Shown: positions 1 through 64,000 of the stretch, one piece after another
Numbering within the stretch: position 1 is the stretch's first letter
Layout: each line of letters begins with the position of its first letter
Sequence record: OQ025076.1
Origin: Escherichia phage vB_EcoP_YF01
Reading direction: 5' to 3' (one strand)
Length of the DNA stretch: 64,000 bases
The notes under the pieces: model-generated
What the model saw: the letters and a program-made list of their open reading frames with translations, nothing else
Told to the model about the DNA's origin: nothing
Database searches by the model: none
Made by a program: the position numbers and the translations under genes

Positions 1-1020
1 TACATATCCACAAACTTTGACGCATCACGTTCCAGTCCTATTTATGGTCGCTCCACTGAGGAGATTCTGACCCGTAACTTTGTAGGTGTTTGGACTATCC
101 GTGCTCATGGTGGTTTTGTAGCAGCTAATACTTCTTGGTCTGTTATCAACAGTGGCAGCGCAGCTCCGGCTTTAAACACTTCTGTAGTTGGTGGTAAGGT
201 GGAATCTAAATACACTAACCCAACCTCTTCCCAATATGCTCGTATGTATATTTCCTCTTCTTGGGGAAGTGTTTGCTCTGCCGTGATTGAAGCACAAGGT
301 GCAAGTACTCACGCTTATAAGTTTTATGAGGATGGCACTGTTGATTTTAGGCAGTCTGGTAAGACAAACCCATTCCGCATGTACACACCAACTGGAATTT
401 GGACTGGACTGACGGATGCGGGGCCAAACAATTTAACCACCAATGGAATGGATAGGGTGGCGATTTCTAGTGGCTCTGACACAGTGGTGCGTGGGTACTC
501 TATTGGAGGGTCTAAACCTAATGGTTATCCAACCAAGGTTGGGTATCATATGTATTTGCCGGGAAATGACGCCTTCGGTATCGCCTGTACAATTATTGGA
601 GGAGACAACGGAAGGTTCTGTCGATATTTTTACGACATAGACGGGCAGATGTATGGCTCAACTAATTATGGAAACTTTAGCTATACAAAGAGTGGTGTCT
701 CGGATGAAAACCTGAAACATAACATTGTTGATATTGATGCAGAAAGAGCTATTGAAGTAATAAAAGGACTGAAGTTCAAATCCTTTGTTTACAACGATGA
801 TGAGAAGAATCGATCTCGTCGTGGTATCATTGCACAGCAGGCAGAGATGGTAGAACCTCTGTATGTTAAGACTCGCAAATACCCAGGAATGGAGAAAGGT
901 TCTCCAGAAATTGAGCAGAAAGAGCTAGACACTACTCCAATGCTCCTTGACACTATGCAAGTAGTTCAAGATCTTCTGAAGCGTATTGAAGTTCTGGAAT
1001 CGAAGTTAGCAGAGAAGTAA
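1..1020 (+). CDS. Tail fibre/tailspike protein, C-terminal part (5' end cut by window edge) with S74-type intramolecular chaperone domain
   Basis: Frame 1 is open from nt 1 to stop at 1018-1020. C-terminus has the motif SDENLKHNIVDID...GIIAQQAE typical of the self-cleaving chaperone domain of phage tail fibres/endosialidases. Confidence 0.6.
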   Translation, partial: YISTNFDASRSSPIYGRSTEEILTRNFVGVWTIRAHGGFVAANTSWSVINSGSAAPALNTSVVGGKVESKYTNPTSSQYARMYISSSWGSVCSAVIEAQGASTHAYKFYEDGTVDFRQSGKTNPFRMYTPTGIWTGLTDAGPNNLTTNGMDRVAISSGSDTVVRGYSIGGSKPNGYPTKVGYHMYLPGNDAFGIACTIIGGDNGRFCRYFYDIDGQMYGSTNYGNFSYTKSGVSDENLKHNIVDIDAERAIEVIKGLKFKSFVYNDDEKNRSRRGIIAQQAEMVEPLYVKTRKYPGMEKGSPEIEQKELDTTPMLLDTMQVVQDLLKRIEVLESKLAEK

Positions 1021-1023
1021 GAT

Positions 1024-1046
1024 AAGCCCCTTCGGGGGGCTTTAGT
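1024..1046 (+). terminator. Rho-independent terminator-like hairpin after tail fibre gene
   Basis: AAGCCCC-TTCG-GGGGCTT stem-loop followed by a short T tract. Confidence 0.45.
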
Positions 1047-1113
1047 AGTAAGTACCCTTAGTAAGTAATGAAACTAATATATCCCAAGAGGTTAATATAT
1101 AGGAGACACTCAA

Positions 1114-1332
1114 ATGAAAATGATGAAACAAGCTGCATATGGTTTAATATGTTTAGGCGCAGGTGTTGTGGTATCCACCGCAGTTCCTGTAGGCGCAGTT
1201 CATCCATTAGTAACTGTCCCTGCTCCAGTAGAGAAGCTCAGCTCTCAATGTAAGCAGAGAACAATTCAAAATAACTTAGTTGTTATTTGCCCTGATGCTG
1301 AATCTAACGCTCTGAGAAAGATACTACCTTAA
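1114..1332 (+). CDS. Small secreted/membrane protein (possible holin or lysis accessory protein)
   Basis: AGGAGA SD 8 nt upstream of ATG; N-terminal hydrophobic segment AAYGLICLGAGVVVSTAV; sits immediately upstream of the lysozyme gene. Confidence 0.35.
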   Translation: MKMMKQAAYGLICLGAGVVVSTAVPVGAVHPLVTVPAPVEKLSSQCKQRTIQNNLVVICPDAESNALRKILP

Positions 1333-1361
1333 TTTAAAGGGACTACAAAAGGAGGTTAGAA

Positions 1362-1853
1362 ATGGATAACGTCGCATTGCCACCTGTACAACTAAACTTA
1401 AGCCCAGCTGGAATGGAATTCATCATGAAGCATGAGGGTATGAGAACAAAGGCTTATAAAGATTCCGCGGGTATCTGGACGATATGTGTAGGGGCTACGC
1501 GCGATATGAATGGTTATCCGGTTAGACAAGGATTAACGTATTCTATAGAGGATTGTCTAGCTCTGCTAGATAGAGACACACAAGACTCTGTTCGTGCTAC
1601 TCAGAAGAACATAAAGGTTCCTTTACTAGTTCATGAGTTTGATGCACTCACTTCTTTCAACTTCAATGTTGGCAGTGGGGCTTTGAGCACATCTAAGTTA
1701 AGGAAGGTAATCAATGGAGATGTTAAGGGGGATGTTTATTCCGAATTTCTTCGTTGGGATAAAATAACGGTCAAGGGAGAGAAGCAGAGAAGTCAGGGTC
1801 TTCATAATAGAAGAGTTGCAGAAGCTAATCTTTACACCGAAGGTAAATATTAA
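1362..1853 (+). CDS. Endolysin, GH24 (T4-type) lysozyme
   Basis: GGAGG SD; motif EGMRTKAYKDSAGIWTICVGAT and overall phage lysozyme-family pattern; 163 aa. Confidence 0.8.
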   Translation: MDNVALPPVQLNLSPAGMEFIMKHEGMRTKAYKDSAGIWTICVGATRDMNGYPVRQGLTYSIEDCLALLDRDTQDSVRATQKNIKVPLLVHEFDALTSFNFNVGSGALSTSKLRKVINGDVKGDVYSEFLRWDKITVKGEKQRSQGLHNRRVAEANLYTEGKY

Positions 1854-1865
1854 TGGAGGTGCCTT

Positions 1866-2669
1866 TTGGCTATCGAAACTAATGCGGTAGTTATTACCGA
1901 CTTAAACCCGCTCTATCCTAGAGACAGGGATTACATCTACGAAGGGGCGGCTCAAATCCGCCTCATTAAACAAACGTTACAGAACACATTCCCCAATGTT
2001 ACAGAACCAGTTGATATAGATTCTGACACCTTTAAGATTATGTCAGAGAAGCTCAAGTTTACTGGTGATTCAATGGATGTTGGTGGTCTTATGATCAAGA
2101 ACGTTACTCCGGGAACTGGTGACAAGGATGTTGTTACTAAAGGCCAGATGGAAGCGTTCATGAAGAACTGGATGGAAAACAAGGTATTCCGTATTGGTGC
2201 TTACTATATCACTGAAGAGGATGTTAACCCCGGTGATTCTATCTCCTTAGGGTTTGGCTCTTGGGCTAAAGTGACTGGTGTTATCATGGGTACTGGTGTA
2301 GTAAACCCTGATGGTTCTGTCCCTAATGCTCAGAGGGTTGAGTTCCAAGCAGGTGGTACTGGTGGTCGTGTCTTCAATACCATTCGAACTGAGAACGTAC
2401 CTTTGATGACAGTTAATGGCTCCAGCTTCTCTCTATCCAGTAACACTCACAGTCACAATATGGTGTTTGGTCGTGGAGATGCTAGTGGTCATAACAGCTC
2501 ACCAAACTGGTATAGCCCGGGTGGTGGTTACAGCCAGAGAACTGATAATGACACACATACTCATACAATCTCTGGTAGTGTAAGTCTTGGTCGTGATGAT
2601 ATCTCTCGTCAACCTATTAACACTTTGCCACCATTCAGAGCAGCTCACATTTGGAGACGTATTAGCTAA
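1866..2669 (+). CDS. Virion structural protein, tail fibre-like (His-rich C-terminus)
   Basis: TTG start preceded by GGAGG; C-terminal HSHN/HTHT motifs resembling metal-binding tips of phage fibres. Confidence 0.45.
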   Translation: MAIETNAVVITDLNPLYPRDRDYIYEGAAQIRLIKQTLQNTFPNVTEPVDIDSDTFKIMSEKLKFTGDSMDVGGLMIKNVTPGTGDKDVVTKGQMEAFMKNWMENKVFRIGAYYITEEDVNPGDSISLGFGSWAKVTGVIMGTGVVNPDGSVPNAQRVEFQAGGTGGRVFNTIRTENVPLMTVNGSSFSLSSNTHSHNMVFGRGDASGHNSSPNWYSPGGGYSQRTDNDTHTHTISGSVSLGRDDISRQPINTLPPFRAAHIWRRIS

Positions 2670-2678
2670 GGAGGAATT

Positions 2679-5600
2679 ATGGCGCTGTATCCAATAAAGT
2701 CACTAGGTGCTGTAGGCGTTATCGCTGATCAGGCTCCGACAGACTTAGCTCCTAATGCTTTCACTAATGCTATAAATGCTCGATTTGTTGAGCAGAGAGT
2801 ATTTAAGACGGGGGGCAATGCCCCTCTTTCTTATGTAGATGAAGATAAGGATTTAACCCCTCTGTCTTTCGTTTCTATGCCTTTCGATTATTATAGCGCA
2901 GGTAATAGCTTTCTTGTTGTAGGTACGGATAAGAAGTTATATAAACTGACAGATGAAAGCTTGACTGATATTAGCCGTAAGGTTGCTACAGTCACTAAGA
3001 AGGCTTCTGCCTCAATTAAGATTTATCCAGTTGTTTCTCAAATCGTTCCTAAAGAATCAACTATTTCAATGAACTTCAATCAGACTAAGAATCTAGAAGT
3101 TTCTCTTCTTCCTGCTGATGCTAACAATACCGATCTTGTTTGGGAGGTTAGTAATTCATCTTATGGAAGTATTACAGTAGACCCTAGTGATTCTAAACTT
3201 GCTACTCTAACATCTTTTGAGAGAGAGGGTAATCTTGTAGTAACCATCTCTACTGCTGATGATTCTGTAGTGGCTCAGATTGCTGTGAACATTATAGACG
3301 GTGATTCGGGAATCTTCTTAAGTCAGGACACTGTTACTATCCGTAAAGGAGGGACTACCACCCTCACGGCTGTTACTGGCAAGACTCCTGTAACTTGGTC
3401 CAGCAGCAATGCTTCTATTGTATCTGTAACTCCTAACGCCAATTCCCTGACTGCTGTTATTACTGCTAATGGCGAGGGCAATGTAACAATCACTGCTGAC
3501 AATGGAACGAAGACTGCTTCTTGTGAGGTTGTTTCCATACCTCAGATTGACAGTATCACCTTAAGCCAGTCAGATGTGATAGTTAGTAGAGGTTCTCAGT
3601 ACATCTTAACCGCTACCATTTCTCCTGCTAACGCCCCTAATCAAAACATTACTTGGACCTCTTCTAATCCAAATATTGCAACAGTATCAGGGACTAGTAC
3701 ACAAGGGACAGTAAATGCTTTACTCGCTGGCTTTACTGAGATTACAGCTACCACTGAAGAAGGTAACAGGGTTGCTGTCTGTACTGTACGTGTAGATTTA
3801 GCTGGAAGGACGATGAGAACAAGTGCTATGGCATTTGCCGACCCTGCATCAGAACCAACGGAGACACAAGAGGAAGAAGTAGTAACCCCTATTGAAAGTG
3901 AAGAAGTGGTTTATTTTGCTGAGCCTAAGTCCAGTATTGATACGTCAGGAATGTACGAAGGTAATAGCTTCTACGACTATTCTAACGTAAATGATATTGA
4001 AGGTTTTGCAAGAGCTTCTTTACTAGCAACTCCTTTGTCATCCGTAACTTTAGATGTTGTCAGCGCCTCTCTCGATGTTGGTGAGGAAATAGTTATCACA
4101 GCTACAGCTTCTCCAGAAGGTGATTATTCTTATCAGTGGTCTGTTGATAAGACTGGTTATGTTTCTACAACTTCAGTTACTGGTAAATCTATCAAACTGG
4201 TTGCTCTTCGTAAAGGAGAGATTAACGTAACATGTACTGTTAGTCAGATGACTCAGAAGGATTATGATGCTTTTGATGATTACCCTTGGTATCACGCTGT
4301 TATCTCTAACTGTGCGGTTGCTACAACTCACTATGAAACTCCTCAGGTAAAAGAGTTCGAATCAGAATACTTTGTAGACCTTCCGGGGTGGGGTGAGCAA
4401 ACAGTTGTTGATAATGATGGAAACCCTTCAGTTAAGAAGTTTAACTGGAAATGTGAAAGAGTAAGATCTTTTAACAACCGTCTTTTTGCTCTGAATATGA
4501 GAGAGGCTAATGCTTCTGGTGTTACCACTAACTACCCGCTTCGTCTTCGTTGGTCTAACTTTGCCAATGAGAACAAGGCTCCTACACTGTGGGATGACTT
4601 TGCCTATGATCGAGTTGTGTCTTCGGACTTAGCTTCTAACATCGTAGGGCAGACTCAGGCTCTAGAGAATGGGTATGCTGGTTACATTGACTTAGCTGAC
4701 TCTAATGGTAGCTTGATTGATATCCTGCCTCTTAAAGATTACTTGTTCGTTTACACAGAGTTTGAAACGTATATTGGTTCTCCGACTAATAACACGTACC
4801 AACCTCTAATGTTCAAGAAGCTCTTTAACGACTCTGGTATCCTTGCTCCTGAGTGTGTGGTTGAAGTAGAAGGTAGCCACTTCGTAGTTACTCAGAACGA
4901 TGTAATCTTACACAACGGTGCAACCAAGAAGTCAATTGCATCTAACCGTGTTAAGAACATGTTGATTAACGAGGTGTGTCTGGTTAACCCTCTAGCAACT
5001 CGAGTACACTTGCATCAGGATAAGAAAGAAGTTTGGGTTCTGTACGTAGGTCCGGGAGAACCAAAAGAAAGCTTCGCTTGTACTAAAGCTGCTGTATGGA
5101 ATTATGAGTTTGATACTTGGTCTTTCCGTACTATCCCATATGCTCAGTGTATCGGTCTGGTTGATCCTCCTGTTTTAGAAAGAGGCCCAATCTGGTCTGA
5201 CTTCCAAGAAATCACTTGGGATGACCCATCTATTAAAGAACTCGTTTGGAGAAAGGATGCAACAAACTTTAGACAGAGGGTTACTATAGTAGGTTCATTC
5301 TTGAAGGGATTCTATCAAGTGGATGTAGGTGCTCTTGATTACTTCTATGACAGGCTAAATGATGTTGTTATAGAGAAGCCTCTGGAAATGAGGTTGGAGA
5401 GGACTGGTATAGATTTTGATAATGTGACGAATGAGTGGAATCAGAAGCATATTAACAGGTTCCGACCTCAGACAACTGGCTCAGGTACTTACATATTTGA
5501 AGCTGGTGGTAGTCAATTCTCGAATGAATATGGACACCCACACACATCTAAGACATATACGATCGGTGTTGACAGGCATGTCTCTGTGAGACTGAACCAT

Positions 5601-5696
5601 CCATACCTTTTCTATAATGTTATAGATAATGATGTTAACAGTAATGCTGCTATCAATGGTTTAACGATAGAGTTTGCTGTTGGCGGGCGGAGATAA
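2679..5696 (+). CDS. Large structural protein with tandem bacterial Ig-like (Big_2) domains
   Basis: AGGAGG SD; repeated ~80-aa units with the pattern ...T-[AV]-T-[IV]-SP.NA.NQ/...VTA...G.A.ITA, typical of Big_2 domains; 1005 aa. Confidence 0.6.
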   Translation: MALYPIKSLGAVGVIADQAPTDLAPNAFTNAINARFVEQRVFKTGGNAPLSYVDEDKDLTPLSFVSMPFDYYSAGNSFLVVGTDKKLYKLTDESLTDISRKVATVTKKASASIKIYPVVSQIVPKESTISMNFNQTKNLEVSLLPADANNTDLVWEVSNSSYGSITVDPSDSKLATLTSFEREGNLVVTISTADDSVVAQIAVNIIDGDSGIFLSQDTVTIRKGGTTTLTAVTGKTPVTWSSSNASIVSVTPNANSLTAVITANGEGNVTITADNGTKTASCEVVSIPQIDSITLSQSDVIVSRGSQYILTATISPANAPNQNITWTSSNPNIATVSGTSTQGTVNALLAGFTEITATTEEGNRVAVCTVRVDLAGRTMRTSAMAFADPASEPTETQEEEVVTPIESEEVVYFAEPKSSIDTSGMYEGNSFYDYSNVNDIEGFARASLLATPLSSVTLDVVSASLDVGEEIVITATASPEGDYSYQWSVDKTGYVSTTSVTGKSIKLVALRKGEINVTCTVSQMTQKDYDAFDDYPWYHAVISNCAVATTHYETPQVKEFESEYFVDLPGWGEQTVVDNDGNPSVKKFNWKCERVRSFNNRLFALNMREANASGVTTNYPLRLRWSNFANENKAPTLWDDFAYDRVVSSDLASNIVGQTQALENGYAGYIDLADSNGSLIDILPLKDYLFVYTEFETYIGSPTNNTYQPLMFKKLFNDSGILAPECVVEVEGSHFVVTQNDVILHNGATKKSIASNRVKNMLINEVCLVNPLATRVHLHQDKKEVWVLYVGPGEPKESFACTKAAVWNYEFDTWSFRTIPYAQCIGLVDPPVLERGPIWSDFQEITWDDPSIKELVWRKDATNFRQRVTIVGSFLKGFYQVDVGALDYFYDRLNDVVIEKPLEMRLERTGIDFDNVTNEWNQKHINRFRPQTTGSGTYIFEAGGSQFSNEYGHPHTSKTYTIGVDRHVSVRLNHPYLFYNVIDNDVNSNAAINGLTIEFAVGGRR

Positions 5697-5700
5697 CAAC

Positions 5701-5729
5701 AAGGGGCTTCGTGCCCCTTTTATTGTTTT
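5701..5729 (+). terminator. Rho-independent terminator
   Basis: GGGGC-TTCGT-GCCCC hairpin followed by TTTTATTGTTTT. Confidence 0.55.
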
Positions 5730-5739
5730 GGAGGAACTT

Positions 5740-6708
5740 ATGGGTGCAGGTGGTTTTCGTAAGAACACTGGTCGCAATAACACCACACTCCCGTACAACG
5801 TTGGGTTTCTCAATAATGTACAGGACACAGAAACATATAACGTAGCCGTATATGATGAGCTACAAAAAGTCAGTACAGCTACTAACCAAATGTTCCAAGC
5901 TATTGACGAGATTCACGATGAGATTGATGTTCGTATCAAAGCTCTTCATGCGATGAACTTACAATTCGATGAGCTTGAGAATAGAATTACTACAGAGATA
6001 GAGACAGCTATTGCCGATATCCAAACACAGATGGGGAACCTCTCCACTGAAGATATTTGGGATAATTCTGTTCAACCCCCTGTAAAATTAGAAAGCACTG
6101 TATCTGGCTTTAAAACAAGTATTGAGGGTAACACAACTAAGATTCAAACGGTAGAAGGTATTGTCAACGACCAAGGTCAAGAGATTGCTTTAGTTCAGAC
6201 AGAGATTCAAAATATTAACGGAAGCCTCTCTCAGTATATGAAGCTTTCTGAGTATGAAGCTACATGGGGAGTTAACTCTACAGTCAACGGAAGATATGCT
6301 GGGGTCAAGCTAACCAACAACGGAACAAACAGTCAATTCCAAGTAACAGCTAACAAGTTTATTGTTGGTGATGGTAGCTCTGGTAACACTCCTTTTGTGT
6401 TTGAGGGTGGAAGAGCTAGGATGGAGTTTGCTGATATAAAGAACGTCAATATCACAACAGCTCAGATTGCCAACGCTAGAATCCAATGGGCACAGATTGA
6501 TAACGTATCTATCTCCAATGCTCAGATTCAGAACTTATCAGCGGATAAAATTACTGCTGGTTCTATGTGGGGTTCTAACTGGAGACTTACCGTTGGGGGT
6601 GACTTTGTTATGGGTGGTACAGGTGGAGCACAATTGTGGATGAATGGAAACAGGATAGACTTCTATGATGGAAGTGGTGCTCTAAGAATTAGAATAGGGA
6701 GTTGGTAA
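5740..6708 (+). CDS. Tail fibre-like structural protein
   Basis: ATG at 5740 with GGAGG SD, downstream of terminator (track start 5674 lies inside the previous gene); N-terminal coiled-coil, C-terminal repeats NVNITTAQIANARIQWAQIDNVSISNAQIQNLSADKITAG. Confidence 0.5.
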   Translation: MGAGGFRKNTGRNNTTLPYNVGFLNNVQDTETYNVAVYDELQKVSTATNQMFQAIDEIHDEIDVRIKALHAMNLQFDELENRITTEIETAIADIQTQMGNLSTEDIWDNSVQPPVKLESTVSGFKTSIEGNTTKIQTVEGIVNDQGQEIALVQTEIQNINGSLSQYMKLSEYEATWGVNSTVNGRYAGVKLTNNGTNSQFQVTANKFIVGDGSSGNTPFVFEGGRARMEFADIKNVNITTAQIANARIQWAQIDNVSISNAQIQNLSADKITAGSMWGSNWRLTVGGDFVMGGTGGAQLWMNGNRIDFYDGSGALRIRIGSW

Positions 6709-6709
6709 T

Positions 6710-7741
6710 ATGGCATATGGAATATGGACGCAACCAGTAGGGCCGGGGCCAGCAACCCCCGCTCCCTTGTTTATTGATAGTGGAAGCACTTTCCCTCAGT
6801 TCAAGAATAGCATAAGAGGAAGTTTTAACTTTAATGGAGCTGGGAGATCTTTCCCTATTAGTGGATGGGATGGTAGTGGTCAGATAATTATTGTTCCCAC
6901 TGGTTCTCTGTGCTGGCAATGGGAAGTCCCTCCTAACTTAGTCCCTGATGTTTATTGTGTAAATAACATCTATGTAGAAAATGCCTCATCTTTTAGGGTT
7001 ACCCTGAACCAGAATCCTGGCAGTAACCCCCTGTTTGATTGTGGGTTCAACGTGTATCAAATTTGGCCTAGAGCTGATAGGAATTACGGAATCACTTTCT
7101 CAAATACAGCAGACTATTTTTCCATATCAGATGCTGGGGTTGTTGGTCAATGTATTTGGGCTTGGCAGGGGGTCATAAACAATGCCCTTCAGATACCAAA
7201 TATCGGTGGGTTCAATATGACCAATGCTGTTGTATTTGCTAATTGGTCTGATGGAGGGCTCGGACTGTCTTATACCTCTGATGACAGAGTTATTCGTGTC
7301 TACCAGAACAGACCTTACGTAAACGGCAACACTAATGAGGGTGGTTCAGTGTTTGCTAGAGTTGCAGTATTCTGCAATGGGGCAGGGGTTCCGGAACATA
7401 ATGGAGGTTTGAATATCTATTCTCCGGGTACCACTCAGTGTGTCTTCTCTACTAACAGAACACCTTTCACTGTGGATACTTTTATAGGCTCAGGGGGTGG
7501 TAACACGGGAATGGCATACCCTATGATACCTCTTACTTCTGGAATAGGTGCAATAAAAGGCCAAGGTAGTGGGTGGAGATACCAGCAAATGAGATCTCAC
7601 ACAATGAGTGGTTCTAGCATAGGAACTGGCTATGGAAGGTATCTATTTCAGTGGGATCAAAATTACGATCTAGGAGCTGGCACTGTAGTTAATTTATCAG
7701 TTCCTGTAATAAATGCAGCTAAGGTTTTTGCTGGACTATAA
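6710..7741 (+). CDS. Virion structural protein (Gly-rich, fibre/baseplate-like)
   Basis: Tightly coupled to upstream gene; Gly/Asn-rich beta-type composition. Confidence 0.45.
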   Translation: MAYGIWTQPVGPGPATPAPLFIDSGSTFPQFKNSIRGSFNFNGAGRSFPISGWDGSGQIIIVPTGSLCWQWEVPPNLVPDVYCVNNIYVENASSFRVTLNQNPGSNPLFDCGFNVYQIWPRADRNYGITFSNTADYFSISDAGVVGQCIWAWQGVINNALQIPNIGGFNMTNAVVFANWSDGGLGLSYTSDDRVIRVYQNRPYVNGNTNEGGSVFARVAVFCNGAGVPEHNGGLNIYSPGTTQCVFSTNRTPFTVDTFIGSGGGNTGMAYPMIPLTSGIGAIKGQGSGWRYQQMRSHTMSGSSIGTGYGRYLFQWDQNYDLGAGTVVNLSVPVINAAKVFAGL

Positions 7742-7753
7742 TAAGGAGATATT

Positions 7754-8536
7754 ATGGCAATTAAAATGGGTATTGAAGAACTAGACCCAATGGTTCAACA
7801 GGCTTCAAAGAAGTATGGAATACCAGCTGCTTTGATTCATGCTGTCATCCAAAGGGAATCTAGTGGACGTCCTACAGTGGCTTCCGGAACCGGTCCTGTA
7901 GGTTTAATGCAGATCAGTAAAGGGTTGGCTAAAGATTATGGTTATAAATTGGAAGATAGATTAGACCCAGCAAAGAATATTGACATGGGTGCTCGGTATA
8001 TCAGAGACAACCTAAAAGCTTTTAACGGTGACGTCAAGAAGGCAATGGTTGGTTACTCTGAAGGAATAGGTGGTGCTAAACAAATGTTTGCTGGTAAGAA
8101 AGGGTTTACTCCTCAAGCTCTTGACTCAATGAACAACAAACACTTCCTCCCGTTCTATGGCGATGCAGCTTCTCAGATTGCTAATCCTATTGGTGCTTTG
8201 CAAGCTGTCCAACCAGTTAACCAGTTTAATCCTGATACGCTGGATAGGGAGAAGGCTGCTCAAGCTCCTACTCAAGCTGAAATTGCTGCTTCTAAGACAG
8301 GTGCTTTAGGTGGCAACCCAGTAGAATTTTACTCTGATGAAGTTCAAGAAGGAGAAGACCAGAAGCCTCAGCAGAATTTTGGTAATGCAGTATTAGGAGT
8401 AGCTGCTATGCTTGCTGGTAAACCTCCTACCTCTCAAACAGTTCAGAGAGTGAGCACACCTCATGCAGCAGGTTCTCAGTACAGCCCACAAACACAAGCA
8501 GTGCTTAGACGTTTGGCTAGCATTGGTATTAAGTAA
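7754..8536 (+). CDS. Lytic transglycosylase (SLT domain) virion protein
   Basis: AAGGAG SD; motif IQRESSGRPTVASGTGPVGLMQIS (catalytic E-S plus GLMQ). Confidence 0.7.
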   Translation: MAIKMGIEELDPMVQQASKKYGIPAALIHAVIQRESSGRPTVASGTGPVGLMQISKGLAKDYGYKLEDRLDPAKNIDMGARYIRDNLKAFNGDVKKAMVGYSEGIGGAKQMFAGKKGFTPQALDSMNNKHFLPFYGDAASQIANPIGALQAVQPVNQFNPDTLDREKAAQAPTQAEIAASKTGALGGNPVEFYSDEVQEGEDQKPQQNFGNAVLGVAAMLAGKPPTSQTVQRVSTPHAAGSQYSPQTQAVLRRLASIGIK

Positions 8537-8555
8537 TAATCGTTAAGGAGGACTT

Positions 8556-9608
8556 ATGTCTTTATTTGGAAAATCAGCTTCTAGCAAAACCACAGTGGCT
8601 CCTTCCTCTCAGGTTGATGCCCTGCTGAAGCAGATTGTTGCTAATGCTCAGAATATGCAGAACAACGATCAGGGATTTATTTCCCAACAGCTGGCTGGGT
8701 TTAATGGCAACCAACAAGGTGCTCTGAATAACTTAGCAGCTTCTACAACTCAAAAACAATTGGCTGATATGTACACACCTCGTACACAGCAAGGTTTGGA
8801 CCAACTGAACTCCCTTGCTCAACAGTATCAGAATATTGTCAATGGTGGTGGAGTTACGGCTGAAGGGGTTAACAACTTTAGTAAAGGTTTGAATAACTCA
8901 GCTCTTGCACAAGCTACTAGCAAAGCAGCTTCTAATGTCTCTCTTGGCAATGGCTCTGATTCTGGTTCTCTCCGTAGGGCTGCGGCTCAAGGGGCTGCTT
9001 TGAATGGTGCTAATACAAACTTGTCTCGTACTGTCAGTGGCAAGAATATGGGTGTAAGTGCTCTTCAACAAGATCAGAACTTCCAGAGAGGGTTACTTGG
9101 TGCTCAATCCGGTCTAGCTGGACAGAACCTCAACCTAGGTGCTCAAGGTGTTCAGGCAACTCAACAGGCCATTCAGAATCAACTCATGGCTGGCAATCTG
9201 CAACAGCAACAAGCCCAAGCTCAGGCTGATATTAATTGGCAGAATGCTATCGGCTCTCAGCAGTATGGATGGAATCAGCTTAACAATCAGCTTAATGTAC
9301 TAAATAGTGTAAGTCCGATGGCTGGATACACGATTAAGAATGCTGCTCCGGGGATTAATACTGGACAACAGCTCCTAGGTGCTGGTATCACTGGTTTGGG
9401 TATTGCAGGTCGTATGGGAGCTTTCTCTCCTAACCAACAGACTCAGAATGCTTGGAGTTCCTATAACAACTCAGGTGGGCAATCTGGAATGGCTGGTCCT
9501 ATGATTGGAGGTTCTAATCTTTCTCAACAGAAAGGTCAGTCTAACTGGTTATCCACAACGGGTAATAATATCTTAGGTGGGGTCTTAGGGGCATTCGGAG
9601 CAAACTAA
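8556..9608 (+). CDS. Q/N/G-rich internal virion protein
   Basis: AAGGAGG SD; strongly Gln/Asn/Gly/Ala-biased, low-complexity composition. Confidence 0.5.
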   Translation: MSLFGKSASSKTTVAPSSQVDALLKQIVANAQNMQNNDQGFISQQLAGFNGNQQGALNNLAASTTQKQLADMYTPRTQQGLDQLNSLAQQYQNIVNGGGVTAEGVNNFSKGLNNSALAQATSKAASNVSLGNGSDSGSLRRAAAQGAALNGANTNLSRTVSGKNMGVSALQQDQNFQRGLLGAQSGLAGQNLNLGAQGVQATQQAIQNQLMAGNLQQQQAQAQADINWQNAIGSQQYGWNQLNNQLNVLNSVSPMAGYTIKNAAPGINTGQQLLGAGITGLGIAGRMGAFSPNQQTQNAWSSYNNSGGQSGMAGPMIGGSNLSQQKGQSNWLSTTGNNILGGVLGAFGAN

Positions 9609-9620
9609 AGGAGATTTAAT

Positions 9621-10589
9621 ATGGGACTTTTCGGAGGCGGGGGTAGTAAGACTACTTCTCAAATGATTCGCCCTGAATACATTCAACAGTATATTGACCA
9701 GCTTAATCAACAGATTGGTAATACTAGTTCAGGGGATTATGTTTATCGTGACAATGTAGGGTTTAATAACAACCAGACAGAAGCTCTTAATAACTTGGCA
9801 CAATCTGGCGCCTTAGGGACTCTCTCACAGCAATACATGGATGCAGCAGGTCAGGGGCTAGGTTATCTAGATAATGCCTATAAAGGCTATCAGAGCCTCT
9901 CTGGGCAAGGTGGTATTACTGGAGAACAGATTGGTGCTCTCGCTGGTCAACTGTATGATAATGACGCTGTGCAAGCAGCCATTACAGCTAATAATGAACA
10001 GGTTCAACAGAACTTGGCACGTAATGCTCTTCCTCAGTTAGCTCAACAGTATGCTGGTCAGCAAGGTTCAGGTGCTCGTATGGCTAAGTCTTTTGCCCAA
10101 GGTGATGCTCTGAATCAGATGCAAGGCCAAGCAACAGATATTACCAATAGTGCCTATAACTCGGCTATTAGCCAAGCTGAAAGCATCCTCTCTGGTAATA
10201 GACAGAATCAGGCAGCTGCTCTCTCTGGTCTTTCTAATATTGGTTCTAACCTTTCTAACCTAGGTCAGCAGGGTGCTAATTTGTCTCAACAGCAAATAAT
10301 GAATCAATGGAATGCAGGGTTGCAGCAACAACAGCAACAACAGAATGAATATGATAATGCCTACCAGAATGCTCAGAACGCAGCTAATTGGGGATGGCAA
10401 GATATCAATAACCAACTCGGTGCAGCAGGTGTACTTAACGGCGCTCTCGGACAAACTACAACTACTAAAACATCTGGTGGCAAAGGTGGTTTCCTTGGTG
10501 GAGCTATGAGTGGTGCAGCAGCTGGCTCTTCCTTTGGGCCTTGGGGTGCATTAGCTGGGGGTGTAATCGGTGGGTTGGCTAGTACTTAA
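9621..10589 (+). CDS. Q/N/G-rich internal virion protein (paralogous in composition to 8556-9608)
   Basis: AAGGAG SD; Q/N-rich with poly-Q stretch; similar N-terminus (M.LFGG..SKTT). Confidence 0.5.
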   Translation: MGLFGGGGSKTTSQMIRPEYIQQYIDQLNQQIGNTSSGDYVYRDNVGFNNNQTEALNNLAQSGALGTLSQQYMDAAGQGLGYLDNAYKGYQSLSGQGGITGEQIGALAGQLYDNDAVQAAITANNEQVQQNLARNALPQLAQQYAGQQGSGARMAKSFAQGDALNQMQGQATDITNSAYNSAISQAESILSGNRQNQAAALSGLSNIGSNLSNLGQQGANLSQQQIMNQWNAGLQQQQQQQNEYDNAYQNAQNAANWGWQDINNQLGAAGVLNGALGQTTTTKTSGGKGGFLGGAMSGAAAGSSFGPWGALAGGVIGGLAST

Positions 10590-10602
10590 TTAGGAGATAA
10601 AT

Positions 10603-12252
10603 ATGCAACAGACAACTTACGCTCAGGTCAGAAGTCGTGACCCGAGAAATACTTTCTATGGTGTTAATCCGGGAGCGGCTTCGGCCTCTCCTTATATGGC
10701 TAGACCAACTCAGACAGCAGATATTTCTATGTATCAACGTCCTGCTATACCTGCTGGGCTTTCCTCTCTTGTAGGTCAAACTTCAGTAGATTATCAGAAT
10801 ATGTTGAATCCTGTTCAGAGTAATGGTCTTCCTTCTGATATCCCAAATGATGTACAACCTCAAGCACAACAGGCTGTAACTCTTCCTGAGTTTGAGAATC
10901 AAGAAACCATGCAAGCTGCTGGACTTTCTCCTTCTTCTATTCCTCCAGAATCAGAACCTCTTCCGGTAACACCTCCTACTAAACCGTTAGAAGCTGGTCC
11001 TATGGAGTTTACTCCTTCTCAGGTGGAACAGGCACAAGGTGTGATTAATACTCTTGCCCAAGGACAAGACGCTGGTGATGGAATGACTGCTGCTACTCGT
11101 GCTAAAGATCAGGAACGTGTTAACAACGATATCTTGCAAGTTGCGAAAGCTAAAGACCCTTCGGAAGCTTGGAACAAACTACAGAAAGAACCATTCTACC
11201 AAAACTCCAGTTTCTACACAGGTTTGATGGGTGTAGGTCTTTCCATTATGTCAGGTAAGTCTCCTATTGAAGCTTTCCAGATTGGTCAGGGAATGGCTAA
11301 TCAAGATGAGACTAAGAAGCAACTGGAAGCTAACCGTGATGCTCTGATTGAACAAGGCTTCTCTCAAGACTCGATCGCAGCTGCTATTGCTAACGGAGAC
11401 CCGTCTCTACTGAAGATGAGAGCTGTAGACCCTGCTCAGAAAGAAGCGCTGTATGCTGCTCGTGAAGAACGACAAAATGCTGAATGGGATAGACGTCAAC
11501 AGATTCAAGAGCAAACTATGCGTGAGCGTGCTGATGAAACTCGTCGTGCCGCTGAAGAAAGAGCTAACATGAACTTTGAACGTCAGAAAGAGTTGATTGG
11601 TTATCGTGATAAGGTTAAGGCTGAACGTGCTGAACAAGCTGCTCAGAGTTTTAACTTTAACCCGAAAGAAGTTCGTCTTGCTCAGAATACAGCTGAAGGT
11701 ACGGTTGCTAAGCAGTGGGCAGAGAAAGGTGGCCTGTTTAACCAGTCTAACAAAGACTTGGATTTGGCTGACAAAGCAGTTAAAGATAAAGACTACCAGA
11801 CAGCTCGTTCTGCTTACATGCAGGCTATCATGAACTCCGCAAGGGCTGAAATCGGTGCTACTCGTTCTCTTACCGAAGAAGACTTGGGGCACTTTGCAGA
11901 AGACCCATCAATCTTCGTTCGTGTTGGCAACAAGTTTGCACTGAAATCTGGATGGCGTCCTACTGATTCTGCTCTTGCTTATGCTCGTAAGCAAGCTAAC
12001 GTTGGTCACACCTCTGCAATGAAAGGTGTTGCTGATGCTAAGAGAGCTACGATTGAAGCTTACATCGGTTCTGGTATGGATAAGAAGAGAGCTACTGCAT
12101 TGGTTAACCGTGCAATCCCTTCTGGTGGTTTCTATGACCCTCTAGGTGTTTTCTCTGAACAAGCAGAAGAAGCAGTTGGTGGTGCAGCAACCAATCCTAA
12201 GCTTAATGGTGCTTTATCAGCTGTCGAAGACACTAGCTGGTTTACTCAATAA
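10603..12252 (+). CDS. Virion/internal protein
   Basis: TAGGAG SD; Pro/Gln-rich N-terminus, coiled-coil middle; 549 aa. Confidence 0.5.
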   Translation: MQQTTYAQVRSRDPRNTFYGVNPGAASASPYMARPTQTADISMYQRPAIPAGLSSLVGQTSVDYQNMLNPVQSNGLPSDIPNDVQPQAQQAVTLPEFENQETMQAAGLSPSSIPPESEPLPVTPPTKPLEAGPMEFTPSQVEQAQGVINTLAQGQDAGDGMTAATRAKDQERVNNDILQVAKAKDPSEAWNKLQKEPFYQNSSFYTGLMGVGLSIMSGKSPIEAFQIGQGMANQDETKKQLEANRDALIEQGFSQDSIAAAIANGDPSLLKMRAVDPAQKEALYAAREERQNAEWDRRQQIQEQTMRERADETRRAAEERANMNFERQKELIGYRDKVKAERAEQAAQSFNFNPKEVRLAQNTAEGTVAKQWAEKGGLFNQSNKDLDLADKAVKDKDYQTARSAYMQAIMNSARAEIGATRSLTEEDLGHFAEDPSIFVRVGNKFALKSGWRPTDSALAYARKQANVGHTSAMKGVADAKRATIEAYIGSGMDKKRATALVNRAIPSGGFYDPLGVFSEQAEEAVGGAATNPKLNGALSAVEDTSWFTQ

Positions 12253-12272
12253 GACCTAAGTCCTGCCTTCTA

Positions 12273-12281
12273 TAATGTATA
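12273..12281 (+). promoter_or_regulatory. Putative phage-specific promoter element TAATGTATA
   Basis: Exact 9-mer TAATGTATA 39 nt upstream of the SD-supported ATG at 12320; same 9-mer recurs upstream of minus-strand genes at 22451 and 29925. Confidence 0.5.
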
Positions 12282-12319
12282 TAGGGGGTAGGACATTTTT
12301 ATTTATAAAAGGAGACGTT

Positions 12320-15300
12320 ATGGCTAACATTAAACCGTGGGAAGAAGCTTCCAAAGCTCCTGCGTATCTGAATGCCTCTCCGGAGCAACAAGCTCAAATG
12401 AGAGAACAATATAAGGCAGCAGGTGGCTCTATTCCTGAGGAACAACCAGTAGCACAACCACAACAAGAAGAACGTGGTGCTATAGGTGAGTTTGCTCAAG
12501 GTGTGTCAAATGCTCTTCAATCTGGTGGTGCAAATATTGCAGCTAGTGCTGCTAAAGGTATTGGTGGTTTAGTTGAGATTGGTGAGAATCTAGCTGGAGC
12601 ACAAACTAGTTATGGTAAGCGTATCCAAGAGAACTCTCAGAACCTTCTGAAAGAACGTATGGATAAGATTGAGGATGGGATTGGTAAAACTGTCGGTCAG
12701 TATGCTGGTGTTGCTGGTGATATCGGTTTGACAGTTGCTAACCCATTGGCTGCTGCTGCTATCATCGCAGGTCGTGAGACAGGTCGTGCATATGCAGACC
12801 AAACCCCTGAAGAGGGAGAAGATAAGTCTATTCTAGATGCAGCCTTAGTTGGTGGTGCTAACTATGCGGCTCAGAGAATCCTTCCGGGTGCTGTCGGTAC
12901 AGCTGAATCCACACTTGGACGTATTGGTCAGAACGTTGCTAGTAACGCAGTGGCTGGTGCTAAAGGTGGTGCTCTTGTGGGTGCTGCTGAAGCTCAGAAT
13001 AAGCACGGAGATGACACAACCTTTGCTAATGTATTAGAAGGTGCTATCGAAGAAGGTGCTATGGGTGCTGCATTCGGTGGTGCAGTTGGTGGGGTTCATG
13101 GTTTGATTAGCCGTCCGGATTCTGCTGTCTTCAAGAATACTCCAGAGTATGCGAAGACTGATATTGCTGCTGATGATGAACTAATTCGTAGTGCTAAGAA
13201 CATTGATGAACTGAAAGAAGCTTACTCTAAAGCTGAAACTGCTAACGCTGCTTCTGCTCTGAATCTTCTGGATGAGAATGGATTCCGTATTACGGATGCT
13301 GTTGCTGTGGACTCTCCTGCTGCTCAGCGTATTCTTAATACTGACCAAGCTCGTGCTGAGAAAGCTGCTTCTGTTCAGAAAGAACATTCCAACATTCCGG
13401 GCCTTAATCCTTTAGCTTCTCCTGCTAAGACTCGTGGTAAAGCGTTTGCTGATAATGAGCACAACCAGAAGCAGGCTGTTGCTATGAAGGATGCAATGGC
13501 TGACTACACCAAAGACAACACGAAAGCTCTTACAGATGTTCTAGATAACCTAGACCGTGAATTAACTTCTCTCCGAGCTTCTGGTGATTTTACTGGTAGT
13601 CCGATCGATATTAAGAATCGTACACAAGCTGACCGTGATTTCATTGATGCTTACAAGACTTTCTACAATGAAGCAAATCGATTCAAAGCTCGCGAAGGTG
13701 AAGATTTTAATAACTTTGTAGAGAAAGCTACTGAACTACAGAAGATGGCTGATAATGTTTCTCCAGAGATGAAGAAAGCTATCGGTGGGTTGAAGAAACT
13801 GAAAGGTATGCCTGAAGGTTTTAATCCTATCCAAGATGCTTACACTCTGAACAATACGGCTAAGTTTATGAGCAACCAAGATCGTGGTTGGACTTCCCTG
13901 ACTGATGATGGATTCCGTGAAGCTTCTTCACCTAGTCTGGTAATGAACACTCTCGGTGCTGCTAAGTATGCTCTGAATCGCTTCTCTTCTCAGCGTGCTC
14001 GCTCTCAACGTGTTAAGCAACAAGAATCTAACAGTGAAGCTATCCGCTCTCTGGCTCGTGGTGATTTGGAAGTTGCTCGTGCTAAATCTACTGCTGATGA
14101 AGCTCGTGCTAAGATGGAAGAACCAGTTGTTGATGACATTAAATTTAAGACGCAAAATGACGTGGAAACCGAACCGGTTCGGGAGACTTCTTCTAGTACT
14201 GTGACGGAAGAAAATCTTCCTTCTTCTGCTCCTCAAGAAACCCCTCTTACAGCTCGTGATTTAGTTGCGCAAAGACGTGCTATCCGTCAGGCTGAACAGC
14301 GTCGCGCTGAAGAAGAGGCAGCAGCTGCTCAAGAAGCTCCGGTCGAACAAGCTCCACAGGCTGAACCTCTCCCTGCTCGTAACCCTCTAGAGGAGCGTCG
14401 TGCAATGGAACAGCAACGTGCTCAAGAAGAGGCCGTACAGGCTCCAGAACCAACCGTAGAGGAACCAACAGTCAAAGCTGAGCCATTACCTGCTCGTGCT
14501 CCTAAAGCTCCTAAGGAAGCTGTACAGGACGTTAAACCGGCAAGTGGTGTAGAACGTTTAGCTGCTATGTCTAGTGCTGCTCGTCAGGCTACTAAAGATC
14601 GTGCAGAACGTTTTGCTCGTTCTCTGTACTCCAAGGCTACTAAAGCTAAAGCTACTGCTGAAAACTTCTTGGCTTACAAGGGTGATCCTAAAGAGTTGAT
14701 GCGTCGTATTCGTCAGGAAGATAATGCTATCAACACTGAACGTCATGAAGAGATGGCTCGTAATCAGCTAGCTTCTCAGCAAGGTATTGCTACTGCTAAG
14801 AACAACACTGTACGAACTAATTTTGCTGAATGGGTTAAGGAACGTGGTCTGCCAGAAGACGTTGCTACTAAGGCATTACGTGCTGAAGAGAAAGGTTTAG
14901 GTGGGAACGTAACTAACTTGGATAGTCTGAAACGTCGTGCTGAAAGGTTGTATCAGAAGCAGCGTGAGGATGAGTTTGATAGACTGTACCAAGAAGCTCT
15001 GGAAGAGAATAAAGCTTTCGATAAGAAGGATGCTCCTAAACTGGTTGACCAGAAGAAAGAGCTTCAGTCTGAGATTGATACTTTGATTGATTCAGAACCT
15101 TTACGTCCTGCTCAGAAAGATGCTATGCGTAAGCTGATGAATGATTTTGTAGATGGGAAGTTTAAATCTTCAGAGAAGGCTGGTAGAGAAGAGGCTTTGG
15201 AAGTTGGTCAGATGAAGGATGTTTGGGATGGGTTTATTAACACCTATAACAGAGAAGTGAATGCCTTCAATAAAGCTAACAAGAACTCTCAGTACGAAGC

Positions 15301-16738
15301 TGCTGCTAAGCATTTACAGGCTCGTGAAGAACGTCTTGCTACTCTGAGAAATAAAGCTCGGGCTCGTTCAGATGCTAAGGCTGCTGTTGAGAATGAACGT
15401 AAAACTCTAGAGGCTATTGCAGCTCAGAAGAGTGAGATTGAGAAGATGATGGAAGGTTTACCTAAACCTGTTCGTGAGGCTCAGGAATCTCGTACATTGA
15501 AACAGTTGGCTGCTCACCATGACAAGAACTCTCCAGTTCCTCCAGAGAAGTTCCGTAGTTACATTGAACGTATCCACAACGCCGAGTCAGATTACCTTGA
15601 TCGTCAGCGTCGTTTAACTGATGCAGAGGAAGATGCTCGTCAGGCCAAATGGAACAAGATGTATGAGCAAGCGGAAGAGATGAACCGTAAGTTTGATGTG
15701 GACAAGAGAGTTAAGCGCAGTGAAGAGCTTAAAGCGGCCCAAGAGCGTGAGAATGACCTTATGGCAGTACAACGTCAACGTGATGACATTCATCGCCGCC
15801 TGATGCGTACTATGGAAGATAAGGGCATATCTAGAGAGGATGCTGAAGCATTTGCTGGTTCCTATATGGATAACCGTTATGCACTTCTTGAGAAGCCTAT
15901 GACTCCTACTGAACATCAGAATGCTCGTTCTCGTATCGAAGCTGATGTTGAGAAGTTTGCTAAGAAATACGAATCAATGACTCCTATCGAGAAAGAGATT
16001 GTTAAGGTTACTGGAGATACTGAAGGTAAGCTTGATAACTTGGATGCGGATACTAGGAAGGCTATTGAGGAGGCTCAGAAGGTTGACTCTGATATTAAGA
16101 AACTGCAAGAGGAAGAGTTGGAGATGGAGAAGATTCGTTCTGCTCTGCCTGATGATGAAAAATCTCAAGCAAATTCTGATATCTTGGAAAGCATTAAACA
16201 ACAGGAAGAAGTCTTTGCTGATAAAGTAGAGAAAGCTTTCTTGAGTGGGAAAAGCTTGGATGAGTTGGCTAGTGTGGCTGAAGTTTTAGACAGGGTTCAT
16301 GGTGCAGATAAGGCTGGTAACAACCGTCGCTTTGTACGTGCATTGCAGACTGCTGCTGAAAACAAGAAGAAGTATGGTGATAATCCAGTAGCTTGGTTTA
16401 GTGCTGATGATTACTCTGCCATTGCTAAACTTGGTGCTTCTTCCGCAGGTGGTAACAAATCCAGAGCACTGGAGAAGATCTTTGGTTCTACAGCTGAACA
16501 GGCTAAGAGTAAGTTGCTTGGTAGGGATGATGTAGCGAAGATGAGACGTGTGATTGAAGAGAACCCTGATATCAAGATTCCTTCTTACAAGACAACAAAT
16601 CGTACTGAGTACTTGCAGTTCTTGGAGAAGTTTAATGAAGAAGGGAAGCCGAAGATTAAACGTGGCTCATTGTCAGAGAAGCTTGAACGCAGTAAGCGTC
16701 AATCGAGACTCCGTGTAAGAGTTCGACCTAAGGAGTGA
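12320..16738 (+). CDS. Large coiled-coil internal virion/ejection protein (~1470 aa)
   Basis: ATG at 12320 with AAAGGAGA SD (track start 12275 lacks SD); Ala/Glu/Lys/Arg-rich coiled-coil composition. Confidence 0.55.
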   Translation: MANIKPWEEASKAPAYLNASPEQQAQMREQYKAAGGSIPEEQPVAQPQQEERGAIGEFAQGVSNALQSGGANIAASAAKGIGGLVEIGENLAGAQTSYGKRIQENSQNLLKERMDKIEDGIGKTVGQYAGVAGDIGLTVANPLAAAAIIAGRETGRAYADQTPEEGEDKSILDAALVGGANYAAQRILPGAVGTAESTLGRIGQNVASNAVAGAKGGALVGAAEAQNKHGDDTTFANVLEGAIEEGAMGAAFGGAVGGVHGLISRPDSAVFKNTPEYAKTDIAADDELIRSAKNIDELKEAYSKAETANAASALNLLDENGFRITDAVAVDSPAAQRILNTDQARAEKAASVQKEHSNIPGLNPLASPAKTRGKAFADNEHNQKQAVAMKDAMADYTKDNTKALTDVLDNLDRELTSLRASGDFTGSPIDIKNRTQADRDFIDAYKTFYNEANRFKAREGEDFNNFVEKATELQKMADNVSPEMKKAIGGLKKLKGMPEGFNPIQDAYTLNNTAKFMSNQDRGWTSLTDDGFREASSPSLVMNTLGAAKYALNRFSSQRARSQRVKQQESNSEAIRSLARGDLEVARAKSTADEARAKMEEPVVDDIKFKTQNDVETEPVRETSSSTVTEENLPSSAPQETPLTARDLVAQRRAIRQAEQRRAEEEAAAAQEAPVEQAPQAEPLPARNPLEERRAMEQQRAQEEAVQAPEPTVEEPTVKAEPLPARAPKAPKEAVQDVKPASGVERLAAMSSAARQATKDRAERFARSLYSKATKAKATAENFLAYKGDPKELMRRIRQEDNAINTERHEEMARNQLASQQGIATAKNNTVRTNFAEWVKERGLPEDVATKALRAEEKGLGGNVTNLDSLKRRAERLYQKQREDEFDRLYQEALEENKAFDKKDAPKLVDQKKELQSEIDTLIDSEPLRPAQKDAMRKLMNDFVDGKFKSSEKAGREEALEVGQMKDVWDGFINTYNREVNAFNKANKNSQYEAAAKHLQAREERLATLRNKARARSDAKAAVENERKTLEAIAAQKSEIEKMMEGLPKPVREAQESRTLKQLAAHHDKNSPVPPEKFRSYIERIHNAESDYLDRQRRLTDAEEDARQAKWNKMYEQAEEMNRKFDVDKRVKRSEELKAAQERENDLMAVQRQRDDIHRRLMRTMEDKGISREDAEAFAGSYMDNRYALLEKPMTPTEHQNARSRIEADVEKFAKKYESMTPIEKEIVKVTGDTEGKLDNLDADTRKAIEEAQKVDSDIKKLQEEELEMEKIRSALPDDEKSQANSDILESIKQQEEVFADKVEKAFLSGKSLDELASVAEVLDRVHGADKAGNNRRFVRALQTAAENKKKYGDNPVAWFSADDYSAIAKLGASSAGGNKSRALEKIFGSTAEQAKSKLLGRDDVAKMRRVIEENPDIKIPSYKTTNRTEYLQFLEKFNEEGKPKIKRGSLSEKLERSKRQSRLRVRVRPKE

Positions 16739-16744
16739 TAAAAG

Positions 16745-16790
16745 AAAAGCCCCCTTCCTTTCGGTTGGGGGGCTTTATTATTTCTAAGTT
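16745..16790. terminator. Bidirectional rho-independent terminator between convergent plus and minus gene blocks
   Basis: AAAAGCCCCC...GGGGGGCTTT hairpin flanked by A-run and T-run; lies where the plus-strand late block meets the minus-strand block. Confidence 0.6.
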
Positions 16791-16928
16791 TTAAAAACCA
16801 TCAAATTCGTCATACATCCCAATTTTCTTCAGAGGTCTGGGCGTTCATCTTCAAAGCACCCTGAGATGCCTCCATAGAACCAATCTGATTTACTTACAAG
16901 GATAACAACTTCTTCATTCATATCCCCT

Positions 16929-17091
16929 CCTAGATTGTGTTTATAAAATTAGTAAGTTTCTCTTCACTTTCATCAAAAGCTTTTCCAGCTGCTTCCATCT
17001 CCCAAGTATCGGCATTGTCAATAAAGCTCTGAGCTTCTAATAGATCGTGGATTAGGTCGAAGAGTTTATTTTTATCTGCTTGTGTGATCAT
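16929..17091 (-). CDS. Small acidic hypothetical protein (53 aa)
   Basis: ATG with AGGAAC SD; translation MITQADKNKLFDLIHDLLEAQSFIDNADTWEMEAAGKAFDESEEKLTNFINTI; below the ORF-track length cutoff. Confidence 0.3.
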
Positions 17092-17099
17092 GTAAGTTC

Positions 17100-17357
17100 C
17101 TAGATTAAATCATAATACTGAATAATGTCAGAGAGTTTGAATTCTCGAATCTCATCTTTCTCTACATCTATCGCTGTCATAATCCAACAAGGTTTGCCAC
17201 CGTTATGAAAACGGGAGCTAGCAACGGAGGTTCGGAGTGGAATAACGGACCGGTCAGCAACCTCGCCTCTCCAATTGCGATAGCGAAAGCGAAGCACTTG
17301 TTGCGTAGATTTTTGATCATCATTCATTTCCTTTTTTGAATTGTTTTCTTGCATCAT
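17100..17357 (-). CDS. Hypothetical protein
   Basis: ORF 17100-17468 in track; start trimmed to ATG-ATG at 17357 to reduce overlap with the HNH gene; no recognised motif. Confidence 0.35.
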   Translation of the reverse strand: MMQENNSKKEMNDDQKSTQQVLRFRYRNWRGEVADRSVIPLRTSVASSRFHNGGKPCWIMTAIDVEKDEIREFKLSDIIQYYDLI

Positions 17358-17721
17358 TCTCTTCTTTTGTTTTAATCTTATGACAAGGGTCTTTACACAG
17401 AACCTGAAACCCTTCTTTCTCACACAGAGCACGAGAGATGATTTCATCCCAAGTTGCTTCATGGTCAAGAGGAACTATAGGTTCTATGTGGTCAATAGCC
17501 ATATCCTTTACAGGGTGGTCAGAGCCACACATGGCACACTTGAAGTGCATTGCCAGTCTGCCTGTCTTTGGATTAATCTTCTGTTCTGTCTTGGCGTCTG
17601 CTAGTGCATCAAACATGGGCTTCCACTTTCTAGTCAGAGAACGAATCCCTGACTTGATGAAAGAGTTGTAACGAGCTTCAGTCCACATTCCACTACAGCG
17701 AGTCTTCTCAGACTTCGCCAT
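17320..17721 (-). CDS. HNH endonuclease
   Basis: Motif HPVKDMAIDHIEPIVPLDHEATWDE...CKDPCHKIK (HNH with Cys/His zinc ligands). Confidence 0.7.
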   Translation of the reverse strand: MAKSEKTRCSGMWTEARYNSFIKSGIRSLTRKWKPMFDALADAKTEQKINPKTGRLAMHFKCAMCGSDHPVKDMAIDHIEPIVPLDHEATWDEIISRALCEKEGFQVLCKDPCHKIKTKEENDARKQFKKGNE

Positions 17722-17887
17722 AATCAGCTTCTTCCCAAACTCGTTTGTTTACACGATGGCTTACTTTGCCCTCACGAGGAATACGACCAGTCCGCTGATC
17801 AAACAGTTGATGTTTAATCTTTTGGTCTTTACGAGATTCACGATTGGATGAGTTTTCATCATATGAACGATAATCAAATTTACCCAT
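17708..17887 (-). CDS. Small hypothetical protein (59 aa)
   Basis: ATG-initiated ORF MGKFDYRSYDENSSNRES... overlapping the HNH start by 14 nt; not in track (below cutoff). Confidence 0.25.
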   Translation of the reverse strand: MGKFDYRSYDENSSNRESRKDQKIKHQLFDQRTGRIPREGKVSHRVNKRVWEEADYGEV

Positions 17888-17900
17888 TATAATATCCTTA

Positions 17901-18728
17901 TTACCAAGATTTATCTAACCATGTCCAGTCGAACAGGTCTTCCGGAGTCTGACCAACAAAGAGAAGCCGAGCATTCTCGAGCATCTTCTCTTCATCTTCA
18001 GTATCGAACTTCTTATAATATTCCATTCGTACTATATGATACATGGTCCACTTATCTGTAACACCAGCCAACAGTTTAGCTGCTGCTTTCTTCCCTATTC
18101 CTTGACGTCGAAGCTGGAGCTTACCACCCCACATAACTTCTTTACGTTCTCCACATCCGGGGATATTATCTGTATCATCTCCAACCAGCATCTGATAGAA
18201 GAAATTTTGCCATGAAACTAAATCAGACACGTAGTGAGGGGGAACCTCTTTCTGTCTTTCTCCACAAGCCCAACGATAATGCCATCCGGGAGTTATCAAC
18301 AAATCTTTGTCTCTAGTACAGATGATAGTATTCTTATCTCTGCGTTGCCTTTCGGCTAGTGCATCGTCAGCCTCTCTCCCAAATACGTCTATGTATTCAT
18401 ATTTACCTTTAATATAATCGCCAACGTTTTGCCAGTGAAAAGGTCTTTCTCCGGGAGGTCTATTTGCTTTGTAGTCTTGCTGCTTAGCAACATCAAAACG
18501 GAAGTTACCACCTTCGCTGAAGTAGAACACAACCTTACTACAACCTGATCGAGCTATGATTGTATCAATCTTATACTGAAGTCGTTCAATCATGAAATTG
18601 TAATCAACTGGAACACGTCCTGTGTCAAGAAAGAGATGCTCCTGAGTAAGAGCACCCACTTCATATCGAAGAACGTCAGCGTCCACTATAGCAACTTCAG
18701 GGAGCTTAACTTCTTCCATAAATATCAT
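17901..18728 (-). CDS. 5'-3' exonuclease / flap endonuclease (FEN)
   Basis: Motifs LVGDDTDNIPGCG and GIGKKAAAKLL (H3TH); track start 18743 is TTG, ATG at 18728 or 18719 more likely. Confidence 0.8.
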   Translation of the reverse strand: MIFMEEVKLPEVAIVDADVLRYEVGALTQEHLFLDTGRVPVDYNFMIERLQYKIDTIIARSGCSKVVFYFSEGGNFRFDVAKQQDYKANRPPGERPFHWQNVGDYIKGKYEYIDVFGREADDALAERQRRDKNTIICTRDKDLLITPGWHYRWACGERQKEVPPHYVSDLVSWQNFFYQMLVGDDTDNIPGCGERKEVMWGGKLQLRRQGIGKKAAAKLLAGVTDKWTMYHIVRMEYYKKFDTEDEEKMLENARLLFVGQTPEDLFDWTWLDKSW

Positions 18729-19595
18729 CCTGAGCTTGAGCAATAATCCAATCTAGATCTGACACTGCTGATTCAATAGTTGAGTCATTAAACAGTAGAT
18801 ATGTTTTTCTCTGTTCGCCTTCAATATATGAGCGAGAGTCTCCATCAAAAGAGCAACCATCTCTAAGAACTTGGACAACTTGGACATGGAAATTCTTTTC
18901 TAGTTCTCGTACCTCTGCATTAAAACCTCCGTCAGTAAACATGACAATATCATCCTGACCTAGTCCTTCTTGTTTGATGCTTTTTACAGCAAGATTCCCC
19001 ATATGGTTGTTGCCAAACATAGGTTTTAAGAAATCTTCACTTGTAGAAATCATCAAATCTCTTACAGACTTCCCTCCCCATTCTGGTCTAGGTTTTTCTT
19101 TCCATTCACGATCTTCATAGCGTGCTAGAAAGTTTTCTAGAGGTATTCCTAGTGCAGCAGCAGCTACTCTGTACATTGGCTCCTTGAAGGATTTGGTTGA
19201 ATATCCATGGTGGTATGAATGGGCATTGACCCAAGCATTGGCTATCGTATCTTTACCACAACCCGGAGGCCCATTAAGAATTACTACTAAAGGCTTATAG
19301 TGGGAATCTCCCACCATATTGGTCAGTGCTGGATTGCCTTGAGATTCCATTTCTAATTGCTCCGTGTGGTCATGTGAGTAGTCTACTGGAGAAGTTTTGT
19401 TACCAGTAACTTTAGGTAAAATCGCTCTAGTTGTTTCTACGTATTTACCGCCATCAACATTTATTTGAAACTCTACAAGCTCATTCTGTAACTCATACCC
19501 TGATAAGTTGGATAGCTCCTCCAACTCATTTCTGACGAAATTTAAATGTTTGATTTTAATTGCAAGAGCTTTCTTTAAAGCTTTTACCTCTTCAT

Positions 19596-19599
<4 letters not shown>
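18706..19599 (-). CDS. P-loop nucleotide kinase (putative dNMP kinase)
   Basis: Walker A VILNGPPGCGKDT; ATG at 19599 with GGAG SD and ATGA overlap with upstream stop (track start 19605 is GTG). Confidence 0.55.
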
Positions 19600-21091
<1,492 letters not shown>

Positions 21092-21092
<1 letters not shown>

Positions 21093-21352
21093 TATTCTAT
21101 TCCACGCTCTTTCAGAGCTTCTAACAATCCATTGTGATTAGCAGCACATTCTGTGTACTGGTCCTGATACCACTCCAACGTAGTGGCTAGTGCTTTTCCT
21201 TGAGCACTTTCTAAAAGAGGTAGGTCAACCCTACATTCAGCTTTTAGGTTTGTTGGTAAGGGCATTGATTGCCTGCTGTTGTCGCTCGTTGAACAAGCTG
21301 ACATACTCATCACTAGCGCAGACATTATAAAAAACTGGTTTAGTTTTCTCAT
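21092..21352 (-). CDS. Outer-membrane spanin (o-spanin, Rz1-like lipoprotein)
   Basis: Signal peptide MRKLNQFFIMSALVMSMSAC with lipobox-like MSAC, Pro-rich mature part; start taken at internal ATG 21352; overlaps the i-spanin gene in another frame. Confidence 0.5.
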
Positions 21353-21611
21353 AATGCATCTCTTTATAAACGGTTTCCGTGTTCTTCTTCCAGTTAGATA
21401 AACCGGTAAGAACTCTCTGAGCAACTTCATCAGCTGCTCTACTTCTTTCAATCTCTAACTCTTGCTGGTGCTTCTCTTTGTCCAGATTACTGCTGTCTGT
21501 TTGATATTCGTTAAACTTCATACCACCAAAGAATACAAGAGCTGAGAAAACGATAAACCCTAAGTTATCACTTAATGTGTTTTGCATGTTGTCTCCAACG
21601 AAAAAAGCCAC
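21237..21611 (-). CDS. Inner-membrane spanin (i-spanin, Rz-like)
   Basis: N-terminal TM segment GFIVFSALVFFGG followed by charged coiled-coil periplasmic domain. Confidence 0.5.
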   Translation of the reverse strand: MAFFVGDNMQNTLSDNLGFIVFSALVFFGGMKFNEYQTDSSNLDKEKHQQELEIERSRAADEVAQRVLTGLSNWKKNTETVYKEMHYEKTKPVFYNVCASDEYVSLFNERQQQAINALTNKPKS

Positions 21612-21644
21612 CCGGAGGTGGCTAAGCTATAACAAGGAGAGTTA

Positions 21645-22391
21645 TTAGAATGGGCTATCGTTGTCGTCTTCGTAAGTAGAAGCAGGCTCTTTATCAATCG
21701 TAGGGATTGAAGGAGTAGCTTCTTTCTGCTCTGTTTCAGAAGCACGAGTAATTTCACGACCAGCCAGAGGCATGTTCTTAGCGTCATTAGCTTGGGTAAG
21801 CAGGTTGCGCTGGAACGGGAACATCAGTTGATAGGATGCTACGTTCTCATCGGTTTCCGCATATGGTTCGAAGAATACCAGAGGACTGCGAGCTTCACCA
21901 ACTGCTGCACGATATTTGGTTGGGATTGGAGAAATGGTTTTGATGGAGTTTTTAACTTCACCAGCTTTGTTAGTGTAAGAATTAACCAGAATATTAACAG
22001 GCTGACCTAACAGAACATCCTTGAACCAAGACAGATCACCTTTCAGTGCTTGAATACTTGGGTCAATCATCTTGCAAAGATCAAGAATACCAGAGTTCTT
22101 AGCTCGTGGGTTTACATCATAGCTCTTGAACTGGCAAGCCGGACGTGGTTCTAATGCCTTACCATCGGAATCTTTACCAGTAGCATCAACACCAATCAGC
22201 TCGAAAGCCAAATCCATACGGAAAGCTGGGTTCTTAGGAGTTACTGCTTTGGTCTTCGGGTCAATCCAAGGGTCACGATTGTGAACACCCAAACCTACTA
22301 CACGAACGATACGTGCTTCGTACTCACCATCAGGGATTACATCGTAGTTGGATTTACGGGAAGCAGTTGCGATAGTTGGAATCATAGACAT
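21645..22391 (-). CDS. Single-stranded DNA-binding protein (putative)
   Basis: Acidic C-terminal tail ...YEDDNDSPF typical of SSB tails; AAGGAA SD; placed in the replication module. Confidence 0.55.
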   Translation of the reverse strand: MSMIPTIATASRKSNYDVIPDGEYEARIVRVVGLGVHNRDPWIDPKTKAVTPKNPAFRMDLAFELIGVDATGKDSDGKALEPRPACQFKSYDVNPRAKNSGILDLCKMIDPSIQALKGDLSWFKDVLLGQPVNILVNSYTNKAGEVKNSIKTISPIPTKYRAAVGEARSPLVFFEPYAETDENVASYQLMFPFQRNLLTQANDAKNMPLAGREITRASETEQKEATPSIPTIDKEPASTYEDDNDSPF

Positions 22392-22450
22392 ATTTTAATT
22401 TCCTTATTTAATTTGAAAGATTGTTGCTCTCTTTGAGCGGTTATGTATAG

Positions 22451-22459
22451 TATACATTA
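22451..22459 (-). promoter_or_regulatory. Putative phage-specific promoter element TAATGTATA (minus strand)
   Basis: Plus-strand TATACATTA; 60 nt upstream of the SSB start codon in a 415-bp intergenic region. Confidence 0.5.
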
Positions 22460-22807
22460 CGCTTATACCGATAAGAGTACTATATAGTATAAGTATCTTT
22501 GGTAGTAGATATAACACACTAGTAATGTATGTATTGTATAGCTGATAAAGTTATTGCAGGCTTGTATATTGGGCAATTCACAGAATCCCTTGCAAGTACC
22601 GAAGGGCAGGAGCCACCTGCGAGATAAAAATAGAGAATTAAGGAATCCTTGATTTAGGTTGTAGGGACTCCTAGGGACTTTGATTCTCTATTTAAAAGAA
22701 TATTAATTACTTATTACCTAAATAATTAACTAACTTACTTAAACCAAATTCAATGAGAATAGATAAAAAGATTATTCCTAAGAAAGCTAAGAAGTAAAGG
22801 ATGTAAG

Positions 22808-22972
22808 TTACCATTCAAGTAGACCTTTAAAGTTAGTTTGTTCTACTATCCTCTGATAGCGAAGATTAGAATCAGCTTGTTTCTTTAACATCTCATTATA
22901 TTGATCTCTGATAGAGTCTTTATAAACTACAGGTTCTTTAAATAATAAGATCTTGTTCTTTTCTTCTTTCAT
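22808..22972 (-). CDS. Hypothetical protein
   Basis: ORF in track (22808-23056); start trimmed to internal ATG to limit overlap with upstream gene. Confidence 0.3.
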   Translation of the reverse strand: MKEEKNKILLFKEPVVYKDSIRDQYNEMLKKQADSNLRYQRIVEQTNFKGLLEW

Positions 22973-23441
22973 CGAAAACCTTCCTAATCTCTTGCAGAGA
23001 AACAGCTTTATAATTAATTTGCTCCATTGATGTACAGAAATATCTCCAATCATCAATTACATGATTATGGGTATGAGCATAAATATTAAACTTCCCTCTC
23101 ATTTCATCAGCGTGAATAGGAATATGAGTTACCCAAAACTCTTTATATTTATAATCACCAGAGATTCTACGGAAGACTTTCATCATATCAGGGAGAAGTT
23201 CTAATTTGTCATGATTCCCCAAGACCAGATGTTTCTCTCCTTTTACTTCAGCGATGATATCAAGGGCATATTTTTCAAACACCCAATCACCAGTAAAGAA
23301 GATTTTATCTCGCTTAGTTACGTGATCAAATGCAGCTAGAATTGCTTTGTCATGTTCTTCGATGGTTTTAAATTGCTTACGAAAACTACAGATGTTGCGA
23401 TGACCTAAGTGACCATCTCCTGCAAAATAAACTTCAGCCAT
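22938..23441 (-). CDS. Metallophosphoesterase (calcineurin-like phosphatase)
   Basis: Motifs GDGHLGH, GDW, GNHD, HTHNH. Confidence 0.7.
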   Translation of the reverse strand: MAEVYFAGDGHLGHRNICSFRKQFKTIEEHDKAILAAFDHVTKRDKIFFTGDWVFEKYALDIIAEVKGEKHLVLGNHDKLELLPDMMKVFRRISGDYKYKEFWVTHIPIHADEMRGKFNIYAHTHNHVIDDWRYFCTSMEQINYKAVSLQEIRKVFDERRKEQDLII

Positions 23442-23450
23442 AAAGACCTC

Positions 23451-23924
23451 TTAAATTGTTAATTTGTGATCTTCCTCCGCTCTGTTTCTAACAGAGGCGG
23501 CTTCCTTTAGGGTTGAGAAGGTTCCTAGGTATTTAGTTTTACCTTTAATGTGTATATTGGCTATGTACTTCCCTCTTGAATTGAGGTATACACCCTTAGC
23601 CCCGGATGTGTTGTTAGAGTTCAAACCCTTGTTCCAAGAGTTATTCTCGTTGTTAACTTCTCTAAGGTTGCCTATGGAATCATTGGAAGGGTTTCGATCA
23701 ATGTGATCTATTTGATCTTTAGGTAAAACACCATTAGCAAAATACCAAATGATGTGGTATCTGTAAATGGCTCTTCCTTTCAATCGAATAAGCACTCTTC
23801 CATCCTTTTTTGAAGTTCCTGCCTCATCACCCCGCCTGCATTTTGTTCCATTGTGAATCCTCCAGAAAACTTTCCCAGATGATAAATCACAAACAAAGAA
23901 CTCATCCAGAAGATCTTCTATCAT
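23451..23924 (-). CDS. HNH homing endonuclease with AP2 DNA-binding domain
   Basis: HNH_3-type motif IDHIDRNPSNDSIGNLREV plus AP2-like GAKGVYLNSRGKYIANIHIKGKTKYLGTF; ATG 23924 in ATGA overlap with upstream stop. Confidence 0.7.
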   Translation of the reverse strand: MIEDLLDEFFVCDLSSGKVFWRIHNGTKCRRGDEAGTSKKDGRVLIRLKGRAIYRYHIIWYFANGVLPKDQIDHIDRNPSNDSIGNLREVNNENNSWNKGLNSNNTSGAKGVYLNSRGKYIANIHIKGKTKYLGTFSTLKEAASVRNRAEEDHKLTI

Positions 23925-24136
23925 ATCATGCAACCATCACAAGTTAAATCTCCGAGAAGGGACAGTGATAACAAACGAGACTGCTCATCGCTATACAGTT
24001 GATCAATCTCTTCTTTAAGTTTTGCCAACTCAATGAAATTGATAAGTTGACCATGTTCAAGACAGTCTGTTTTTAGTATAAATAAAACTTCAGCGTCTGT
24101 TGAATCTTCACTTGAATATTTATCAATGTATTCCAT
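23921..24136 (-). CDS. Hypothetical acidic protein
   Basis: ATG with AGGAG SD; translationally coupled to downstream HNH gene. Confidence 0.45.
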   Translation of the reverse strand: MEYIDKYSSEDSTDAEVLFILKTDCLEHGQLINFIELAKLKEEIDQLYSDEQSRLLSLSLLGDLTCDGCMI

Positions 24137-24291
24137 TTTTACTCCTATTAATTATGACCAAGATTTAACTTTTACTTCGACGTATGTTTTAACTTCACCT
24201 TTCAAGACTTCCTGAGAAGCATTTGCACTTTCCTCAGAGTGATGTACAACGGTGATCTCTTTCTTTCCAATCTTATAAGTGTGAATCCAAA

Positions 24292-24459
24292 TCATACTTC
24301 TTCCTCATATTCCCAATTTCTTTCATAATACCCAGAGTTGTAGTTTAGGGCGCACTTCTCGGCCTCTTCTATGTCGTCAGTGTTTAGGATATTTACCCAT
24401 CCTCCAACTTCATCAAAACCTTCTTCTACTTCGTTAAACCATACACTATACTTTTTCAT
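24292..24459 (-). CDS. Hypothetical protein
   Basis: ORF in track (24292-24492); start taken at internal ATG. Confidence 0.3.
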   Translation of the reverse strand: MKKYSVWFNEVEEGFDEVGGWVNILNTDDIEEAEKCALNYNSGYYERNWEYEEEV

Positions 24460-24628
24460 CGAGAAGTTCTTCCCCAATCTTTTACATAGCATCGACCGTT
24501 AACCCACTTTGTCTCTGACTTAAATTCCTGAGACAATCTCACTTCACAGTCTTCTCTACTGGCATCTCCTCCGATATCAATCAGATACAGGAATAGAGCT
24601 ATACCTAAAGCCCAAAGAATTATCTTCT

Positions 24629-25021
24629 TCATCGAATCACCAAAGGCTCTTCAGAGTACACAGGAGCGGCTATTTCTACAGGAGGTGCTGCCCTAAGGTC
24701 ATTAAGTCTTACGCCCTTCAGCATACCGTCTAGGTGGTCCTTTTTGGGGATTCCAACAGGGAAGTCGTCAATCCAAATATCGACGAAGAAACCTAGCTGT
24801 CGACAGACCTCATCCTTCTGCACACCATTACAAAAGATAATAGGAATCTGCAAACACTCTGCATCAATCTTAATGTCGTGATTATCGTACCCATTAGGCT
24901 CTGCAAAGCGATAAGTTACAAAGCGTACATCGTAGCCCTTTTCTTGCATTAATGCCACCACAGAGCGCCACAGCTTTTTATCTGAGGTGTAAGTGTCATC
25001 GTAATCTAAACCAATATTCAT
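24629..25021 (-). CDS. HAD-superfamily phosphatase (nucleotidase-like)
   Basis: N-terminal HAD motif I MNIGLDYDDT and later WIDDFP; ATG 25021 with AAAGGA SD (track start 25039 is TTG). Confidence 0.6.
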   Translation of the reverse strand: MNIGLDYDDTYTSDKKLWRSVVALMQEKGYDVRFVTYRFAEPNGYDNHDIKIDAECLQIPIIFCNGVQKDEVCRQLGFFVDIWIDDFPVGIPKKDHLDGMLKGVRLNDLRAAPPVEIAAPVYSEEPLVIR

Positions 25022-25029
25022 GTCAAATC

Positions 25030-25062
25030 CTTTAGACAAGAAAAGCCGCCCGAAGGCAGCTT
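25030..25062 (-). terminator. Rho-independent terminator-like hairpin (minus strand)
   Basis: AAGCUGCC-UUCG-GGCGGCUU hairpin on minus strand followed by U-rich tract. Confidence 0.4.
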
Positions 25063-25253
25063 CTTATTTAACTGTTCACTTTAGCTTCAAGTGTTTCGTT
25101 TTCAATACTCAAGTCAATCACTACACCAGTAAGCTCAACGACTGCTTGGCGAAGGGCATCTTTACCCATAGAGTGTACTTGAGATAAGAAGAAAGCTTTA
25201 CCTTCTTCAGTGGATAGGGTTTCTTTTAATTCAGAAGCAGTCATTGATATTCC

Positions 25254-25448
25254 TTATGTTATGTTATAAATTCGCATGATTGTACCACCATTGGCTTCAA
25301 TAGCAGCAACCATTTGGTTTCGTTCTTCATCCGTGTAAACTAACACACTTCTAAACTCGCCTGTTGCATCAGTATAAAGGATGTTATATTTTGGAGGCGG
25401 TTTACGGTAAATACCTTCCATCACTCTTTCTCCTCTCGTTCTTTCCAC
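25254..25448 (-). CDS. Hypothetical protein
   Basis: ORF in track; compact gene spacing. Confidence 0.4.
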   Translation of the reverse strand: MERTRGERVMEGIYRKPPPKYNILYTDATGEFRSVLVYTDEERNQMVAAIEANGGTIMRIYNIT

Positions 25449-25604
25449 AGTTCGGCTAGCTCTAGATAGAACTCAGCCTCATCAGGACGACCTTGTTCAT
25501 TACAGATGGCGCTCTGACGATAACACCAATCCGATGGCATCTCTTCCACTTCAATCTCCTTGTTACGAACCAATCAATAAGAATAGTTCATTCGTCTTAT
25601 TTAT

Positions 25605-25799
25605 TCACTCTACCAATGCAGGTACTTCTATCCTTTTAACTGTGAATGTCTTGTTTGGAAACTTTCTAACTAACTCTGCTGCTTTGGTTATTGCTAAGTT
25701 CTCTGTCTCAAAGATACACAGTTGACCATTTAATGCTACGAGAGTGGAGCCACCACTGAAGACGGCCCAAGATTCATAATAACCACGAACACTCATCAC
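25605..25799 (-). CDS. Hypothetical protein
   Basis: ORF in track; ATGA-type coupling with upstream gene at 25796-25799. Confidence 0.4.
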   Translation of the reverse strand: MMSVRGYYESWAVFSGGSTLVALNGQLCIFETENLAITKAAELVRKFPNKTFTVKRIEVPALVE

Positions 25800-26164
25800 T
25801 CAACCTCAATACTATATAGAGTTTTCAGTGTATCTTTAATCCAAGCACGTCGTTTTGGATTCTTATGATGTGCCCCGTTTTCCCTATCTCTAAAATATTG
25901 ATCACATCCGAATGGGTATGTTGGGTCCAAAAACTTTTCTTGATTAAACATATTCTTCATGTCGTCAATATCTAAATGCTTTGTGAAATAGTAATACCTC
26001 TTATAACAGCGAAAGTTGAAGCATAATCCTTGATCTTCACTAAACCATTTTGGATAAATTCCAGTCTTAGTTATTTCATAATATTGGAGGAGGAAATCCT
26101 CCATCCCCCTCTCTTTAGCTAAACATCTCAATGTTCTGTAGATGATATTGGTTTCTTTCATCAC
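25796..26164 (-). CDS. Hypothetical protein
   Basis: ORF in track immediately downstream of DNA polymerase gene. Confidence 0.45.
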   Translation of the reverse strand: MMKETNIIYRTLRCLAKERGMEDFLLQYYEITKTGIYPKWFSEDQGLCFNFRCYKRYYYFTKHLDIDDMKNMFNQEKFLDPTYPFGCDQYFRDRENGAHHKNPKRRAWIKDTLKTLYSIEVE

Positions 26165-26169
26165 TCACC

Positions 26170-28014
26170 TTAGTGTGTATGCATCCAGTTAAGTCCAATC
26201 TGACAATCAGATGCCAGAGGACATTCCATATTCAGATACTCGCCAGCTTTCTTAACACAAAGCTCGGTGTGCTCTTTGAGTTTCTGTACATCATTACGGT
26301 TTACTGAGAATTGACCTTCATCGTGCATATCAATTACCTTAGCACAACGAACCTTATCTTTCTCAATCCACTTGTTAAGGAACATCATAGCATATTTCAT
26401 AACAACAGCACCAGCACATTGCAGGAGTGTGTTAAGGGCTTTATGAACCATAACCTTACCAGTGGCATCCCGTCTCATTGTAATCTTACGACCATCAACT
26501 CCAATCAAGTATCCTTGAGCAGCTTTCTCTGTCATACGATCAATGAGGATTGCAATACATGGGTTCTCTGCTAAGAAACGTGCTCTCATCACTGAACCTT
26601 CGTCAGCCCCACCACCTACAATTGAACCAAGCTTAGCATCGCCAGCACCGTAGTTGAATGCATAGATAAACGTTTTAGCGTTGTCACGAGTAGGAAGACC
26701 AGCAAGTTTCTGGTTGTGGGAGTGGATATCACCTTCAAGGAGAATATCACGATACATAATAGCAGAAGCTAAACCACGTTCTGCCAGAGCTTTCTTAGCT
26801 GGGTTGTTCTCTTCAATTGCCTCAGCAAGCATATCCCTACACTCTTTAATGAGGTAGTGAGCGAGCATACGAAGTTCAAGTCCAGAACCATCATACCCTA
26901 AGAATACTTCTTTACCAGCAGGTATGTAATATTTGTAAGCGCCTACAGGTTTGTCTTTCTTCCCAGGCTTACCTTTCTCGTAAATTACGTTAGTACCTTT
27001 TCGTATATAACAACCATCAGGAACAACGTTAGTAATAACGAAAGGACGAGAGTGATCACTGTCTGAGTTATAGTCAGACTCAAACAAACTGCGACACTCG
27101 TGACCAAACAGACCACGGGAGGGAATATTAACCACGATACGATGTTTGAATCGAAAAGTCGGCGTAGCGCAGCTGTTAGCTTCTGCCGAAAGTTTACCAT
27201 CTTCGCGTTCCTTTGCTATGAGTCCACTGATAAGACCTAGCCTGTGAGCCGCTACAACGCGTCTCTTAAGCAAACTTCCGACACTCCCTAGCTCACCCCC
27301 TAACCCTTCTTCAAGAGTCTCCTCGAGGTTTGTAGGAGCTGTAGGCCACTTGTTTGATGTGGCTAGTGCTTTCTTAATCTCATCAAACGTTACAGGATTA
27401 CGGCGATTAGGGTTCAACCCCAAACCAAATACGTAAGCCTTCATGTAATTCTTAGTCTTAAACCTGAAATGCTTTTCTAAGAACTTCTTAATATCAGCGT
27501 CAACCATCTCGGCTGTCTGCTTCTGCTTAGCATTGCCTCGCATCCAAGCAGTATACCATGCTTGGTATGTTCCATACTTTCTCATATCTTTCTTAATTTC
27601 GAAAGTATTCCAAGGCTTCTTAGATACGTTAAACTCTGGAGGAAGAAAGCCCTCATCCATAAGAGCTTCTTTAACTCGTGCATCTTTCGATGGGTCAAAG
27701 TCTACGTATTCGACACAGGTGAAAGCTCCACCAATATCTTCTCTCTTCAGCCCAACCCTATCACAATAGGCTTGAGGCCACTTCTGTAAAGCTCCAGACT
27801 TTTTAAATGGCTTCATGTAAGTAGAGCCATCTAATCTCATCTTAGGTAAGAGAGGAATCAACTCTCTGTCAATATTAACAATAATCTCTTTAAGGAGGTG
27901 AACATACCACCGAGCATTTCTTCGGTTGAAACTCACTCCGTGCTTTGCTTGCTTAGAGATTATATCAGCGACAGTCATCTCTGTCAAAAATGGAAGAGCG
28001 TCCGGGTTGCTCAC
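26170..28014 (-). CDS. DNA polymerase, family A, polymerase domain only (no exonuclease domain)
   Basis: Motif A LGYDGSGLELRMLAHY, motif B RDNAKTFIYAFNYGAG, motif C VIDMHDEGQF; GTG start with AAGGAG SD. Confidence 0.85.
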   Translation of the reverse strand: MSNPDALPFLTEMTVADIISKQAKHGVSFNRRNARWYVHLLKEIIVNIDRELIPLLPKMRLDGSTYMKPFKKSGALQKWPQAYCDRVGLKREDIGGAFTCVEYVDFDPSKDARVKEALMDEGFLPPEFNVSKKPWNTFEIKKDMRKYGTYQAWYTAWMRGNAKQKQTAEMVDADIKKFLEKHFRFKTKNYMKAYVFGLGLNPNRRNPVTFDEIKKALATSNKWPTAPTNLEETLEEGLGGELGSVGSLLKRRVVAAHRLGLISGLIAKEREDGKLSAEANSCATPTFRFKHRIVVNIPSRGLFGHECRSLFESDYNSDSDHSRPFVITNVVPDGCYIRKGTNVIYEKGKPGKKDKPVGAYKYYIPAGKEVFLGYDGSGLELRMLAHYLIKECRDMLAEAIEENNPAKKALAERGLASAIMYRDILLEGDIHSHNQKLAGLPTRDNAKTFIYAFNYGAGDAKLGSIVGGGADEGSVMRARFLAENPCIAILIDRMTEKAAQGYLIGVDGRKITMRRDATGKVMVHKALNTLLQCAGAVVMKYAMMFLNKWIEKDKVRCAKVIDMHDEGQFSVNRNDVQKLKEHTELCVKKAGEYLNMECPLASDCQIGLNWMHTH

Positions 28015-28030
28015 TTTATACTCCTTTAAA

Positions 28031-28453
28031 TTATTGGTAAAGTAAATCTGTAAATGCTTGGTTATCTTCTACTACATTCAACATGGTAGCTTCATCACTA
28101 TAAGCCCTAACCGTCCCGTTGACAACTGTCCAAGGAGGAGGTGGAGGTGGTGTATGGTTAGCCCTAGCTTCACGAGGTTGCTCTCGTACTAAATGAGCCA
28201 CAACCCTTTGGTTAGCGACTTCTTCTCTTTCTCTAATAGCTCTCTGGATGTAGGCCAGCTTCATGCCCCAAGCTTCTTCAAACTCTTGAGGGTGCTTATC
28301 ACTGATAACCACATACTGACGTTCAGGAATACCAGAGCGAATCTCTGATAATAATTCATGGAACAAATCTAGTTCGTGCTCAGTGAGATTCATTTCAATA
28401 TCATCCCACTTTAGAACTAGGAAACGGTTTTGGTGTCTAGCTGGTAATGGCAT
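28031..28453 (-). CDS. Hypothetical protein (poly-Pro segment)
   Basis: ORF in track; PPPPPP run; no recognised catalytic motif. Confidence 0.45.
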   Translation of the reverse strand: MPLPARHQNRFLVLKWDDIEMNLTEHELDLFHELLSEIRSGIPERQYVVISDKHPQEFEEAWGMKLAYIQRAIREREEVANQRVVAHLVREQPREARANHTPPPPPPWTVVNGTVRAYSDEATMLNVVEDNQAFTDLLYQ

Positions 28454-28456
28454 AAC

Positions 28457-28741
28457 TCAACCTCTTGGGAATGGCATCAAAAATTCCACAGCAGATTTAA
28501 TTTCATTATTGATTCTTGAATCACGATAAGAGATAAACTTACCTTTGCTATCACGTAACATCACATTAGTTCTGGCTGTTTTGTGAGGTAGTAATGTGAC
28601 ACTAGTTGGAATAGCATCAATCCCTACAGCGTATTTGTCAATAGTCTTACTTTCAGCCAACAGATAAGACCAAGTACGCGGTTTCTGCTCCGGGCGGTTA
28701 GGGTAGGTGTCCCGAATCTGAACCATAGCTAACTTATTCAT
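28457..28741 (-). CDS. Small protein, tandem paralog A
   Basis: Shares C-terminal pattern TARTNVMLRDSKGKFISY...PFP with 28743-28997. Confidence 0.45.
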   Translation of the reverse strand: MNKLAMVQIRDTYPNRPEQKPRTWSYLLAESKTIDKYAVGIDAIPTSVTLLPHKTARTNVMLRDSKGKFISYRDSRINNEIKSAVEFLMPFPRG

Positions 28742-28742
28742 A

Positions 28743-28997
28743 TTAAACTCCTTTAGGGAATGGGATGAGGTTTTCTACTGCAACACGGAAAGATTTTTCT
28801 ACGTTCTTATTCTTATAAGAGATAAATTTTCCATCAGCTCCGCGAAGGAGTACGTTAGTGCGAGCTGTATTTGGGTTTTGTTGAATCATAGAACGAATGA
28901 TGTTCTCTGAACCTCTGTGCTTATTGGTGAATTTCCAACTGATAATTTTACCGGTACGAGTTACATCAATGATATTTACGATTTTTACAATAGACAT
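28743..28997 (-). CDS. Small protein, tandem paralog B
   Basis: Pattern TARTNVLLRGADGKFISY...PFP; adjacent paralog. Confidence 0.45.
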   Translation of the reverse strand: MSIVKIVNIIDVTRTGKIISWKFTNKHRGSENIIRSMIQQNPNTARTNVLLRGADGKFISYKNKNVEKSFRVAVENLIPFPKGV

Positions 28998-29027
28998 ATT
29001 TATTACCTAAAAAGTTCAACTTGGTTT

Positions 29028-29060
29028 ATATAAAAGAAAAGGCCACCCATTTGGGTAGCC
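29028..29060 (-). terminator. Rho-independent terminator (minus strand)
   Basis: GGCUACCC-AAAU-GGGUGGCC hairpin on minus strand followed by UUUUCUUUUAUAU. Confidence 0.55.
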
Positions 29061-29076
29061 TCATATTACGATGAGC

Positions 29077-29571
29077 TTAAAGCTCCTTTAAAGCGTGAAG
29101 TATTGCTGTGTGGCTGACACCAAACAACTTACCAAGACCTCTAGAGCCGAAATCCCTAGAACCCTTCACATACATTTGTTTAACCTTTACAACATCTTCA
29201 GATGATAGTTTGGTAGCTGCATTATGGTCACGAGGCTTTCCAACATTCAAACCCGTATCAAATGCATGTCTCATATTTTCAGAAGGAGTCACCCATTCAA
29301 GATTCTCTATCCTGTTATCAGACTTAATTCCATTTATATGGTTTATCTCTGGATAGTTGTTAGGGTTGGGTATCAAATGTGTTGCTATAAGTCTGTGAGC
29401 TTTCCAATGCCTGCCCTCGAAAAAGATTCCTATATAACCCTTTCGGTTTATATGACCAGCTTCTTTGCCGGGATGGCTCTTGTTCCACTTACGACCTCTT
29501 TCTGTAGACGAAGTAAAGAAAAGCTTTCCAGATGTTTCATCATAAGAAAGCCAACTTCTAATAGGAATCAC
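29077..29571 (-). CDS. HNH homing endonuclease (HNH_3 type)
   Basis: Motif INHINGIKSDNRIENLEWVTPSENMRHA. Confidence 0.7.
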   Translation of the reverse strand: MIPIRSWLSYDETSGKLFFTSSTERGRKWNKSHPGKEAGHINRKGYIGIFFEGRHWKAHRLIATHLIPNPNNYPEINHINGIKSDNRIENLEWVTPSENMRHAFDTGLNVGKPRDHNAATKLSSEDVVKVKQMYVKGSRDFGSRGLGKLFGVSHTAILHALKEL

Positions 29572-29888
29572 TGACTCAGTGCTCCTTTTCGCTTAGCAGC
29601 TCCAGCTGCTTTTCCAGCTCGATCACCACTTTTGCCGCCGTTTGAACGGTTTGAGCTGACTGATTCAACACGTAAGTTGCTTGACGCATTAGAACCTCCA
29701 GACTTGACAGCTCGTTTGTGTCCAACATCTTTACCTCTGACAGCAGCTTTTCCATCGCGCTTTTCAACGATGCGACGTGCACGGTGGCGCTGAGCATCTC
29801 CGCTCTTGCTCCCAATTCCCGTTTCACCACGCTTGATCGCAGTCCTTCTTTCTTGTGCATAATCTCTCTTTCCTACATGATCTGCCAT
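29568..29888 (-). CDS. Basic low-complexity protein (K/R/G-rich)
   Basis: AAGGAG SD 7 nt upstream of ATG 29888 and TAATGTATA motif 37 nt upstream; ATGA-type overlap with HNH gene start. An alternative frame (29576-29860) also carries an ORF. Confidence 0.5.
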   Translation of the reverse strand: MADHVGKRDYAQERRTAIKRGETGIGSKSGDAQRHRARRIVEKRDGKAAVRGKDVGHKRAVKSGGSNASSNLRVESVSSNRSNGGKSGDRAGKAAGAAKRKGALSQ

Positions 29889-29924
29889 TTAAAACTCCTT
29901 AATATATCAGTGTACACTAAGGAG

Positions 29925-29933
29925 TATACATTA
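29925..29933 (-). promoter_or_regulatory. Putative phage-specific promoter element TAATGTATA (minus strand)
   Basis: Plus-strand TATACATTA at 29925-29933, 37 nt upstream of ATG 29888. Confidence 0.5.
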
Positions 29934-29944
29934 TAAGTTACTGT

Positions 29945-30682
29945 TTAAGCTTTCTTTTCCATTGCTTTAACAATCGCCTTACAGAAACCAGAACGAACAA
30001 TATCATCTGATTCACCATCTACAATCTCAGCAAACTCATACAGATCATGTTCATCAATAAAGTTAGTAGCCCAAGTTAGACCACTCTCGCGACCACGCAT
30101 ATCATGCTGGTTTGTATCACCCATACAGAACAATTGAGAGGTTTCTCCCAATCGAGTCATGATGGAGAAGGCTTCATCCTTAGTTGTGTTCTGGAACTCA
30201 TCTACGATAACAATGGCATCATTGAAAGAGCGACCACGGAGATATTCCAGAGGTACAAATTCAATGTTACCATTTCCGATTTGGCATTCATAGAATCCCT
30301 TACCGTATCGCTGAGTAATAACATCAATGATAGGCATCAGGTATGGTTCAAACTTCTCACGCATTCCTCCCGGAAGTAGCCCAAGAGAATTTCCCATGCC
30401 AACCGAAGGGCGACTCAGAATGATCTTCTGAATCTTACCGCTCTTCAATGCATCAATAACTGTGGAAGTGATTACAAAGGTCTTACCACAGCCCGCAGGA
30501 GCGTCTGTGAACACAACTTGCTTAGTCTTGATAGCGTTGAGTAGCTCAGACTGAAACTGGTTCTGAGGGACTACAGGCTTTGCTAAAACCACCTCTTCAA
30601 ACTCTCGCTTACCCTTACGAGTGACAAGTGCTTCCCGACGAAGGTCTTTCCGTGATTCTTTCCGTGATTGACGACGACTCAT
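29945..30682 (-). CDS. phoH: PhoH-like ATPase
   Basis: Walker A FTDAPAGCGKTFV and overall PhoH-like pattern. Confidence 0.75.
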   Translation of the reverse strand: MSRRQSRKESRKDLRREALVTRKGKREFEEVVLAKPVVPQNQFQSELLNAIKTKQVVFTDAPAGCGKTFVITSTVIDALKSGKIQKIILSRPSVGMGNSLGLLPGGMREKFEPYLMPIIDVITQRYGKGFYECQIGNGNIEFVPLEYLRGRSFNDAIVIVDEFQNTTKDEAFSIMTRLGETSQLFCMGDTNQHDMRGRESGLTWATNFIDEHDLYEFAEIVDGESDDIVRSGFCKAIVKAMEKKA

Positions 30683-30864
30683 TTACGCTCTCCAATTTCT
30701 TCGTAATGACATTCAGTAGTTAAACAATCTTTACAGATTGCTGTATAAACCCTGACGTTAGTAAATCGTTTGTTCTTCCCTTTGGTTGGAGAGCCTTTGG
30801 CAAGCTCTCTGATAACCTTGTTACTTAAGTGAAGGTTTGTTCCTTCACATTTAGAGCACTTCAT
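30679..30864 (-). CDS. Small zinc-ribbon protein
   Basis: CSKCEG...CKDCLTTEC Cys pairs; ATGA coupling. Confidence 0.4.
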   Translation of the reverse strand: MKCSKCEGTNLHLSNKVIRELAKGSPTKGKNKRFTNVRVYTAICKDCLTTECHYEEIGERK

Positions 30865-31180
30865 GGTTCATATCTTTATGAATCCTGTAAACAACTGTCG
30901 CCATACAAGCAACAGCCTCATTGTGTGGGAGATGCATCCCTGTAGAACCGTCCCAATCTTTGAACTCATTATCAAAGACTCCGGTAGGTTCTGGATAGAG
31001 GGCTTGCAACTCAACCAAATCGTTAGCAACTTGTTGCCATTTATCATCAGACCAGATAGGGTCATCCAACCAGTAATACAAATAGGAATGGATGATCAAT
31101 TGCCTTCTATGCCGATTGATTACTTCAGCGGGACTTATCTCACTTCCATTTGAAGTCCTAAATGTATTACTGTCAATCAT
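30851..31180 (-). CDS. Hypothetical protein
   Basis: ORF in track; motif IHSYLYYWLDDPIWSDDKW; no firm assignment. Confidence 0.45.
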   Translation of the reverse strand: MIDSNTFRTSNGSEISPAEVINRHRRQLIIHSYLYYWLDDPIWSDDKWQQVANDLVELQALYPEPTGVFDNEFKDWDGSTGMHLPHNEAVACMATVVYRIHKDMNHEVL

Positions 31181-31362
31181 TTCACAACCTTAAATTTGAA
31201 TGTTGTTGGGTGATAATAATGCAACCTGTTGATGGTGTGCTTGATTTCAAGGTATGTCCTACAGGAGTGGCACATAACATGAGACAAACCAGTAACAGGA
31301 TTGGTCTTAAAATTGATGATAGGCTTCTCTTTCTTACAGAAGCTACAGACTTTCTTTTCCAT
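31177..31362 (-). CDS. Small zinc-ribbon protein
   Basis: CSFCKK...CHSC motifs; start trimmed to internal ATG (track 31177-31431). Confidence 0.35.
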   Translation of the reverse strand: MEKKVCSFCKKEKPIINFKTNPVTGLSHVMCHSCRTYLEIKHTINRLHYYHPTTFKFKVVK

Positions 31363-31576
31363 CTTTTCTCCAGTGGTCAACGAATTGCTGAAACACTTTA
31401 TGGTCGAATGTGAAACCGCGAGCAATCCCACACTCTACGAAAGTAGAAGGCATATAGTCTACATCATCTTTAGATGTATGACCATAAACTTGAATAAGCT
31501 TTTTAATCTTATCCTTCTCTCTTCGAGGAAGCATTCTAAATGCCTCCTGAATATCTGTAATATGTTTGATTTTCAT
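31343..31576 (-). CDS. Hypothetical protein
   Basis: ORF in track. Confidence 0.4.
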   Translation of the reverse strand: MKIKHITDIQEAFRMLPRREKDKIKKLIQVYGHTSKDDVDYMPSTFVECGIARGFTFDHKVFQQFVDHWRKDGKESL

Positions 31577-31592
31577 CAGAAAGCCTCTGATA

Positions 31593-32249
31593 TTAACTCT
31601 CCAAAGTTTTCTTCAGAGCTGCCCACGAGATTGGGTAGAGTTTAGCCATCTCTTCATCTAGAGATTTAGCAAACACTCGAACTTCATATTGAGCGTGAGA
31701 GGAGAGTCGCTGACGACACAACTCAAACCAGCCATACAAAGAACCGGTCCACACCCACTCAGTGATCATCCCCTGAGGAAGAACAAATCGAGCTTGCTCT
31801 GGTGCAATAAATTCAATCAACTTGTCATATGCTGCTAGAGAAGCTTCATATGAATCGTTAATCAGCATTAATGCTTCAGCTCGCTCTCCGTCGATGAGTT
31901 GAACCCCTGAACCTGCATGGAGGTCCGAAGGTCTCGCAAAAATCTCTTTAGGGATGAAGACTTCAACTGCTCCATCTTTATACCGCCGGGACATTTCGTT
32001 CCACGAGAATCCAACCTGATGCTTGCCCAACTGTCTCGCAATTGCAATAGGTGCTTTGCATCGGAAACTGACTTGCGGGTGTCGGAATGGGGTAACATGC
32101 TTCTCTCTTGCGAGAAAGTTGATGAGACGTTCATCACGTTCATTTAAATCACCTTCACGGGTTACGCCAAAGGAAACTCGAGCTGCGTTTACTACGCTAC
32201 GATCACTTCCCATAGCTTCAATTAATGTTGCTTGTAGTTGTTCATTCAT
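31593..32249 (-). CDS. thyX: Flavin-dependent thymidylate synthase (ThyX-like)
   Basis: Motifs VTPFRHPQVSF and ...SRRY resembling the ThyX RHR/S-x-R signature; ~218 aa. Confidence 0.65.
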   Translation of the reverse strand: MNEQLQATLIEAMGSDRSVVNAARVSFGVTREGDLNERDERLINFLAREKHVTPFRHPQVSFRCKAPIAIARQLGKHQVGFSWNEMSRRYKDGAVEVFIPKEIFARPSDLHAGSGVQLIDGERAEALMLINDSYEASLAAYDKLIEFIAPEQARFVLPQGMITEWVWTGSLYGWFELCRQRLSSHAQYEVRVFAKSLDEEMAKLYPISWAALKKTLES

Positions 32250-32264
32250 CCGTGAATATCCTTA

Positions 32265-41560: not shown

Positions 41561-42053
41561 GGTTCACCTCTACATTGTCATTTAATTTAGCAAAAGATTT
41601 ATGATGAATTGGGGCTGCTTTATTATAAGCCATAGCTGCATCTTCTTCAGAACTAAACTTTCCTAGATACAAGAGCTTATTGTCAACCCTAATCCTTGCT
41701 TCCCATTTACCAGCGTTGAAGTATATTCCTTTATACTTGGTATTCTTTCCCTTCATAACTGAACAGTTTCTGCTATTCTCTGCGGCAGTAGCTGCTCTTA
41801 GGTTATCAGGTCGTTGATCATCTCGTATTCCATTTACATGGTCTACATATTCTGGAAGATATCCGTTGTGTATAAAGAAAGCCACCCTGTGTGCTAGGTA
41901 GACCCTTCCTTTATAGTTAATATGGACATATCCACTATTTGCCTTACTTCCTGCAAAGTCTCCAACCTTCTTTCTAGGTGTATCAACTTTCCAGTAAAGA
42001 CTTCCGTCTTTATACTCAAGAAGAGAGGCAAGTTCTTCTGTACCTTCTATCAA
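41547..42053 (-). CDS. HNH homing endonuclease with AP2 domain
   Basis: Motif YVDHVNGIRDDQRPDNLRAATAAEN plus AP2-like KYKGIYFNAGKWEARIRVDNKLLYLGKF; TTG start. Confidence 0.65.
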   Translation of the reverse strand: MIEGTEELASLLEYKDGSLYWKVDTPRKKVGDFAGSKANSGYVHINYKGRVYLAHRVAFFIHNGYLPEYVDHVNGIRDDQRPDNLRAATAAENSRNCSVMKGKNTKYKGIYFNAGKWEARIRVDNKLLYLGKFSSEEDAAMAYNKAAPIHHKSFAKLNDNVEVNLGNS

Positions 42054-42056
42054 AAC

Positions 42057-44087
42057 TTAACCTCTATTCAATGAACATTTAGGAGAATTACAATAAACTT
42101 GATTCATAGAACCAAGCGTACAACTTTCAGCATCGCGCCACGGAATCTGCTTAAAACACTCTGAGCAGTAGCCGAGGGTTGACCACATGGCTTTGGTGAA
42201 GTCAGTGCTTCGGTTTCCGTCGAAGCTGACAACAGTTTTGCGGAGAGCTGTTCGTGATTCAGGAAACACACCTGCTTTCTCAGCAGGTTCCTCCTTTTTT
42301 GGCTTAGTTGAGATTGCAAAAATACTGTTGCTACGTTTCTCAACATAAGCATCAACAACATCCTCCAGAGTGATGCCTGTCTGTTTCGCTGAGGAAGGTA
42401 ATACAGTCATACGACCGATCATATCTTCAGTTACACGTAAAGCAAATTCAGGACGACGGGCGTTTGTTGTATCTGTTGCTTTAATCCAGACATAACCATC
42501 TTTGATCGTAGCATTAGATACCTTCTTCTTTACTTCTACAGCGCAGACTTTACAGATATCTTCACCACGAAGACGACTGAGTTCCTCATCAAACTCGTTC
42601 TCTGTTTTAACTTCACCGCAGATTTCACAAACACCAATAGGAGTCTCCTCCTCTTCTTCATCTTTAGGTTTAGTCAAACCTTCCAGACATTCAGGGTGCC
42701 AGTAGCACTGATATGCGAAGACTGCTTTAGGTGCATCCTTCCAATCAATGTGTTTGTCACAACCACCGCAATCACCATGAGAGTGTGCTTCCCAGAATTT
42801 ACGAGTGATAGTAACGCCATTCTTATTGACGAAACTATCATTCATGTCAAAAGGGATATCATCATCAAAGTCAGCAGTAGTAGACTCAGGCTCCTTTTTC
42901 TCCAGAGATGGGTCAACAAAACGACCTGCTGTGATCACTAAACGAACCATAGCATTAACTTCGGAGATGCAGGATACTGTCCCACGGTAAACAATTTTAG
43001 GGTCTTTCAGGGCATCCTGATAAGCCTTAATGTCTACGTTATGAACATCACCTTCGATATACTCTTGAGATTTCTCATCGTAGATATAACCAATCATCTT
43101 ACCACGAGAAGGAACAGCACCAGCTGTTGCATAAGGAACAAACTCATGTGGTGTGATTTCCACAGTCATATCGCGGCGAATGTCAATGTTTCGATCGCTT
43201 GCGATTTTGTTTTGACTTACCACTGCGTTTCTTCGACGAACGTCTGCCGCTGTCACTCCCGGCTTCGTGTCGTAAGGATTGCTTGTACTGCTTTTTGAGG
43301 AACTTTGATAATTGCTTTGGCTGTAGTTGTTCGAGTAGTAATTGCCCCAACGATTGATTACCGTAAAAACCGGAAGCTCGTGGGCGACCTCTTCAACTAG
43401 AGTCATACTGTTGTTTGACATGTTAAAGATATACTCTGTACCAACTTTACATTCAAAGTGCTCATCAATTCGGTTTTTGTGAGACTTAGAACGCTTCAGA
43501 ATCCACATCAACATGTCTTCTTCAGAAGCACCAAACCAATCTCTGTTACAACGTGCGAGATGGAAAGGACGCTCTTCGTTGCGGATGATATGAAGGCGGT
43601 TATCAGAAGCATCATGCCAGATTAAGGTGAAAGCACCATCCAGCTTTTGAATAGTCTCTGCTGCACCAATAGTGTTAATAGAGTGGCAGATATTCTCACT
43701 ATCTACCTCGAAGTTTTTACTGTCAGGTAACAGGTCTTGGTCCATCAAGGTTCCGTTATGAACCAGAGTGATGTTACCATGTTGGAAAGGATGGGCGTTC
43801 TTGGCGTTAACTGCACCTTTCGTTGCATGACGGCTGTGACCAACAATCCATGAAGGCGCTACAGTGTAAGCTGTTTCACCAGTGGTGTGCTTCTTGTACT
43901 CATCTTGTAGGATGAATGCGAAAGAAGGAAGAGCTTCTTTATAGGTGAAGACTTCCTTAGTGCTCTTACGCTGACCAAAGATACCAGAGGAATGTTGTCC
44001 TCGGAACACTCCAGCATAAAAGAGTTGGTTGAATACGTCTAAATCAGTGCTTGACAGATTACCGCCAGCTAATACGATGCCACAAAT
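42057..44087 (-). CDS. Class-II (Ntn) glutamine amidotransferase fused to a C-terminal Cys-rich zinc-ribbon domain
   Basis: Motif HSRHATKGAVNAKNAHPFQHGNITLVHNG; C-terminal CxxC clusters. Track ORF starts at GTG 44009, but the frame stays open upstream to (ATT)-CGIVLAGG, giving the catalytic N-terminal Cys with a GGTGG SD 8 nt upstream. Confidence 0.65.
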   Translation of the reverse strand: MCGIVLAGGNLSSTDLDVFNQLFYAGVFRGQHSSGIFGQRKSTKEVFTYKEALPSFAFILQDEYKKHTTGETAYTVAPSWIVGHSRHATKGAVNAKNAHPFQHGNITLVHNGTLMDQDLLPDSKNFEVDSENICHSINTIGAAETIQKLDGAFTLIWHDASDNRLHIIRNEERPFHLARCNRDWFGASEEDMLMWILKRSKSHKNRIDEHFECKVGTEYIFNMSNNSMTLVEEVAHELPVFTVINRWGNYYSNNYSQSNYQSSSKSSTSNPYDTKPGVTAADVRRRNAVVSQNKIASDRNIDIRRDMTVEITPHEFVPYATAGAVPSRGKMIGYIYDEKSQEYIEGDVHNVDIKAYQDALKDPKIVYRGTVSCISEVNAMVRLVITAGRFVDPSLEKKEPESTTADFDDDIPFDMNDSFVNKNGVTITRKFWEAHSHGDCGGCDKHIDWKDAPKAVFAYQCYWHPECLEGLTKPKDEEEEETPIGVCEICGEVKTENEFDEELSRLRGEDICKVCAVEVKKKVSNATIKDGYVWIKATDTTNARRPEFALRVTEDMIGRMTVLPSSAKQTGITLEDVVDAYVEKRSNSIFAISTKPKKEEPAEKAGVFPESRTALRKTVVSFDGNRSTDFTKAMWSTLGYCSECFKQIPWRDAESCTLGSMNQVYCNSPKCSLNRG

Positions 44088-44166
44088 TTTCTAATCCACC
44101 TGAAGGGTAAACCCTTTCATCTAATTAACCTTTAAATTGTGCCCCTTTGTCAGAGGCACCCATTGA

Positions 44167-45270
44167 TTACAGCGCTTGCTCTAACTGATTTTCCAGATGA
44201 TCTGGAATGTATCCTGTGATGTTGCTATCACTGTGACCTGACTCACGTAGCAAGTCAAAAATAGCACGGATACGTTGCTCTGGTGCAGATCGTACAGTAG
44301 ATAGGTCAGTTGTACGAAGCATAACCAGAATCTCTTGGTACAAGTTGTTAGCGTTCCCTCGTACATATCCAAGGAATCCGTAGAAGTCTGAGATAAGACG
44401 TAAGTCAACAAGAACTTCTCCGTTGGAGTTGGTTCGACGTAAACGAATACGACCAGACTGCTCTACTCCATGAGAACGGCAATACAAAACATCACGGGCC
44501 ATACAATACCCTGAATGCAAATCCGATTCGTCCAGATTGTAATCCAGAGGAAGGTAAGGAAGCATTGGGGCAAATCGTACAGTATTTAAATGCTCAATAA
44601 ACTGATCATTGCTCATCTCTGCGTTATCTAAAGCCAGCTTCTTCAACATCAAGAAGCGGTTAACCAGATTGAGAAGTTGACCACGTTTCCACTTAGGCTC
44701 ACTGATACGGAACTCAATCGAACCGTATTGGGCAAGTGGCAGAAGGTTCAGAGATGTATATTTATCCCACGAACGAACCAGACGGTTGAAGAACTCTTCA
44801 TCGTCGTAGTTAAATGCGTCAGAGGCATTCATTACCTGTGCTTGTACCACTGCAAACGCAGGGCAGAAGTTGCTACGGTAACGATGATAGCCTGAACACT
44901 TGAACAACACCTTTTCATAGAAGGTCCAAGCGAGAATGGTTTTCTTGAGGATATTACTATCAGCATCCCTCATATCCATATGAACGTGAGTAGAGCAACG
45001 CCAAGTCCCCTCGGCGTGCGATTCAGCTACTGCTTCACTCAGGTTGTTGATAGCGTCTAACAACTCCTGTCCGTTGTAAGGTCGTGAACATACCATTTCA
45101 CAACCATTACGCAGGGAACCATCCTCTGTACAATCCCACATATCTGCTTCGATATGATCGGAACCTTCGAGTTCAAGTTCAATACCGACACCGCACTGAA
45201 GTGCAATTGAACTATGCGCCTCAGTTAAACGACCTTCTCGATATCCAAAAGTTTGCGCTACAGTTGTCAT
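44167..45270 (-). CDS. Glutamine-synthetase-like amidoligase (carboxylate-amine ligase family)
   Basis: Motifs GVGIELELEG and CSTHVHMDMRD (E-x-E and HVH signatures). Confidence 0.6.
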   Translation of the reverse strand: MTTVAQTFGYREGRLTEAHSSIALQCGVGIELELEGSDHIEADMWDCTEDGSLRNGCEMVCSRPYNGQELLDAINNLSEAVAESHAEGTWRCSTHVHMDMRDADSNILKKTILAWTFYEKVLFKCSGYHRYRSNFCPAFAVVQAQVMNASDAFNYDDEEFFNRLVRSWDKYTSLNLLPLAQYGSIEFRISEPKWKRGQLLNLVNRFLMLKKLALDNAEMSNDQFIEHLNTVRFAPMLPYLPLDYNLDESDLHSGYCMARDVLYCRSHGVEQSGRIRLRRTNSNGEVLVDLRLISDFYGFLGYVRGNANNLYQEILVMLRTTDLSTVRSAPEQRIRAIFDLLRESGHSDSNITGYIPDHLENQLEQAL

Positions 45271-45884
45271 AACGAATCCACCAACGTAATATTATAATTG
45301 CTAAGGTTTTCAGAGATGTGATGAAAATGCTCCAGAAGTCGCATCGGTTGTTGACCGTAAGAGTCACGAGGCGCTTCCAGATCTGCCTGACCTACCAGTG
45401 CACCTTTATAATGCACTTTACCATCTGTAGGATTGATGTAAATATAACGAGTAACCAATCCATCAAATTCAGGATTGAACAGACTGTAAACCATTTCACC
45501 AGAGATAGAACGACCAATCCCCGGAGCGTTTCGAATCTTGTTACCCATCAAACCCTTCGCTCTCTGACGAACAGGGTTGATATGAGTCCAGCTTACAGTG
45601 TTACCATTATGGAACAGATAACCAACATCAGGTGATTCAAGAATCAAGGTTGGGTCAAACACTGGAATATTCATCGTAGTGTTTCGGAGATTCCCATGCT
45701 CGTTCTTGTACCACTGCTCTACAACAAAATACAGAGCCTGTTCTGCTTCATGTGAGAAGTCATCGCTGCGGAAGTTACCGCTCTGCTCAACACCAATCAC
45801 AAAACATGGAAGGTTGATATTACCTGCTCGTTTAGCAATCCATGTACCATTATAGTAATGAGAAAAATCAGCTACTAAGCTCAC
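45267..45884 (-). CDS. Hypothetical protein (amidoligase-cluster member)
   Basis: ORF in track; ATGA coupling to upstream amidoligase. Confidence 0.45.
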   Translation of the reverse strand: MSLVADFSHYYNGTWIAKRAGNINLPCFVIGVEQSGNFRSDDFSHEAEQALYFVVEQWYKNEHGNLRNTTMNIPVFDPTLILESPDVGYLFHNGNTVSWTHINPVRQRAKGLMGNKIRNAPGIGRSISGEMVYSLFNPEFDGLVTRYIYINPTDGKVHYKGALVGQADLEAPRDSYGQQPMRLLEHFHHISENLSNYNITLVDSL

Positions 45885-45893
45885 GATAACCTC

Positions 45894-46700
45894 TTATGCT
45901 ACCTGAAGGAGTTTGATCTGCTGGTCAGCTTCTTTAACGTTGTTCCCGTTAATGATTTCATGAAGCTTCTCAATCGGAAGGCGAGAGTGCAATGCCATCA
46001 GAGTGGACATGTCACACTGCTGAACAACCTTGTCAACCTGATCGTAAACAAACTTACGGTTTTCACGATCGCTAATCCAGAAGTTAGACAGTGAACGGTA
46101 TTCGATACCATAGTCTTTATAGCGGATTGCAGACGCTTTACCGTAGAGTTCTTTACGGCGAGTATCTTTGTCCATAATTACTGCTGGGAGTGACAGGAAG
46201 TAGTCACACAGCACACCAAGCATCATCTGAGTTTGCAGAGTGATATCCAAAGCACCAACGACACCAAGATGTACGTGACCACCGGCAGTACGAAGCCCCT
46301 TGTTCTGAGAAGTCGGGGATGGGTTTTTCTGACCAGTGAAAGCGTTGAAGTCAGGAGTGCATCCAAAGATGAACGCTGATTCATTAAAGGTCTTCATCTC
46401 TTCTTCGGTGAAGATGTGAGAGCTGACACCCGGAGCTGTTTCCATATCCAGTTTGTTCAGGACATTGTTAGTAAGATCAATACCACGTTGCATGTTATCG
46501 TTAAACGCTTCAAAACCGCTCTGTGGGTCAATGTCAAACTCAGCCAGTACGTTGTCCTCTTGAAGACGAACATCCTTAGCCAGAGTGATCTTATCGTCCT
46601 TAGAACAGCCTAATAGACCAGCTACAGAGGTGATGATACCGTTGCTAGTACGAACGAACATTTCAGGGTCAGAGCCGATAAGGAATTTGCGCTTAGTCAT
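45894..46700 (-). CDS. Second glutamine-synthetase-like amidoligase
   Basis: Motifs LIGSDPEMF and GGHVHLGV. Confidence 0.55.
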   Translation of the reverse strand: MTKRKFLIGSDPEMFVRTSNGIITSVAGLLGCSKDDKITLAKDVRLQEDNVLAEFDIDPQSGFEAFNDNMQRGIDLTNNVLNKLDMETAPGVSSHIFTEEEMKTFNESAFIFGCTPDFNAFTGQKNPSPTSQNKGLRTAGGHVHLGVVGALDITLQTQMMLGVLCDYFLSLPAVIMDKDTRRKELYGKASAIRYKDYGIEYRSLSNFWISDRENRKFVYDQVDKVVQQCDMSTLMALHSRLPIEKLHEIINGNNVKEADQQIKLLQVA

Positions 46701-47664
46701 TGTAATACTCCACTAGTTCAGAAAAGAGAGATGAGATTGTGTTACCAACTTCTTCAGTAGTAAGGCCAGAGCTTGGGCCAGTACGTTGAATTAGTCGGGC
46801 GGTAAAGTTTTGTACTGTAATGTTTCCCAACTTGTCGTCTATTGATTCACGTTTGTGACCATAACAGTTGGACCAGAGTCTTAACCACTCTGACATTGTT
46901 TCATACTCGTCCGGGTCTTGATCTTTAGCACGAGCAAATCTTCGTAAGGCATCTTGGTTATGGTTACGAACATAACCGTCCTTGTTGTCACCAACACCGA
47001 AGGGGTTTTGAACCCACACTTGCTTCGTATATTCATCAGAGTCTACAACCAAAGGAAGGAATGCTGCTGCTGACATATTGTTGTTAATAACAACAGATGT
47101 ACTCTCGCTACTCCCATTGGCTCTTCCTCGTTGAGACCATCCACCGAAGAAGTCACGACCTAACCCAGCTAACACTAGAGCGATACCGATGCGTTTACGC
47201 TTCAGCCACTCTTCCCTGTCTTCAATTCCTTCTGCTAGGAAATCCATTCCACGATATTGCCCTTCCAGAATACTGCGGAAGAGCATAAGTCCTGTGAAGA
47301 TCTGATCTGCTGGATGCTCACGAAGGTTGACCGCGACACTATTCGCTGAAGTGATCGTAAATACGTCACGATAGCAAGACATAGAGTTCATAATGTCTGC
47401 TGTTTCAACCAAGTTCTTTTCAATTTCAGATGTAACATGACCATGAAAAGAGTGAGTCCAGTAATTCAACATCTCCAATTGCAAGTTGATATCACGGTTG
47501 AAGCGTCTATAACGCCCCTCTTCCGTGATAACTTCGCCATTAATATCGTTTACGCATTGGCCTTGCATGTAGTTGTGGATACCGAAGCATCCACGACCTA
47601 AGAACTTCTGTTCCCCTAAATCCTGTTGAAGATTCAGAGGTACGATCGTTGTGGAGATTGACAT
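46693..47664 (-). CDS. Hypothetical protein (amidoligase-cluster member)
   Basis: ORF in track; overlaps downstream gene start by 8 nt. Confidence 0.45.
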   Translation of the reverse strand: MSISTTIVPLNLQQDLGEQKFLGRGCFGIHNYMQGQCVNDINGEVITEEGRYRRFNRDINLQLEMLNYWTHSFHGHVTSEIEKNLVETADIMNSMSCYRDVFTITSANSVAVNLREHPADQIFTGLMLFRSILEGQYRGMDFLAEGIEDREEWLKRKRIGIALVLAGLGRDFFGGWSQRGRANGSSESTSVVINNNMSAAAFLPLVVDSDEYTKQVWVQNPFGVGDNKDGYVRNHNQDALRRFARAKDQDPDEYETMSEWLRLWSNCYGHKRESIDDKLGNITVQNFTARLIQRTGPSSGLTTEEVGNTISSLFSELVEYYND

Positions 47665-47674
47665 AACTAACCTT

Positions 47675-48871
47675 TTATTTTCCTAAAAATAATCCGCTCA
47701 TAACACCATCCCACTCAGAGGACGGAATCACTGAATACTCCGAACTTTGGTCCAGAGTCCCACTACTAAATCGCTGAACAATGTTGTAGATGTTGAACAG
47801 GTCTTTAGTCTCAGCACGAATGCCGTAGATTAGCCTGTTAGTTGTTCTCTCATTTTTAGACACGCGACGAGTAAAGTTGATCAGAAGGTTGTCACATTTC
47901 AGGATTTCTGATTCACTCTCTACTAAATCAGGGTGCATCACCGGCAAGAACATTGAGTTATTGACTCGTAATTCTGCTGTTTCATCATTCTCATAATGAA
48001 TCCACTTAAAGTCTTCATCACGGAAGTGACCACACCCATCTCTGTATGACTGTTGACGCCAAGGCACTTGAAATGCTTCAGCATATTTATCAGCCATACC
48101 AACCGTAAACAACGACGCTGGGAAGATACAAGCATCCCAATCGTTACCAACCAGAGTTGCTTTCGTTTCACCCAAGAGGTTAGTGTAAGTGCTAACCATT
48201 CGGGAATAAACGTAAGCCTGAAGGATTGTCCAGCCTTCAACCAACCATTTATGAAGGAAGGTTTCAACTTGACTCTCTTCATCTTCACAATAGAAGGTTC
48301 GATCTAACATCAAATAGAACAGACAACGATCAGCAGGAACATTCTCAGTTGCTACCCCCATAAAACCTTTCTCGTGCCAGCGTAAACAGGAGGGACGATC
48401 TTTGTCCACAAATGCTTCCATAGCTTCCAGTACAGCACGAGGTGTAGTTCGATATTCAGGGTTTTTGTCGTTCCAACGTTCGATATTATTTTTAAGCTCG
48501 CCTTCGTAGTCAATAGCACCCCAACCTAAAGCTGCGGATACAGGCTTTTCGTCACGCCAACGTCTAAAACCTAACATCTTCATGTGAGTTCCGGAGTTCC
48601 AGATATGCTTGATTTTACACATATCCATCTCTCGGCTTAACAGGAACTCTTCCCCATCAGCACTACGAACGTTAGCTTCTTCATGCCACACTCGAACGTG
48701 CATATTCCACCCATGAGTTGCCTCATACATGTTAGGGTCGAAGTAGTCATCATATTCGTCATCGTCTTCATCAACGCCACCGTTATAGTTGCGAAGCTGA
48801 AGGAACCCATAACAAGGAGGGTTGACCGTTAAAACATTACCTTCAGTATCTTCTAATGTTACTGGAAACAT
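47675..48871 (-). CDS. Hypothetical protein (amidoligase-cluster member)
   Basis: ORF in track, 398 aa; no recognised motif. Confidence 0.45.
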   Translation of the reverse strand: MFPVTLEDTEGNVLTVNPPCYGFLQLRNYNGGVDEDDDEYDDYFDPNMYEATHGWNMHVRVWHEEANVRSADGEEFLLSREMDMCKIKHIWNSGTHMKMLGFRRWRDEKPVSAALGWGAIDYEGELKNNIERWNDKNPEYRTTPRAVLEAMEAFVDKDRPSCLRWHEKGFMGVATENVPADRCLFYLMLDRTFYCEDEESQVETFLHKWLVEGWTILQAYVYSRMVSTYTNLLGETKATLVGNDWDACIFPASLFTVGMADKYAEAFQVPWRQQSYRDGCGHFRDEDFKWIHYENDETAELRVNNSMFLPVMHPDLVESESEILKCDNLLINFTRRVSKNERTTNRLIYGIRAETKDLFNIYNIVQRFSSGTLDQSSEYSVIPSSEWDGVMSGLFLGK

Positions 48872-48882
48872 TATACCAACCT

Positions 48883-49245
48883 CTATTGGTTTTTAATCAA
48901 CTCAATCGACTTACGGATATAAAGAATATCTCGGAAGTTTCTGTAGTTGTTCATAAATTGGTGCTTCTGGAAAGTAGCTTCTTCCAGAGCTTTCTTTGCT
49001 TCTGCGTAGTTTTTACGGGCAAGATGTACAACCCTCTCTGGTAACACATTTGCACGACGGATGATATACTTGTGAGCTTTCATGTTACTTTGCTCACGAG
49101 TAATCTTACCTTTAGCAACTTTGATACCATTTGCAATCCAAGCAAGTTCTTGCTCAAGCTCGTCGTTGGACATTCCACCGAGATTTGATGCAACCTTGTT
49201 CAGAGTTTCAATATTAACGTTGCCCTTAATGGGACGTGTATTCAT
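48883..49245 (-). CDS. Hypothetical protein
   Basis: ORF in track. Confidence 0.45.
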   Translation of the reverse strand: MNTRPIKGNVNIETLNKVASNLGGMSNDELEQELAWIANGIKVAKGKITREQSNMKAHKYIIRRANVLPERVVHLARKNYAEAKKALEEATFQKHQFMNNYRNFRDILYIRKSIELIKNQ

Positions 49246-49247
49246 AC

Positions 49248-49400
49248 TTACTCCTGTTGTTTACACTCGTCAATAACCCACTGATAAGTGGATTGCCCAG
49301 AAAAGAAACACTGAATAAATCCAGATGTTCTCTGCGTTACCAGTGCTAGTGCACAAATCACTACCGCTGCTGCTAGCAGTTTTAAATCTAATTTAGACAT
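49248..49400 (-). CDS. Small membrane protein (50 aa)
   Basis: ATG-initiated ORF MSKLDLKLLAAAVVICALALV...; below track cutoff. Confidence 0.3.
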   Translation of the reverse strand: MSKLDLKLLAAAVVICALALVTQRTSGFIQCFFSGQSTYQWVIDECKQQE

Positions 49401-49417
49401 ATTTCCTCTCATTGAAT

Positions 49418-49444
49418 TTAAAAAAGGACTCTCCGAAAAGAGTC
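49418..49444 (-). terminator. Rho-independent terminator (minus strand)
   Basis: GACUCU-UUUCGG-AGAGUC hairpin on minus strand followed by CUUUUUU. Confidence 0.55.
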
Positions 49445-49635
49445 AAGCTTTAAATCCAAAAAGATATTACCCAATATCTGTGGATAACCTGCTCTTAAAA
49501 TATCTATCCGACGGATGTTTGAGGAGTATTCCTCGCCCTAGCATCGGCCCCATACGGGAAATATATTAAGATTAGGTTAGTTGAGTCAGAATAACTCACA
49601 TAGCCCTCCGAAGAAGGCTATAGGCGTTACTACAA

Positions 49636-49854
49636 CTAAAAATCACCTGATTTTACAAAATCATCACTAAGAATTTCGTCAATCTCTTTGCTAGTCAAAT
49701 CTTTCCTGAACCAGCAACAAGGAACATTCACCCATTGACCAGAGTTATTCTCTACAGAGCACAGATTCCCTGTCTTACTCTTGCATTTATAGGATTTTCC
49801 TTTATCTAGACGATAGTGTAATCTGTAAACGACAGACACAAGTGTTATCATCAC
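49636..49854 (-). CDS. Hypothetical Cys-rich protein
   Basis: ORF in track. Confidence 0.4.
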   Translation of the reverse strand: MMITLVSVVYRLHYRLDKGKSYKCKSKTGNLCSVENNSGQWVNVPCCWFRKDLTSKEIDEILSDDFVKSGDF

Positions 49855-50315
49855 TCTACCCTAATAGAAGGACAAAACTTCTCTTTCTTGCTGCGATACA
49901 TCACAACAATCCAGTTTGAATCACGACGTTGCTTTTTAAGTCGTTTCTTTTCGGCACGAATTTCGTATGTGCTATCTCGGCGATCTAGGAATTTATCCCG
50001 CGCCTTAGTTGAAAGCCACGTTGTACCAATTATGAAACCGACTAGACTTCCAGCAGCACCTAAACCAACCATAGGAGCAGCAAACCAAGTCCACCATACA
50101 AACGTACCTGCTGTATCATGTCCTAGCAGTGCACCACCAATAAGACTTAACGCTACATATACCATAGCGGATAGCACTATTAATACAGCAAAGTTTTGCA
50201 CTGTTCGCCAGAAGTATTCACAGAAGTTGGTCATATTGTCCCAACGGTAATTGGGTAGGCTTGACATAGCTTTGTTGAACTTGTGCAACCAGCCGTTCTT
50301 GTTAACCTTGATCAT
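49851..50315 (-). CDS. Membrane protein (multi-pass)
   Basis: Hydrophobic segments FAVLIVLSAMVYVALSLIGGALLG and FAAPMVGLGAAGSLVGFIIG. Confidence 0.5.
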   Translation of the reverse strand: MIKVNKNGWLHKFNKAMSSLPNYRWDNMTNFCEYFWRTVQNFAVLIVLSAMVYVALSLIGGALLGHDTAGTFVWWTWFAAPMVGLGAAGSLVGFIIGTTWLSTKARDKFLDRRDSTYEIRAEKKRLKKQRRDSNWIVVMYRSKKEKFCPSIRVE

Positions 50316-50548
50316 TACTCACCTTTCTTGGCACGATCTTTGGCAGTTTTGCCAGTGCGGATACGATGGGAAACGTTAACCAGAGTGCCACCATCAACTA
50401 CGGTAACACTCTTGTTTTTAGCCAGATCGAACACAGTCTTCTCTGTGCCACCCAAGCGAATTTTCTTAGGCTCGCTGAAGGTTTGGGTTGATTTGGATTG
50501 GAACTGGAACGGTTGACGGATTGCATCGATTGCGCTTACTTTAGACAT
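50315..50548 (-). CDS. Hypothetical protein
   Basis: ORF in track. Confidence 0.45.
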   Translation of the reverse strand: MSKVSAIDAIRQPFQFQSKSTQTFSEPKKIRLGGTEKTVFDLAKNKSVTVVDGGTLVNVSHRIRTGKTAKDRAKKGE

Positions 50549-50779
50549 AGGGGAAATTCCTTAAAAAGTCATGGCTGCGTAGAGGGAATTCCCTACGCAA
50601 ATTGGTCCGCCCACAGAGAGGCGTCATAGTACTAAAAGGAGGAGAGAAGAGGGCTTATTTAGCTACCTTTTTCTGTCCGTTTACGAACCAGATAATTGAA
50701 CCGTCAGGCTGTCGTTGACCGAAGCCTTTCTGGTTGATTAGTTCATCATAAGAGTGTGCTTTCAGTCTCATTTGTTTTC

Positions 50780-51028
50780 CTACGGAGTTAAGATCATTTC
50801 AACTTTACTAAACTTCTCACCAACAACCATATCACCAGCGATTGTCCGAAGTTCCCCAGTTCCAAGATTAATAACTACGGCAGGCTTGCAACTTCTGCTA
50901 ATATCTGCTAGCATATAAATCTTGCCTAGTTGACACTCCTTCAAAGTGAATACATCTGATGTTTTCAAGTTGGAGACGCATATAGCCAAGTCTTCATCTT
51001 GCTTTACTTTGATGTGAATGGTACCCAT
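50780..51028 (-). CDS. Small early protein, paralog family member 1
   Basis: ~80 aa; shares hydrophobic/Gly pattern (L..L..G..F ... Y ... VNL.TG) with six other ORFs. Confidence 0.45.
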   Translation of the reverse strand: MGTIHIKVKQDEDLAICVSNLKTSDVFTLKECQLGKIYMLADISRSCKPAVVINLGTGELRTIAGDMVVGEKFSKVEMILTP

Positions 51029-51033
51029 CTAAA

Positions 51034-51279
51034 CTACTCCTGAACTACTGACATACGAATCATTTCTACCTGATCATCAAGGCTTTTAACAGATAGCACA
51101 CCTGTGGAAAGGTTTACCACAGGAACCCAACCACTGGCGATACGGATATTACCAGAAGCATTTTCAACCCTCATATAATACTGAGGGGAGGCACTTCCGA
51201 TCTGAACCACAAAAGGGTTTCCAGGAATGATTGTTTCCAATCGTACCGTATTATCCTTTTTCTTTGGGATGATTTTCAT
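51034..51279 (-). CDS. Small early protein, paralog family member 2
   Basis: As above. Confidence 0.45.
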   Translation of the reverse strand: MKIIPKKKDNTVRLETIIPGNPFVVQIGSASPQYYMRVENASGNIRIASGWVPVVNLSTGVLSVKSLDDQVEMIRMSVVQE

Positions 51280-51527
51280 TATGTGTTATCCACCAAAAGT
51301 TCTGCCGATACAGGGACAACTCGGCACCAGATAGAAGGGGCTGTTACGTTACCATCAGATAGACGAAGAGTGATTGCTCGATCGGAGTTAACGGTTACGT
51401 TAGGACTTTCAGACACAGACCCTTTGACATAGAGAGTAGAACTCTCAGGGAATTTAAATACTGCTCCACTAGGAAGAGAGTTGATATCAACCGTGGACAC
51501 TTCTTCTTTCTTGTGAGTAATCTTCAT
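51279..51527 (-). CDS. Small early protein, paralog family member 3
   Basis: As above. Confidence 0.45.
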   Translation of the reverse strand: MKITHKKEEVSTVDINSLPSGAVFKFPESSTLYVKGSVSESPNVTVNSDRAITLRLSDGNVTAPSIWCRVVPVSAELLVDNT

Positions 51528-51535
51528 TTCAAATC

Positions 51536-51847
51536 CTATTTAAGTTTGAGGCTAATGTTAAGGTGCATACATGCCCTGTTCTGTACAGCAGCATAACTTC
51601 TACCGAGCATGTCAGCCATTCTCTGAATAGACATAAACCCAGCATTACGGATAAGGAACTGGTCTTCTTCTTTAGACCACTTAACTCGGAGTGTGGCTCT
51701 AGAGATACCGAACTTAGTGCAAGCTGTATTAACTGCATTCTCCGTTACATTCATAATCTGAGCAACTTCTTGAACAGAGTACTCTTTGATTAATCTCCGA
51801 AGGTTTTCAACCTGCATCGGAGTCCATATAGTTCTTCGTGCTTTCAT
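51536..51847 (-). CDS. Putative HTH DNA-binding regulator (two Myb/SANT-like or sigma region-4-like repeats)
   Basis: Two repeats W..(E)...L.R.......(E)VA/MA..(L/M)..(T/S)..AV..R; GGAGG SD. Confidence 0.45.
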   Translation of the reverse strand: MKARRTIWTPMQVENLRRLIKEYSVQEVAQIMNVTENAVNTACTKFGISRATLRVKWSKEEDQFLIRNAGFMSIQRMADMLGRSYAAVQNRACMHLNISLKLK

Positions 51848-51894
51848 ACATCCTCCAATTAAATATTTATGTAAGACTTGCTTAGATAAAGATT

Positions 51895-51926
51895 CAATAA
51901 AATAGGGGGAGGGGACGAATCCTCCC
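51895..51926 (-). terminator. Terminator-like hairpin (minus strand)
   Basis: GGGAGG-8nt-CCTCCC stem-loop followed by U-rich tract. Confidence 0.4.
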
Positions 51927-52142
51927 TTATCCTATTAATTAAGTTTGCATGTAAGATCTAACAATCGGTTGCCTTTGTAGGAATAAGCGTTATGCTCATC
52001 CAGCACTAAACTCCCGCCCCCTTAGTGGGCTGGGTTATTAAAGGGTAACGCCCTTATGGGCTAGTTACGTGAATGTTAGTTTGATAGGAGATCTGAAGTC
52101 CTATCTCAAAGGACTCTCGTAAGAATCCTTCACGATAAGCTC

Positions 52143-52316
52143 TTAACAAGACTGGTCACACGGCTGATCACCACATGTTTTACAGATCACTGGTGAGTAA
52201 CTACAGGTAGGATATACTGACACACCATCAAACGTTTCACACCCACAGTCAGGGCATGTACCATTAGATTCCATATCATCGTCATCATATACTTCACCGC
52301 CACCATAACAGCTCAT
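52143..52316 (-). CDS. Small Cys-rich (zinc-binding) protein
   Basis: 57-aa ORF MSCYGGGEVYDDDDMESNGTCPDCGCETFDG...CKTCGDQPCDQSC; below track cutoff. Confidence 0.35.
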   Translation of the reverse strand: MSCYGGGEVYDDDDMESNGTCPDCGCETFDGVSVYPTCSYSPVICKTCGDQPCDQSC

Positions 52317-52325
52317 ATGAACTCC

Positions 52326-52547
52326 TTAATAAACTAAACCTATAGCCTTTGCGTCAGGCTGAGGGACTACTTTTGCATTAGGGCGATAGCCATCCACTGA
52401 GCCATTCCAAAGATTGACACAGGTAATATACCCATCGTTCAAGTAGTCTGTTTTAATCCAGAAGTATTTATCATGACCAAAAATACTTCCGTTTGGCAGC
52501 GTGGACAGTTCAACAGTTTGAAGGGATTGTTTAGAACTTAATTGCAT
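52326..52547 (-). CDS. Small early protein, paralog family member 4
   Basis: Pattern LSTLPNGSIFGHDKYFWIKTDYL...CVNLWNG. Confidence 0.45.
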   Translation of the reverse strand: MQLSSKQSLQTVELSTLPNGSIFGHDKYFWIKTDYLNDGYITCVNLWNGSVDGYRPNAKVVPQPDAKAIGLVY

Positions 52548-52554
52548 AATAACC

Positions 52555-52803
52555 TCAATTATCGTAGCATGTATCCCAATACATGTAGTTAACGTACGTT
52601 CTCGGTTTGATTCCGTACATAATAAAGTGAGTCTTCTTAATTCTTTCCTTCAGTGTGTAATAAAGACCATCACTAAAGTTACCAATCTTTACTTGAAAAC
52701 GTAAAGAGCGAGCATCCATTCGAAGCATAGAGATTAGCTGTACTCTACTACCTCCAGCCATCTCTTCAAGAAGCTTCTTTGTATTCCAATAATGAGCTGC
52801 CAT
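52555..52803 (-). CDS. Hypothetical protein
   Basis: Track ORF 52555-52860; start trimmed to internal ATG abutting the upstream stop. Confidence 0.35.
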   Translation of the reverse strand: MAAHYWNTKKLLEEMAGGSRVQLISMLRMDARSLRFQVKIGNFSDGLYYTLKERIKKTHFIMYGIKPRTYVNYMYWDTCYDN

Positions 52804-52804
52804 A

Positions 52805-53104
52805 TTACCACTCCTTACCGGTTGTAATCGTAGAACCACCACACCATAAGGCTGTATCAATCACAACATTATCCGGTGTAGATTTCTCTTCGTTGATAGA
52901 AGGGTTAGCATTAGAGCAGGTTGCTCCGTTCCAGCGCATATCAATTTCACCAGAAGGAACCTTCTTACCTTTATGCCAGCGAGAAACACAAACACCTTCC
53001 ACTGCTACTGCACACCATCCATCAGGACGGCTCTGTACGCAGCCTGTAAGGGCTATGCAGACAAGGAAGATACAGATTAAGGATATTACACCACCCCAAC
53101 TCAT
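52805..53104 (-). CDS. Lipoprotein (candidate superinfection-exclusion/receptor-blocking protein)
   Basis: Signal peptide with lipobox LTGC (MSWGGVISLICIFLVCIALTGC); AGGAGG SD; Cys-rich mature domain. Confidence 0.5.
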   Translation of the reverse strand: MSWGGVISLICIFLVCIALTGCVQSRPDGWCAVAVEGVCVSRWHKGKKVPSGEIDMRWNGATCSNANPSINEEKSTPDNVVIDTALWCGGSTITTGKEW

Positions 53105-53250
53105 AATTACCTCCTATTAGATTTGGTGGACTATCTGGAATCGAACCAGAAGCTCACTAAGAAAGCAATTCCCACTGTTATAAAAGCACTCGCCTCAACA
53201 GGGATACACTAACTCTGGTGCCGCACCCATACTAGCCCTTGTTTAAAAAT

Positions 53251-53326
53251 TGGCCGGGACGGAAGGATTTGAACCCTCGTAAAGCGAGTTAGAAGCTCGC
53301 TGCCTTATCCACTAGACTACGCCCCG
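53251..53326 (-). tRNA. tRNA-Arg (anticodon UCU)
   Basis: 76 nt folded by hand: 7-bp acceptor stem (one G-U), D arm GUCU/AGGC, anticodon stem GCGAG/CUCGC with loop CUUCUAA (anticodon UCU), T arm GAGGG-UUCAAAU-CCUUC, discriminator G, encoded CCA. Confidence 0.85.
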
Positions 53327-53766
53327 ATAGATTTAAAACCGTTATACTTACCAGCGCAAGATCTGTTGCAAAAAGAATTTGCATACTTAACATTACGCTT
53401 TTCTTTTTCAGAAACTTTCCCACAGTAGGCACAAGTAATCATTACCATAGTCCTTCCTGTTGTTGATTCTGCTGTTGATTTCTTTCTGTGATCTTCTACA
53501 GACAATATCTGAAGGTTTGACAGTTCATCATTCGTTCTGTCCCTATCTACATGATCTACTTCCTCATCCTCGGTGAGATATCTTCCAATATGGCAAGACA
53601 TTAAATATCTAGAATAAGAAACTGTCGACCTGTCTTTATCAGAGTTGTAAAGATCTATAACCCTCCTCCCCTCTCTGTTTTGACGAAGATATCCCCACCT
53701 CCAGTCGTTACAGTAGGGGTAATCTAATTGCATTTTCAAAAAATCACCTCCTACTGCTCTATCCAT
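53317..53766 (-). CDS. HNH endonuclease
   Basis: Motif EVDHVDRDRTNDELSNLQILSVEDH; C-terminal CAYCG...CNRSC zinc ribbon; 3' end overlaps the tRNA 5' end by ~10 nt. Confidence 0.65.
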   Translation of the reverse strand: MDRAVGGDFLKMQLDYPYCNDWRWGYLRQNREGRRVIDLYNSDKDRSTVSYSRYLMSCHIGRYLTEDEEVDHVDRDRTNDELSNLQILSVEDHRKKSTAESTTGRTMVMITCAYCGKVSEKEKRNVKYANSFCNRSCAGKYNGFKSIGA

Positions 53767-53788
53767 TGAGCTAAGAGCGCAGAGTTAT

Positions 53789-53953
53789 TTAGATCATATC
53801 TCGCTTAGTGATATGACCACATGTTTTACATCGAAGTATATAACGAGTACCTGTGTCTTCTATTTGACCGATCTCATTGTATATGTGTAAACGAATTTCT
53901 TTTATTGTCTCCCAATCATGGAGATGGAAGAAACGTTTAAACCACTTTATCAT
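53789..53953 (-). CDS. Small zinc-ribbon protein
   Basis: Track ORF 53789-54013 trimmed to internal ATG; C-terminal RCKTCGH. Confidence 0.3.
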   Translation of the reverse strand: MIKWFKRFFHLHDWETIKEIRLHIYNEIGQIEDTGTRYILRCKTCGHITKRDMI

Positions 53954-53960
53954 ATTAACC

Positions 53961-54212
53961 TCAAGCACAAGCAGGGAGAGTGATGATTTTATAACGACCT
54001 TCAAACTCTCCAAACAAACCTAAGAATGTAGGACTGTAAGTACCAGTGCAAACAAACTCATCAAACAGTTCGTTATAGCTAGGCTTAATCTTCCAAGCCC
54101 ATACATAACCCATCTTGTCAATTGCAATGTAACGAGTGTTCAGAGGAACAGTCATCATCACATCATCAACTTCGATCACTTTAGTTATTGGTGCAGCTTG
54201 GAAGTTTTTCAT
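53961..54212 (-). CDS. Hypothetical protein
   Basis: ATGA coupling with upstream small ORF. Confidence 0.4.
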   Translation of the reverse strand: MKNFQAAPITKVIEVDDVMMTVPLNTRYIAIDKMGYVWAWKIKPSYNELFDEFVCTGTYSPTFLGLFGEFEGRYKIITLPACA

Positions 54213-54385
54213 ACTTTACCTTTGATAAAAATGTCATTACCACAGACACAGCATGAACGAACAACAGTAGCGCCACGCTGAACGATACGAACCTCTTCCT
54301 TAACCAGATTAATACGAGCACCGCAGCAAGGAGAGTTGACATAAGAGTAACCAGCTTGTGTATTCTTGATTGTTTGCTTAGACAT
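54209..54385 (-). CDS. Small zinc-ribbon protein (58 aa)
   Basis: ORF MSKQTIKNTQAGYSYVNSPCCGARINL...RSCCVCGND; start overlaps upstream stop (AATGTCTAA); below track cutoff. Confidence 0.35.
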   Translation of the reverse strand: MSKQTIKNTQAGYSYVNSPCCGARINLVKEEVRIVQRGATVVRSCCVCGNDIFIKGKV

Positions 54386-54629
54386 TTGATTCGAGATCTC
54401 TTAGTTGTTCAGCCAATTGTTCGCATTCATTAACGCAGAACTCTTCTGTTCTTGGTATCCCGTTAGGGTTGAACCGTGTCTTATCACCTGCATGGGCACA
54501 ATCAAATCCGATTGTATTTAAACCACCCATTTCTTCAAGGGTGTCTTGCCATGTGACACCACCATGAACACCAACATCACAAACAACCTTTTCCTCTCCG
54601 TTATATCCGGTGAAGTTTTTATGTTTCAA
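54378..54629 (-). CDS. Hypothetical Cys/His-rich protein, N-terminus possibly disrupted by a frameshift
   Basis: Track ORF begins at TTG; its frame is open a further 24 codons upstream (IGPSCCDYAHEQSHLCGYV...) without a start codon, while a 30-codon ATG ORF (54644-54733) runs in another frame. Confidence 0.4.
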   Translation of the reverse strand: MKHKNFTGYNGEEKVVCDVGVHGGVTWQDTLEEMGGLNTIGFDCAHAGDKTRFNPNGIPRTEEFCVNECEQLAEQLRDLESNV

Positions 54630-54779
54630 ACTATCTGGTAACTCTACATACCCACATAAGTGGGATTGTTCATGTGCATAATCACAGCACGAAGGCCCGA
54701 TTTAGTTTCCCAACTTTTAACTATGCGTCTCATATAAGCACCTCTTGTTAGTTTAAGTAAGAGCTGTCCCTTAATTAAA

Positions 54780-54808
54780 ACAACAAAGGCCACCCAAAGG
54801 CAGCCTTT
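54780..54808 (-). terminator. Terminator-like hairpin (minus strand)
   Basis: GGCUGCC-UUUG-GGUGGCC hairpin followed by U-rich tract. Confidence 0.4.
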
Positions 54809-55314
54809 TTATTTATTAACTGTTATATGTCCAACTACCTTGCTTGTTACGGATGGCTGACATTGCATGAACCCAGAAGCCTTCCAGTTTCAGAGCACCG
54901 TTAGCTACTGCATCCATACGTTCAGGGCGGTTCATACGTTTGGTTGATACTTTCATACCTATCTCTCTTTGTTAGTGGAGGCATTATTGCCAGTTGATAT
55001 AAGGGATAGCTCCAGTCAGGAGGCTAATTCTGACCGCGTACTCATTGCCGACCTTCTCTGCCTAAGAGTTCAGGTTCTAGAGCTATCTCTTATTCCAACT
55101 GGTGAAGACTCCCTACCCCTAGGAAGTCTCCTGAATCCCAAACTAATATGTACCCCTACATATCAGAAAGTCTTTCGAAAATTAACAGGTTTTAGTCTAA
55201 CACCGGATGTTCGAGCAAGCTCTCCCTAGCGGTGTGGCATATGCCTGAATTAATAAGTTAATGAGGAACACCCTCACATAGCCCTCTGATAAACACAAGG
55301 GCTATAAGTCGGTG

Positions 55315-55569
55315 TTACTTTTCTTTGTTTGTAATTACTGCATCATGGATAACTGAAACAGGTAAGTTTGAATCTAGCTTCATTACTTGATTGGTACTTA
55401 AACTAAGCACTACACAACCATTCCGAAGATCAGTCTCTGACACATGTGGTGTATATAACTGAACGATCATGTAATAATCAATACATGTTGCCTTAACTTG
55501 GAAAACATCACCGAGTTTCAAATCACCCACACGCAATTCTTTAGCTTTAAGGTTCAGATCAATCTTCAT
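55315..55569 (-). CDS. Small early protein, paralog family member 5
   Basis: Pattern LRVGDLKLGDVFQV...YYMIV. Confidence 0.45.
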   Translation of the reverse strand: MKIDLNLKAKELRVGDLKLGDVFQVKATCIDYYMIVQLYTPHVSETDLRNGCVVLSLSTNQVMKLDSNLPVSVIHDAVITNKEK

Positions 55570-55795
55570 CTTTAGCCTCTATATTAGTTATGTGGAGATC
55601 ACTGCGTACTTGGCAGACTTCATCCCGCTTAAAAGGCATGAGCTTTCCAGTTACCACATCAACGCAGTTCACATAGTTATCTGCGTACAGGGTGTCGGTT
55701 CTAATGTAAAGAGAGTCTTTACGCTCAAATAGAACGCCCGGCTTCATGTTGTTTAAGCGAAGCATTGTACGATCGGATTTAATATTAACTTTCAC
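55559..55795 (-). CDS. Small early protein, paralog family member 6
   Basis: Pattern MLRLNNMKPGVLFERKD.LYIRTD...CVDVVTG. Confidence 0.45.
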   Translation of the reverse strand: MKVNIKSDRTMLRLNNMKPGVLFERKDSLYIRTDTLYADNYVNCVDVVTGKLMPFKRDEVCQVRSDLHITNIEAKDED

Positions 55796-55797
55796 TG

Positions 55798-56058
55798 TTA
55801 ATCCACCTTATTGGTAAGCCGAGCATTGCTGACCTTCTTGATGACTGTATTACCTTCATCCGTTGCAATAACGCCACAGGAAAGATTGATATAACTTCTC
55901 TTGTCTGTTGTCCCAAACTTCTGACTAGATAACATATAGTAATTCTCCCCATCCAGAGGGAACTGGAATACATCACCTGATTCTAAATCCCCAAGAGTTA
56001 AAACCTTTGGGGCGTTGTTCATATCAATTATCACTGTTAATCTCCTGCTGCTTAGCAA
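55798..56058 (-). CDS. Small early protein, paralog family member 7
   Basis: Pattern LTLGDLESGDVFQF...YYML...INLSCG. Confidence 0.45.
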   Translation of the reverse strand: MLSSRRLTVIIDMNNAPKVLTLGDLESGDVFQFPLDGENYYMLSSQKFGTTDKRSYINLSCGVIATDEGNTVIKKVSNARLTNKVD

Positions 56059-56320
56059 TAGCTACTCGCAAGTCTTCATTAGCACGAGCAAGGCGTAACA
56101 CTTCGTGGTTGAGGCTCTGAAGACGCTTGTTTCTGTCCTCAACTTGCATAATAAGATCGTTGAGTGTTACTTTAACTTTCTCATTATACATCTCATCCAC
56201 TCGAACTAGGGATTTATACATTCTCTCCCAGCTTGCTGCTTTGTTTCTTAGAACAATGAATCCTAGAACGCTGATAGTTAAACAGCTTACAAAAAGGAAT
56301 TTATATACTTCTAAAGTCAT
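56024..56320 (-). CDS. Membrane-anchored coiled-coil protein
   Basis: N-terminal TM FLFVSCLTISVLGFIVL then charged helical region. Confidence 0.45.
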   Translation of the reverse strand: MTLEVYKFLFVSCLTISVLGFIVLRNKAASWERMYKSLVRVDEMYNEKVKVTLNDLIMQVEDRNKRLQSLNHEVLRLARANEDLRVAIAKQQEINSDN

Positions 56321-56519
56321 ATTATTTACCCTTTATCAGAGATTAAAAGTAATATTATTTAAGTAAGTTATATTTAGTAAACTTATTTTCTAAGAAATTT
56401 TCAAAGGGTCTATATACAGAGCATTACCCATAGTCCCAGAATACTACCATCTTTTTCAATAAATTTACTAAGTGGTTGGTTTATAAAGGAATTTAGTTTG
56501 TCAAATCTGGCACTAGTGA

Positions 56520-56909
56520 TTATTCCCTAGAGCTGTTATCGAACACTAAATCACCACAATACATAGGATTGGCATACCATTTTGGCACCCCTTCGCTCTT
56601 ACTCTGAAAGTAAGTCCCACTGTACAGCGGAACATAATTCTTCTTAAGGGCACGTTTAGCAAGTCGCTCGCTTTCTCCAATGGCTTGCTTAGTCATCGGA
56701 TTTTTATCACGAATCAGCTTTACATAACGTTTATAAGGTTTCTCCTGTTTTAATAGTACCGGAATCCACTCAAACTGGTTCTTTTGTCTTATCACCTGTT
56801 CAGCGGTCAGTTTTCGTTGGGCCATTCTATTTATCACGGTATCCGCAACCATAGCTTTACATGCGGTTGGCTGATTCCCTGCCTCATAATAAATAGTCAA
56901 TGTCAACAT
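56520..56909 (-). CDS. Cell-wall hydrolase, SleB/CwlJ-like (Hydrolase_2 family)
   Basis: N-terminal signature LTIYYEAGNQPTACKAMVADTVINRMA resembling the SleB-family YYEA...AV..VVLNR motif. Confidence 0.55.
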   Translation of the reverse strand: MLTLTIYYEAGNQPTACKAMVADTVINRMAQRKLTAEQVIRQKNQFEWIPVLLKQEKPYKRYVKLIRDKNPMTKQAIGESERLAKRALKKNYVPLYSGTYFQSKSEGVPKWYANPMYCGDLVFDNSSRE

Positions 56910-56956
56910 TAGCTGGGCCGTTGTTATCAGAACTTGCTACCTCCTGTTTTACGGGC

Positions 56957-56984
56957 ATAAAAAAGCCCCAGCCGTAGCCGGGGC
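56957..56984 (-). terminator. Rho-independent terminator (minus strand)
   Basis: GCCCC-10nt-GGGGC hairpin followed by UUUUUUAU on the minus strand. Confidence 0.45.
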
Positions 56985-57043
56985 AAACCTGAAAGCAACA
57001 CATGACCGTTGCTATAAATACACTCGCAAATGCACTTACAGCA

Positions 57044-57069
57044 ACGCAAAAAGCCGCTCAAAGGCGGCT
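57044..57069 (-). terminator. Rho-independent terminator (minus strand)
   Basis: AGCCGC-CUUUGA-GCGGCU hairpin followed by UUUUUGCG. Confidence 0.5.
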
Positions 57070-57295
57070 ATGCGGAAGCTTCAAATGGGGAGAGGGAACG
57101 ACGCGACAGAAAGAGCGTCATAGTACTAAAAAGAGAGGCTATTGGAGAGGTTACTTATTGCCTTCCTTAATGCCTTGTTTTCTTGTTTAACCAAATCGTT
57201 TTCTTCTTGCAAGGATGCTACCAAATGAACCAGAACATCAACTACTGCATCACCTTGCCGCATCTCTCTGACTTTATTTAGAATCTCGGAATAAA

Positions 57296-57739
57296 TCATT
57301 TTACCCTCGCCTCTTTGATGGGATCAATGTATTTTTCAACGCCCCACTTGTGTTTACTGTCTGCGTAGAAAACATCAGGTGCGCACTGGCTTGTCTTAGG
57401 AAAAGCCTGCGGGTCTTTCGTGCTACCCTTAAACTTCTGTTTACCACGGGTGCGACCATTACAGAAGATTTCTAACTTCTTCTCCTCTTCTGTTTTTGCT
57501 CCCCCGCTCTTTAACAAAGAACGTTTATGATCGGCTAACAATAACGCATCAGCACGATGGACACGATGGCCTACACGTTTTGCCACACTGGAAGGAACAT
57601 GGGATTCAGCCTCAGCCTTTGCAGCACGACGTTTTAAACTACGCTTACTAACGTGATTAGTTGCCTTCGGTTTCTCTTTCTCTAGTTCAGAGATAGCAAA
57701 ACAACGCCCGCCCTTCATGCTGATTTTAGATTTAGCCAC
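57296..57739 (-). CDS. Hypothetical basic protein
   Basis: ORF in track; Lys/Arg-rich. Confidence 0.45.
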   Translation of the reverse strand: MAKSKISMKGGRCFAISELEKEKPKATNHVSKRSLKRRAAKAEAESHVPSSVAKRVGHRVHRADALLLADHKRSLLKSGGAKTEEEKKLEIFCNGRTRGKQKFKGSTKDPQAFPKTSQCAPDVFYADSKHKWGVEKYIDPIKEARVK

Positions 57740-57808
57740 AATCTTATTCCTTTTAGTGATAAGTTATATCGGGCAAGCCCATCAAGGCGATAGGCTTGAA
57801 CAAATAAC

Positions 57809-58018
57809 TTAATCAAGTAAACTAAACGATTTCCAACTACGTAGAAGGATTGTGCCATCGTCCATAACTACGCTTAATTGCAATAACTTTTTATTGATAC
57901 TACTTACCGTTGTAATTCGTCCGGTTGTACATTTACCTTTATTGCTATAAAGATACACTACACGACGACCTAACAGACGAGAGGGAGCTTTCTTAAACTC
58001 TGAAATATTAGTGATCAT
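57809..58018 (-). CDS. Hypothetical protein
   Basis: ORF in track. Confidence 0.4.
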   Translation of the reverse strand: MITNISEFKKAPSRLLGRRVVYLYSNKGKCTTGRITTVSSINKKLLQLSVVMDDGTILLRSWKSFSLLD

Positions 58019-58239
58019 AATGCTTGATACCTTTGAATATGTTCAATACGGGTGGATTGAGCAAACGACGCTTTAACAGCCATTTTTCTAACTTCTTCTT
58101 TACGCTGGTTAGTGTGTACAGTATCCCAATGACTATTATCACGTTGTCGTTGTAATATCTTACTGCATTTGCGATGGTTTCCCGTGCTGCGATGTTTCTC
58201 ACAAATAGGACACTTGCCAAAATTGCTACTGAATATCAT
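58015..58239 (-). CDS. Small zinc-binding protein
   Basis: GKCPICEKH...HRKCSK motif; alternative frame ORF 58008-58220 rejected. Confidence 0.4.
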   Translation of the reverse strand: MIFSSNFGKCPICEKHRSTGNHRKCSKILQRQRDNSHWDTVHTNQRKEEVRKMAVKASFAQSTRIEHIQRYQAL

Positions 58240-58463
58240 TTTCTTAATCCCATCTTTCTTAAGATACGGCCTAACGTTGTTTCTTGCGTGATAATATAGC
58301 TGATCGCTTCATGTTCCAACGTTTCAATCTTCATTGGTGACGGATACCATTCACCGGTAATAACACATTTACATTCAACGCCATACTTTTTAGATAGGCG
58401 GTAATGTTGACCGTTGACAAGATCCCTATAAATCGTGGTATTCGTAATTAACATGATCATCAC
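58236..58463 (-). CDS. Hypothetical protein
   Basis: ORF in track; ATGA coupling. Confidence 0.45.
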   Translation of the reverse strand: MMIMLITNTTIYRDLVNGQHYRLSKKYGVECKCVITGEWYPSPMKIETLEHEAISYIITQETTLGRILRKMGLRK

Positions 58464-58504
58464 CTTTGATTAAATTCTTTGATTAATGCACTGAATCAAT
58501 GCAC

Positions 58505-58540
58505 TGATAAAAGAAAAGGCGCTACCCGTTAAGATAGCGC
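58505..58540 (-). terminator. Rho-independent terminator (minus strand)
   Basis: GGCGCUA-10nt-UAGCGCC hairpin followed by UUUUCUUUUAU. Confidence 0.5.
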
Positions 58541-58565
58541 CTTATGTTTATTTAAATTGTCTTAC

Positions 58566-59474
58566 TTATGCCGCCTGACGTGCCGCCATAATTTCAGCCG
58601 CTTTACGCAATACTTCTTCCTCTTCTGCTTTCGCCGCTTGTTCGGTACGGGTAGCAACCGTTGAAGAGATACGACCGCGCAGACTCTCTAACTTCTCCTG
58701 CATAGCTGCAACAGTCTTTTCCATTTCATCAGCGTATGAATCGAGTGATTCTAATTCCTTGCTTGATGCGTTCATCAGATAATCATCCGAGATCGCTACC
58801 GTTGAGGCCGTGACTTTCTTGATGAGTGAATCAAAAGATTTCTTAACCTTTCCTACTTCTTCACTCAGGGCGATAGTGTTATCACTAGTTGCGCCGTTGC
58901 GCTCATCAGCCAGTAATTTGGCTTCAATACGGATTGCATTCAAGCGTTCAACTAAAGCGTAAATATCTTGATTAAAGTCTTCCTTGTTTTTCGCCGGGAT
59001 TTGCAGATGTGCCGCCACATTGTCATTGCAACCCTTGTAAAAGTTAGGGTTATCTACTTCAATTTCACGGCCTAAAGCAAAGTTTTCGAAAGCGTTTGAC
59101 CAGCGAGCGCGGTTTTGTTCCATTTTGGCCTTAATTTGCGCTTCTTTCGCGTCTTCTTTAGCTTTCGCCTCACCTTCCAGATTAATCCACTTTTTACGAC
59201 CATTTGCCGCATCGGTGTTAAACTTGATAGGAGTTAAGAAAGTAATTGCAGTGGCAATCACATCCATATCACGGAAACGTTCAGTTAACAAGAAGTCAAC
59301 CGCCGTCTGCAATACTTCCAGCTTTTTACCGTTACTGCGGAAGTGCTGTAAGTGCCCTAACAGGAAGTTAGAAACATCTTGTTTGATCGCCGCGTTATTG
59401 CTACGAATGTTGTTAGCCAGTGCATTAAAACCAGATTCGTTAACCAGAGTAAAAACTTTAGCCATGATATTCAC
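58566..59474 (-). CDS. Hypothetical coiled-coil protein (first gene downstream of the early promoter array)
   Basis: ORF in track, 302 aa, Ala/Lys/Glu-rich. Confidence 0.5.
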   Translation of the reverse strand: MNIMAKVFTLVNESGFNALANNIRSNNAAIKQDVSNFLLGHLQHFRSNGKKLEVLQTAVDFLLTERFRDMDVIATAITFLTPIKFNTDAANGRKKWINLEGEAKAKEDAKEAQIKAKMEQNRARWSNAFENFALGREIEVDNPNFYKGCNDNVAAHLQIPAKNKEDFNQDIYALVERLNAIRIEAKLLADERNGATSDNTIALSEEVGKVKKSFDSLIKKVTASTVAISDDYLMNASSKELESLDSYADEMEKTVAAMQEKLESLRGRISSTVATRTEQAAKAEEEEVLRKAAEIMAARQAA

Positions 59475-60386
59475 CTTTCAATTGTAAGGGCGCTATTGCC
59501 CCGCTCTCTATGAGCTTGTTTAAGTCACTATTAACTTATCTCTAACCACTCACTTTTTAAGTAGTTATAGGTAAGTGGGGCGGTCTTATCAGGAGTTAAC
59601 CTAGCCGCCCCATTATCCGTGATGTTTCATCTGGTATCTTTAATTAGTCGCTATAAACGAAGCCGACCTGATAGCGATGATCAATCATCACAATAAGGCA
59701 GTGCGTCCGACTCTAATTAGTTACTTTATTGTAACCGTCGGCAATATCGTCTACTTTGCTTTCGCTCTCGCCTATCCTTTTATACTAACTCTCAATCACT
59801 AACCATCGCCCACTACGGGAGGTTATTGTGAAAGAGTCATTAGCCGTCTAATATTCCGACGTTTTATATCTTTCGGCAAGTTTACTACATAAACTGATTA
59901 TGTACGCCATCAATAGTGGCCTCAAATCATTCACATCGTAAACGTTCACACTAAACCTTATTGTTAAATAGCAATTTGCTACTCTTTAACCACTCACCGC
60001 CGCTCGCAATTGAGCTTGTATTCGTCGGACTTGTCTACCCTGATTAACTTCTTTCACTGTAGCGCCTTGTTAGCGATGACCGCCGCTACCCTTAACCGTG
60101 GGCGATTAGCTTAAGTCTTTGCGTACACTCAATGAATCCGTTTATCAGTGGTGACGTTTCCAGCAAGGGATTGTAAGATTGTTTTCTCTGATAGTTTAGA
60201 GAATCTTACACCGTTTTATCTGGTATGTTATCCGATGGTTATTATCATCTAACATATTCAACCGATATAGGAGAATGTTTAAATTATTAAAGAGCGGTAA
60301 ATCTATCAGTGTGCTTTCTCACACTATGCAACTGTTAGCCGTTGTTACGCTTTTCACTGAAGCGGTGATTTGCTTAGTGAGTGCTC

Positions 60387-60415
60387 ATTATGAATCATGT
60401 TGTTTTCGCTGTCAA
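60387..60415 (-). promoter_or_regulatory. Sigma-70 consensus-like early promoter (minus strand)
   Basis: -35 TTGACA (60415..60410), 17-nt spacer, -10 CATAAT (60392..60387). Confidence 0.5.
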
Positions 60416-60877
60416 CCACTTTTTAATCTTTTTTCGTCGTTCCCGCTATTGGGAGGATATATCAATCAGCTTTATTTGATTGAAGACTAAGCGGTGATGC
60501 TTATCTTATGATTCATATTGTTAAAGAGCGGTTACTACATTTACAGCTTAACACATCGTGTTAGCTTGTCAAACTCTTTTTATCATCTTCTTTTAATTCC
60601 TTTCCCTTATCTCGCGTGAATCTATGCGAAAGGGCAAGATGATAAGTCTGATTTGTCTTTTAGGGAATCTAGTGCGCTTTCAAGCATTAATCTTTTGAAA
60701 GTATCGAACAAATAAGGCTTATTGATATTGCTTATTGTCCGCCTGCGTCACGTATGAATCAGGAATCAATTCTACCGATTAACTGAGCGCCTTATAGTAA
60801 TGACGTCGCCGCCACCCGTAAGACAAATCATATTTTTAAAGAGCGGGATGTTTTAAGTCATCGCTGACTGAGTGCTT

Positions 60878-60906
60878 ATTATGAATCAGGCTGTTTTCGG
60901 TGTCAA
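60878..60906 (-). promoter_or_regulatory. Sigma-70 consensus-like early promoter (minus strand)
   Basis: -35 TTGACA (60906..60901), 17-nt spacer, -10 CATAAT (60883..60878). Confidence 0.5.
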
Positions 60907-61084
60907 TACTCTTTTTAAGAATATTTTCACTTTCTAGCCTGATTTTTAAAGAGCGTAGCACTTTCATTGTGCGTCTTACTGTCGGTATTCCTACCGCTCC
61001 CCGTTGAAGCCTTTTACCGTGATGCTAATCACCTATCGAGGAGTTTTTACTACTTGTTGTTACTTACTGCTTACTACGGGATTC

Positions 61085-61112
61085 ATATTACTATACAGGA
61101 AAACCCTGTCAA
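61085..61112 (-). promoter_or_regulatory. Sigma-70 consensus-like early promoter (minus strand)
   Basis: -35 TTGACA (61112..61107), 16-nt spacer, -10 TAATAT; conserved block TAAATTCCTTTA 38 nt upstream. Confidence 0.45.
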
Positions 61113-61394
61113 TACCCTTTTTTCAAATTATTTTATATCTCACTGTTTTATAAAGGAATTTATTTTACTGACAGTAAGACACTACAACGGAATCAGGGGA
61201 TAAAGGAACGGGCGCGCGTGATACATCATAGGAAACGGCCTGTAACGCATCACAACGAGCTAAAAGGGAGTAAGGCATACAATCACCTTATAAAAGAGAA
61301 AAGCGCCATAGCGGCGCTTATAGGAAGGATTAGAGCGTAAGATAGATTATGACCATAGGCATGACTACGGCACAATACAGGAGAAAGATTAAGC

Positions 61395-61760
61395 CTATGG
61401 ATTTACACATTGACCTAAACCGGATTCTATTTCATTCATGGACTCATCAAAGAGTGTAAACGATGAGCGCATCAAGTGATCTACCGTGATTTGCTTACCA
61501 GTGGTTTCATTTACCAGTTGAATAGTTTTATCGTATGATTGTACATGTTCGAAATCATTCACATGTAAAATAATAACTTTAGGTGACTTTTTACCAGTAT
61601 CAAAGTTTTCTACAATATAGGTGCACTGTAAACCTTCCACCGTAGCAGGGGAGAATGTTGCAGCCTTTACACTACCCATAGCCGATAGCAGGACACCCAA
61701 CAGAAGAACAACCAGAAAGAAGCCTACAACCGTTTTAATGACGAATTTAATAAACCACAT
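61395..61760 (-). CDS. Membrane-anchored/secreted protein
   Basis: N-terminal hydrophobic segment VVGFFLVVLLLGVLLSAMGS. Confidence 0.45.
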   Translation of the reverse strand: MWFIKFVIKTVVGFFLVVLLLGVLLSAMGSVKAATFSPATVEGLQCTYIVENFDTGKKSPKVIILHVNDFEHVQSYDKTIQLVNETTGKQITVDHLMRSSFTLFDESMNEIESGLGQCVNP

Positions 61761-61859
61761 AGCAATAAACCTTTAGTTAGAGAATGTAAGAATAAATCAT
61801 ATCAGTGACGAATAGCAGGAAGGTCGCACCAAACAAGCAACGCCAAAAATAATCATGAA

Positions 61860-62132
61860 TCATTGGTTGCTATCCTCGCCAAAAAATGATACGCTGATTT
61901 GTTCCACTTCTTCCAGCGACAACAAAATCCCACGTTGGGCTAAATACTTCCCAATAGTTAGATAATCTTGCACTAAGCAGACAATAGGAAAGCGTATATT
62001 TTGTATCTCACCTTTAGAAAGAAAAGACAAATACCCAGCGTCGACTGATTCATCAAAGGATAACGTAACGCCACCGTAATTATGCGTGTCAATTAACGCA
62101 ATAGTTTCATTTCCCATTAATATCACCCTCAA
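61860..62132 (-). CDS. Hypothetical protein
   Basis: ORF in track. Confidence 0.4.
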   Translation of the reverse strand: MRVILMGNETIALIDTHNYGGVTLSFDESVDAGYLSFLSKGEIQNIRFPIVCLVQDYLTIGKYLAQRGILLSLEEVEQISVSFFGEDSNQ

Positions 62133-62373
62133 TTAATCCATGATTGAGCAGGTTAGCCAGTGATAAATCACCGTCAATATAGATTGATTTGAAGTCTTCA
62201 CGGGTAATTTCAAAATCAGCAAAGGCTAGCCAATCTTTAAGAGGCTGATATTCCATCCTGCAAAAAGTGATAACAGGTAACGTTATCTGACCATCAAGTG
62301 TATTAAACATGATAGATTGCTCGCCAACAAAACAAGAAAAGCCGTTTGATAATTTAACTTCTTTAATAGCCAT
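62107..62373 (-). CDS. Hypothetical protein
   Basis: ORF in track. Confidence 0.4.
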   Translation of the reverse strand: MAIKEVKLSNGFSCFVGEQSIMFNTLDGQITLPVITFCRMEYQPLKDWLAFADFEITREDFKSIYIDGDLSLANLLNHGLIEGDINGK

Positions 62374-62399
62374 TTTTACACTCCCAAAAAATAGATTAT

Positions 62400-63272
62400 T
62401 TACTTACTAGCCTTAATGCAGTTGGCTAAATTAACGTGAACGGTATAAACAGCGTTATCAGCGTTATTGTAAACAGTTGTAGCAATCATCGACTCATTGA
62501 TCGGGCCATAGCTCACTAGGTTGGTTACAGCTTTAACGTCTTCGTAACGTTGTACAGTGCCAAATGTCACCATATCCGCATCGTTATCGGTACGCTTGAG
62601 AACTAGATCACTGTTAGGCTGATTATCTAACGTTTTAGATTGAAAGAGAACGCCATCATTAGTAACGTTGCTAAATTTCACCTTTAGCACGATATTATTG
62701 CCGTCACTATCCGCACCGTTGCAAATCATCCAACCCTTATTGATGGAACTAGAGAAGACACTAGCCGCATCAGTTGCAGGAGCAGGACTAGCGATAGCCT
62801 TATCAGAAAGAGATGTGACCAGTGCACTAACACCGATAGCTGCAACCAGTGCATAACTTGCCAGATTAACAGACTTCATAATCTTACTTGCAACAGTAGG
62901 CTTGATTGGCTGTTTCTTGTTTTTCTTGTTCCATGCTTCAACCATGACAGACAAGCGGGATAATTCAGCTTTCACATCACGGCATGACTCAGGCCAATCT
63001 TTCTGATTCCAGCTATCTAAATTTGCCTGAATGTAACAGTTGATAGCGTCCTGCATATCGGTAAAGCCGTTTTCTTTGAACGTGCTTTCATCTTCACACT
63101 GTAAAGCGTTCGCAGTGGAATTAATGATTAAGCAAGCCAACATGATTGAGTTTTTGAATCCTTTACGTGCGCTTTCGTTTTCCATCCACGCATCAGGACT
63201 ACCAACGGATAAGCCTAAAGAGGAAAGACTTTCGTTTGCTTTGTTCAAGTGGTTAATTGCTACTTTAGACAT
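62400..63272 (-). CDS. Hypothetical protein with internal TM segment
   Basis: ATG 63272 with AAGGAA SD lies downstream of the promoter at 63310-63337 (track start 63341 would precede the transcription start); TM segment LASYALVAAIGVSALVTSL. Confidence 0.45.
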   Translation of the reverse strand: MSKVAINHLNKANESLSSLGLSVGSPDAWMENESARKGFKNSIMLACLIINSTANALQCEDESTFKENGFTDMQDAINCYIQANLDSWNQKDWPESCRDVKAELSRLSVMVEAWNKKNKKQPIKPTVASKIMKSVNLASYALVAAIGVSALVTSLSDKAIASPAPATDAASVFSSSINKGWMICNGADSDGNNIVLKVKFSNVTNDGVLFQSKTLDNQPNSDLVLKRTDNDADMVTFGTVQRYEDVKAVTNLVSYGPINESMIATTVYNNADNAVYTVHVNLANCIKASK

Positions 63273-63309
63273 TTGATATTCCTTATGGTTGATGAAAACT
63301 ACAATCGCA

Positions 63310-63337
63310 ACTATATAATAAAGGAAAAACCTGTCAA
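63310..63337 (-). promoter_or_regulatory. Sigma-70 consensus-like early promoter (minus strand)
   Basis: -35 TTGACA (63337..63332), 16-nt spacer, -10 TATAGT; conserved block TAAATTCCTTTA 38 nt upstream, the same spacing as at 61085-61112. Confidence 0.5.
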
Positions 63338-63480
63338 CCATTTATTTTCTAACTTTTTCATAACTCACTGAATACTAAAGGAATTTAATTTACTAAATTT
63401 TCTATACTCAGGGTATCAGCTTACTAGCTATTGTTACTTTATAACACCAATTCTACGGGCAGCAGACCAACAGACCAGGA

Positions 63481-63908
63481 CACGGGGAGAATACAACCGC
63501 AGGACAGACCACGGGGAAACATAGCAAGATAGTGCGGTAATAATATACCACTTAAATAATTAGTTAACTATTAATAGCATTACTCAAACATCAAAGACGT
63601 TCGCTACGCTCACAAAGGCACGCTGAAAAAGAAAAGAATAAAAGAAATAATAAACATCAAACATAATCTTTCCACTTAATTAATACATACATCATTATTG
63701 CACTCATAATCATCACTATTGAAACTATTTACACTCAAACTATGGGGAGCTGAACGGTAACAATACGGTATTATTAGACCTGTTATGATTGTGCCTTATC
63801 AGAGTATAGCCTTTCTCTCACTCTCTAAAGGGGTACTAAATAAACGGGTAGCTAATGAATAGGATGGTATACACGGGGAAAGAATAACGGGGAGTAGGCA
63901 CGGGGAAA
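63481..63908. repeat. Dispersed ACGGGGA(R)A direct repeats in terminal ORF-free region
   Basis: CACGGGGAGA 63481, ACGGGGAAAC 63511, ACACGGGGAA 63871, AACGGGGAG 63886, CACGGGGAAA 63899. Confidence 0.5.
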
Positions 63909-64000
63909 CGCTGGAACGTGGGAGGAGGTGTAAAGGCATTGCCAATAACCCTTTTTTAAATGAGGACTCCCCCTTTTTAGGAAACGCGCGGCGAGCGGCT

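Follow-up and report, generated by a model that had tools for sequence, protein, structure and literature searches.

Probable AUU initiation of a class-II amidotransferase gene, within an infC-like leader, in Escherichia phage vB_EcoP_YF01

AUU-initiated genes are very rare. In Escherichia coli there are only two, infC and pcnB (PMC5499595), and both are textbook cases of regulation based on the start codon. AUU starts are repressed by IF3 (PMC5499595), and at the infC junction de novo initiation and re-initiation at the AUU both operate (PMC3592434). For E. coli pcnB, the AUU start is described as limiting expression (Binns and Masters, 2002, as summarized in PMC3592434 and PMC5499595). The start region of E. 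coli infC reads GGAGG-AATAAGGT-ATT, and the TAA stop codon of thrS is placed 3 nt before the ATT.

The DNA analyzed here is a stretch of 64,000 nt of Escherichia phage vB_EcoP_YF01 (OQ025076.1; hereafter the window), whose minus strand carries a gene for a predicted class-II (Ntn) glutamine amidotransferase (Table 1). Direct reading of the minus strand from 44120 to 44079 gives ATG AAA GGG TTT ACC CTT CAG GTG GAT TAG AAA ATT TGT GGC ATC GTA, and the translation of this region is MKGFTLQVD*KICGIVLAGGNLSSTDLDVFNQLFYAGVFRGQ. A preliminary description of the locus had stated that the longest canonical ORF starts at GTG 44009, that the frame is open for 26 codons above it (reading stop-K-I-C-G-I-V), and that ATT 44087-44085, with GGTGG 8 nt upstream, is the only possible initiator before the Cys codon. 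Each of these statements is borne out: (i) the canonical ORF encodes 650 aa and its first canonical start is Val26, with CGIVLAGGNLSSTDLDVFNQLFYAGVFR, part of residues 1–25, lying ahead of it; (ii) the TAG and the TGT are separated by AAA and ATT alone, with no in-frame ATG, GTG or TTG; and (iii) GGTGG occupies 44100-44096, leaving an 8-nt spacer. The out-of-frame TTG within ATTTG opens an 8-codon ORF only.

That description overlooked one detail: the frame also contains an ATG, at 44120, which opens a 9-codon mini-ORF ending at the TAG before the ATT.

Table 1. Features of the amidotransferase gene and its leader (positions in the window).
Feature	Position	Strand	Remarks
Class-II (Ntn) amidotransferase, full CDS (predicted)	42057..44087	-	ATT initiator, 675 codons and stop; homologue of phiEco32 phi32_83
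ATT, proposed initiation codon, read as fMet	44085..44087	-	sole near-cognate codon between in-frame TAG and Cys1
TGT, catalytic Cys1 of the predicted Ntn glutaminase domain	44082..44084	-	invariant alignment column; N-terminus of model strand 1
GTG, internal Val26 codon	44007..44009	-	false start chosen by ORF finders and in the SR02 record
AGGTGG, Shine-Dalgarno-like	44096..44101	-	GGTGG part 8 nt before ATT
In-frame TAG	44093-44091	-	closes the amidotransferase frame two codons before ATT
Predicted Ntn glutaminase domain, residues 1 to ~234	43383..44084	-	Pfam GATase_6 1e-14, AF2 model, Foldseek
9-codon mini-ORF ATG...TAG, MKGFTLQVD*	44091..44120	-	in frame; stop 3 nt before ATT
Leader hairpin GAAAGGG-TTTA-CCCTTC, against the SD	44102..44118	-	RNAfold -6.1 kcal/mol
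Conserved TTTAAAGGTTAAT box above the leader	44124..44136	-	unique in window; CTTTAAATGTAA in 7-11-like and BUCT695 phages
GC-rich hairpin after the amidoligase gene, terminator-like, without a good T-run	44139..44159	-	arms change compensatorily in L006

We infer that the amidotransferase gene (42057-44087, minus strand) is in all probability translated from the AUU at 44087-44085, and that Met is then removed to free Cys1. The start pattern is not due to chance: in the alignment, the family's conserved N-terminus extends over the 26 extra codons, and the 96 Kuravirus records all have the same 35-nt start region, ATT included. In the proposed mechanism, the AGGUGG Shine-Dalgarno (SD) sequence, located 8–9 nt upstream, would position the 30S subunit, initiator fMet-tRNA would read the AUU, and deformylase and methionine aminopeptidase would take off Met, so that Cys1 would become the free N-terminal residue, the nucleophile on which every class-II (Ntn) amidotransferase depends. 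Only the codon directly before Cys1 can be the start, and the choice of start codon is therefore both visible and fixed. By analogy with infC, the weak, IF3-discriminated AUU probably caps expression or ties it to the IF3 level. Ribosomes ending at the TAG of the mini-ORF may add re-initiation to de novo initiation at the AUU, because the mini-ORF has the same stop-gap-AUU geometry as thrS-infC.

The assignment of the product to the class-II (Ntn) glutamine amidotransferases is a prediction from sequence and structural modeling. Besides GATase_6 (Table 1), Pfam matched GATase_7 (4e-6). A phmmer search of PDB sequences returned weak matches only (E about 0.03), so that a fold comparison was needed. 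In the AF2 model (pLDDT 90.9), strand 1 comprises residues 2–7 and helix 1 residues 12–28, and Cys1 is placed at the head of strand 1 in a predicted Ntn alpha-beta-beta-alpha four-layer fold. The preliminary description had proposed comparing the N-terminus with Ntn domains of the GlmS/PurF/AsnB type, and had regarded a domain beginning downstream of the GTG as evidence against the ATT; Foldseek matched the model with the glutaminase domains of GlmS (1xff/2j6h, E 5e-14), PurF (1ao0/1ecf) and AsnS, and also with EgtC, and the modeled domain begins at the Cys. A start at the GTG would, according to the model, remove strand 1 and helix 1, Cys1 included. Residues C1, G2, R28, G29, N110, G111 and D128 are invariant in an alignment of 49 sequences; the Arg-Gly after helix 1 (R28/G29), the Asn-Gly oxyanion hole (N110/G111) and the Asp (D128) are presumably equivalent to the glutamine-site residues of GlmS. 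The C-terminal 441 residues had no Pfam match and contain no recognizable synthase domain. The gene lies in a phage amidoligase/COOH-NH2 ligase/ATP-grasp cluster.

Most relatives carry a conventional start at the corresponding position. The sequence MCG begins 98 of 120 protein homologues, and ATG is the codon before Cys1 at 69 of the 82 loci with a locatable Cys1 codon (sample: 80 IMG/VR loci plus L018, L020 and L022). Whether related phages use ATG-TGT here had been raised in the preliminary description; more distant phage homologues (L009–L013) do so at exactly the same position, and the non-canonical codon sits exactly where orthologues have AUG. Outside Kuravirus, the codon before Cys1 is ATT or ATC in Aeromonas phage BUCT695 and in at least 25 other unique leaders. 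All seven N-truncated metagenome gene calls examined have ATT-TGY and no in-frame canonical start, and in 13 of the 15 unique IMG/VR ATT leaders no canonical start lies in frame from the preceding stop to the conserved N-terminus. When IMG/VR was scanned with the pattern GGAGG-N8 before the start codon, the family members recovered had ATT (15 unique) or ATC (5 unique), compared with 5 having ATG. The idea that the ATT lineages form a single clade was rejected, as they do not cluster by protein identity and their nearest neighbors are ATG genes. In comparison with two diverged Kuravirus genomes, codons Cys1–Val26 gave a pN of 0.08 vs. a pS of 0.64–0.76, and the 50-nt leader showed 0 changes; judged by this substitution pattern, codons 1–26 are under purifying selection at the protein level, and hence translated. 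All of the computational tests proposed at the outset thus favor initiation at the ATT.

The ATT start itself is not new. The same 2031-nt CDS, beginning at the ATT, is present in the phiEco32 reference annotation (NC_010324, phi32_83), where it is the only ATT start among 128 CDSs, and in several other records, namely SU10_085, phiL_083 (LAMP) and Bas93_0070 (BASEL); among the Kuravirus records listed, 8 of 60 have a CDS covering the ATT. The gene is shortened, with loss of the catalytic residue, in the Paul, NJ01, SR02 and BUCT695 records and in all 7 of the metagenome gene calls examined; in the Paul and NJ01 records it starts at an ATG about 260 nt further downstream of GTG 44009. Searches of the accessible literature turned up neither a report of an ATT start, for phiEco32 or for phage amidotransferases, nor N-terminal data for the protein.

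The ATT/ATC starts of the family are associated with a strong SD and a hairpin. In most of the ATT/ATC lineages other than Kuravirus, GGAGG is found exactly 8 nt upstream of the start codon. The motif occurs in 8 of 12 ATT/ATC leaders vs. 1 of 54 ATG leaders (p=7e-7), and the median SD duplex energy is -9.85 vs. -6.1 kcal/mol (p=3.6e-5), both tests treating the leaders without correction for phylogeny. The GGTGG of Kuravirus forms a moderate duplex with the anti-SD (-5.9 kcal/mol), and the GGAGG of the other ATT lineages a stronger one. In an alignment of 31 leaders, fitted to the hairpin model, the homologous hairpin shows covariation: 88.8% of cells are paired vs. 44.7% after shuffling, and 0 of 500 shuffles reached as high a value. 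No second copy of the leader hairpin was found within the window.

Several other elements of the leader were considered. An alternative fold pairs the Kuravirus GGTGG with an upstream UUUACC; an SD-sequestering helix (GGUUUACC/GGUGGAUU) was nevertheless dropped as a conserved feature because its pairing is not kept in BUCT695. An Rfam scan of 43950-44250 (E<=1) gave two chance-level matches, astro_FSE (16 bits vs. a gathering score of 70) and TLS-PK6. The leader as a promoter, with a transcript beginning at the mini-ORF ATG, is unsupported, since a sigma-70 scan found no promoter-like site near the leader on the coding strand, the TTTAAAGGTTAAT box differs from the consensus tAATGTAtA of the phage gp36 promoters (PMC8948821), and the published SU10 promoter list has no entry before the amidotransferase gene. 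The WFI101126 record annotates a terminator beneath a 1-kb match spanning the 44139..44159 hairpin. Frameshifting was rejected by inspection, as AAAATTTG forms no X XXY YYZ heptamer leading into the amidotransferase frame.

More tentatively, the hairpin, the GGAGG, the 8-nt spacer and the AUU or AUC may together form a conserved, infC-like, IF3-sensing control element that times or caps the synthesis of Ntn amidotransferases in many unrelated phages, expression increasing when host shut-off lowers the level of free IF3. The leader of Kuravirus and of the BUCT695-type Aeromonas phages would then be a derived one, with a 9-codon in-frame uORF (stop, 3-nt gap, AUU) replacing the strong SD for ribosome delivery.

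A related but rather improbable reading makes termination-reinitiation the main route: the mini-ORF would be translated, its ribosomes would stop at the TAG and re-initiate at the AUU, and de novo SD-directed initiation would be minor. The stop, the 3-nt gap and the AUU reproduce the thrS-infC geometry (PMC3592434), and translation of the mini-ORF would melt both the hairpin and the alternative SD-sequestering helix. The mini-ORF is kept in Kuravirus and, as MKGLTLQAD*, in BUCT695, its ATG, frame and TAG being conserved between the two, and it is absent from the other ATT lineages examined; the two lineages that have it are those with a weakened SD (GGTGG in Kuravirus and GGCGG in BUCT695), whereas the other ATT/ATC leaders of the same set have GGAGG in 8 of 10 cases and the mini-ORF in 0 of 10. 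Kuravirus and BUCT695 are, however, not independent observations, because the entire leader is common to both, and chance alone could well place an ATG in frame within 10 codons. Furthermore, the SD of the mini-ORF is weak in Kuravirus (AAGG, 8 nt upstream) and missing in BUCT695, and its peptide is not conserved, since the two mini-ORFs differ at two nucleotides and each difference changes an amino acid (F->L and V->A). The start codon in this reading is the same AUU as in the preferred explanation, and the two differ solely in the way the ribosome arrives.

Amber read-through followed by processing is very unlikely. Translation would start at ATG 44120, which lies in the amidotransferase frame with the TAG as the sole interruption, the amber codon would be suppressed, and autocatalytic removal of a 12-residue propeptide (MKGFTLQVD-X-KI) would free Cys1. 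Such processing has precedents among these enzymes: B. subtilis PurF exposes its Cys1 through autocatalytic loss of an 11-residue propeptide, and glutamate synthase also has a propeptide that is processed. One homologue is called with a short extension before the Cys (MTKI-CG; P0004/L019), but the GTG called as its start belongs to an SD-like AGGTG that precedes an ATT by 6 nt. No suppressor tRNA was found, tRNA-Arg(TCT) being the only tRNA of the window and also of the complete phiEco32 genome, and TAG terminates 14 annotated phiEco32 CDSs and is therefore an ordinary stop. Among the other ATT/ATC lineages examined, none has an ATG in frame ahead of the stop, and only two have any canonical start in frame, so that read-through cannot be the general mechanism. 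The preliminary description had left room for recoding or processing beside ATT initiation; comparison with homologues favors the ATT and, despite the in-frame mini-ORF before the TAG, disfavors recoding or processing, because an in-frame canonical start upstream is missing from most of the other ATT/ATC lineages examined.

Still less credit can be given to a true start at GTG 44009, or at the ATG ~260 nt further downstream, with the 26 codons as an untranslated relic; lacking Cys1, such a product would be an enzyme without glutaminase activity. Most public records are annotated in this way. Mass spectrometry identified the homologue in SU10 by 9 peptides, none of them N-terminal, and the expected mass listed for it, 63.8 kDa, corresponds to the shorter gene model (PMC4281155). 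Against such a start stand the strong purifying selection on codons 1–26, the invariance of Cys1 and Gly2 across the family, and the truncation that it would impose on a confidently predicted domain, which would lose strand 1 and helix 1; neither the GTG nor the later ATG has comparative support. Finally, a sequencing error or pseudogene, the ATT of this isolate being a misread or mutated ATG, has nothing in its favor except the rarity of ATT starts and is practically negligible, being refuted by the identical sequence of 96 independently sequenced genomes and by the recurrence of the ATT/ATC arrangement in many unrelated metagenomic lineages.

With initiation at the AUU as the preferred reading, the amidotransferase family would offer dozens of natural AUU/AUC starts, each pinned to its position by enzymology, since the Cys must be residue 1. 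The infC-like SD geometry and the covarying hairpin would make it a clean system for studying the effects of SD strength, flanking structure, an upstream mini-ORF and IF3 in phage infection. Annotation that truncates the gene deletes the catalytic residue, and therefore domain-based function prediction and structure modeling use the wrong protein.

Compared with known enzymes of the class, the phage protein resembles GlmS, PurF and AsnB in the N-terminal Cys nucleophile encoded right after the initiator, in the predicted fold and in the conserved Arg-Gly, Asn-Gly and Asp positions, but its identity is only about 18% and no synthase domain is recognizable. In principle, Cys1 could be exposed by removal of a short N-terminal propeptide and not of Met alone, the route taken by B. 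subtilis PurF and glutamate synthase; in the phage gene, however, the sole ATG upstream is cut off from the Cys by TAG 44093-44091, and in most other ATT lineages a canonical start upstream is lacking altogether.

The closest parallel is infC. The phage ATT/ATC leaders share with it the AUU (AUC in some species), the consensus GGAGG exactly 8 nt upstream and, 3 nt ahead of the AUU, the in-frame stop that closes an upstream ORF. The sequence is GGAGGAA-TAA-GGT-ATT in infC, GGAGGAT-TAG-AAA-ATT in two of the phage leaders (L107 and L181) and GGTGGAT-TAG-AAA-ATT in the window. In both, the non-canonical codon is conserved across lineages, with AUU and AUC alternating, as described for infC (PMC5499595). 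The differences are that the phage leaders carry an extra covarying hairpin against the SD, that the Kuravirus upstream ORF is a 9-codon mini-ORF and not a full gene, with GGTGG as the SD, and that the phage product is an enzyme and not IF3; there is therefore no autoregulatory loop like that of infC, which IF3 itself controls, and any IF3 dependence would be one-way sensing. With pcnB, compared here by its cited description, the phage gene would share an inefficient AUU on an enzyme gene, which apparently keeps translation low; in pcnB, however, residue 2 is not constrained to be a catalytic nucleophile.

The longest canonical open reading frame of the amidotransferase gene starts at a GTG codon and encodes 650 aa, and the frame extends through 27 further open codons, back to a TAG stop codon. 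Direct reading of the minus strand (44120 to 44079: ATG AAA GGG TTT ACC CTT CAG GTG GAT TAG AAA ATT TGT GGC ATC GTA) confirmed the preliminary description, in which an ATT codon directly precedes the Cys codon with no other initiator available: only AAA and ATT lie between the TAG and the Cys codon. The positions reported there for the GTG, the ATT and the GGTGG motif 8 nt upstream of the latter were all correct. An in-frame ATG, absent from that description, opens a 9-codon mini-ORF (MKGFTLQVD) closed by the TAG. AUU 44087 is very probably the start codon: initiation with fMet-Cys, followed by Met removal, would expose the catalytic Cys1.

Features of the amidotransferase region
Feature	Position	Strand	Remarks
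COOH-NH2 ligase	45894-46700		cluster member
Hypothetical gene			listed between COOH-NH2 ligase and Amidoligase_2
Amidoligase_2	44167-45270		cluster member, listed directly before the amidotransferase
GC-rich hairpin	44139-44159	-	right behind the amidoligase stop codon
Conserved box	44124-44136	-
Mini-ORF ATG	44120	-	amidotransferase frame
GGTGG	44100-44096	-
TAG	44093-44091	-	ends the mini-ORF
ATT	44087-44085	-
GTG	44009	-	Val26
C-terminal 441 residues	42057-43382	-
HNH_3 endonuclease	41547-42053	-	TTG start, 168 aa, Pfam 3e-14
ATP-grasp protein	39926-41119		cluster member

The region shares 96-99% identity with E. coli phages of the genus Kuravirus (phiEco32-like, Gordonclarkvirinae), the top match being SR02 (98.6%), and the gene, on the minus strand, sits within a cluster. 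The HNH_3 ORF, directly 3' of the amidotransferase stop codon, is probably an inserted homing endonuclease; phiEco32 lacks such a gene at the equivalent site, phi32_83 being followed directly by phi32_82. In locus L104 and in Aeromonas phage BUCT695, too, HNH-like genes or remnants of them lie beside the amidotransferase. The GC-rich hairpin lacks a clear T-run and shows compensatory arm changes among Kuravirus subgroups (GTGCC/GGCAC vs GCGC/GCGC); in record WFI101126 a terminator is annotated under a 1-kb match covering this site.

The extension upstream of the GTG is real coding sequence. The protein from Cys onward matches Pfam GATase_6 and GATase_7, and C1, G2, R28, G29, N110, G111 and D128 are invariant in a 49-sequence alignment. 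AlphaFold2 modelled residues 1-275 with confidence (pLDDT 90.9; 95-97 in the first 30 residues); strand 1 spans residues 2-7 and helix 1 residues 12-28. Since the GTG encodes Val26, a start there would remove the first strand and the first helix together with the nucleophile. Codons Cys1-Val26, compared with two diverged Kuravirus genomes (L006 and L007), gave pN 0.08 and pS 0.64-0.76, a clear case of purifying selection at the protein level. The preliminary preference for ATT over GTG is thus supported by homologue, selection and fold comparisons: the proposed likeness to GlmS/PurF/AsnB-type Ntn domains was matched by a Foldseek search with the predicted fold (glutaminase domains of GlmS, PurF, asparagine synthetase and EgtC; E down to 5e-14), and ATG-TGT, sought in related phages, occupies exactly the ATT-TGT position in phages farther removed (L009-L013, Salmonella phage 7-11 among them). 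An MCG start is present in 98/120 protein homologues, and ATG precedes Cys1 in 69 of the 82 surveyed loci with a locatable Cys1 codon (80 IMG/VR loci plus L018, L020 and L022). Most homologues total 420-480 aa, so the Kuravirus protein has a large additional C-terminal region; its C-terminal 441 residues contain several CxxC-type cysteine clusters and gave no match in a Pfam search.

ATT is found repeatedly within the family. Seven homologues had been called without their N-terminus; on the contigs, each of the seven shows ATT-TGY after an in-frame stop without a canonical start, and the IMG/VR sample added ATT in three loci and ATC in one. A scan for GGAGG-N8-ATT-TGY-GG retrieved 15 unique family members, the ATC version five and the ATG version only five. 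The ATT lineages form no cluster in protein similarity: the nearest neighbours of each are ATG genes. By these counts roughly one in ten family genes would use AUU/AUC; such codons make up 0.004-0.024% of annotated bacterial starts (PMC5499595). Two loci have unusual N-termini. L049 (IMGVR_UViG_3300025276_000050) reads ATG TGC TGT GGA (Met-Cys-Cys-Gly), implying either two consecutive N-terminal cysteines or a first Cys that is removed or unused. L019 (1470-1515; homologue P0004, 65% identity) reads TAG GTG ACT AAA ATT TGT; its gene call begins at the GTG (MTKI-Cys), which lies within an AGGTG motif 6 nt before ATT, and the locus may have either one more ATT start or a true propeptide of 4 residues.

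The leader is strongly conserved. All 96 Kuravirus records share the 35-nt stretch GGGTTTACCCTTCAGGTGGATTAGAAAATTTGTGG without a change, and the 50-nt leader has zero substitutions between genomes with a synonymous difference of ~0.7. BUCT695, of a different family (Grimontviridae), retains ATG-AAAGGGTTAACCCTTCAGGCGGAT-TAG-AAA-ATT-TGT. Its ~60-nt leader (L018 2505-2560) is 92% identical to that of Kuravirus (window 44079-44136, minus strand), vs ~55% identity over the first ~230 amidotransferase residues, which would reflect either extreme leader constraint or leader exchange between phage families; at 0.61 to the 7-11-like ATG-start genes, the BUCT695 protein is nearer to these than to Kuravirus (0.55). 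The conserved box reads TTTAAAGGTTAAT in Kuravirus and CTTTAAATGTAA in 7-11-like phages and BUCT695, the latter form resembling the AATGTA core of the phiEco32 gp36 promoter. It precedes the leader or ATG in Kuravirus, L009, L010, L011 and L018 (77-92 kb phages); no promoter is reported there and no second copy occurs within the window.

Read-through of the TAG with propeptide cleavage, which would also expose Cys1, is disfavoured: no suppressor tRNA is encoded in the complete phiEco32 genome, TAG terminates 14 of its genes, and most of the other ATT lineages examined lack an upstream in-frame canonical start. The selection on codons 1-26 contradicts a truncated protein that begins at the GTG, and the identical stretch in 96 genomes excludes a sequencing error.

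The ATT is accompanied by a conserved leader. Comparing 12 dereplicated ATT/ATC leaders with 54 ATG leaders, in tests that ignore phylogeny, the median SD/anti-SD duplex energy was -9.85 vs -6.1 kcal/mol (p=3.6e-5), GGAGG was present in 8/12 vs 1/54 (Fisher p=7e-7), and the hairpin immediately 5' of the SD had a median of -6.1 vs -1.8 kcal/mol (p=4e-4). In 31 leaders aligned to a covariance model (hairpin, SD and ATT; model-fitted alignment, phylogeny ignored), 88.8% of hairpin cells were paired vs 44.7% in shuffles (0/500 as high) and 52% at most in slid controls; double-sided changes numbered 72 vs 20.8 expected, and 6/6 pairs covaried. Loop sequences are not conserved, which favours a structural function over recognition by a sequence-specific protein.

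The ATT start is already in the reference annotation, and hence not new: the CDS begins at ATT in phiEco32 (NC_010324, phi32_83, 54493..56523), SU10, LAMP and BASEL phage Bas93. Among 128 annotated phiEco32 CDS starts (112 ATG, 13 GTG, 2 TTG) it is the sole ATT, indicating a deliberate choice. Elsewhere mis-annotation is systematic, in Kuravirus records and metagenome gene calls alike. Among the phage records listed, only 8 of 60 have a CDS covering the ATT; most other records start at GTG (SR02) or at a downstream ATG (BUCT695; in Paul and NJ01, one ~260 nt further on), and 7/7 automatic gene calls examined for ATT-start members (P0026, P0032, P0058, P0059, P0062, P0079 and P0108) begin at downstream ATG/GTG, so that all of these lack Cys1. 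SU10 proteomics detected the protein by 9 peptides, the N-terminus not being given (PMC4281155). A literature search, covering papers other than the original phiEco32 one, found none discussing or testing the ATT start. What the analysis adds is an infC-like AUU/AUC module with a covarying hairpin that extends through the family, of which no description was found.

The E. coli thrS-infC junction, read directly (TTGGAGGAATAAGGTATTAAAGGC), has GGAGG, 8 nt and ATT, with the thrS TAA ending 3 nt before the ATT; beside it stand the leaders of phage loci L107 and L181 (GGAGGATTAGAAAATT) and of the window (GGTGGATTAGAAAATT). IF3 selectively represses AUU, and bacterial infC genes start with AUU or AUC (PMC5499595); the infC AUU is reported as ~4-fold weaker than AUG in that context, with de novo initiation and re-initiation each accounting for about half of its use (PMC3592434). 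By analogy, the weak AUU codon may limit expression of the phage gene or confer IF3 sensitivity. Two linked features set Kuravirus and BUCT695 apart from the remaining lineages: a weakened SD (GGTGG, GGCGG) and the in-frame mini-ORF. This linkage suggests that re-initiation by terminating ribosomes may contribute there.

Follow-up and report, generated by a model that had tools for sequence, protein, structure and literature searches.

Anciently diverged paralogues with a predicted SH3-like fold in the early region of a phiEco32-like phage

Introduction

Multigene accessory families are known from viruses, examples being the tandem arrays of paralogues in large DNA viruses and the small early paralogues of virulent phages. 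Known anti-defence factors are typically small single-domain proteins, and Ocr and ArdA, the models of DNA mimicry, are acidic helical proteins. Four σ70 promoters, located where the cluster begins, drive the early genes of phage phiEco32 (PMC8948821), and the early genes of SU10 are CDS 69-125 (PMC4281155). The proteins described here are kept in PHROGs as separate unannotated families, and their superfamily, fold and copy-number behaviour are unrecorded there. Literature searches found no functional data for Kuravirus early proteins, for SH3-like phage paralogues or for gp21 of phage N4.

Here we analyse a stretch of 64,000 nucleotides (the window) from Escherichia phage vB_EcoP_YF01 (OQ025076.1), a phiEco32-like Kuravirus, in which a first-pass annotation had pointed to seven small paralogous genes and had considered such diverged tandem duplication typical of host-takeover or anti-defence effectors under diversifying selection. 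The seven genes prove to belong to a much larger phage family, and ordinary purifying selection acts on them.

Results

The window ORF list contains all seven minus-strand ORFs at the coordinates first given for them, with lengths of 73-86 aa (Table 1), and their arrangement as triplet A-B-C (50780-51527), singleton D and triplet E-F-G (55315-56058) was confirmed. The stop codon of C and the start codon of B overlap by 1 nt, and F and E overlap by 11 nt. A Shine-Dalgarno-like sequence stands ahead of every one of the seven ORFs, that of F being GGTGGA. The longest ORF of G extends to TTG 56058, giving 86 aa, but an AGGAG lies 7 nt before GTG 56034, and this GTG falls within a 25-nt start-junction repeat common to F and G; the start of G is therefore most likely GTG 56034, giving 78 aa. 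The two copies of this direct repeat (D2) are 84% identical, and their spacing of 239 nt equals one gene unit. The first slot of the E-F-G array holds G, a different subfamily termed x6, or nothing, depending on the genome. Annotated CDSs correspond to all seven members across about 100 related genomes. A conserved and structured non-coding element of 358 nt adjoins the E-F-G array.

Table 1. Family members and start-junction repeats in the window
Feature	Length	Coordinates	Strand	phiEco32 equivalent	PHROG	Remarks
Member A	82 aa	50780..51028	-	phi32_95	12612	most divergent paralogue
Member B	81 aa	51034..51279	-	phi32_96	7431	
Member C	82 aa	51279..51527	-	phi32_97	7832	
Member D	73 aa	52326..52547	-	phi32_104	6570	singleton, short-loop type
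Member E	84 aa	55315..55569	-	phi32_114	9955	modelled protein
Member F	78 aa	55559..55795	-	phi32_115	16423	GTG start
Member G	78 aa	55798..56034	-		9955	length from probable start at GTG 56034
Start-junction repeat, F copy	25 nt	55779..55803	-			spans Shine-Dalgarno, GTG and first codons
Start-junction repeat, G copy	25 nt	56018..56042	-			slot of the array's first gene, variable between genomes

The genes lie within a cluster homologous to the early genes of phiEco32 and SU10, in synteny with phi32_95-97, 104, 114 and 115, and the family makes up about a tenth of this phage's early-cluster genes. Their SU10 counterparts span CDS 96-114, inside the early class, and strong σ70-like sites on the minus strand lie upstream of the genes, at 63337, 61112, 60906 and 60415. 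Both the homologous block and these sites support the earlier designation of the seven as early genes, and their early expression is most likely, judging from synteny. Mass spectrometry of SU10 identified 34 proteins, none of them encoded by CDS 96-98, 102 or 111-114 (PMC4281155); in this proteome, from which small proteins are easily missed, family members thus do not appear as virion proteins.

At the level of single sequences the seven proteins are only distantly similar, with pairwise identities of 11-27%. BLASTP against the 387 window ORFs linked E with G (E-value 1e-7), D with F (9e-5) and C with D (0.013), and A gave no significant single-sequence BLAST match to the other six. The shared motif pattern reported for them is real, albeit looser than described: the F of L..L..G..F is invariant, its G is present in six of seven (S in A), and every member has a V.L..G-type strand, while the N-terminal MK(I/V) is found in only four. 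The low identities, the isolation of A in BLAST and the low confidence of the structure model of A could suggest that the similarity is an artefact of composition or chance, or that some of the ORFs are not genes. Profile comparisons argue strongly against this. When HMMs were built from six members and searched against the approximately 380 other window ORFs, the omitted seventh ranked first in every case (E-values: E, 1.3e-9; G, 3.8e-7; F, 8.4e-7; B, 4.6e-6; C, 2.3e-5; D, 2.5e-4; A, 0.011), and the best unrelated ORF had an E-value of at least 0.12. Each of the seven has a full-length match to its PHROG family (Table 1; E-values 1e-27 to 4e-49), and among the 38,880 PHROG families theirs cross-hit one another reciprocally, over the full length and collinearly, with E-values down to 3e-8. 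The set also includes PHROGs 8365, 10911 and 34455, and all of these families, which cross-hit one another, are labelled 'unknown function'. The most divergent member, A, matches phrog_12612 at 1e-27, with cross-hits to phrog_7832 and phrog_8365 at 3e-4, and hhalign of the A subfamily profile against the family-minus-A profile gave a probability of 94.7% (P=6e-8). In profile comparison every member is significantly similar to the others, collinearly and over its full length. With the purifying selection on the orthologues of all seven, their ribosome-binding sites and their annotation as CDSs, this homology effectively refutes an artefact, which we regard as highly improbable. On the sequence evidence, the seven genes are true, anciently diverged paralogues of one family, which bears out the proposal of duplication and divergence. 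An eighth member of at least 40 aa was not found in the window.

The mode of divergence differs from that initially assumed. In the seven orthologue groups, pooled dN/dS by the Nei-Gojobori method ranges over 0.04-0.21, with a median of 0.19 (A 0.195, B 0.215, C 0.211, D 0.185, F 0.038 and G 0.054), and cannot be told apart from that of 29 early genes in the neighbourhood (median 0.18; Mann-Whitney p = 0.51). These gene-wide values do not support diversifying selection; the seven genes are under ordinary purifying selection. The attractive but unsupported assumption that tandem small early paralogues imply diversifying selection is thereby corrected for this case. Apart from the 25-nt start junction, no DNA-level similarity between the copies was detected, which rules out recent tandem duplication and indicates that the duplications are old. 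The sister genus Suseptimavirus has members resembling A, C, F and G at corresponding places. Diversity comes mainly from whole genes being gained, lost or replaced, with 1-10 copies per genome.

This turnover is apparent within Gordonclarkvirinae, where the family comprises at least 18 subfamilies. In ten genomes its members occupy three or four fixed slots. Bas92, a reduced Kuravirus of 67.7 kb, retains B as its sole member, whereas Bas89 has seven copies and Bas90 has ten. G is missing from phiEco32, and in Bas90 and Paul subfamily x6 takes its place. Two further subfamilies, x2 and x7, match C at 5.8e-10 and 1.2e-5, respectively. The family, at first believed to have seven members, reaches 855 representative clusters at E<=1e-3. 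One relative is N4 gp21 (74 aa, uncharacterised), with E-values of 4e-9 for a Kuravirus-only profile and 1.4e-17 for a broad profile; it is also a fold match among the BFVD models, and N4 has just this one copy within its first 30 kb, flanked by genes for a lipoprotein and an endonuclease. Unrelated phage contigs carry arrays of 6-7 copies (L010) and 15-17 copies (L015), two-domain fusions occur, and a bacterial protein has five copies of the domain fused to a SprT-like metalloprotease domain. Some long multi-repeat matches from the exhaustive search were discarded as spurious: P0123, an NHL-type repeat matched via 'VVNLHTG', and P0127 and P0171, which are FN3-like repeats. Single-sequence tblastn, which is too insensitive for this family, confined the matches of N4 gp21 to Enquatrovirus and gave none among isolated phages for an L015 member. 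Judged from the profile matches, the family is widespread in phages and has been amplified repeatedly.

AlphaFold2 predicts for E a small SH3-like barrel of five strands (pLDDT 82.4), which falls within the class of small β-barrels with five or six antiparallel strands and superimposes on known members. Relatives of the B, D and other types have BFVD models, made independently, that match it. AlphaFold2 of A from the eight A-type sequences alone was uninformative (pLDDT 42.9). The top structural neighbours of the E model are the C-domain of uL2, the KOW domain of Spt5, a DNA-bound PWWP domain and domain I of EF-P. An alignment of 174 diverse members shows conservation at M1, K2, I3, L14, L17, G20 (98%), V22, F23 (100%), Y33, V55, L57, G60 (93%), V71 and A77. 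No D, E, H or C is among them, and hence there is no catalytic signature. The β2-β3 loop is an indel-rich segment in these 174 members, and the invariant GDMVV.EK tail of the A orthologues exemplifies conservation specific to one paralogue. The isoelectric points of the seven range from 4.9 to 9.2 and their net charges from -2.5 to +1.5. These values, together with the β-barrel model, rule out a DNA mimic of the Ocr/ArdA type, and the near-neutral charge rules out a basic DNA-binder.

Searches of curated libraries were negative. No Pfam family matched any of the seven, or their distant relatives, at E<=1; a profile search of PDB sequences returned noise only (E>=0.12); PADLOC gave no match at E<=1; and NCBIfam gave nothing meaningful. 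No member thus corresponds to a catalogued defence or anti-defence component in the PADLOC, NCBIfam or Pfam models.

Discussion

Conservation in this family is limited to the core and the turn glycines, while the loop, surface and tail are specific to each paralogue; stoichiometric binding is for this reason the most likely mode of action. The proteins most likely bind instead of catalysing a reaction, each paralogue with a distinct target. We tentatively favour, somewhat short of even confidence, the view that they are non-enzymatic SH3-like paralogues, made early as stoichiometric binders of differing host or phage targets. Each would be a small cytoplasmic domain of about 75-85 aa, a non-enzymatic five-stranded β-barrel, produced from long leftward polycistronic transcripts started by the host σ70 RNA polymerase. 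The conserved positions would maintain nothing beyond the hydrophobic core and the glycines of the turns, while the β2-β3 loop, surface and C-terminal tail, kept within each orthologue group, would differ between paralogues, so that the same scaffold may bind a different host (or phage) macromolecule in each. Such binding would modulate host physiology or immunity, and the set may constitute an accessory, genome-specific repertoire altered by gain, loss or replacement of whole gene cassettes.

The structural neighbours suggest another use of the barrel, since all of the top ones contact RNA or DNA. The proteins could be small binders of phage or host nucleic acid, employing the barrel in a Sm-, KOW-, Tudor- or PWWP-like manner and modulating transcription, translation, replication or transcript stability. 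The interspersion of the L010 copies with replication genes (Pol III alpha, SSB and ligase) is in line with this, as are the structured non-coding RNA element directly beside the E-F-G array and the five-copy fusion to a SprT-like domain, a domain family that acts on DNA-protein crosslinks. We nevertheless consider this role unlikely: six of the seven proteins are near-neutral or acidic (pI 4.9-6.7; median 5.4 over 129 family representatives), the family is devoid of conserved basic or exposed aromatic positions, and the Pfam nucleic-acid-binding families gave no match even at E<=1. The phage family conserves neither the KOW glycine motif nor the Tudor/PWWP aromatic cage nor any metal-binding residues.

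Immunity could also be the sole business of the family, a stronger version of what the first-pass annotation proposed. The members would then be dedicated anti-defence effectors, inhibitors or sponges, each directed at one bacterial immune system, and the arrays would track the defence repertoire of the host. Their cassette-like accessory turnover within the early region, the recurrence of tandem amplification in unrelated phages and their small single-domain architecture, typical of known anti-defence factors, are consistent with such a role, and Gordonclarkvirinae reportedly resist restriction-modification (RM) remarkably well without known inhibitors (PMC11990801). The distribution of resistance does not follow the arrays, however. 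Bas92, with B only, has an EOP of about 1 on EcoKI, EcoRI, EcoRV, EcoPI, RexAB, PifA and Old, and the EOPs of Bas90 (ten members) and Bas89 (seven) on the same systems are alike (PMC11990801 supplementary data). The phage with one member is thus as resistant as that with ten to six RM systems, RexAB, PifA and Old, and sensitivity to Fun/Z shows no simple link with family content and does not track copy number. Gene-wide positive selection is not seen, PADLOC system components and Pfam families are unmatched, and positional orthologues are conserved across genera, which points to stable targets and not to an arms race. We consider a dedicated anti-defence function unlikely on these grounds. Since Bas92 resists the BASEL panel equally well with B only, a role of A and C-G against the particular systems tested is unlikely as well; its viability with B alone, at no extra sensitivity on the panel, indicates that most members are dispensable under those conditions. 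The BASEL collection, on E. coli K-12, contains Bas92, Bas89 and Bas90 with 1, 7 and 10 copies, which constitute a ready-made natural experiment. Because no curated library names the family, one functional finding would extend to many genes: the seven described here, as many as ten in relatives, N4 gp21 and hundreds of metagenomic-phage clusters.

The early-made binders that we favour may belong to something broader. The family could be a pan-phage, expansion-prone binder scaffold, a minimal SH3-like barrel whose duplication would have let the variable loop and tail be re-tooled into repertoires of 1 to >15 proteins, each a specific inhibitor or adaptor of a host factor and some perhaps aimed at immune proteins. 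This extension is doubtful at present. If it is true, the two-domain fusions and the tandem adjacency would hint at hetero-oligomers of neighbouring paralogues, and the family would be to phages what multigene families are to large eukaryotic DNA viruses.

To conclude, the locus may be compared with two kinds of known systems. With the SH3-like superfold (uL2 C-domain, Spt5/NusG KOW, Tudor/PWWP, FeoA and EF-P domain I) it has no detectable sequence relationship, and whereas those are domains of cellular machines, the phage proteins here stand alone. With the viral multigene families it shares tandem diverged paralogues built on one scaffold, a copy number differing from one close relative to the next, and a position in an early or accessory region; it differs from them in that the orthologue groups here are under ordinary purifying selection.

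Homology of the seven proteins

The first-pass annotation had proposed that seven minus-strand ORFs, here A to G (two triplets, A-B-C and E-F-G, with the singleton D between them), encode one family of paralogues. Our ORF check of the window recovered all seven in place, and their kinship is upheld. Pairwise identity among the proteins is 11–27%. BLASTP against the 387 window ORFs of at least 40 aa links E with G (1e-7), D with F (9e-5) and C with D (0.013), and returns no match for A. When HMMs were built from six members, the omitted seventh always ranked first among the other window ORFs, with E-values of 1.3e-9 for E, 3.8e-7 for G, 8.4e-7 for F, 4.6e-6 for B, 2.3e-5 for C, 2.5e-4 for D and 0.011 for A, the best unrelated ORF reaching 0.12 or above. 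HMM search of the window ORFs yielded no eighth member of at least 40 aa. Each protein matches a PHROG family (E 1e-27 to 4e-49) and also matches the families of other members from end to end. For A, a profile of its orthologues was aligned with a profile of the family minus A, giving an hhalign probability of 94.7% (P = 6e-8) over 59 collinear columns. The leave-one-out HMMs, the PHROG cross-matches and the alignment of A all support homology, and the reading of the resemblance as an artefact is thereby excluded.

Genomic setting

The 7-kb stretch around the seven genes is matched at 90–95% identity by 109 phage records, nearly all from phiEco32-group Escherichia phages (Kuravirus, Gordonclarkvirinae). 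Since coverage by any single record is at most 85%, the region is mosaic. Every gene is preceded by a Shine-Dalgarno-like sequence, and all except G, for which none was found, have a counterpart in phiEco32. The longest ORF of G starts at TTG 56058. Given that an AGGAG lies at the right spacing upstream of GTG 56034, that the N-terminus read from this GTG is in register with the family, and that a 25-nt repeat at the start of F recurs over it, one gene unit apart, G probably starts at GTG 56034 and encodes 78 aa.

The genes lie within blocks homologous to the early classes of SU10 (CDS 69–125; PMC4281155) and phiEco32 (PMC8948821), downstream of strong, near-consensus sigma70-like sites. Early transcription is described as long and polycistronic, and positions 49000–64000 of the window fall in such a region. 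Terminator-like hairpins in this interval number 17, compared with 10.2 ± 2.8 expected from shuffles.

An HTH regulator gene lies immediately upstream of C-B-A, and the other neighbours include genes for a phage lipoprotein and a cell-wall hydrolase, as well as a tRNA-Arg(TCT) beside an HNH endonuclease gene that overlaps it by 10 nt. In relatives, the HNH gene by the same tRNA is missing, of another type or on the opposite strand (Paul, Bas92), consistent with a mobile homing endonuclease. Many GenBank records of relatives call the ORF directly upstream of E-F-G a 'DNA helicase'; as this ORF has no Pfam match and, at 98 aa, is far too small, the label is probably a propagated error. Two Cys-rich ORFs with paired CxxC-like motifs and no Pfam match show dN/dS values indicating strong constraint and are possibly zinc-ribbon proteins.

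Coordinates and properties of the features discussed (window positions unless a record is named)
Feature	Coordinates	Strand	PHROG family	phiEco32 counterpart	dN/dS	Details
A	50780..51028	minus	12612	phi32_95	0.195
B	51034..51279	minus	7431	phi32_96	0.215
C	51279..51527	minus	7832	phi32_97	0.211
D	52326..52547	minus	6570	phi32_104	0.185
E	55315..55569	minus	9955	phi32_114	0.203
F	55559..55795	minus	16423	phi32_115	0.038
G	55798..56034	minus	9955		0.054
Greedy-call short ORFs	48352-48519, 48637-48810, 63799-63945	minus			1.2-1.6
Cys-rich ORF	52143-52316	minus			0.06	57 aa
tRNA-Arg(TCT)	53251-53326	minus
HNH endonuclease ORF	53317-53766	minus				149 aa, Pfam HNH_3
Cys-rich ORF	54209-54385	minus			0.31	58 aa
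Gene-free element	54957-55314	minus				358 nt, between E and next ORF
Hairpin tip in element	55014-55079	minus				66 nt
'DNA helicase' ORF	56024-56320	minus
sigma70-like sites	63337, 61112, 60906, 60415	minus
ST64T match to hairpin tip (L017)	1501-1566
Array in 190-kb phage contig (L010)	5049-11890					Logan SRR22868748
Array in 61-kb scaffold (L015)	8838-14819					ENA ERZ16268292 scaffold_2832, 32% GC

Copy number and wider distribution

A family HMM scan of the early regions of ten Gordonclarkvirinae genomes found 10 copies in YW01 and Bas90, 9 in phiEco32 and SU10, 8 in Paul, 7 in the window and Bas89, 5 in each of two Suseptimavirus phages and one (B) in the reduced-genome Kuravirus Bas92. 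The members cluster into at least 18 subfamilies, A to G and x1 to x11, which fill the same three or four slots and differ between genomes in a cassette-like manner, for example A-B-C, A-B-C-x2 or A-B-x2 in one place, D or D-D in another, and x1-x9-E-F-G, x1-E-F, E-F-x6 or x1-E in a third. Apart from the 25-nt start junction of F and G, the paralogues have no similarity at the DNA level, and positional counterparts can be paired across genera (A-x8 5e-7, C-x2 6e-10, C-x7 1e-5, G-x3 1e-16, F-x4 4e-7). For both reasons, the duplications are judged from these comparisons to be older than the split between the genera.

The matches from a word-indexed search were confined to close orthologues in Kuravirus. 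For the seven proteins, Pfam gave no family at E ≤ 1, PADLOC no match, NCBIfam no meaningful match and the PDB sequences no relative. When 1.84 billion representatives were searched exhaustively with the HMM, 855 clusters matched at E ≤ 1e-3, and among the top 150 almost all are stand-alone proteins of 68–87 aa aligned from end to end. A few long repeat proteins, NHL-like or FN3-like, were rejected as spurious. Among the genuine variants are two-domain fusions (P0131, P0137, P0140, P0141 and P0152). The 74-aa gp21 of phage N4 is a member at the sequence level (E = 4e-9 and 1.4e-17). A 478-aa protein of a Tenacibaculum MAG (P0129) has a SprT-like metalloprotease domain at its N-terminus (Pfam E = 6e-9) and, after it, five family domains in tandem; the family domain is therefore also a repeat module of a cellular protein.

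Amplification recurs in unrelated contigs. The 190-kb contig has four adjacent family genes, one of them the fusion P0141, and two or three further scattered copies within 7 kb, among genes for Pol III alpha, SSB, Dam, DNA ligase and RNA ligase. The 61-kb scaffold, which encodes a phage hallmark protein (phrog_850, E = 3e-110), shows the largest expansion seen, with 15–17 members in ~6 kb, including a two-domain fusion; a single unrelated gene (305 aa) breaks the series. L014, a phiEco32-like contig that is distant, carries an adjacent pair.

Predicted fold, selection and function

The AlphaFold2 model of E, built from a 45-sequence family alignment, is confident (pLDDT 82.4, pTM 0.69) and has five beta-strands. 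In Foldseek against the whole PDB, SH3-like barrel classes were nearest, none at E ≤ 1e-3, and thus no family member has a solved structure. In BFVD, independent models of Kuravirus paralogues (172-1, ECBP2, Paul, ES17, SU7, NJ01, LAMP) match the model at TM 0.6–0.85, and so do small uncharacterised proteins from N4 (gp21), N4-like phages, 7-11, PaP3 and others. A model of A from A-type sequences alone was of low confidence (pLDDT 42.9), so that for A the fold is predicted from sequence profiles only.

The columns conserved over 174 diverse members (E numbering: N-terminal M-K-I, L14, L17, G20, V22, F23, Y33, V55, L57, G60, V71 and A77) are core hydrophobics and turn glycines inside predicted strands, the beta2-beta3 loop is rich in indels, and no Asp, Glu, His or Cys is conserved for an active or metal site. 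E is of the long-loop type, whereas D and F are short-loop members. Within orthologue groups, additional surface and tail residues are invariant, such as GDMVV.EK of A. The best-supported reading, which we put forward tentatively, is that the proteins are non-enzymatic binding scaffolds with paralogue-specific targets, forming an early-expressed accessory repertoire. A nucleic-acid binding role is an unlikely rival: the near-neutral charge of the proteins (pI 4.9–9.2) speaks against it, and the position of the members in the 190-kb contig among replication genes speaks for it. The seven proteins have no hydrophobic segments, and family members are absent from the proteins detected in SU10 particles and lysate (PMC4281155).

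Dedicated anti-defence roles, the second rival, seem similarly improbable. Bas92, with B only, plates with an EOP of about 1 on EcoKI, EcoCFT_I, EcoRI, EcoRV, EcoPI, RexAB, PifA and Old, and the same holds for Bas90 and Bas89, with ten and seven members (PMC11990801); A and C to G are therefore dispensable against these systems. Fun/Z sensitivity is ~0.01 in Bas90, 0.05–0.2 in Bas92 and ~1 in Bas89 (PMC11990801), and hence does not track family content. Our literature search found no functional data for any family member.

The diversifying selection suggested by the first-pass annotation leaves no gene-wide sign. Pooled Nei-Gojobori dN/dS of orthologues against a genome panel is 0.038–0.215, compared with a median of 0.18 for 29 neighbouring early genes (Mann-Whitney p = 0.51). 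The seven genes are constrained coding sequences. Separately, three greedy-call short ORFs have dN/dS above 1 at low divergence and may not be real genes.

A candidate structured RNA beside E-F-G

The 358-nt element next to E has stop codons in every frame and is conserved better than its flanking genes, at 97–98% identity in SU10, Bas90, YW01 and Paul and 81–83% over ~230 nt in Suseptimavirus; about 98 Gordonclarkvirinae records carry it. Its minus-strand RNA has a fold z of -3.3, and the consensus structure from nine sequences of ~3 lineages comprises 87 pairs, 98.6% of the cells being paired. Compensatory changes occur in 14 of the 87 pairs, against 5.7 ± 1.9 in shuffles (0 of 500 reach 14) and 0–2 for slid partners, the structure being derived from the same alignment. 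Two hairpins have a common loop, UAGGGGUA. Rfam gave no family at E ≤ 1 for this element. It is a candidate for a new structured non-coding RNA within the early transcript of Gordonclarkvirinae and may merit separate follow-up.

The 66-nt tip of one hairpin is cleanly missing from Bas92 and Suseptimavirus and matches 26 P22-like Salmonella phages at 77–79% identity (E = 5e-6). In ST64T, the match is on the same strand and falls in the leader that separates gene 24 (N-like antiterminator) from the c2 repressor gene, with an invariant core, UCGGCAAUGAGUACGC.GUCAG. The segment may represent a portable cis-acting RNA module for antitermination or processing.

Relation to known systems

The seven genes are annotated as 'hypothetical' in ~100 genomes, PHROGs divides them into unrelated-looking families, and the Kuravirus comparative papers make no mention of their paralogy. 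The superfamily appears to be undescribed so far, as do its fold and its repeated amplification. A multi-copy family of small accessory proteins in a phage early region is itself a familiar kind of thing.

Follow-up and report, generated by a model that had tools for sequence, protein, structure and literature searches.

The locus considered here raises the question of what a small lipoprotein does when its gene lies in the early, leftward cluster of a podovirus genome, with the tail genes 45 kb away. The window, which is the whole 64,000 nt stretch of DNA analysed (Escherichia phage vB_EcoP_YF01, accession OQ025076.1), is of the phiEco32/SU10-like podovirus type (Kuravirus), a group of coliphages. 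An initial annotation, made from the letters of the sequence, had marked the reading frame at 52805-53104 as a lipoprotein gene next to a tRNA gene, and had suggested a role in superinfection exclusion comparable to that of Llp and Cor.

The lipoprotein gene and its surroundings

The reading frame was found where it had been placed, on the minus strand, which had been left unstated. It begins with ATG, ends with TAA (52805-52807, included in the interval) and encodes 99 aa. The strong Shine-Dalgarno sequence described previously was also recovered by sequence reading, with AGGAGG (53110-53115, part of AGGAGGT at 53109-53115 on the minus strand) located 5 nt upstream of the ATG. The product is the orthologue of phiEco32 gp106 ('putative phage lipoprotein'), of a SU10 'putative lipoprotein' and of Bas91_0098. 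An 82 aa gene (52555-52803, minus strand, phrog_13462) starts 1 nt past the lipoprotein stop codon. Its own Shine-Dalgarno sequence (AAGGAG) falls within the last codons of the lipoprotein gene, and the product is soluble-looking. Searches of NCBIfam returned no match for the lipoprotein, for this 82 aa ORF or for the gp19 homologue described below.

A tRNA-Arg(UCU) gene (53251-53326, minus strand), the only accepted match in an Rfam search, is located 146 nt upstream of the lipoprotein gene. The adjacency reported initially is real but has no evident functional meaning (the corresponding gap is 23 nt in phiEco32 versus 146 nt in the window). The gap is filled by a tRNA-like element (53124-53238) that ARAGORN did not call at its defaults, nor when introns were permitted. 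Only at the 80% threshold was it called, as tRNA-Asn(gtt) with a 22 nt intron, a D stem of 3 bp and no pairing in the variable region, and it was rejected as such; its fold z-score is just -1.9. A second Rfam match, to cow-rumen-1, is weak (E = 0.17; 21.7 bits, the gathering score being 53.4) and was attributed to chance. A promoter and terminator scan around the lipoprotein gene was uninformative, detecting 2 promoter-like sites where 9.4 were expected and none directly upstream of the gene. In phiEco32, every mapped middle promoter (genes 68, 58 and 40) is downstream of gene 106, which falls inside the cluster that was reported as early (PMC8948821), and the window gene is presumed to be of the early class because a summary in that paper places gene 106 in this cluster.

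Residues 1-21 (MSWGGVISLICIFLVCIALTG; 53042-53104, minus strand) are predicted to form a signal peptide, and residues 3-20 are helical in the AF2 model. The lipobox was located using a regular expression that we wrote for the core pattern of PROSITE PS51257, and gives the cleavage context MSWGGVISLICIFLVCIALTG/C, with lipobox L19-T20-G21-C22 and the Cys22 codon at 53039-53041 (minus strand). As the same expression matches 11 ORFs over the six frames of the window, the pattern by itself is weak evidence, and the ORF is considered real because it is conserved (in Pfam, in PHROG, and in the 385 records and 82 clusters described below) rather than because it carries the pattern. The signal peptide proposed initially is upheld by the LTGC lipobox and by a hydrophobic stretch at residues 6-19, but not by its n-region, where Lys and Arg are absent from the first 8 residues. 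The same is true of all Kuravirus orthologues; in a census of the family, every member from outside the Kuraviruses has at least one Lys or Arg in the n-region. The lipobox, the h-region and a residue other than Asp at +2 are strictly kept across about 10 Kuravirus clusters, and this conservation points to selection for lipoprotein processing. In E. coli, sorting of lipoproteins is governed by the residue following the lipobox Cys, and residues other than Asp lead to the outer membrane. The +2 residue here is Val, and sorting to the outer membrane is therefore predicted.

Kinship with Rtp45 and the long-form insert

The lipoprotein matches Pfam PF24052 (Phage_lipoprotein) over its full length (E = 5.4e-35, 119.7 bits against a cut-off of 27, profile positions 1-80 of 80), and belongs to phrog_4281 (E = 8.9e-34) together with Rtp45 (E = 9.8e-33). 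In a phmmer search of all PDB sequences, the best match was likewise Rtp45 [PDB 9RPS chain D] (E = 6.8e-14), which is the only solved relative. Rtp45 is the superinfection exclusion lipoprotein of siphophage Rtp, and its structure was solved with LptDE(M) (PDB 9RPS; Dunbar et al. PNAS 2025, PMC12685063). Because the window protein is a clear homologue of Rtp45, the suggestion that it is an exclusion lipoprotein is supported. However, Llp and Cor were the wrong examples, the predicted target being LptD and not FhuA. The family was matched by tblastn in 385 phage records and forms 82 clusters at 90% identity in a set of 5.8 billion proteins. On this homology, the window protein belongs to the Rtp45 family as a long form and, as the mechanism of the family is known, the result by itself is a useful annotation and not a discovery. 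Two further sets of matches were judged spurious. Designed armadillo-repeat proteins among the PDB sequences reached whole-sequence E-values down to 8e-7 because of the motif ALWxGG, at about 4 bits per repeat and with no single stretch significant. A 476 aa match in the representative search (P0091) is a protein with SGTLDLRWNS repeats.

The Cys-rich mature domain noted initially was confirmed, with four Cys (C31, C39, C63 and C88) in addition to Cys22. The conserved core, residues 26-60 (52925-53029, minus strand), has the form RPDGWC31-x7-C39 ... W..G.KVPSGEIDMR.xG in alignments A1 and A2, and spans the equivalents of the Cys30-Cys38 disulfide of Rtp45 and of the 9RPS strand paired with LptD beta6. 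Residues G21, C22, G29, C31, C39, G46, G52, D55 and G60 are invariant in both alignments. C31 and C39 are unchanged in all 36 sequences of alignment A2, the disulfide itself having been seen for Rtp45 only. Little or no variation from Rtp45 to the window lipoprotein is seen in RPDGWC-x7-C, VPxGExDxR, GKEW or the disulfide Cys pair. The C-terminal strand GGSTITTGKEW (residues 89-99; 52808-52840, minus strand) is also kept, both in Rtp45 (GSVRDYGSKEWN) and in the Oekolampad superinfection exclusion protein.

Between these conserved parts, residues 63-88 (52841-52918, minus strand; alignment A2) form an insert bounded by C63 and C88. Inserts of 15-35 aa at the hairpin tip, with an extra Cys pair on the flanks, define the podovirus long form, and the family census includes 20 long forms with 4 extra Cys and 61 short forms with 2. 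The insert is the most variable part of the protein among Kuraviruses, which carry alleles of 93, 99 and 108 aa. It provides a natural variant with which to probe how deep the hairpin must enter the LptD lumen for blocking. In the AF2 model (pLDDT 80.7), strands are located at about residues 47-64 and 87-98, with pLDDT of 56-70 between them. Foldseek comparison of this model with the PDB gave 9rps_D as the top match, with probability 1.00 and a target-normalised TM of 0.78 (E = 1.9e-3, versus 2.5 for the second match). The lipoprotein is predicted to adopt the long beta-hairpin fold of Rtp45; the authors of the Rtp45 structure, for whose complex AF3 did not succeed, caution that AlphaFold models of this family may be wrong (PMC12685063).

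A receptor-binding protein homologue and the proposed role of LptD

The window also includes a gene at 6710-7741 (plus strand) that predicts a 343 aa homologue of LptD-type receptor-binding proteins (RBPs), corresponding to SU10 gp19 and phiEco32 gp21. The product belongs to Pfam PF20051 (DUF6453; E = 3.1e-23) and to phrog_1265 (E = 2.8e-107), the PHROG shared with Rtp44, and was found by tblastn from Rtp44 and RBP_Oeko with E-values of 1.6e-9 and 4e-11. Its only match among PDB sequences is 9rpt_C (E = 3.5e-9), and 9rpt_C (RBP_Oeko) is also the sole significant Foldseek match to its AF2 model (pLDDT 84; E = 4.6e-13, target-normalised TM 0.82). Conversely, a search of phage genomes totalling 2.3 Gb with Rtp44 as the query retrieved Kuraviruses at E-values of 5e-11 to 3e-5. 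The current automatic annotation of this gene product is 'membrane protein / moron'.

The gene for the tail needle (SU10 gp18; 5740-6708, plus strand; Pfam PF09327, E = 4.5e-27) directly precedes it. The distal part of the needle bears a Phage_Tail_Tip domain, as does Rtp43 (E = 7.4e-35), the J-like central fibre of Rtp, at its C-terminus, the presumed docking site of the RBP, and BLASTP aligned the needle with Rtp43 residues 905-1107 (E = 5e-6). Every Kuravirus examined has a gp19-type gene, located between the needle gene and those for ejection proteins. The protein is a hypervariable mosaic, its identity ranging from 99% to 45% between Kuraviruses that are near-identical otherwise, as expected for a host-recognition protein. 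It can be called only a putative virion protein, because SU10 gp19 is listed as 'no/no' in the structural-protein table of the SU10 cryo-EM study, the text of which does not mention it, and phiEco32 gp21 is labelled just 'conserved hypothetical'. Neither gp19 nor the lipoprotein is mentioned in the SU10 paper of 2014.

The two families have the same host spectrum. The lipoprotein family is found in 385 and DUF6453 in 431 phage records, distributed over Escherichia (270 versus 276), Klebsiella (53 versus 64), Shigella (27 versus 30) and Campylobacter (7 versus 7). Both are encoded in a divergent contig of ∼100 kb with a SU10-type portal, and both genes are present but unlinked in Klebsiella Weberviruses. 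In the window they are 45 kb apart on opposite strands, and the siphophage arrangement, with the lipoprotein gene beside the DUF6453 RBP gene and after gpJ, was not found. Adjacency to the RBP gene is a trait of the siphophage locus and not of the lipoprotein family.

Rtp45 docks to LptDE(M) on the periplasmic side and shifts the LptD loop EL4 by up to 20 Å, which blocks RBP binding; its contacts with LptD involve residues 30-35 and the disulfide core, and its hairpin fills the LptD lumen (PMC12685063). We propose, with a probability of roughly 0.6, that the window lipoprotein would bring about superinfection exclusion of the Rtp45 type via LptD, a function supported by homology and by genomic co-occurrence. 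As suggested by its position in the leftward early cluster, the gene would be expressed soon after infection. The sequence predicts a precursor that would be exported, lipidated at Cys22, cut by signal peptidase II and placed by Lol in the inner leaflet of the outer membrane. By homology to the Rtp45-LptDE(M) complex, the C31-C39 core would then dock at the periplasmic rim of LptD, between LptE and LptM, and the long hairpin would ascend the LptD lumen. There it may move or block EL4, with the tip loop closed by C63-C88 as an additional element, such that RBPs of the DUF6453 type could not insert in LptD. Given that the phage's own RBP homologue (6710-7741) follows a needle with a J-like tip, sister virions would be excluded from infected cells and progeny would not be lost on debris bearing LptD. 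Exclusion of small LptD-dependent siphophages would be a by-product. The points that speak against this mechanism are the signal peptide with its uncharged n-region, the insert with its potential to change the target, the caution on AlphaFold models cited above, the 'no/no' entry for SU10 gp19, the published naming of O-antigen alone as a Kuravirus receptor, the lack of linkage between the lipoprotein and RBP genes, and the lack of covariation between their alleles. In the few Kuravirus genomes for which both values are listed no covariation was seen, identities to the window lipoprotein and gp19 being 98% and 61% in KM01, and 74% and 96.5% in phiEco32.

The presence of an Rtp45-type lipoprotein and an LptD-RBP homologue in one genome leads to the testable hypothesis that LptDE is the receptor. 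Specifically, LptD would be bound by the gp19 adhesin on the J-like tip of the needle, with the lipoprotein as the cognate exclusion factor, a proposal that we hold tentatively and at somewhat below even odds. In the literature searched, the only Kuravirus receptor named is the O-antigen, as the primary receptor, with later steps assigned to a generic 'cell surface' target that the short fibres are suggested to bind (PMC11990801, PMC9509320), and no paper linking a Kuravirus to LptD was found. Pseudomonas phage DEV, described as using both O-antigen and LptD (PMC12892993), is a precedent among podoviruses. As the mechanism of the Rtp45 family was already solved in 2025, the importance of the window lipoprotein lies in this consequence for the receptor. 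LptD may be the final receptor of the Kuravirus group. If so, Kuraviruses would hold a complete siphophage module (J-type tip, LptD-binding RBP and Rtp45-type lipoprotein), split between late and early regions, which would name the second receptor of the group and explain needle contact before nozzle formation. Cross-exclusion and cross-resistance with LptD-dependent siphophages might then be seen and, LptD being essential and conserved, this would bear on the evolution of resistance and on the design of therapeutic Kuravirus cocktails.

The same LptD-binding biochemistry could serve only to exclude competitors, in a Kuravirus that does not depend on LptD and whose DUF6453 protein is not a virion RBP. 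This is considered unlikely. It would fit the failure to detect SU10 gp19 as a structural protein, the unlinked and non-covarying genes, and the many LptD-dependent siphophages among coliphages. However, it leaves unexplained both the conservation of a protein with the RBP_Oeko fold in every Kuravirus examined and in the 100 kb relative, and the RBP-like hypervariability of gp19. In addition, the exclusion lipoproteins treated in the Rtp45 paper, Llp for FhuA and Rtp45 for LptD, hit the receptor of their own phage (PMC12685063).

The insert could also change the target of the lipoprotein. A function redirected to another envelope component, or curtailed by poor export from the uncharged n-region, is suggested by the position of 15-35 additional aa at the functionally critical hairpin tip and by the first 8 residues without Lys or Arg in every Kuravirus form, but is quite improbable, as the segments equivalent to the LptD contacts of Rtp45 (residues 30-35 and the disulfide core) map to the most conserved region and the lipobox, h-region and non-Asp +2 residue are strictly conserved in Kuraviruses. 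A slightly lower probability still is given to a role in host takeover, whereby the lipoprotein on LptD would stop export of LPS and O-antigen or weaken the outer membrane prior to lysis, and exclusion would be incidental. The gene is within an early 'host takeover' cluster (PMC8948821), a hairpin such as that of Rtp45 in the LptD lumen could obstruct the passage of LPS, and the failure to express the Oekolampad homologue in E. coli (PMC12685063) might mean toxicity. However, acute toxicity is made less likely by the good co-overexpression of Rtp45 and LptDE in E. coli, in which LptM stayed bound (PMC12685063). LPS present in the membrane beforehand would be expected to persist through the lytic cycle, and the tight co-occurrence with DUF6453 RBPs suggests a role related to the receptor.

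A lysis role, as an Rz1-like o-spanin or other lysis lipoprotein, might be suggested by a small outer-membrane lipoprotein with Cys and by the GenBank label 'u-spanin' on one siphophage homologue (H59), but is effectively refuted by a dedicated two-component spanin pair elsewhere in the window (21092-21611, minus strand), comprising an Rz-like i-spanin (21237-21611; phrog_1152 'Rz-like spanin', E = 2.7e-37) and, overlapping with it, an o-spanin lipoprotein (21092-21352); phiEco32 likewise has its own listed two-component spanin (Kongari 2018), holin and endolysin are in the late plus-strand cluster (Bas91 map) far from the early lipoprotein gene, the neighbours of the latter are the 82 aa ORF and the tRNA-like element and not an i-spanin, and a u-spanin is excluded because the protein has no C-terminal transmembrane domain.

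Comparison with known exclusion lipoproteins

Rtp45 [UniProt Q333D9] and the window lipoprotein share PF24052, phrog_4281, a lipobox signal peptide and 47% identity (alignment A1), and the predicted hairpin superposes on the experimental 9RPS chain D. They differ in length, 76 aa (the length in the Rtp genome annotation) versus 99 aa, the window protein having an additional 26-residue tip segment with the second Cys pair (C63/C88) and an n-region without Lys or Arg. The Rtp45 gene is immediately upstream of the RBP gene and behind gpJ, whereas the window gene is in a podovirus early region, 45 kb from the RBP homologue. Binding to LptD has been demonstrated for Rtp45 alone and would extend to the window lipoprotein by homology.

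SE_Oeko (bas18_0026) of the Dhillonvirus Oekolampad belongs to the same family (tblastn E = 9e-6), as do the other short forms (Drexlerviridae, Dhillonvirus and Queuovirinae), and the phages that encode them have LptD as their experimentally determined receptor. Unlike the window protein, the short forms are 73-81 aa, have two extra Cys and are linked to an RBP gene, their function being mostly inferred. The best matches outside the podoviruses are lipoproteins of Klebsiella Weberviruses, such as vB_KpnS_ZX2 [QTH79929] and Domnhall (36.6% identity, 93% query coverage, E = 5e-10). These include the C-terminal strand, and their gene does not adjoin the DUF6453 gene (about 10 kb apart in TAH8), but they are short forms (75 aa) of siphoviruses with a Klebsiella host.

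Cor, found in phi80, N15 and T1-like phages, is a small phage envelope protein that blocks FhuA-dependent phages. Its target differs, and no Cor family match to the window lipoprotein was obtained in searches of Pfam (E ≤ 10), PHROG (E ≤ 1) or the PDB. T5 Llp also targets FhuA and has no detectable kinship in sequence or fold, being absent from the PDB sequence matches (E ≤ 10) and from the 40 Foldseek PDB matches, and PF24052 being the only Pfam match of the window lipoprotein. Nevertheless, the role proposed for the window lipoprotein follows the logic of Llp, an early outer-membrane lipoprotein that binds the phage's own receptor from the periplasm and blocks the RBP, as described in PMC12685063 and indicated by the title of Decker 1994. 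The effect of Llp is allosteric and long-range, that of Rtp45 a physical displacement of loops (PMC12685063).

The lipoprotein gene and its surroundings

The lipoprotein gene is an ATG-initiated ORF of 99 codons (52805..53104, minus strand, a strand left unstated by the initial annotation; product MSWGGVISLICIFLVCIALTGCVQSRPDGWCAVAVEGVCVSRWHKGKKVPSGEIDMRWNGATCSNANPSINEEKSTPDNVVIDTALWCGGSTITTGKEW). As that annotation claimed, it follows a strong Shine-Dalgarno sequence, AGGAGG at 53110-53115 (-), 5 bases ahead of the ATG, and its product combines a signal peptide (hydrophobic stretch at residues 6-19, lipobox L19-T20-G21-C22) with a Cys-rich mature domain carrying four further Cys (31, 39, 63 and 88). 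The one blemish is the n-region, MSWGGVI, which has no Lys or Arg, a lack common to all Kuravirus orthologs (∼10 clusters); all family members outside Kuravirus have 1–3 such residues in the family census. The Kuravirus export signal is therefore unusual yet conserved. In E. coli, the +2 rule sets the sorting of mature lipoproteins, and because residue +2 after the lipid Cys is Val, the mature protein is expected in the outer membrane. A lipobox regular expression matches 11 ORFs over the six frames of the window, and it is thus conservation, not the pattern, that proves the gene real.

Matches to the 2-kb neighbourhood come from 108 phage records (86–96% identity), all of phiEco32/SU10-like podoviruses (Kuravirus, Gordonclarkvirinae), and orthologs of the lipoprotein include phiEco32 gp106 ('putative phage lipoprotein'), an SU10 'putative lipoprotein' and Bas91_0098. 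The gene is part of a block of small genes transcribed leftward. Mapped middle promoters of phiEco32 precede genes 68, 58 and 40 [PMC8948821]; gene 106 is upstream of every one of them, so its block would be of the early class, and gene order suggests the same for the window. Within this leftward block, ∼1.7 kb before the start of the lipoprotein gene, a strong intrinsic-terminator-like hairpin (10 bp, then a T-rich tract) at 54785-54808 (-) may mark the boundary of an early transcription unit.

Upstream of the lipoprotein gene is tRNA-Arg(UCU) (53251-53326, -), and between the two is a 115 nt tRNA-like element (53124-53238, -). This element has an acceptor stem with 6 of 7 bp paired (GGGCUAG/AUAGUCC), discriminator A, an encoded CCA and a canonical T arm (UCUGG-UUCGAUU-CCAGA), with an aberrant D/anticodon core. 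It is called neither by Rfam nor by ARAGORN at default settings, and only at the 80% threshold does ARAGORN report it, as tRNA-Asn(gtt) with a 22-nt intron. It recurs, unannotated, in 29 Kuravirus records (94–100% identity) and is absent from phiEco32, where the gap is 23 nt; it may represent either a tRNA that has degenerated or a stable RNA produced by processing. An ORF for a 149 aa HNH-type homing endonuclease (53317-53766, -) runs at its 3′-end 10 nt into the 5′-end of tRNA-Arg. At this position Bas91 also encodes a homing endonuclease, phiEco32 instead has a 60-aa ORF, and the HNH ORF looks like a mobile insertion beside the tRNA. Downstream, an 82-aa ORF (52555-52803, -) starts 1 nt past the lipoprotein stop, with its Shine-Dalgarno sequence inside the final GKEW codons of the lipoprotein, to which it is apparently translationally coupled. 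It belongs to phrog_13462 (function unknown), and Pfam and NCBIfam searches gave no match.

A role for the lipoprotein in lysis is excluded, since the holin and endolysin genes are in the late plus-strand cluster (Bas91 map) and the phage has its own overlapping Rz/Rz1 spanin pair elsewhere (21092-21611, -). The i-spanin is Rz-like (phrog_1152), and the o-spanin lipoprotein (MRKLNQFFIMSALVMSMSAC...), encoded in another frame, has a Bas91 counterpart annotated merely as a 57-aa hypothetical protein. The pair is supported by Kongari 2018, where a phiEco32 spanin pair is listed.

Relationship to the Rtp45 family

The lipoprotein matches Pfam PF24052 (Phage lipoprotein family) over the entire profile (E = 5.4e-35). 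Phrog_4281 matches both it (8.9e-34) and Rtp45 (9.8e-33), the lipoprotein with which siphophage Rtp effects superinfection exclusion (SE), and its best match among all PDB sequences is also Rtp45 (9RPS chain D, E = 6.8e-14). When the window protein is aligned to Rtp45, the SE protein of phage Oekolampad, a protein from a Klebsiella Webervirus, phiEco32 gp106 and Bas91_0098, the invariant residues are L9, G21, C22, R26, G29, C31, G37, C39, G46, P50, G52, D55, R57, G60, G90, E98 and W99; in an alignment of 36 sequences these reduce to G21, C22, G29, C31, C39, G46, G52, D55, G60 and G90. In an AF2 model built on the 36-sequence alignment (pLDDT 80.7), the signal peptide is helical and strands span 31–35, 38–44, 47–50, 52–64 and 87–98, and the model's sole credible Foldseek match in the PDB is 9rps_D (E = 1.9e-3, probability 1.00, target-normalised TM 0.78, 35% identity), all others having E > 2. 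As the authors of the Rtp45 structure caution that AlphaFold had mispredicted the family and its complexes [PMC12685063], the fold match is read jointly with the sequence evidence, never alone.

The initial annotation proposed an SE lipoprotein and offered Llp and Cor as examples. Homology to the structurally characterised Rtp45 supports the proposed function, with Rtp45 and LptD as family and target in place of Llp or Cor and FhuA. Membership of the Llp or Cor families is not supported, as neither matched in any profile search and T5 Llp is absent from the Foldseek PDB matches of the model, although the functional analogy with both still holds.

With 385 phage records, 82 clusters at 90% identity and, at 50%, 14 representatives (one of them spurious), the family is small and confined to phages; it divides into two forms. 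Short forms (61 clusters, 73–81 aa, two Cys besides the lipid Cys) come from small siphophages (Drexlerviridae, Dhillonvirus, Queuovirinae and Klebsiella Webervirus). Long forms (20 clusters, 87–109 aa) have an extra 15–35 residues at the modelled hairpin tip, nearly always bracketed by a second Cys pair. Their sources are Kuraviruses and more distantly related contigs that have an SU10-type portal, where they also lie amid small early-type genes. In the window protein this pair is C63/C88, placed by the model opposite each other across strands 52–64 and 87–98, and a second disulfide may close the tip loop. Kuravirus lipoproteins have an almost unchanging core, with insert alleles giving lengths of 93, 99 and 108 aa. 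On sequence grounds, the window protein is thus placed as a long-form, podoviral addition to the known Rtp45 family of SE lipoproteins, not linked to a receptor-binding protein (RBP) gene.

A candidate LptD-type receptor-binding protein

In Rtp (rtp45-rtp44) and Oekolampad (bas18_0026-0025), the SE gene is directly upstream of the RBP gene, by a J-like tip protein, and the window was therefore searched for a relative of the RBPs. Using tblastn, Rtp44 and RBP_Oeko each found a single ORF, 6710-7741 (+), almost end to end (E = 1.6e-9 and 4e-11). Its 343 aa product, equivalent to SU10 gp19 and phiEco32 gp21, matches Pfam DUF6453 (PF20051; E = 3.1e-23), of which Rtp44 (1.4e-113) and RBP_Oeko (2.1e-121) are canonical members, and phrog_1265 (2.8e-107), which it shares with Rtp44. 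The label of phrog_1265 is 'membrane protein; moron', hence the annotation 'membrane protein; moron, auxiliary metabolic gene and host takeover' in RefSeq/BASEL records. That label looks misleading for a full-length homolog of two LptD-binding RBPs. The only PDB sequence match is 9rpt_C (RBP_Oeko on open LptDE; E = 3.5e-9), which is also the only significant fold match of an AF2 model (pLDDT 84.3, pTM 0.85; E = 4.6e-13, target-normalised TM 0.82). Reciprocally, Rtp44 recovered Kuraviruses from the whole phage collection at E values of 5e-11 to 3e-5. Among Kuraviruses otherwise 90–97% identical, the gp19-like protein ranges from 99% down to 45% identity, a mosaic pattern typical of host-recognition proteins.

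Directly upstream is the tail needle gene (SU10 gp18; 5740-6708, +). The needle carries a Phage_Tail_Tip domain (E = 4.5e-27), which likewise ends the J-like fibre Rtp43 (7.4e-35), and aligns with Rtp43 residues 905–1107 (E = 5e-6). The podovirus hence encodes a J-type tip and, directly after it, an LptD-type RBP homolog, with the Rtp45-type lipoprotein elsewhere. In the phage collection, the lipoprotein (385 records) and DUF6453 (431 records) have nearly identical distributions (Escherichia 270/276, Klebsiella 53/64, Shigella 27/30, Campylobacter 7/7), and the two genes occur together on one divergent contig of 100,570 bp.

These homologies make the gp19-like protein a candidate virion RBP. 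Against this, the SU10 cryo-EM study enters gp19 as 'no/no' in its structural-protein table and nowhere discusses it, and phiEco32 gp21 is annotated only as 'conserved hypothetical'. Gel-band mass spectrometry might miss a needle-tip protein of so low a copy number (one to three).

Proposed exclusion at LptDE and comparison with known systems

Solved by cryo-EM in complex with Shigella LptDE(M) [9RPS; Dunbar et al., PNAS 2025, PMC12685063], Rtp45 lies at the periplasmic outer-membrane interface, between LptE and LptM, where LptD residues 318–323 pair with its residues 30–35 and Cys30-Cys38 form a disulfide. Its long hairpin, in the LptD lumen, drives an outward shift of up to 20 Å in extracellular loop EL4, and RBP binding is blocked. 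By analogy at every step beyond the sequence features, the window lipoprotein would be expressed early, exported, lipidated at Cys22 and carried to the outer membrane by Lol sorting. There it would dock between LptE and LptM at the periplasmic LptD rim and send its hairpin, with a putatively disulfide-closed tip insert, into the lumen, displacing EL4 or occluding the lumen such that DUF6453-type RBPs could not insert. If so, sister phages would be excluded, progeny would be spared from LptD-bearing debris and LptD-dependent siphophages would be cross-excluded.

The hypothesis of LptDE as the terminal Kuravirus receptor has roughly even odds; it is directly testable and a more interesting product than the lipoprotein itself. 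In Kuravirus receptor work the O-antigen is essential and the short fibres are supposed to bind the cell surface. Our literature search found no paper connecting Kuravirus with LptD, and a large 2026 receptor screen makes no mention of Kuraviruses. Lipoprotein alleles showed no covariation with gp19 alleles across the Kuraviruses compared, which gives no positive support and is compatible with the two proteins acting on opposite faces of LptD. One account of Pseudomonas phage DEV [PMC12892993] offers a precedent for a podovirus with both O-antigen and LptD. The SE and RBP genes of Rtp and Oekolampad adjoin, whereas in the window the lipoprotein gene is apart from the RBP homolog, and the two are likewise separate, with ∼10 kb between them, in Klebsiella Weberviruses.

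Follow-up and report, generated by a model that had tools for sequence, protein, structure and literature searches.

Described counterparts of the gene examined here are found in the 7-11-like phages (Grimontviridae), where Salmonella phage 7-11 gp111, Cronobacter phage GAP52_091 and homologs in Proteus and Aeromonas phages are small Hydrolase_2 proteins with 31-36% identity to it. These homologs are annotated as endolysins, annotations that are themselves predictions. Like the gene in the window, their genes belong to the non-structural arm and are closely preceded by a hairpin or terminator. The 7-11-like genes start at ATG behind a strong Shine-Dalgarno (SD) sequence and encode the only recognised endolysin of the phage; according to the literature, the holin-GH24 cassette of Kuravirus is missing from these phages. 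In Kuravirus, by contrast, a holin and a GH24 lysozyme are encoded among the late genes, and the hydrolase gene, with a putative CUG start, is placed behind tandem terminators. The SleB catalytic domains of Bacillus cereus (4F55) and Bacillus anthracis (4FET) and the single-domain CwlJ are more distant, with an identity of only 15-17%. Compared with SleB proper, the hydrolase lacks both the signal peptide and the N-terminal peptidoglycan-binding domain, its C-terminal motif reads GDLVF, and it is encoded by a phage of a Gram-negative host; the substrate of Bacillus SleB is the spore cortex, which E. coli does not have. The canonical holin-endolysin cassette is expressed late and has holin or spanin genes as neighbors, whereas the hydrolase gene shows neither property and belongs to the early block; what it does share with canonical endolysins is homology to the annotated endolysins of related phages. 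Early timing is unusual for an endolysin.

The window analyzed is a stretch of 64,000 nt from Escherichia phage vB_EcoP_YF01 (OQ025076.1), a Kuravirus sequence ∼98% identical to known coliphages; the coordinates of the features are listed in Table 1. An earlier note on this DNA had reported a SleB-like ORF, and the ORF is in place, with a 129-aa translation that opens with MLTLTIYYEAGNQPTACKAMVADTVINRMA as quoted there. As first written, the finding was already known and adds little, because the gene label and one terminator are public: the GenBank record of phage Paul (CPT_Paul_123) describes a "cell wall hydrolase (PF07486)" and carries a terminator feature at the T2 position, and UniProt entry A0A0B4N207 of phage SU10 is named "Cell wall hydrolase SleB domain-containing protein." The Paul and SU10 genes are the same gene as that in the window (98-99% identity). 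Both records begin it at ATG, unlike the CUG proposed here, and the records of SU7, KBNP1711, and EP335 place the start at an internal Met, which leaves a product of 101 aa. None of these five records mentions T1, a CUG start, or a structured RNA. Three points appear to be new: the upstream CUG start, the location of T2 within a conserved three-hairpin RNA, and the homology to the annotated endolysin of the 7-11-like phages.

Table 1. Features of the hydrolase locus and other muralytic genes in the window (T, terminator; HP, hairpin).
Feature	Position	Strand	Description
GH24 lysozyme	1362-1853	plus	PF00959 Phage_lysozyme, 111.7 bits
SLT protein	7754-8536	plus	PF01464 SLT, 83.5 bits
Hydrolase ORF, usual annotation	56520..56909	minus	129 aa, ATG start; ortholog of SU10 gp116 and phiEco32 gp117
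Proposed true CDS	56520..56930	minus	136 codons; putative CUG start at 56930-56928; in-frame stop TAG upstream at 56939-56937
Shine-Dalgarno AGGAGG	56940..56945	minus	lies 9 nt before the CUG and 30 nt before the annotated ATG
T2	56957..56984	minus	8-bp GC-rich stem, UACG loop, U6 tract; also the 3' hairpin of the three-hairpin RNA
HP1-HP2-T2 covariance-model match	56959..57041	minus	model R1, 107 bits; one copy per genome
HP2	56995..57012	minus	5-bp stem; nearly invariant 8-nt loop GGUCAUGU
HP1	57007..57046	minus	18 bp here; 12-bp core 57013-57040; U(G/A)CG tetraloop; four G.U pairs
T1	57044..57069	minus	6-bp stem, 6-nt loop, UUUUUG; predicted to terminate the first early transcription unit; abuts HP1
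Conserved motif (C/T)A(A/G)(C/G)TACT(A/G)TGACG(C/T)T with hairpin GACGC...GCGTC	57100..57128	minus	start of the intergenic region

The family assignment that the note had drawn from the first residues is borne out by profile searches. Pfam PF07486 (Hydrolase_2) matches residues 13-114 at 33.5 bits (E 6.9e-8) against a gathering cut-off of 27, a profile of the protein family matches the SleB chains 4f55 and 4fet (E 7e-16 and 2e-15, respectively), and the protein falls within the SleB catalytic-domain fold. The family sequence YYEAGNQP aligns to YGESRGEP of both SleB chains. The Glu of the Y-x-E motif on helix 1 (E9 in the 129-aa form and E16 in the 136-aa form) is invariant among 21 homologs and is aligned with the Glu of YGESRGEP. 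In the SleB structures described by Li and by Jing in 2012, the helix-1 Glu is said to be the catalytic residue. SleB activity requires the catalytic Glu (PMC12331253), and a Type VI secretion system effector of SleB fold shows Glu-dependent toxicity to E. coli (PMC11148199). The C-terminal family motif G-x-H-x-F-Y is represented in the hydrolase by GDLVF, a His to Leu replacement. The model of the 129-aa protein has a pLDDT of 94. The 136-aa protein consists of the catalytic domain alone, an architecture that is CwlJ-like rather than SleB-like. No signal peptide, membrane segment, SAR-like segment, or lipobox was found in the hydrolase (maximum Kyte-Doolittle mean over 19 residues, 0.61); an N-terminal SAR or signal-anchor was ruled out by hydrophobicity, and the segment in question is helix 1 of the fold. 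The gene encodes the phiEco32-group member of a single-domain type of the SleB/CwlJ family, predicted to cleave glycan strands, presumably as a lytic transglycosylase.

A word-indexed protein search returned close relatives only; by tblastn the protein was found in 127 phage records, 118 of which cover at least 80% of its length. Across three genera the dN/dS ratio of the 136-codon frame is 0.09-0.2 with dS up to 0.95, and this frame is under strong purifying selection. These values bear on the idea that the gene is the decaying remnant of an ancestral endolysin, which became redundant after the holin-GH24 cassette was gained and was silenced by loss of its start and by the terminators. A non-canonical start, the His to Leu replacement, and the failure to detect the protein in SU10 proteomics are all compatible with decay, but a frame held at such dN/dS over three genera with dS near 1, the presence of the protein in so many phage records, the invariant Glu, and a CTG and SD that stay invariant instead of degenerating make that idea highly improbable. 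The gene is located ∼55 kb from the GH24 lysozyme gene, in the early block (SU10 CDS 69-125). At the level of domains, the PF00959 and PF01464 matches (Table 1) bear out the claim of a third muralytic activity remote from the lysis and virion genes.

The note had placed T2 ∼48 nt before the start codon. The position of T2 is right, but the ATG that was taken as the start is probably not the one used: the likely start is the CUG, with the U-tract of T2 ending 28 nt before it and the SD sequence lying between the two. The annotated ATG is not conserved and is replaced by CTT in EP335, SU7, and the contig L006, whereas the seven codons upstream of it show between-genera changes at synonymous third positions only. 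In the Kuravirus group the CTG and the SD-N9-CTG arrangement are invariant, and the SD is AGGAGG or AGGGGG in all sequences. In all four contigs examined from a related uncultured-phage clade (L088, L090, L101, and L102), TTG stands in the place of this codon, spaced 4 nt from the AGGAGG before it; in the three that were translated, the product is 136 aa long, as in the Kuravirus group. The Bas87 record begins the CDS at the same CTG. No canonical start is present in frame between the CTG and the TAG stop three codons upstream. Variable sites in this stretch are few: three are synonymous within the group (∼0.04 by chance) and four are synonymous in comparison to the UUG group. In the structure model the extended form lengthens helix 1 (the extended protein was modeled from 56933 and carries one extra N-terminal Val, which does not affect the conclusion). 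A 24-codon upstream ORF beginning at an ATG after T2 was considered and rejected; this ATG is missing in EP335 and the in-frame changes are non-synonymous.

The alternative, translation from the annotated AUG or from an adjacent UUG to yield 128-129 aa, with the upstream conservation reflecting an mRNA leader structure, seems unlikely to us. Most gene callers choose the ATG at 56909, the TTG at 56906 is kept in all relatives, and the 129-aa form is modeled as a well-folded protein. However, no SD sequence is found within 25 nt of the ATG or TTG, and the annotation of Paul gives no ribosome-binding site; the ATG is lost in the three relatives named above; and the upstream codons, with their synonymous-only changes, encode a peptide (LITTAQL) homologous to LLTTAAL of the UUG-start relatives, with an ORF length of 136 codons in both groups. 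We concluded that translation probably begins at the CUG seven codons above the annotated ATG, a weak start that would give a 136-aa protein. In E. coli, CUG initiation reaches 1-2% of AUG initiation (bioRxiv 10.1101/063800). The AUU starts of E. coli infC and pcnB are comparable in that a near-cognate codon behind a good SD gives low translation and is conserved in relatives; the predicted CUG start differs from them in the codon itself and in having no known autoregulatory logic, and it is known here from sequence.

Next, we examined the terminators, both of which were identified by a consensus scan on the strand of the gene (minus). The note's two tandem hairpin and U-tract terminators upstream of the ORF were found where it had put them, and both are conserved. 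The T1 stem (57069..57052; AGCCGC-CTTTGA-GCGGCT) is followed by TTTTTG and has a predicted energy of -10.2 kcal/mol; the T2 stem (56984..56965; GCCCCGGC-TACG-GCTGGGGC) is followed by TTTTTTAT and has a predicted energy of -18.6 kcal/mol. Five terminator-like sites were counted in 4 kb, against 2.5 ± 1.4 in shuffled sequences, a number that is unremarkable by itself; it is conservation, not count, that sets T1 and T2 apart from chance sites. Both are retained across three genera, and the spacer holds two to four terminators in every relative examined. In T2, a G-C pair has been replaced by U-A through compensatory change, and the UACG loop by UUCG; both partners differ in two of the six counted pairs, with 100% of cells paired. 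The stem of T1 does not vary and is uninformative for covariation, and its loop varies in SU7 and L090. The conserved motif at the start of the intergenic region (Table 1) is terminator-like in SU7 and L090. As judged by sequence and conservation, T1 and T2 are real terminators.

Strong sigma70-like promoters were found only at 60415-61112 and 63337, which matches the SU10 promoter table. No sigma70-like promoter scoring at least 10/12 is present between 60387 and 48513, and the stretch from T2 to the gene does not accommodate a promoter. For the interval from T1 to T2 and the region above HP1, the candidates in the window (TTGCTG-18-TATTTA and GAGTGTATT) were rejected, as they are not conserved in EP335, SU7, or L090. 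The gene would thus lack a dedicated promoter and, placed directly behind both terminators, would be transcribed only by read-through of T1 and T2. The note's suggestion of attenuated or conditional expression is strengthened by the lack of a promoter between T2 and the gene, by the lack of a strong sigma70 promoter from the early promoters to the gene, and by the near-cognate CUG. It would be weakened by substantial or actively promoted read-through, which may occur because ∼45 downstream early genes must be transcribed as well. In SU10 proteomics, gp116 is not listed among the detected early proteins, which fits low abundance and equally no expression. On balance, low expression by read-through is likely.

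The reading we favor, and hold to be somewhat better than an even bet, is that this phiEco32-group SleB/CwlJ-type enzyme is kept scarce by its CUG start and by read-through and contributes to lysis as an accessory to the GH24 endolysin. RNA polymerase from the early promoters, ∼3.5-4 kb upstream, would read through T1 and T2 to produce the hydrolase mRNA, and the CUG start and read-through together would hold the enzyme at a low level. The hydrolase would stay in the cytoplasm, because it has no signal peptide or membrane segment, until the late holin opens the membrane, at which point it could reach the murein and aid the GH24 lysozyme. It is improbable, in our estimate, that the enzyme instead acts early, either in local murein remodeling for genome entry or exclusion of a second phage, or together with the 98-aa membrane-anchored coiled-coil protein encoded immediately downstream, with a trace amount as the functional dose. 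The gene does belong to the early block; the next gene encodes a protein with a conserved N-terminal membrane helix and a coiled coil in the window, L088, L090, and L101; and the Kuravirus group and the related uncultured-phage clade both retain a weak start, UUG or CUG, whereas 7-11-like homologs use ATG. Early action is opposed by the absence of any evident export route (no signal peptide, SAR-like segment, or lipobox), by the virion SLT protein, which already serves entry, and by the absence of the membrane partner beside the 7-11-type homologs.

The terminator-rich spacer upstream of the gene holds more than a terminator pair. T2 does not stand alone but makes up the 3' hairpin of a conserved RNA of ∼85 nt with three hairpins (HP1-HP2-T2), the structure of which is supported by strong covariation: 98.7% of cells are paired, 12 of 23 pairs have changed on both sides, none of 500 shuffles reached this level, and slid controls were ∼43% paired. 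In HP1, both partners differ in 5 of 12 core pairs, and pairing holds in 97.5% of cells. Because of its four G.U pairs, HP1 can form in the minus-strand RNA only; the RNAfold z-score is -3.55 for the minus strand vs. -1.39 for the plus strand. All five HP2 pairs have changed on both sides (10 sequences), and in SU7 and L006 the HP2 stem is wholly different while the loop is unchanged. These two relatives were excluded from model building and nevertheless scored 67 bits (SU7) and 63 bits (L006) with the covariance model. The model found no second copy in the 64-kb window, and a pattern scan of IMG/VR beyond the Kuravirus relatives gave only chance matches, which the model turned down. A target search with the HP2 loop (ACATGACC) gave three matches against 1.9 expected, none of them informative. 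A switch between an extended HP1 and HP2 as a general attenuator mechanism was rejected, since both hairpins coexist in SU7, L006, and L090. The RNA may act in transcript processing or stability, may be set free from read-through transcripts as a small RNA, or may modulate termination.

Hairpin RNAs that modulate termination are known from other phages, namely lambda nut/boxB and HK022 put. Like HP1-HP2-T2, these lie in early transcripts just upstream of a terminator, between early gene blocks; HP1-HP2-T2 resembles neither boxB nor put in sequence or structure, and it has no known partner protein. There is another possibility, to which we give a minority share of our confidence: T1 and T2 may mark the end of the immediate-early operon rather than tune the hydrolase, HP1-HP2-T2 may be a functional RNA (a small RNA, or a put/nut-like cis element by which host RNA polymerase gets past this terminator and later ones), and the hydrolase gene may simply be the first delayed-early gene. 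Beside the covariation, several observations agree with it. The element is separable from the hydrolase gene, as in phiEco32 a moron is inserted between T2 and the gene; KBNP1711 retains T2 with HP1 and HP2 replaced; further early-region terminators at 58543 and 54808 have no strong promoters behind them; and the 7-11 paper calls an antitermination strategy, which it leaves undefined, likely. On the other hand, no conserved sigma70 or gp36-type promoter (pattern sought, tAATGTAtA) was found upstream of HP1, for which T2 would be the downstream terminator, and HP1 is directly preceded by another GC-rich hairpin in every relative examined. The covariance model finds nothing in phages 7-11 and GAP52 or in those of Proteus and Aeromonas. 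An Rfam search at a permissive E-value returned only weak, terminator-driven small RNA look-alikes, led by MicX, whose 20.9 bits fall short of the cut-off of 75, and these were rejected. Furthermore, the element comes after T1 and cannot help the polymerase to pass that terminator. More speculative, and in our view doubtful, is the specific proposal that HP1 (with its UNCG loop), HP2, and T2 form a regulatory RNA of phiEco32-like phages that controls whether host RNA polymerase proceeds beyond the immediate-early operon to the ∼45-gene delayed-early block, by a change in termination or as a trans-acting small RNA, with the CUG-initiated hydrolase as the first gene under its control.

Because Kuraviruses are used in therapy and as model coliphages, it is of practical value to know whether a second functional endolysin is among their genes. 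Many deposited Kuravirus genomes appear to mis-start the gene, either at the non-conserved ATG or at an internal Met that cuts off the helix with the catalytic residue. A CUG start conserved among relatives would be a rare natural case in coliphages and a deliberate means of keeping a wall-degrading enzyme scarce. The covarying RNA element, apparently undescribed, sits where early transcription must stop or go on; if the gating proposal is true, this regulatory RNA would provide the antitermination strategy left undefined in the 7-11 paper.

The Hydrolase_2 profile matched the minus-strand product at 33.5 bits against a gathering cut-off of 27, which bears out the SleB-family membership proposed in the earlier note. 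The ORF that it described was recovered in the ORF listing as 129 aa beginning MLTLTIYYEAGNQ, and the GH24 lysozyme (Phage_lysozyme, 111.7 bits) and SLT gene (83.5 bits) were both found elsewhere in the window. In PHROGs the hydrolase falls into phrog_12974 (unknown function), and an endolysin family matches it less strongly. The subfamily is small and divergent: among 1.84 billion representative proteins searched, only 5 representatives had E < 1e-10, the relatives mostly being stand-alone proteins 130-145 aa long. A profile of 21 homologs matched the SleB catalytic domains 4f55 (E 7e-16) and 4fet (E 2e-15), pairing YYEAGNQP of the hydrolase with YGESRGEP. The Glu of the Y-x-E motif, the Arg of N-R and a Val are invariant in the 21-homolog alignment, and Q-F is almost so. 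The standout deviation from the Hydrolase_2 family is the C-terminal G-x-H-x-F-Y motif, which reads GDLVF in the window. No signal or membrane segment was found in the hydrolase (maximum KD 19-residue mean 0.61). We concluded that the protein almost certainly has the SleB fold and belongs to that family. SleB is a lytic transglycosylase that requires a catalytic glutamate (PMC12331253), and a T6SS effector with the SleB fold kills E. coli in a Glu-dependent manner (PMC11148199), so the fold is able to act on Gram-negative murein. The hydrolase is predicted, with good confidence, to be a catalytically competent enzyme cleaving glycan strands.

Window positions 55800-57800 are 96-98% identical to many Escherichia phages of Kuravirus (the phiEco32-like genus, Gordonclarkvirinae), e.g., EC.W2-6, SU10, and Paul. 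The Paul GenBank record labels the ortholog CPT_Paul_123 'cell wall hydrolase (PF07486)' and carries a 'terminator' feature at the position of the promoter-distal terminator T2; in UniProt the SU10 protein is entered as 'Cell wall hydrolase SleB domain-containing protein'. SU10 table S1 equates SU10 gp116 with phiEco32 gp117 and assigns no function. The finding of a hydrolase behind terminators, as first written, thus reproduces public annotation and is already known. A CUG start and a covarying three-hairpin RNA are, as far as we found, undescribed, and are modest, testable additions.

No Shine-Dalgarno (SD) sequence lies near the annotated ATG (56909), AGGAGG being 30 nt upstream; the Paul record gives neighbouring genes an RBS and this gene none. 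The ATG is replaced by CTT in EP335, SU7, and a further Kuravirus-group sequence (L006). The frame is open for seven codons 5' of the ATG (CTG ATA ACA ACG GCC CAG CTA) and is closed by a TAG three codons further upstream. Across three genera, 10 distinct Kuravirus-group sequences differ in the seven codons only by ACA/ACG, ACG/ACA, and GCC/GCA, all synonymous in the hydrolase frame and non-synonymous in the alternative frame, and the arrangement AGGAGG (or AGGGGG)-9 nt-CTG is invariant across the group. Four related uncultured phages (~70% protein identity) have TTG at the homologous codon, 4 nt after AGGAGG; their N-terminal peptides read MLTTAALL or MLNAATLL, compared with (M)ITTAQLM in the window, and three translated contigs give 136 aa, the length obtained from the window CTG. 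Across the 136 codons dN/dS is 0.09-0.2 (dS up to 0.95), so the gene is translated and under constraint. In a model with the extension, helix 1 is lengthened to residues 5-18 (pLDDT ~89 over the first ten residues). The record of BASEL phage Bas87 already begins the CDS at this CTG, and the records of SU7, KBNP1711, EP335, myPSH1131, MLP3, and EK010 begin a 101-aa CDS at an internal Met, losing the catalytic helix; the BFVD model of the truncated EP335 form superposes poorly on our model (TM 0.29). Comparative sequence evidence therefore makes CUG the probable start. Near-cognate codons such as CUG initiate at ~1-2% of AUG in E. coli, where confirmed non-canonical starts numbered only two (AUU) at the time of the study cited (bioRxiv 10.1101/063800).

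Coordinates of features in the window and in related phage sequences
Feature	Sequence	Position	Strand	Remark
Hydrolase, annotated ATG form	window	56520-56909	-	
Hydrolase, proposed CUG form	window	56930-56520	-	136 codons
AGGAGG	window	56945-56940	-	
T1	window	57044-57069	-	stem 57069-57052; consensus scan; predicted hairpin energy -10.2 kcal/mol
T2	window	56957-56984	-	stem 56984-56965; consensus scan; predicted hairpin energy -18.6 kcal/mol
HP1	window	57007-57046	-	
HP2	window	56995-57012	-	
Covariance-model match	window	56959-57041		107 bits
Conserved motif, spacer start	window	57100-57128	-	
Terminator-like hairpins	window	58516-58543; 54785-54808	-	strong
Spacer after hydrolase	window	56321-56519	-	conserved blocks ~56410-56430 and 56470-56500
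Membrane/coiled-coil gene	window	56024-56320	-	98 aa
tRNA-Arg	window	53251-53326	-	anticodon TCT
GH24 lysozyme	window	1362-1853		
SLT gene	window	7754-8536		
Extra gene	phiEco32 (L003)	2211-2890		
Hydrophobic ORF	KBNP1711 (L086)	2298-2420		40 aa
101-aa hydrolase annotation	L085	2567-2872		
101-aa hydrolase annotation	L086	2585-2890		
101-aa hydrolase annotation	L087	2567-2872		
101-aa hydrolase annotation	L103, L105, L106			

The two hairpin-plus-T-tract terminators reported upstream on the same strand, T1 and T2, were both recovered in a consensus scan. The number of terminator-like sites is within chance (5 vs 2.5 +/- 1.4), and the pair is credible because it is conserved: several such hairpins occupy this spacer in every relative examined (SU7 has four; of two uncultured phage contigs, L090 has three or four and L088 has two along with a 430-nt insert), and phage 7-11 has an annotated terminator ~37 nt upstream of its homolog. 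The SU10 authors list four terminators, T1 and T2 both missing, and put the early sigma70 promoters ahead of CDS125 and in the CDS120-CDS121 interval. Strong minus-strand promoter matches in the window lie at 63337, 61112, 60906, and 60415, and none of at least 10/12 was found from 60387 down to 48513; transcripts would therefore cross several early genes before meeting T1 and T2, passing first a 302-aa gene, next the terminator at 58543, then three or four small genes and a 57-aa ORF. Only the SD sequence occupies the 28 nt between the T2 U-tract and the CUG, leaving no room there for a promoter of the hydrolase's own. The evidence leans toward hydrolase expression only by terminator read-through, and therefore at a low level. 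The chief alternative has T1, the RNA element, and T2 controlling early transcription in general, with the hydrolase merely the next gene.

The early block holds further strong hairpins, and that at 58543 is kept in SU7 and L088 with a changed loop; since no strong sigma70-type promoters follow those at 58543 and 54808, early transcription has to get past several terminators. The motif (C/T)A(A/G)(C/G)TACT(A/G)TGACG(C/T)T, at the spacer's start, is kept in every clade, even in phages with only ~70% protein identity; it resembles neither sigma70 nor gp36 promoters, and it overlaps a hairpin that in SU7 and L090 forms a full terminator. The early region also encodes one tRNA-Arg, known in SU10 and Paul.

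The interval between T1 and T2 forms conserved hairpins rather than a neutral spacer. HP1 has 18 bp in the window, of which 12 make up a core; it includes four G.U pairs and is capped by a U(G/A)CG tetraloop. HP2, a 5-bp hairpin with loop GGUCAUGU, follows, and T2 is next. The minus-strand RNA is far more stably folded than its shuffles (z = -3.55), which is not so for the plus strand (z = -1.39). A covariance model built from six sequences, SU7 and L006 left out, found exactly one copy per genome and recovered SU7 (67 bits) and L006 (63 bits) despite their different stem sequences. When 10 distinct sequences were aligned to the model, 98.7% of cells were paired and 12/23 pairs showed two-sided changes, including 5/5 in HP2; fitting to the structure biases this alignment in its favour, and separate per-sequence MFE folds give the same hairpins. 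None of 500 shuffles matched the observed pairing and two-sided change, and sliding the partners by 1-3 columns left only 37-50% paired. The model found no element in 7-11, GAP52, or the Proteus and Aeromonas phages, nor was it present in other IMG/VR contigs matching its primary-sequence pattern, and no Rfam family matched. Another GC-rich hairpin always directly precedes HP1 and no conserved promoter was found ahead of it, so a place within read-through early transcripts is favoured over an independent small-RNA gene. The element is separable from the hydrolase: phiEco32 carries a moron and then another hairpin between T2 and the hydrolase, and KBNP1711 keeps T2, HP1 and HP2 being replaced there by a hydrophobic ORF.

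The phiEco32 insert, missing from the window, encodes a protein with a signal peptide and collagen-like G-x-x repeats whose C-terminus is a YadA-like anchor (...GVSYEW); the insert looks like a moron for an outer-membrane adhesin-like protein. The strongly hydrophobic KBNP1711 product (MESAISYLGEGGFFFLCGMLFGVIITLLILMIGFMEAVSR) is encoded directly upstream of T2 and the hydrolase. In the spacer after the hydrolase, two blocks (TTGACAAACTAAATTCCTTTATAAACCA and GGTAATGCTCTGTATATAGACC) are conserved even in L088 and L090, which are distant relatives; GGTAATGCTCTGTATATAGACC is one base off the core of the phiEco32 gp36 promoter consensus tAATGTAtA and may be a candidate promoter for downstream early genes, unlisted for phiEco32 or SU10. 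The product of the next gene has a membrane helix at the N-terminus (KD 19-residue mean 2.12) and a C-terminal coiled coil; the 'DNA helicase' label of PHROGs and several GenBank records is implausible, and the protein may be a partner of the i-spanin-like or holin-like type. This architecture recurs after the hydrolase in L088, L090, and L101 (94-103 aa, low sequence identity), and is not next to the homolog in 7-11-type phages.

In 7-11, GAP52, and the prolate podophages of Proteus and Aeromonas (Grimontviridae), the annotated endolysin is a homolog at 31-36% identity, and its gene starts at ATG behind a strong SD. The 7-11-type phages are stated in the literature to be without the Kuravirus late-gene holin and lysozyme. 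We tentatively propose that in Kuraviruses the SleB-type enzyme serves as an accessory endolysin, freed by the late holin; this step has the least support of all and is drawn from architecture and homology only. Most simply, the SleB-type enzyme would be the lineage's older lysis enzyme, to which Kuraviruses added a late holin-GH24 cassette, retaining the older enzyme under purifying selection at low expression.
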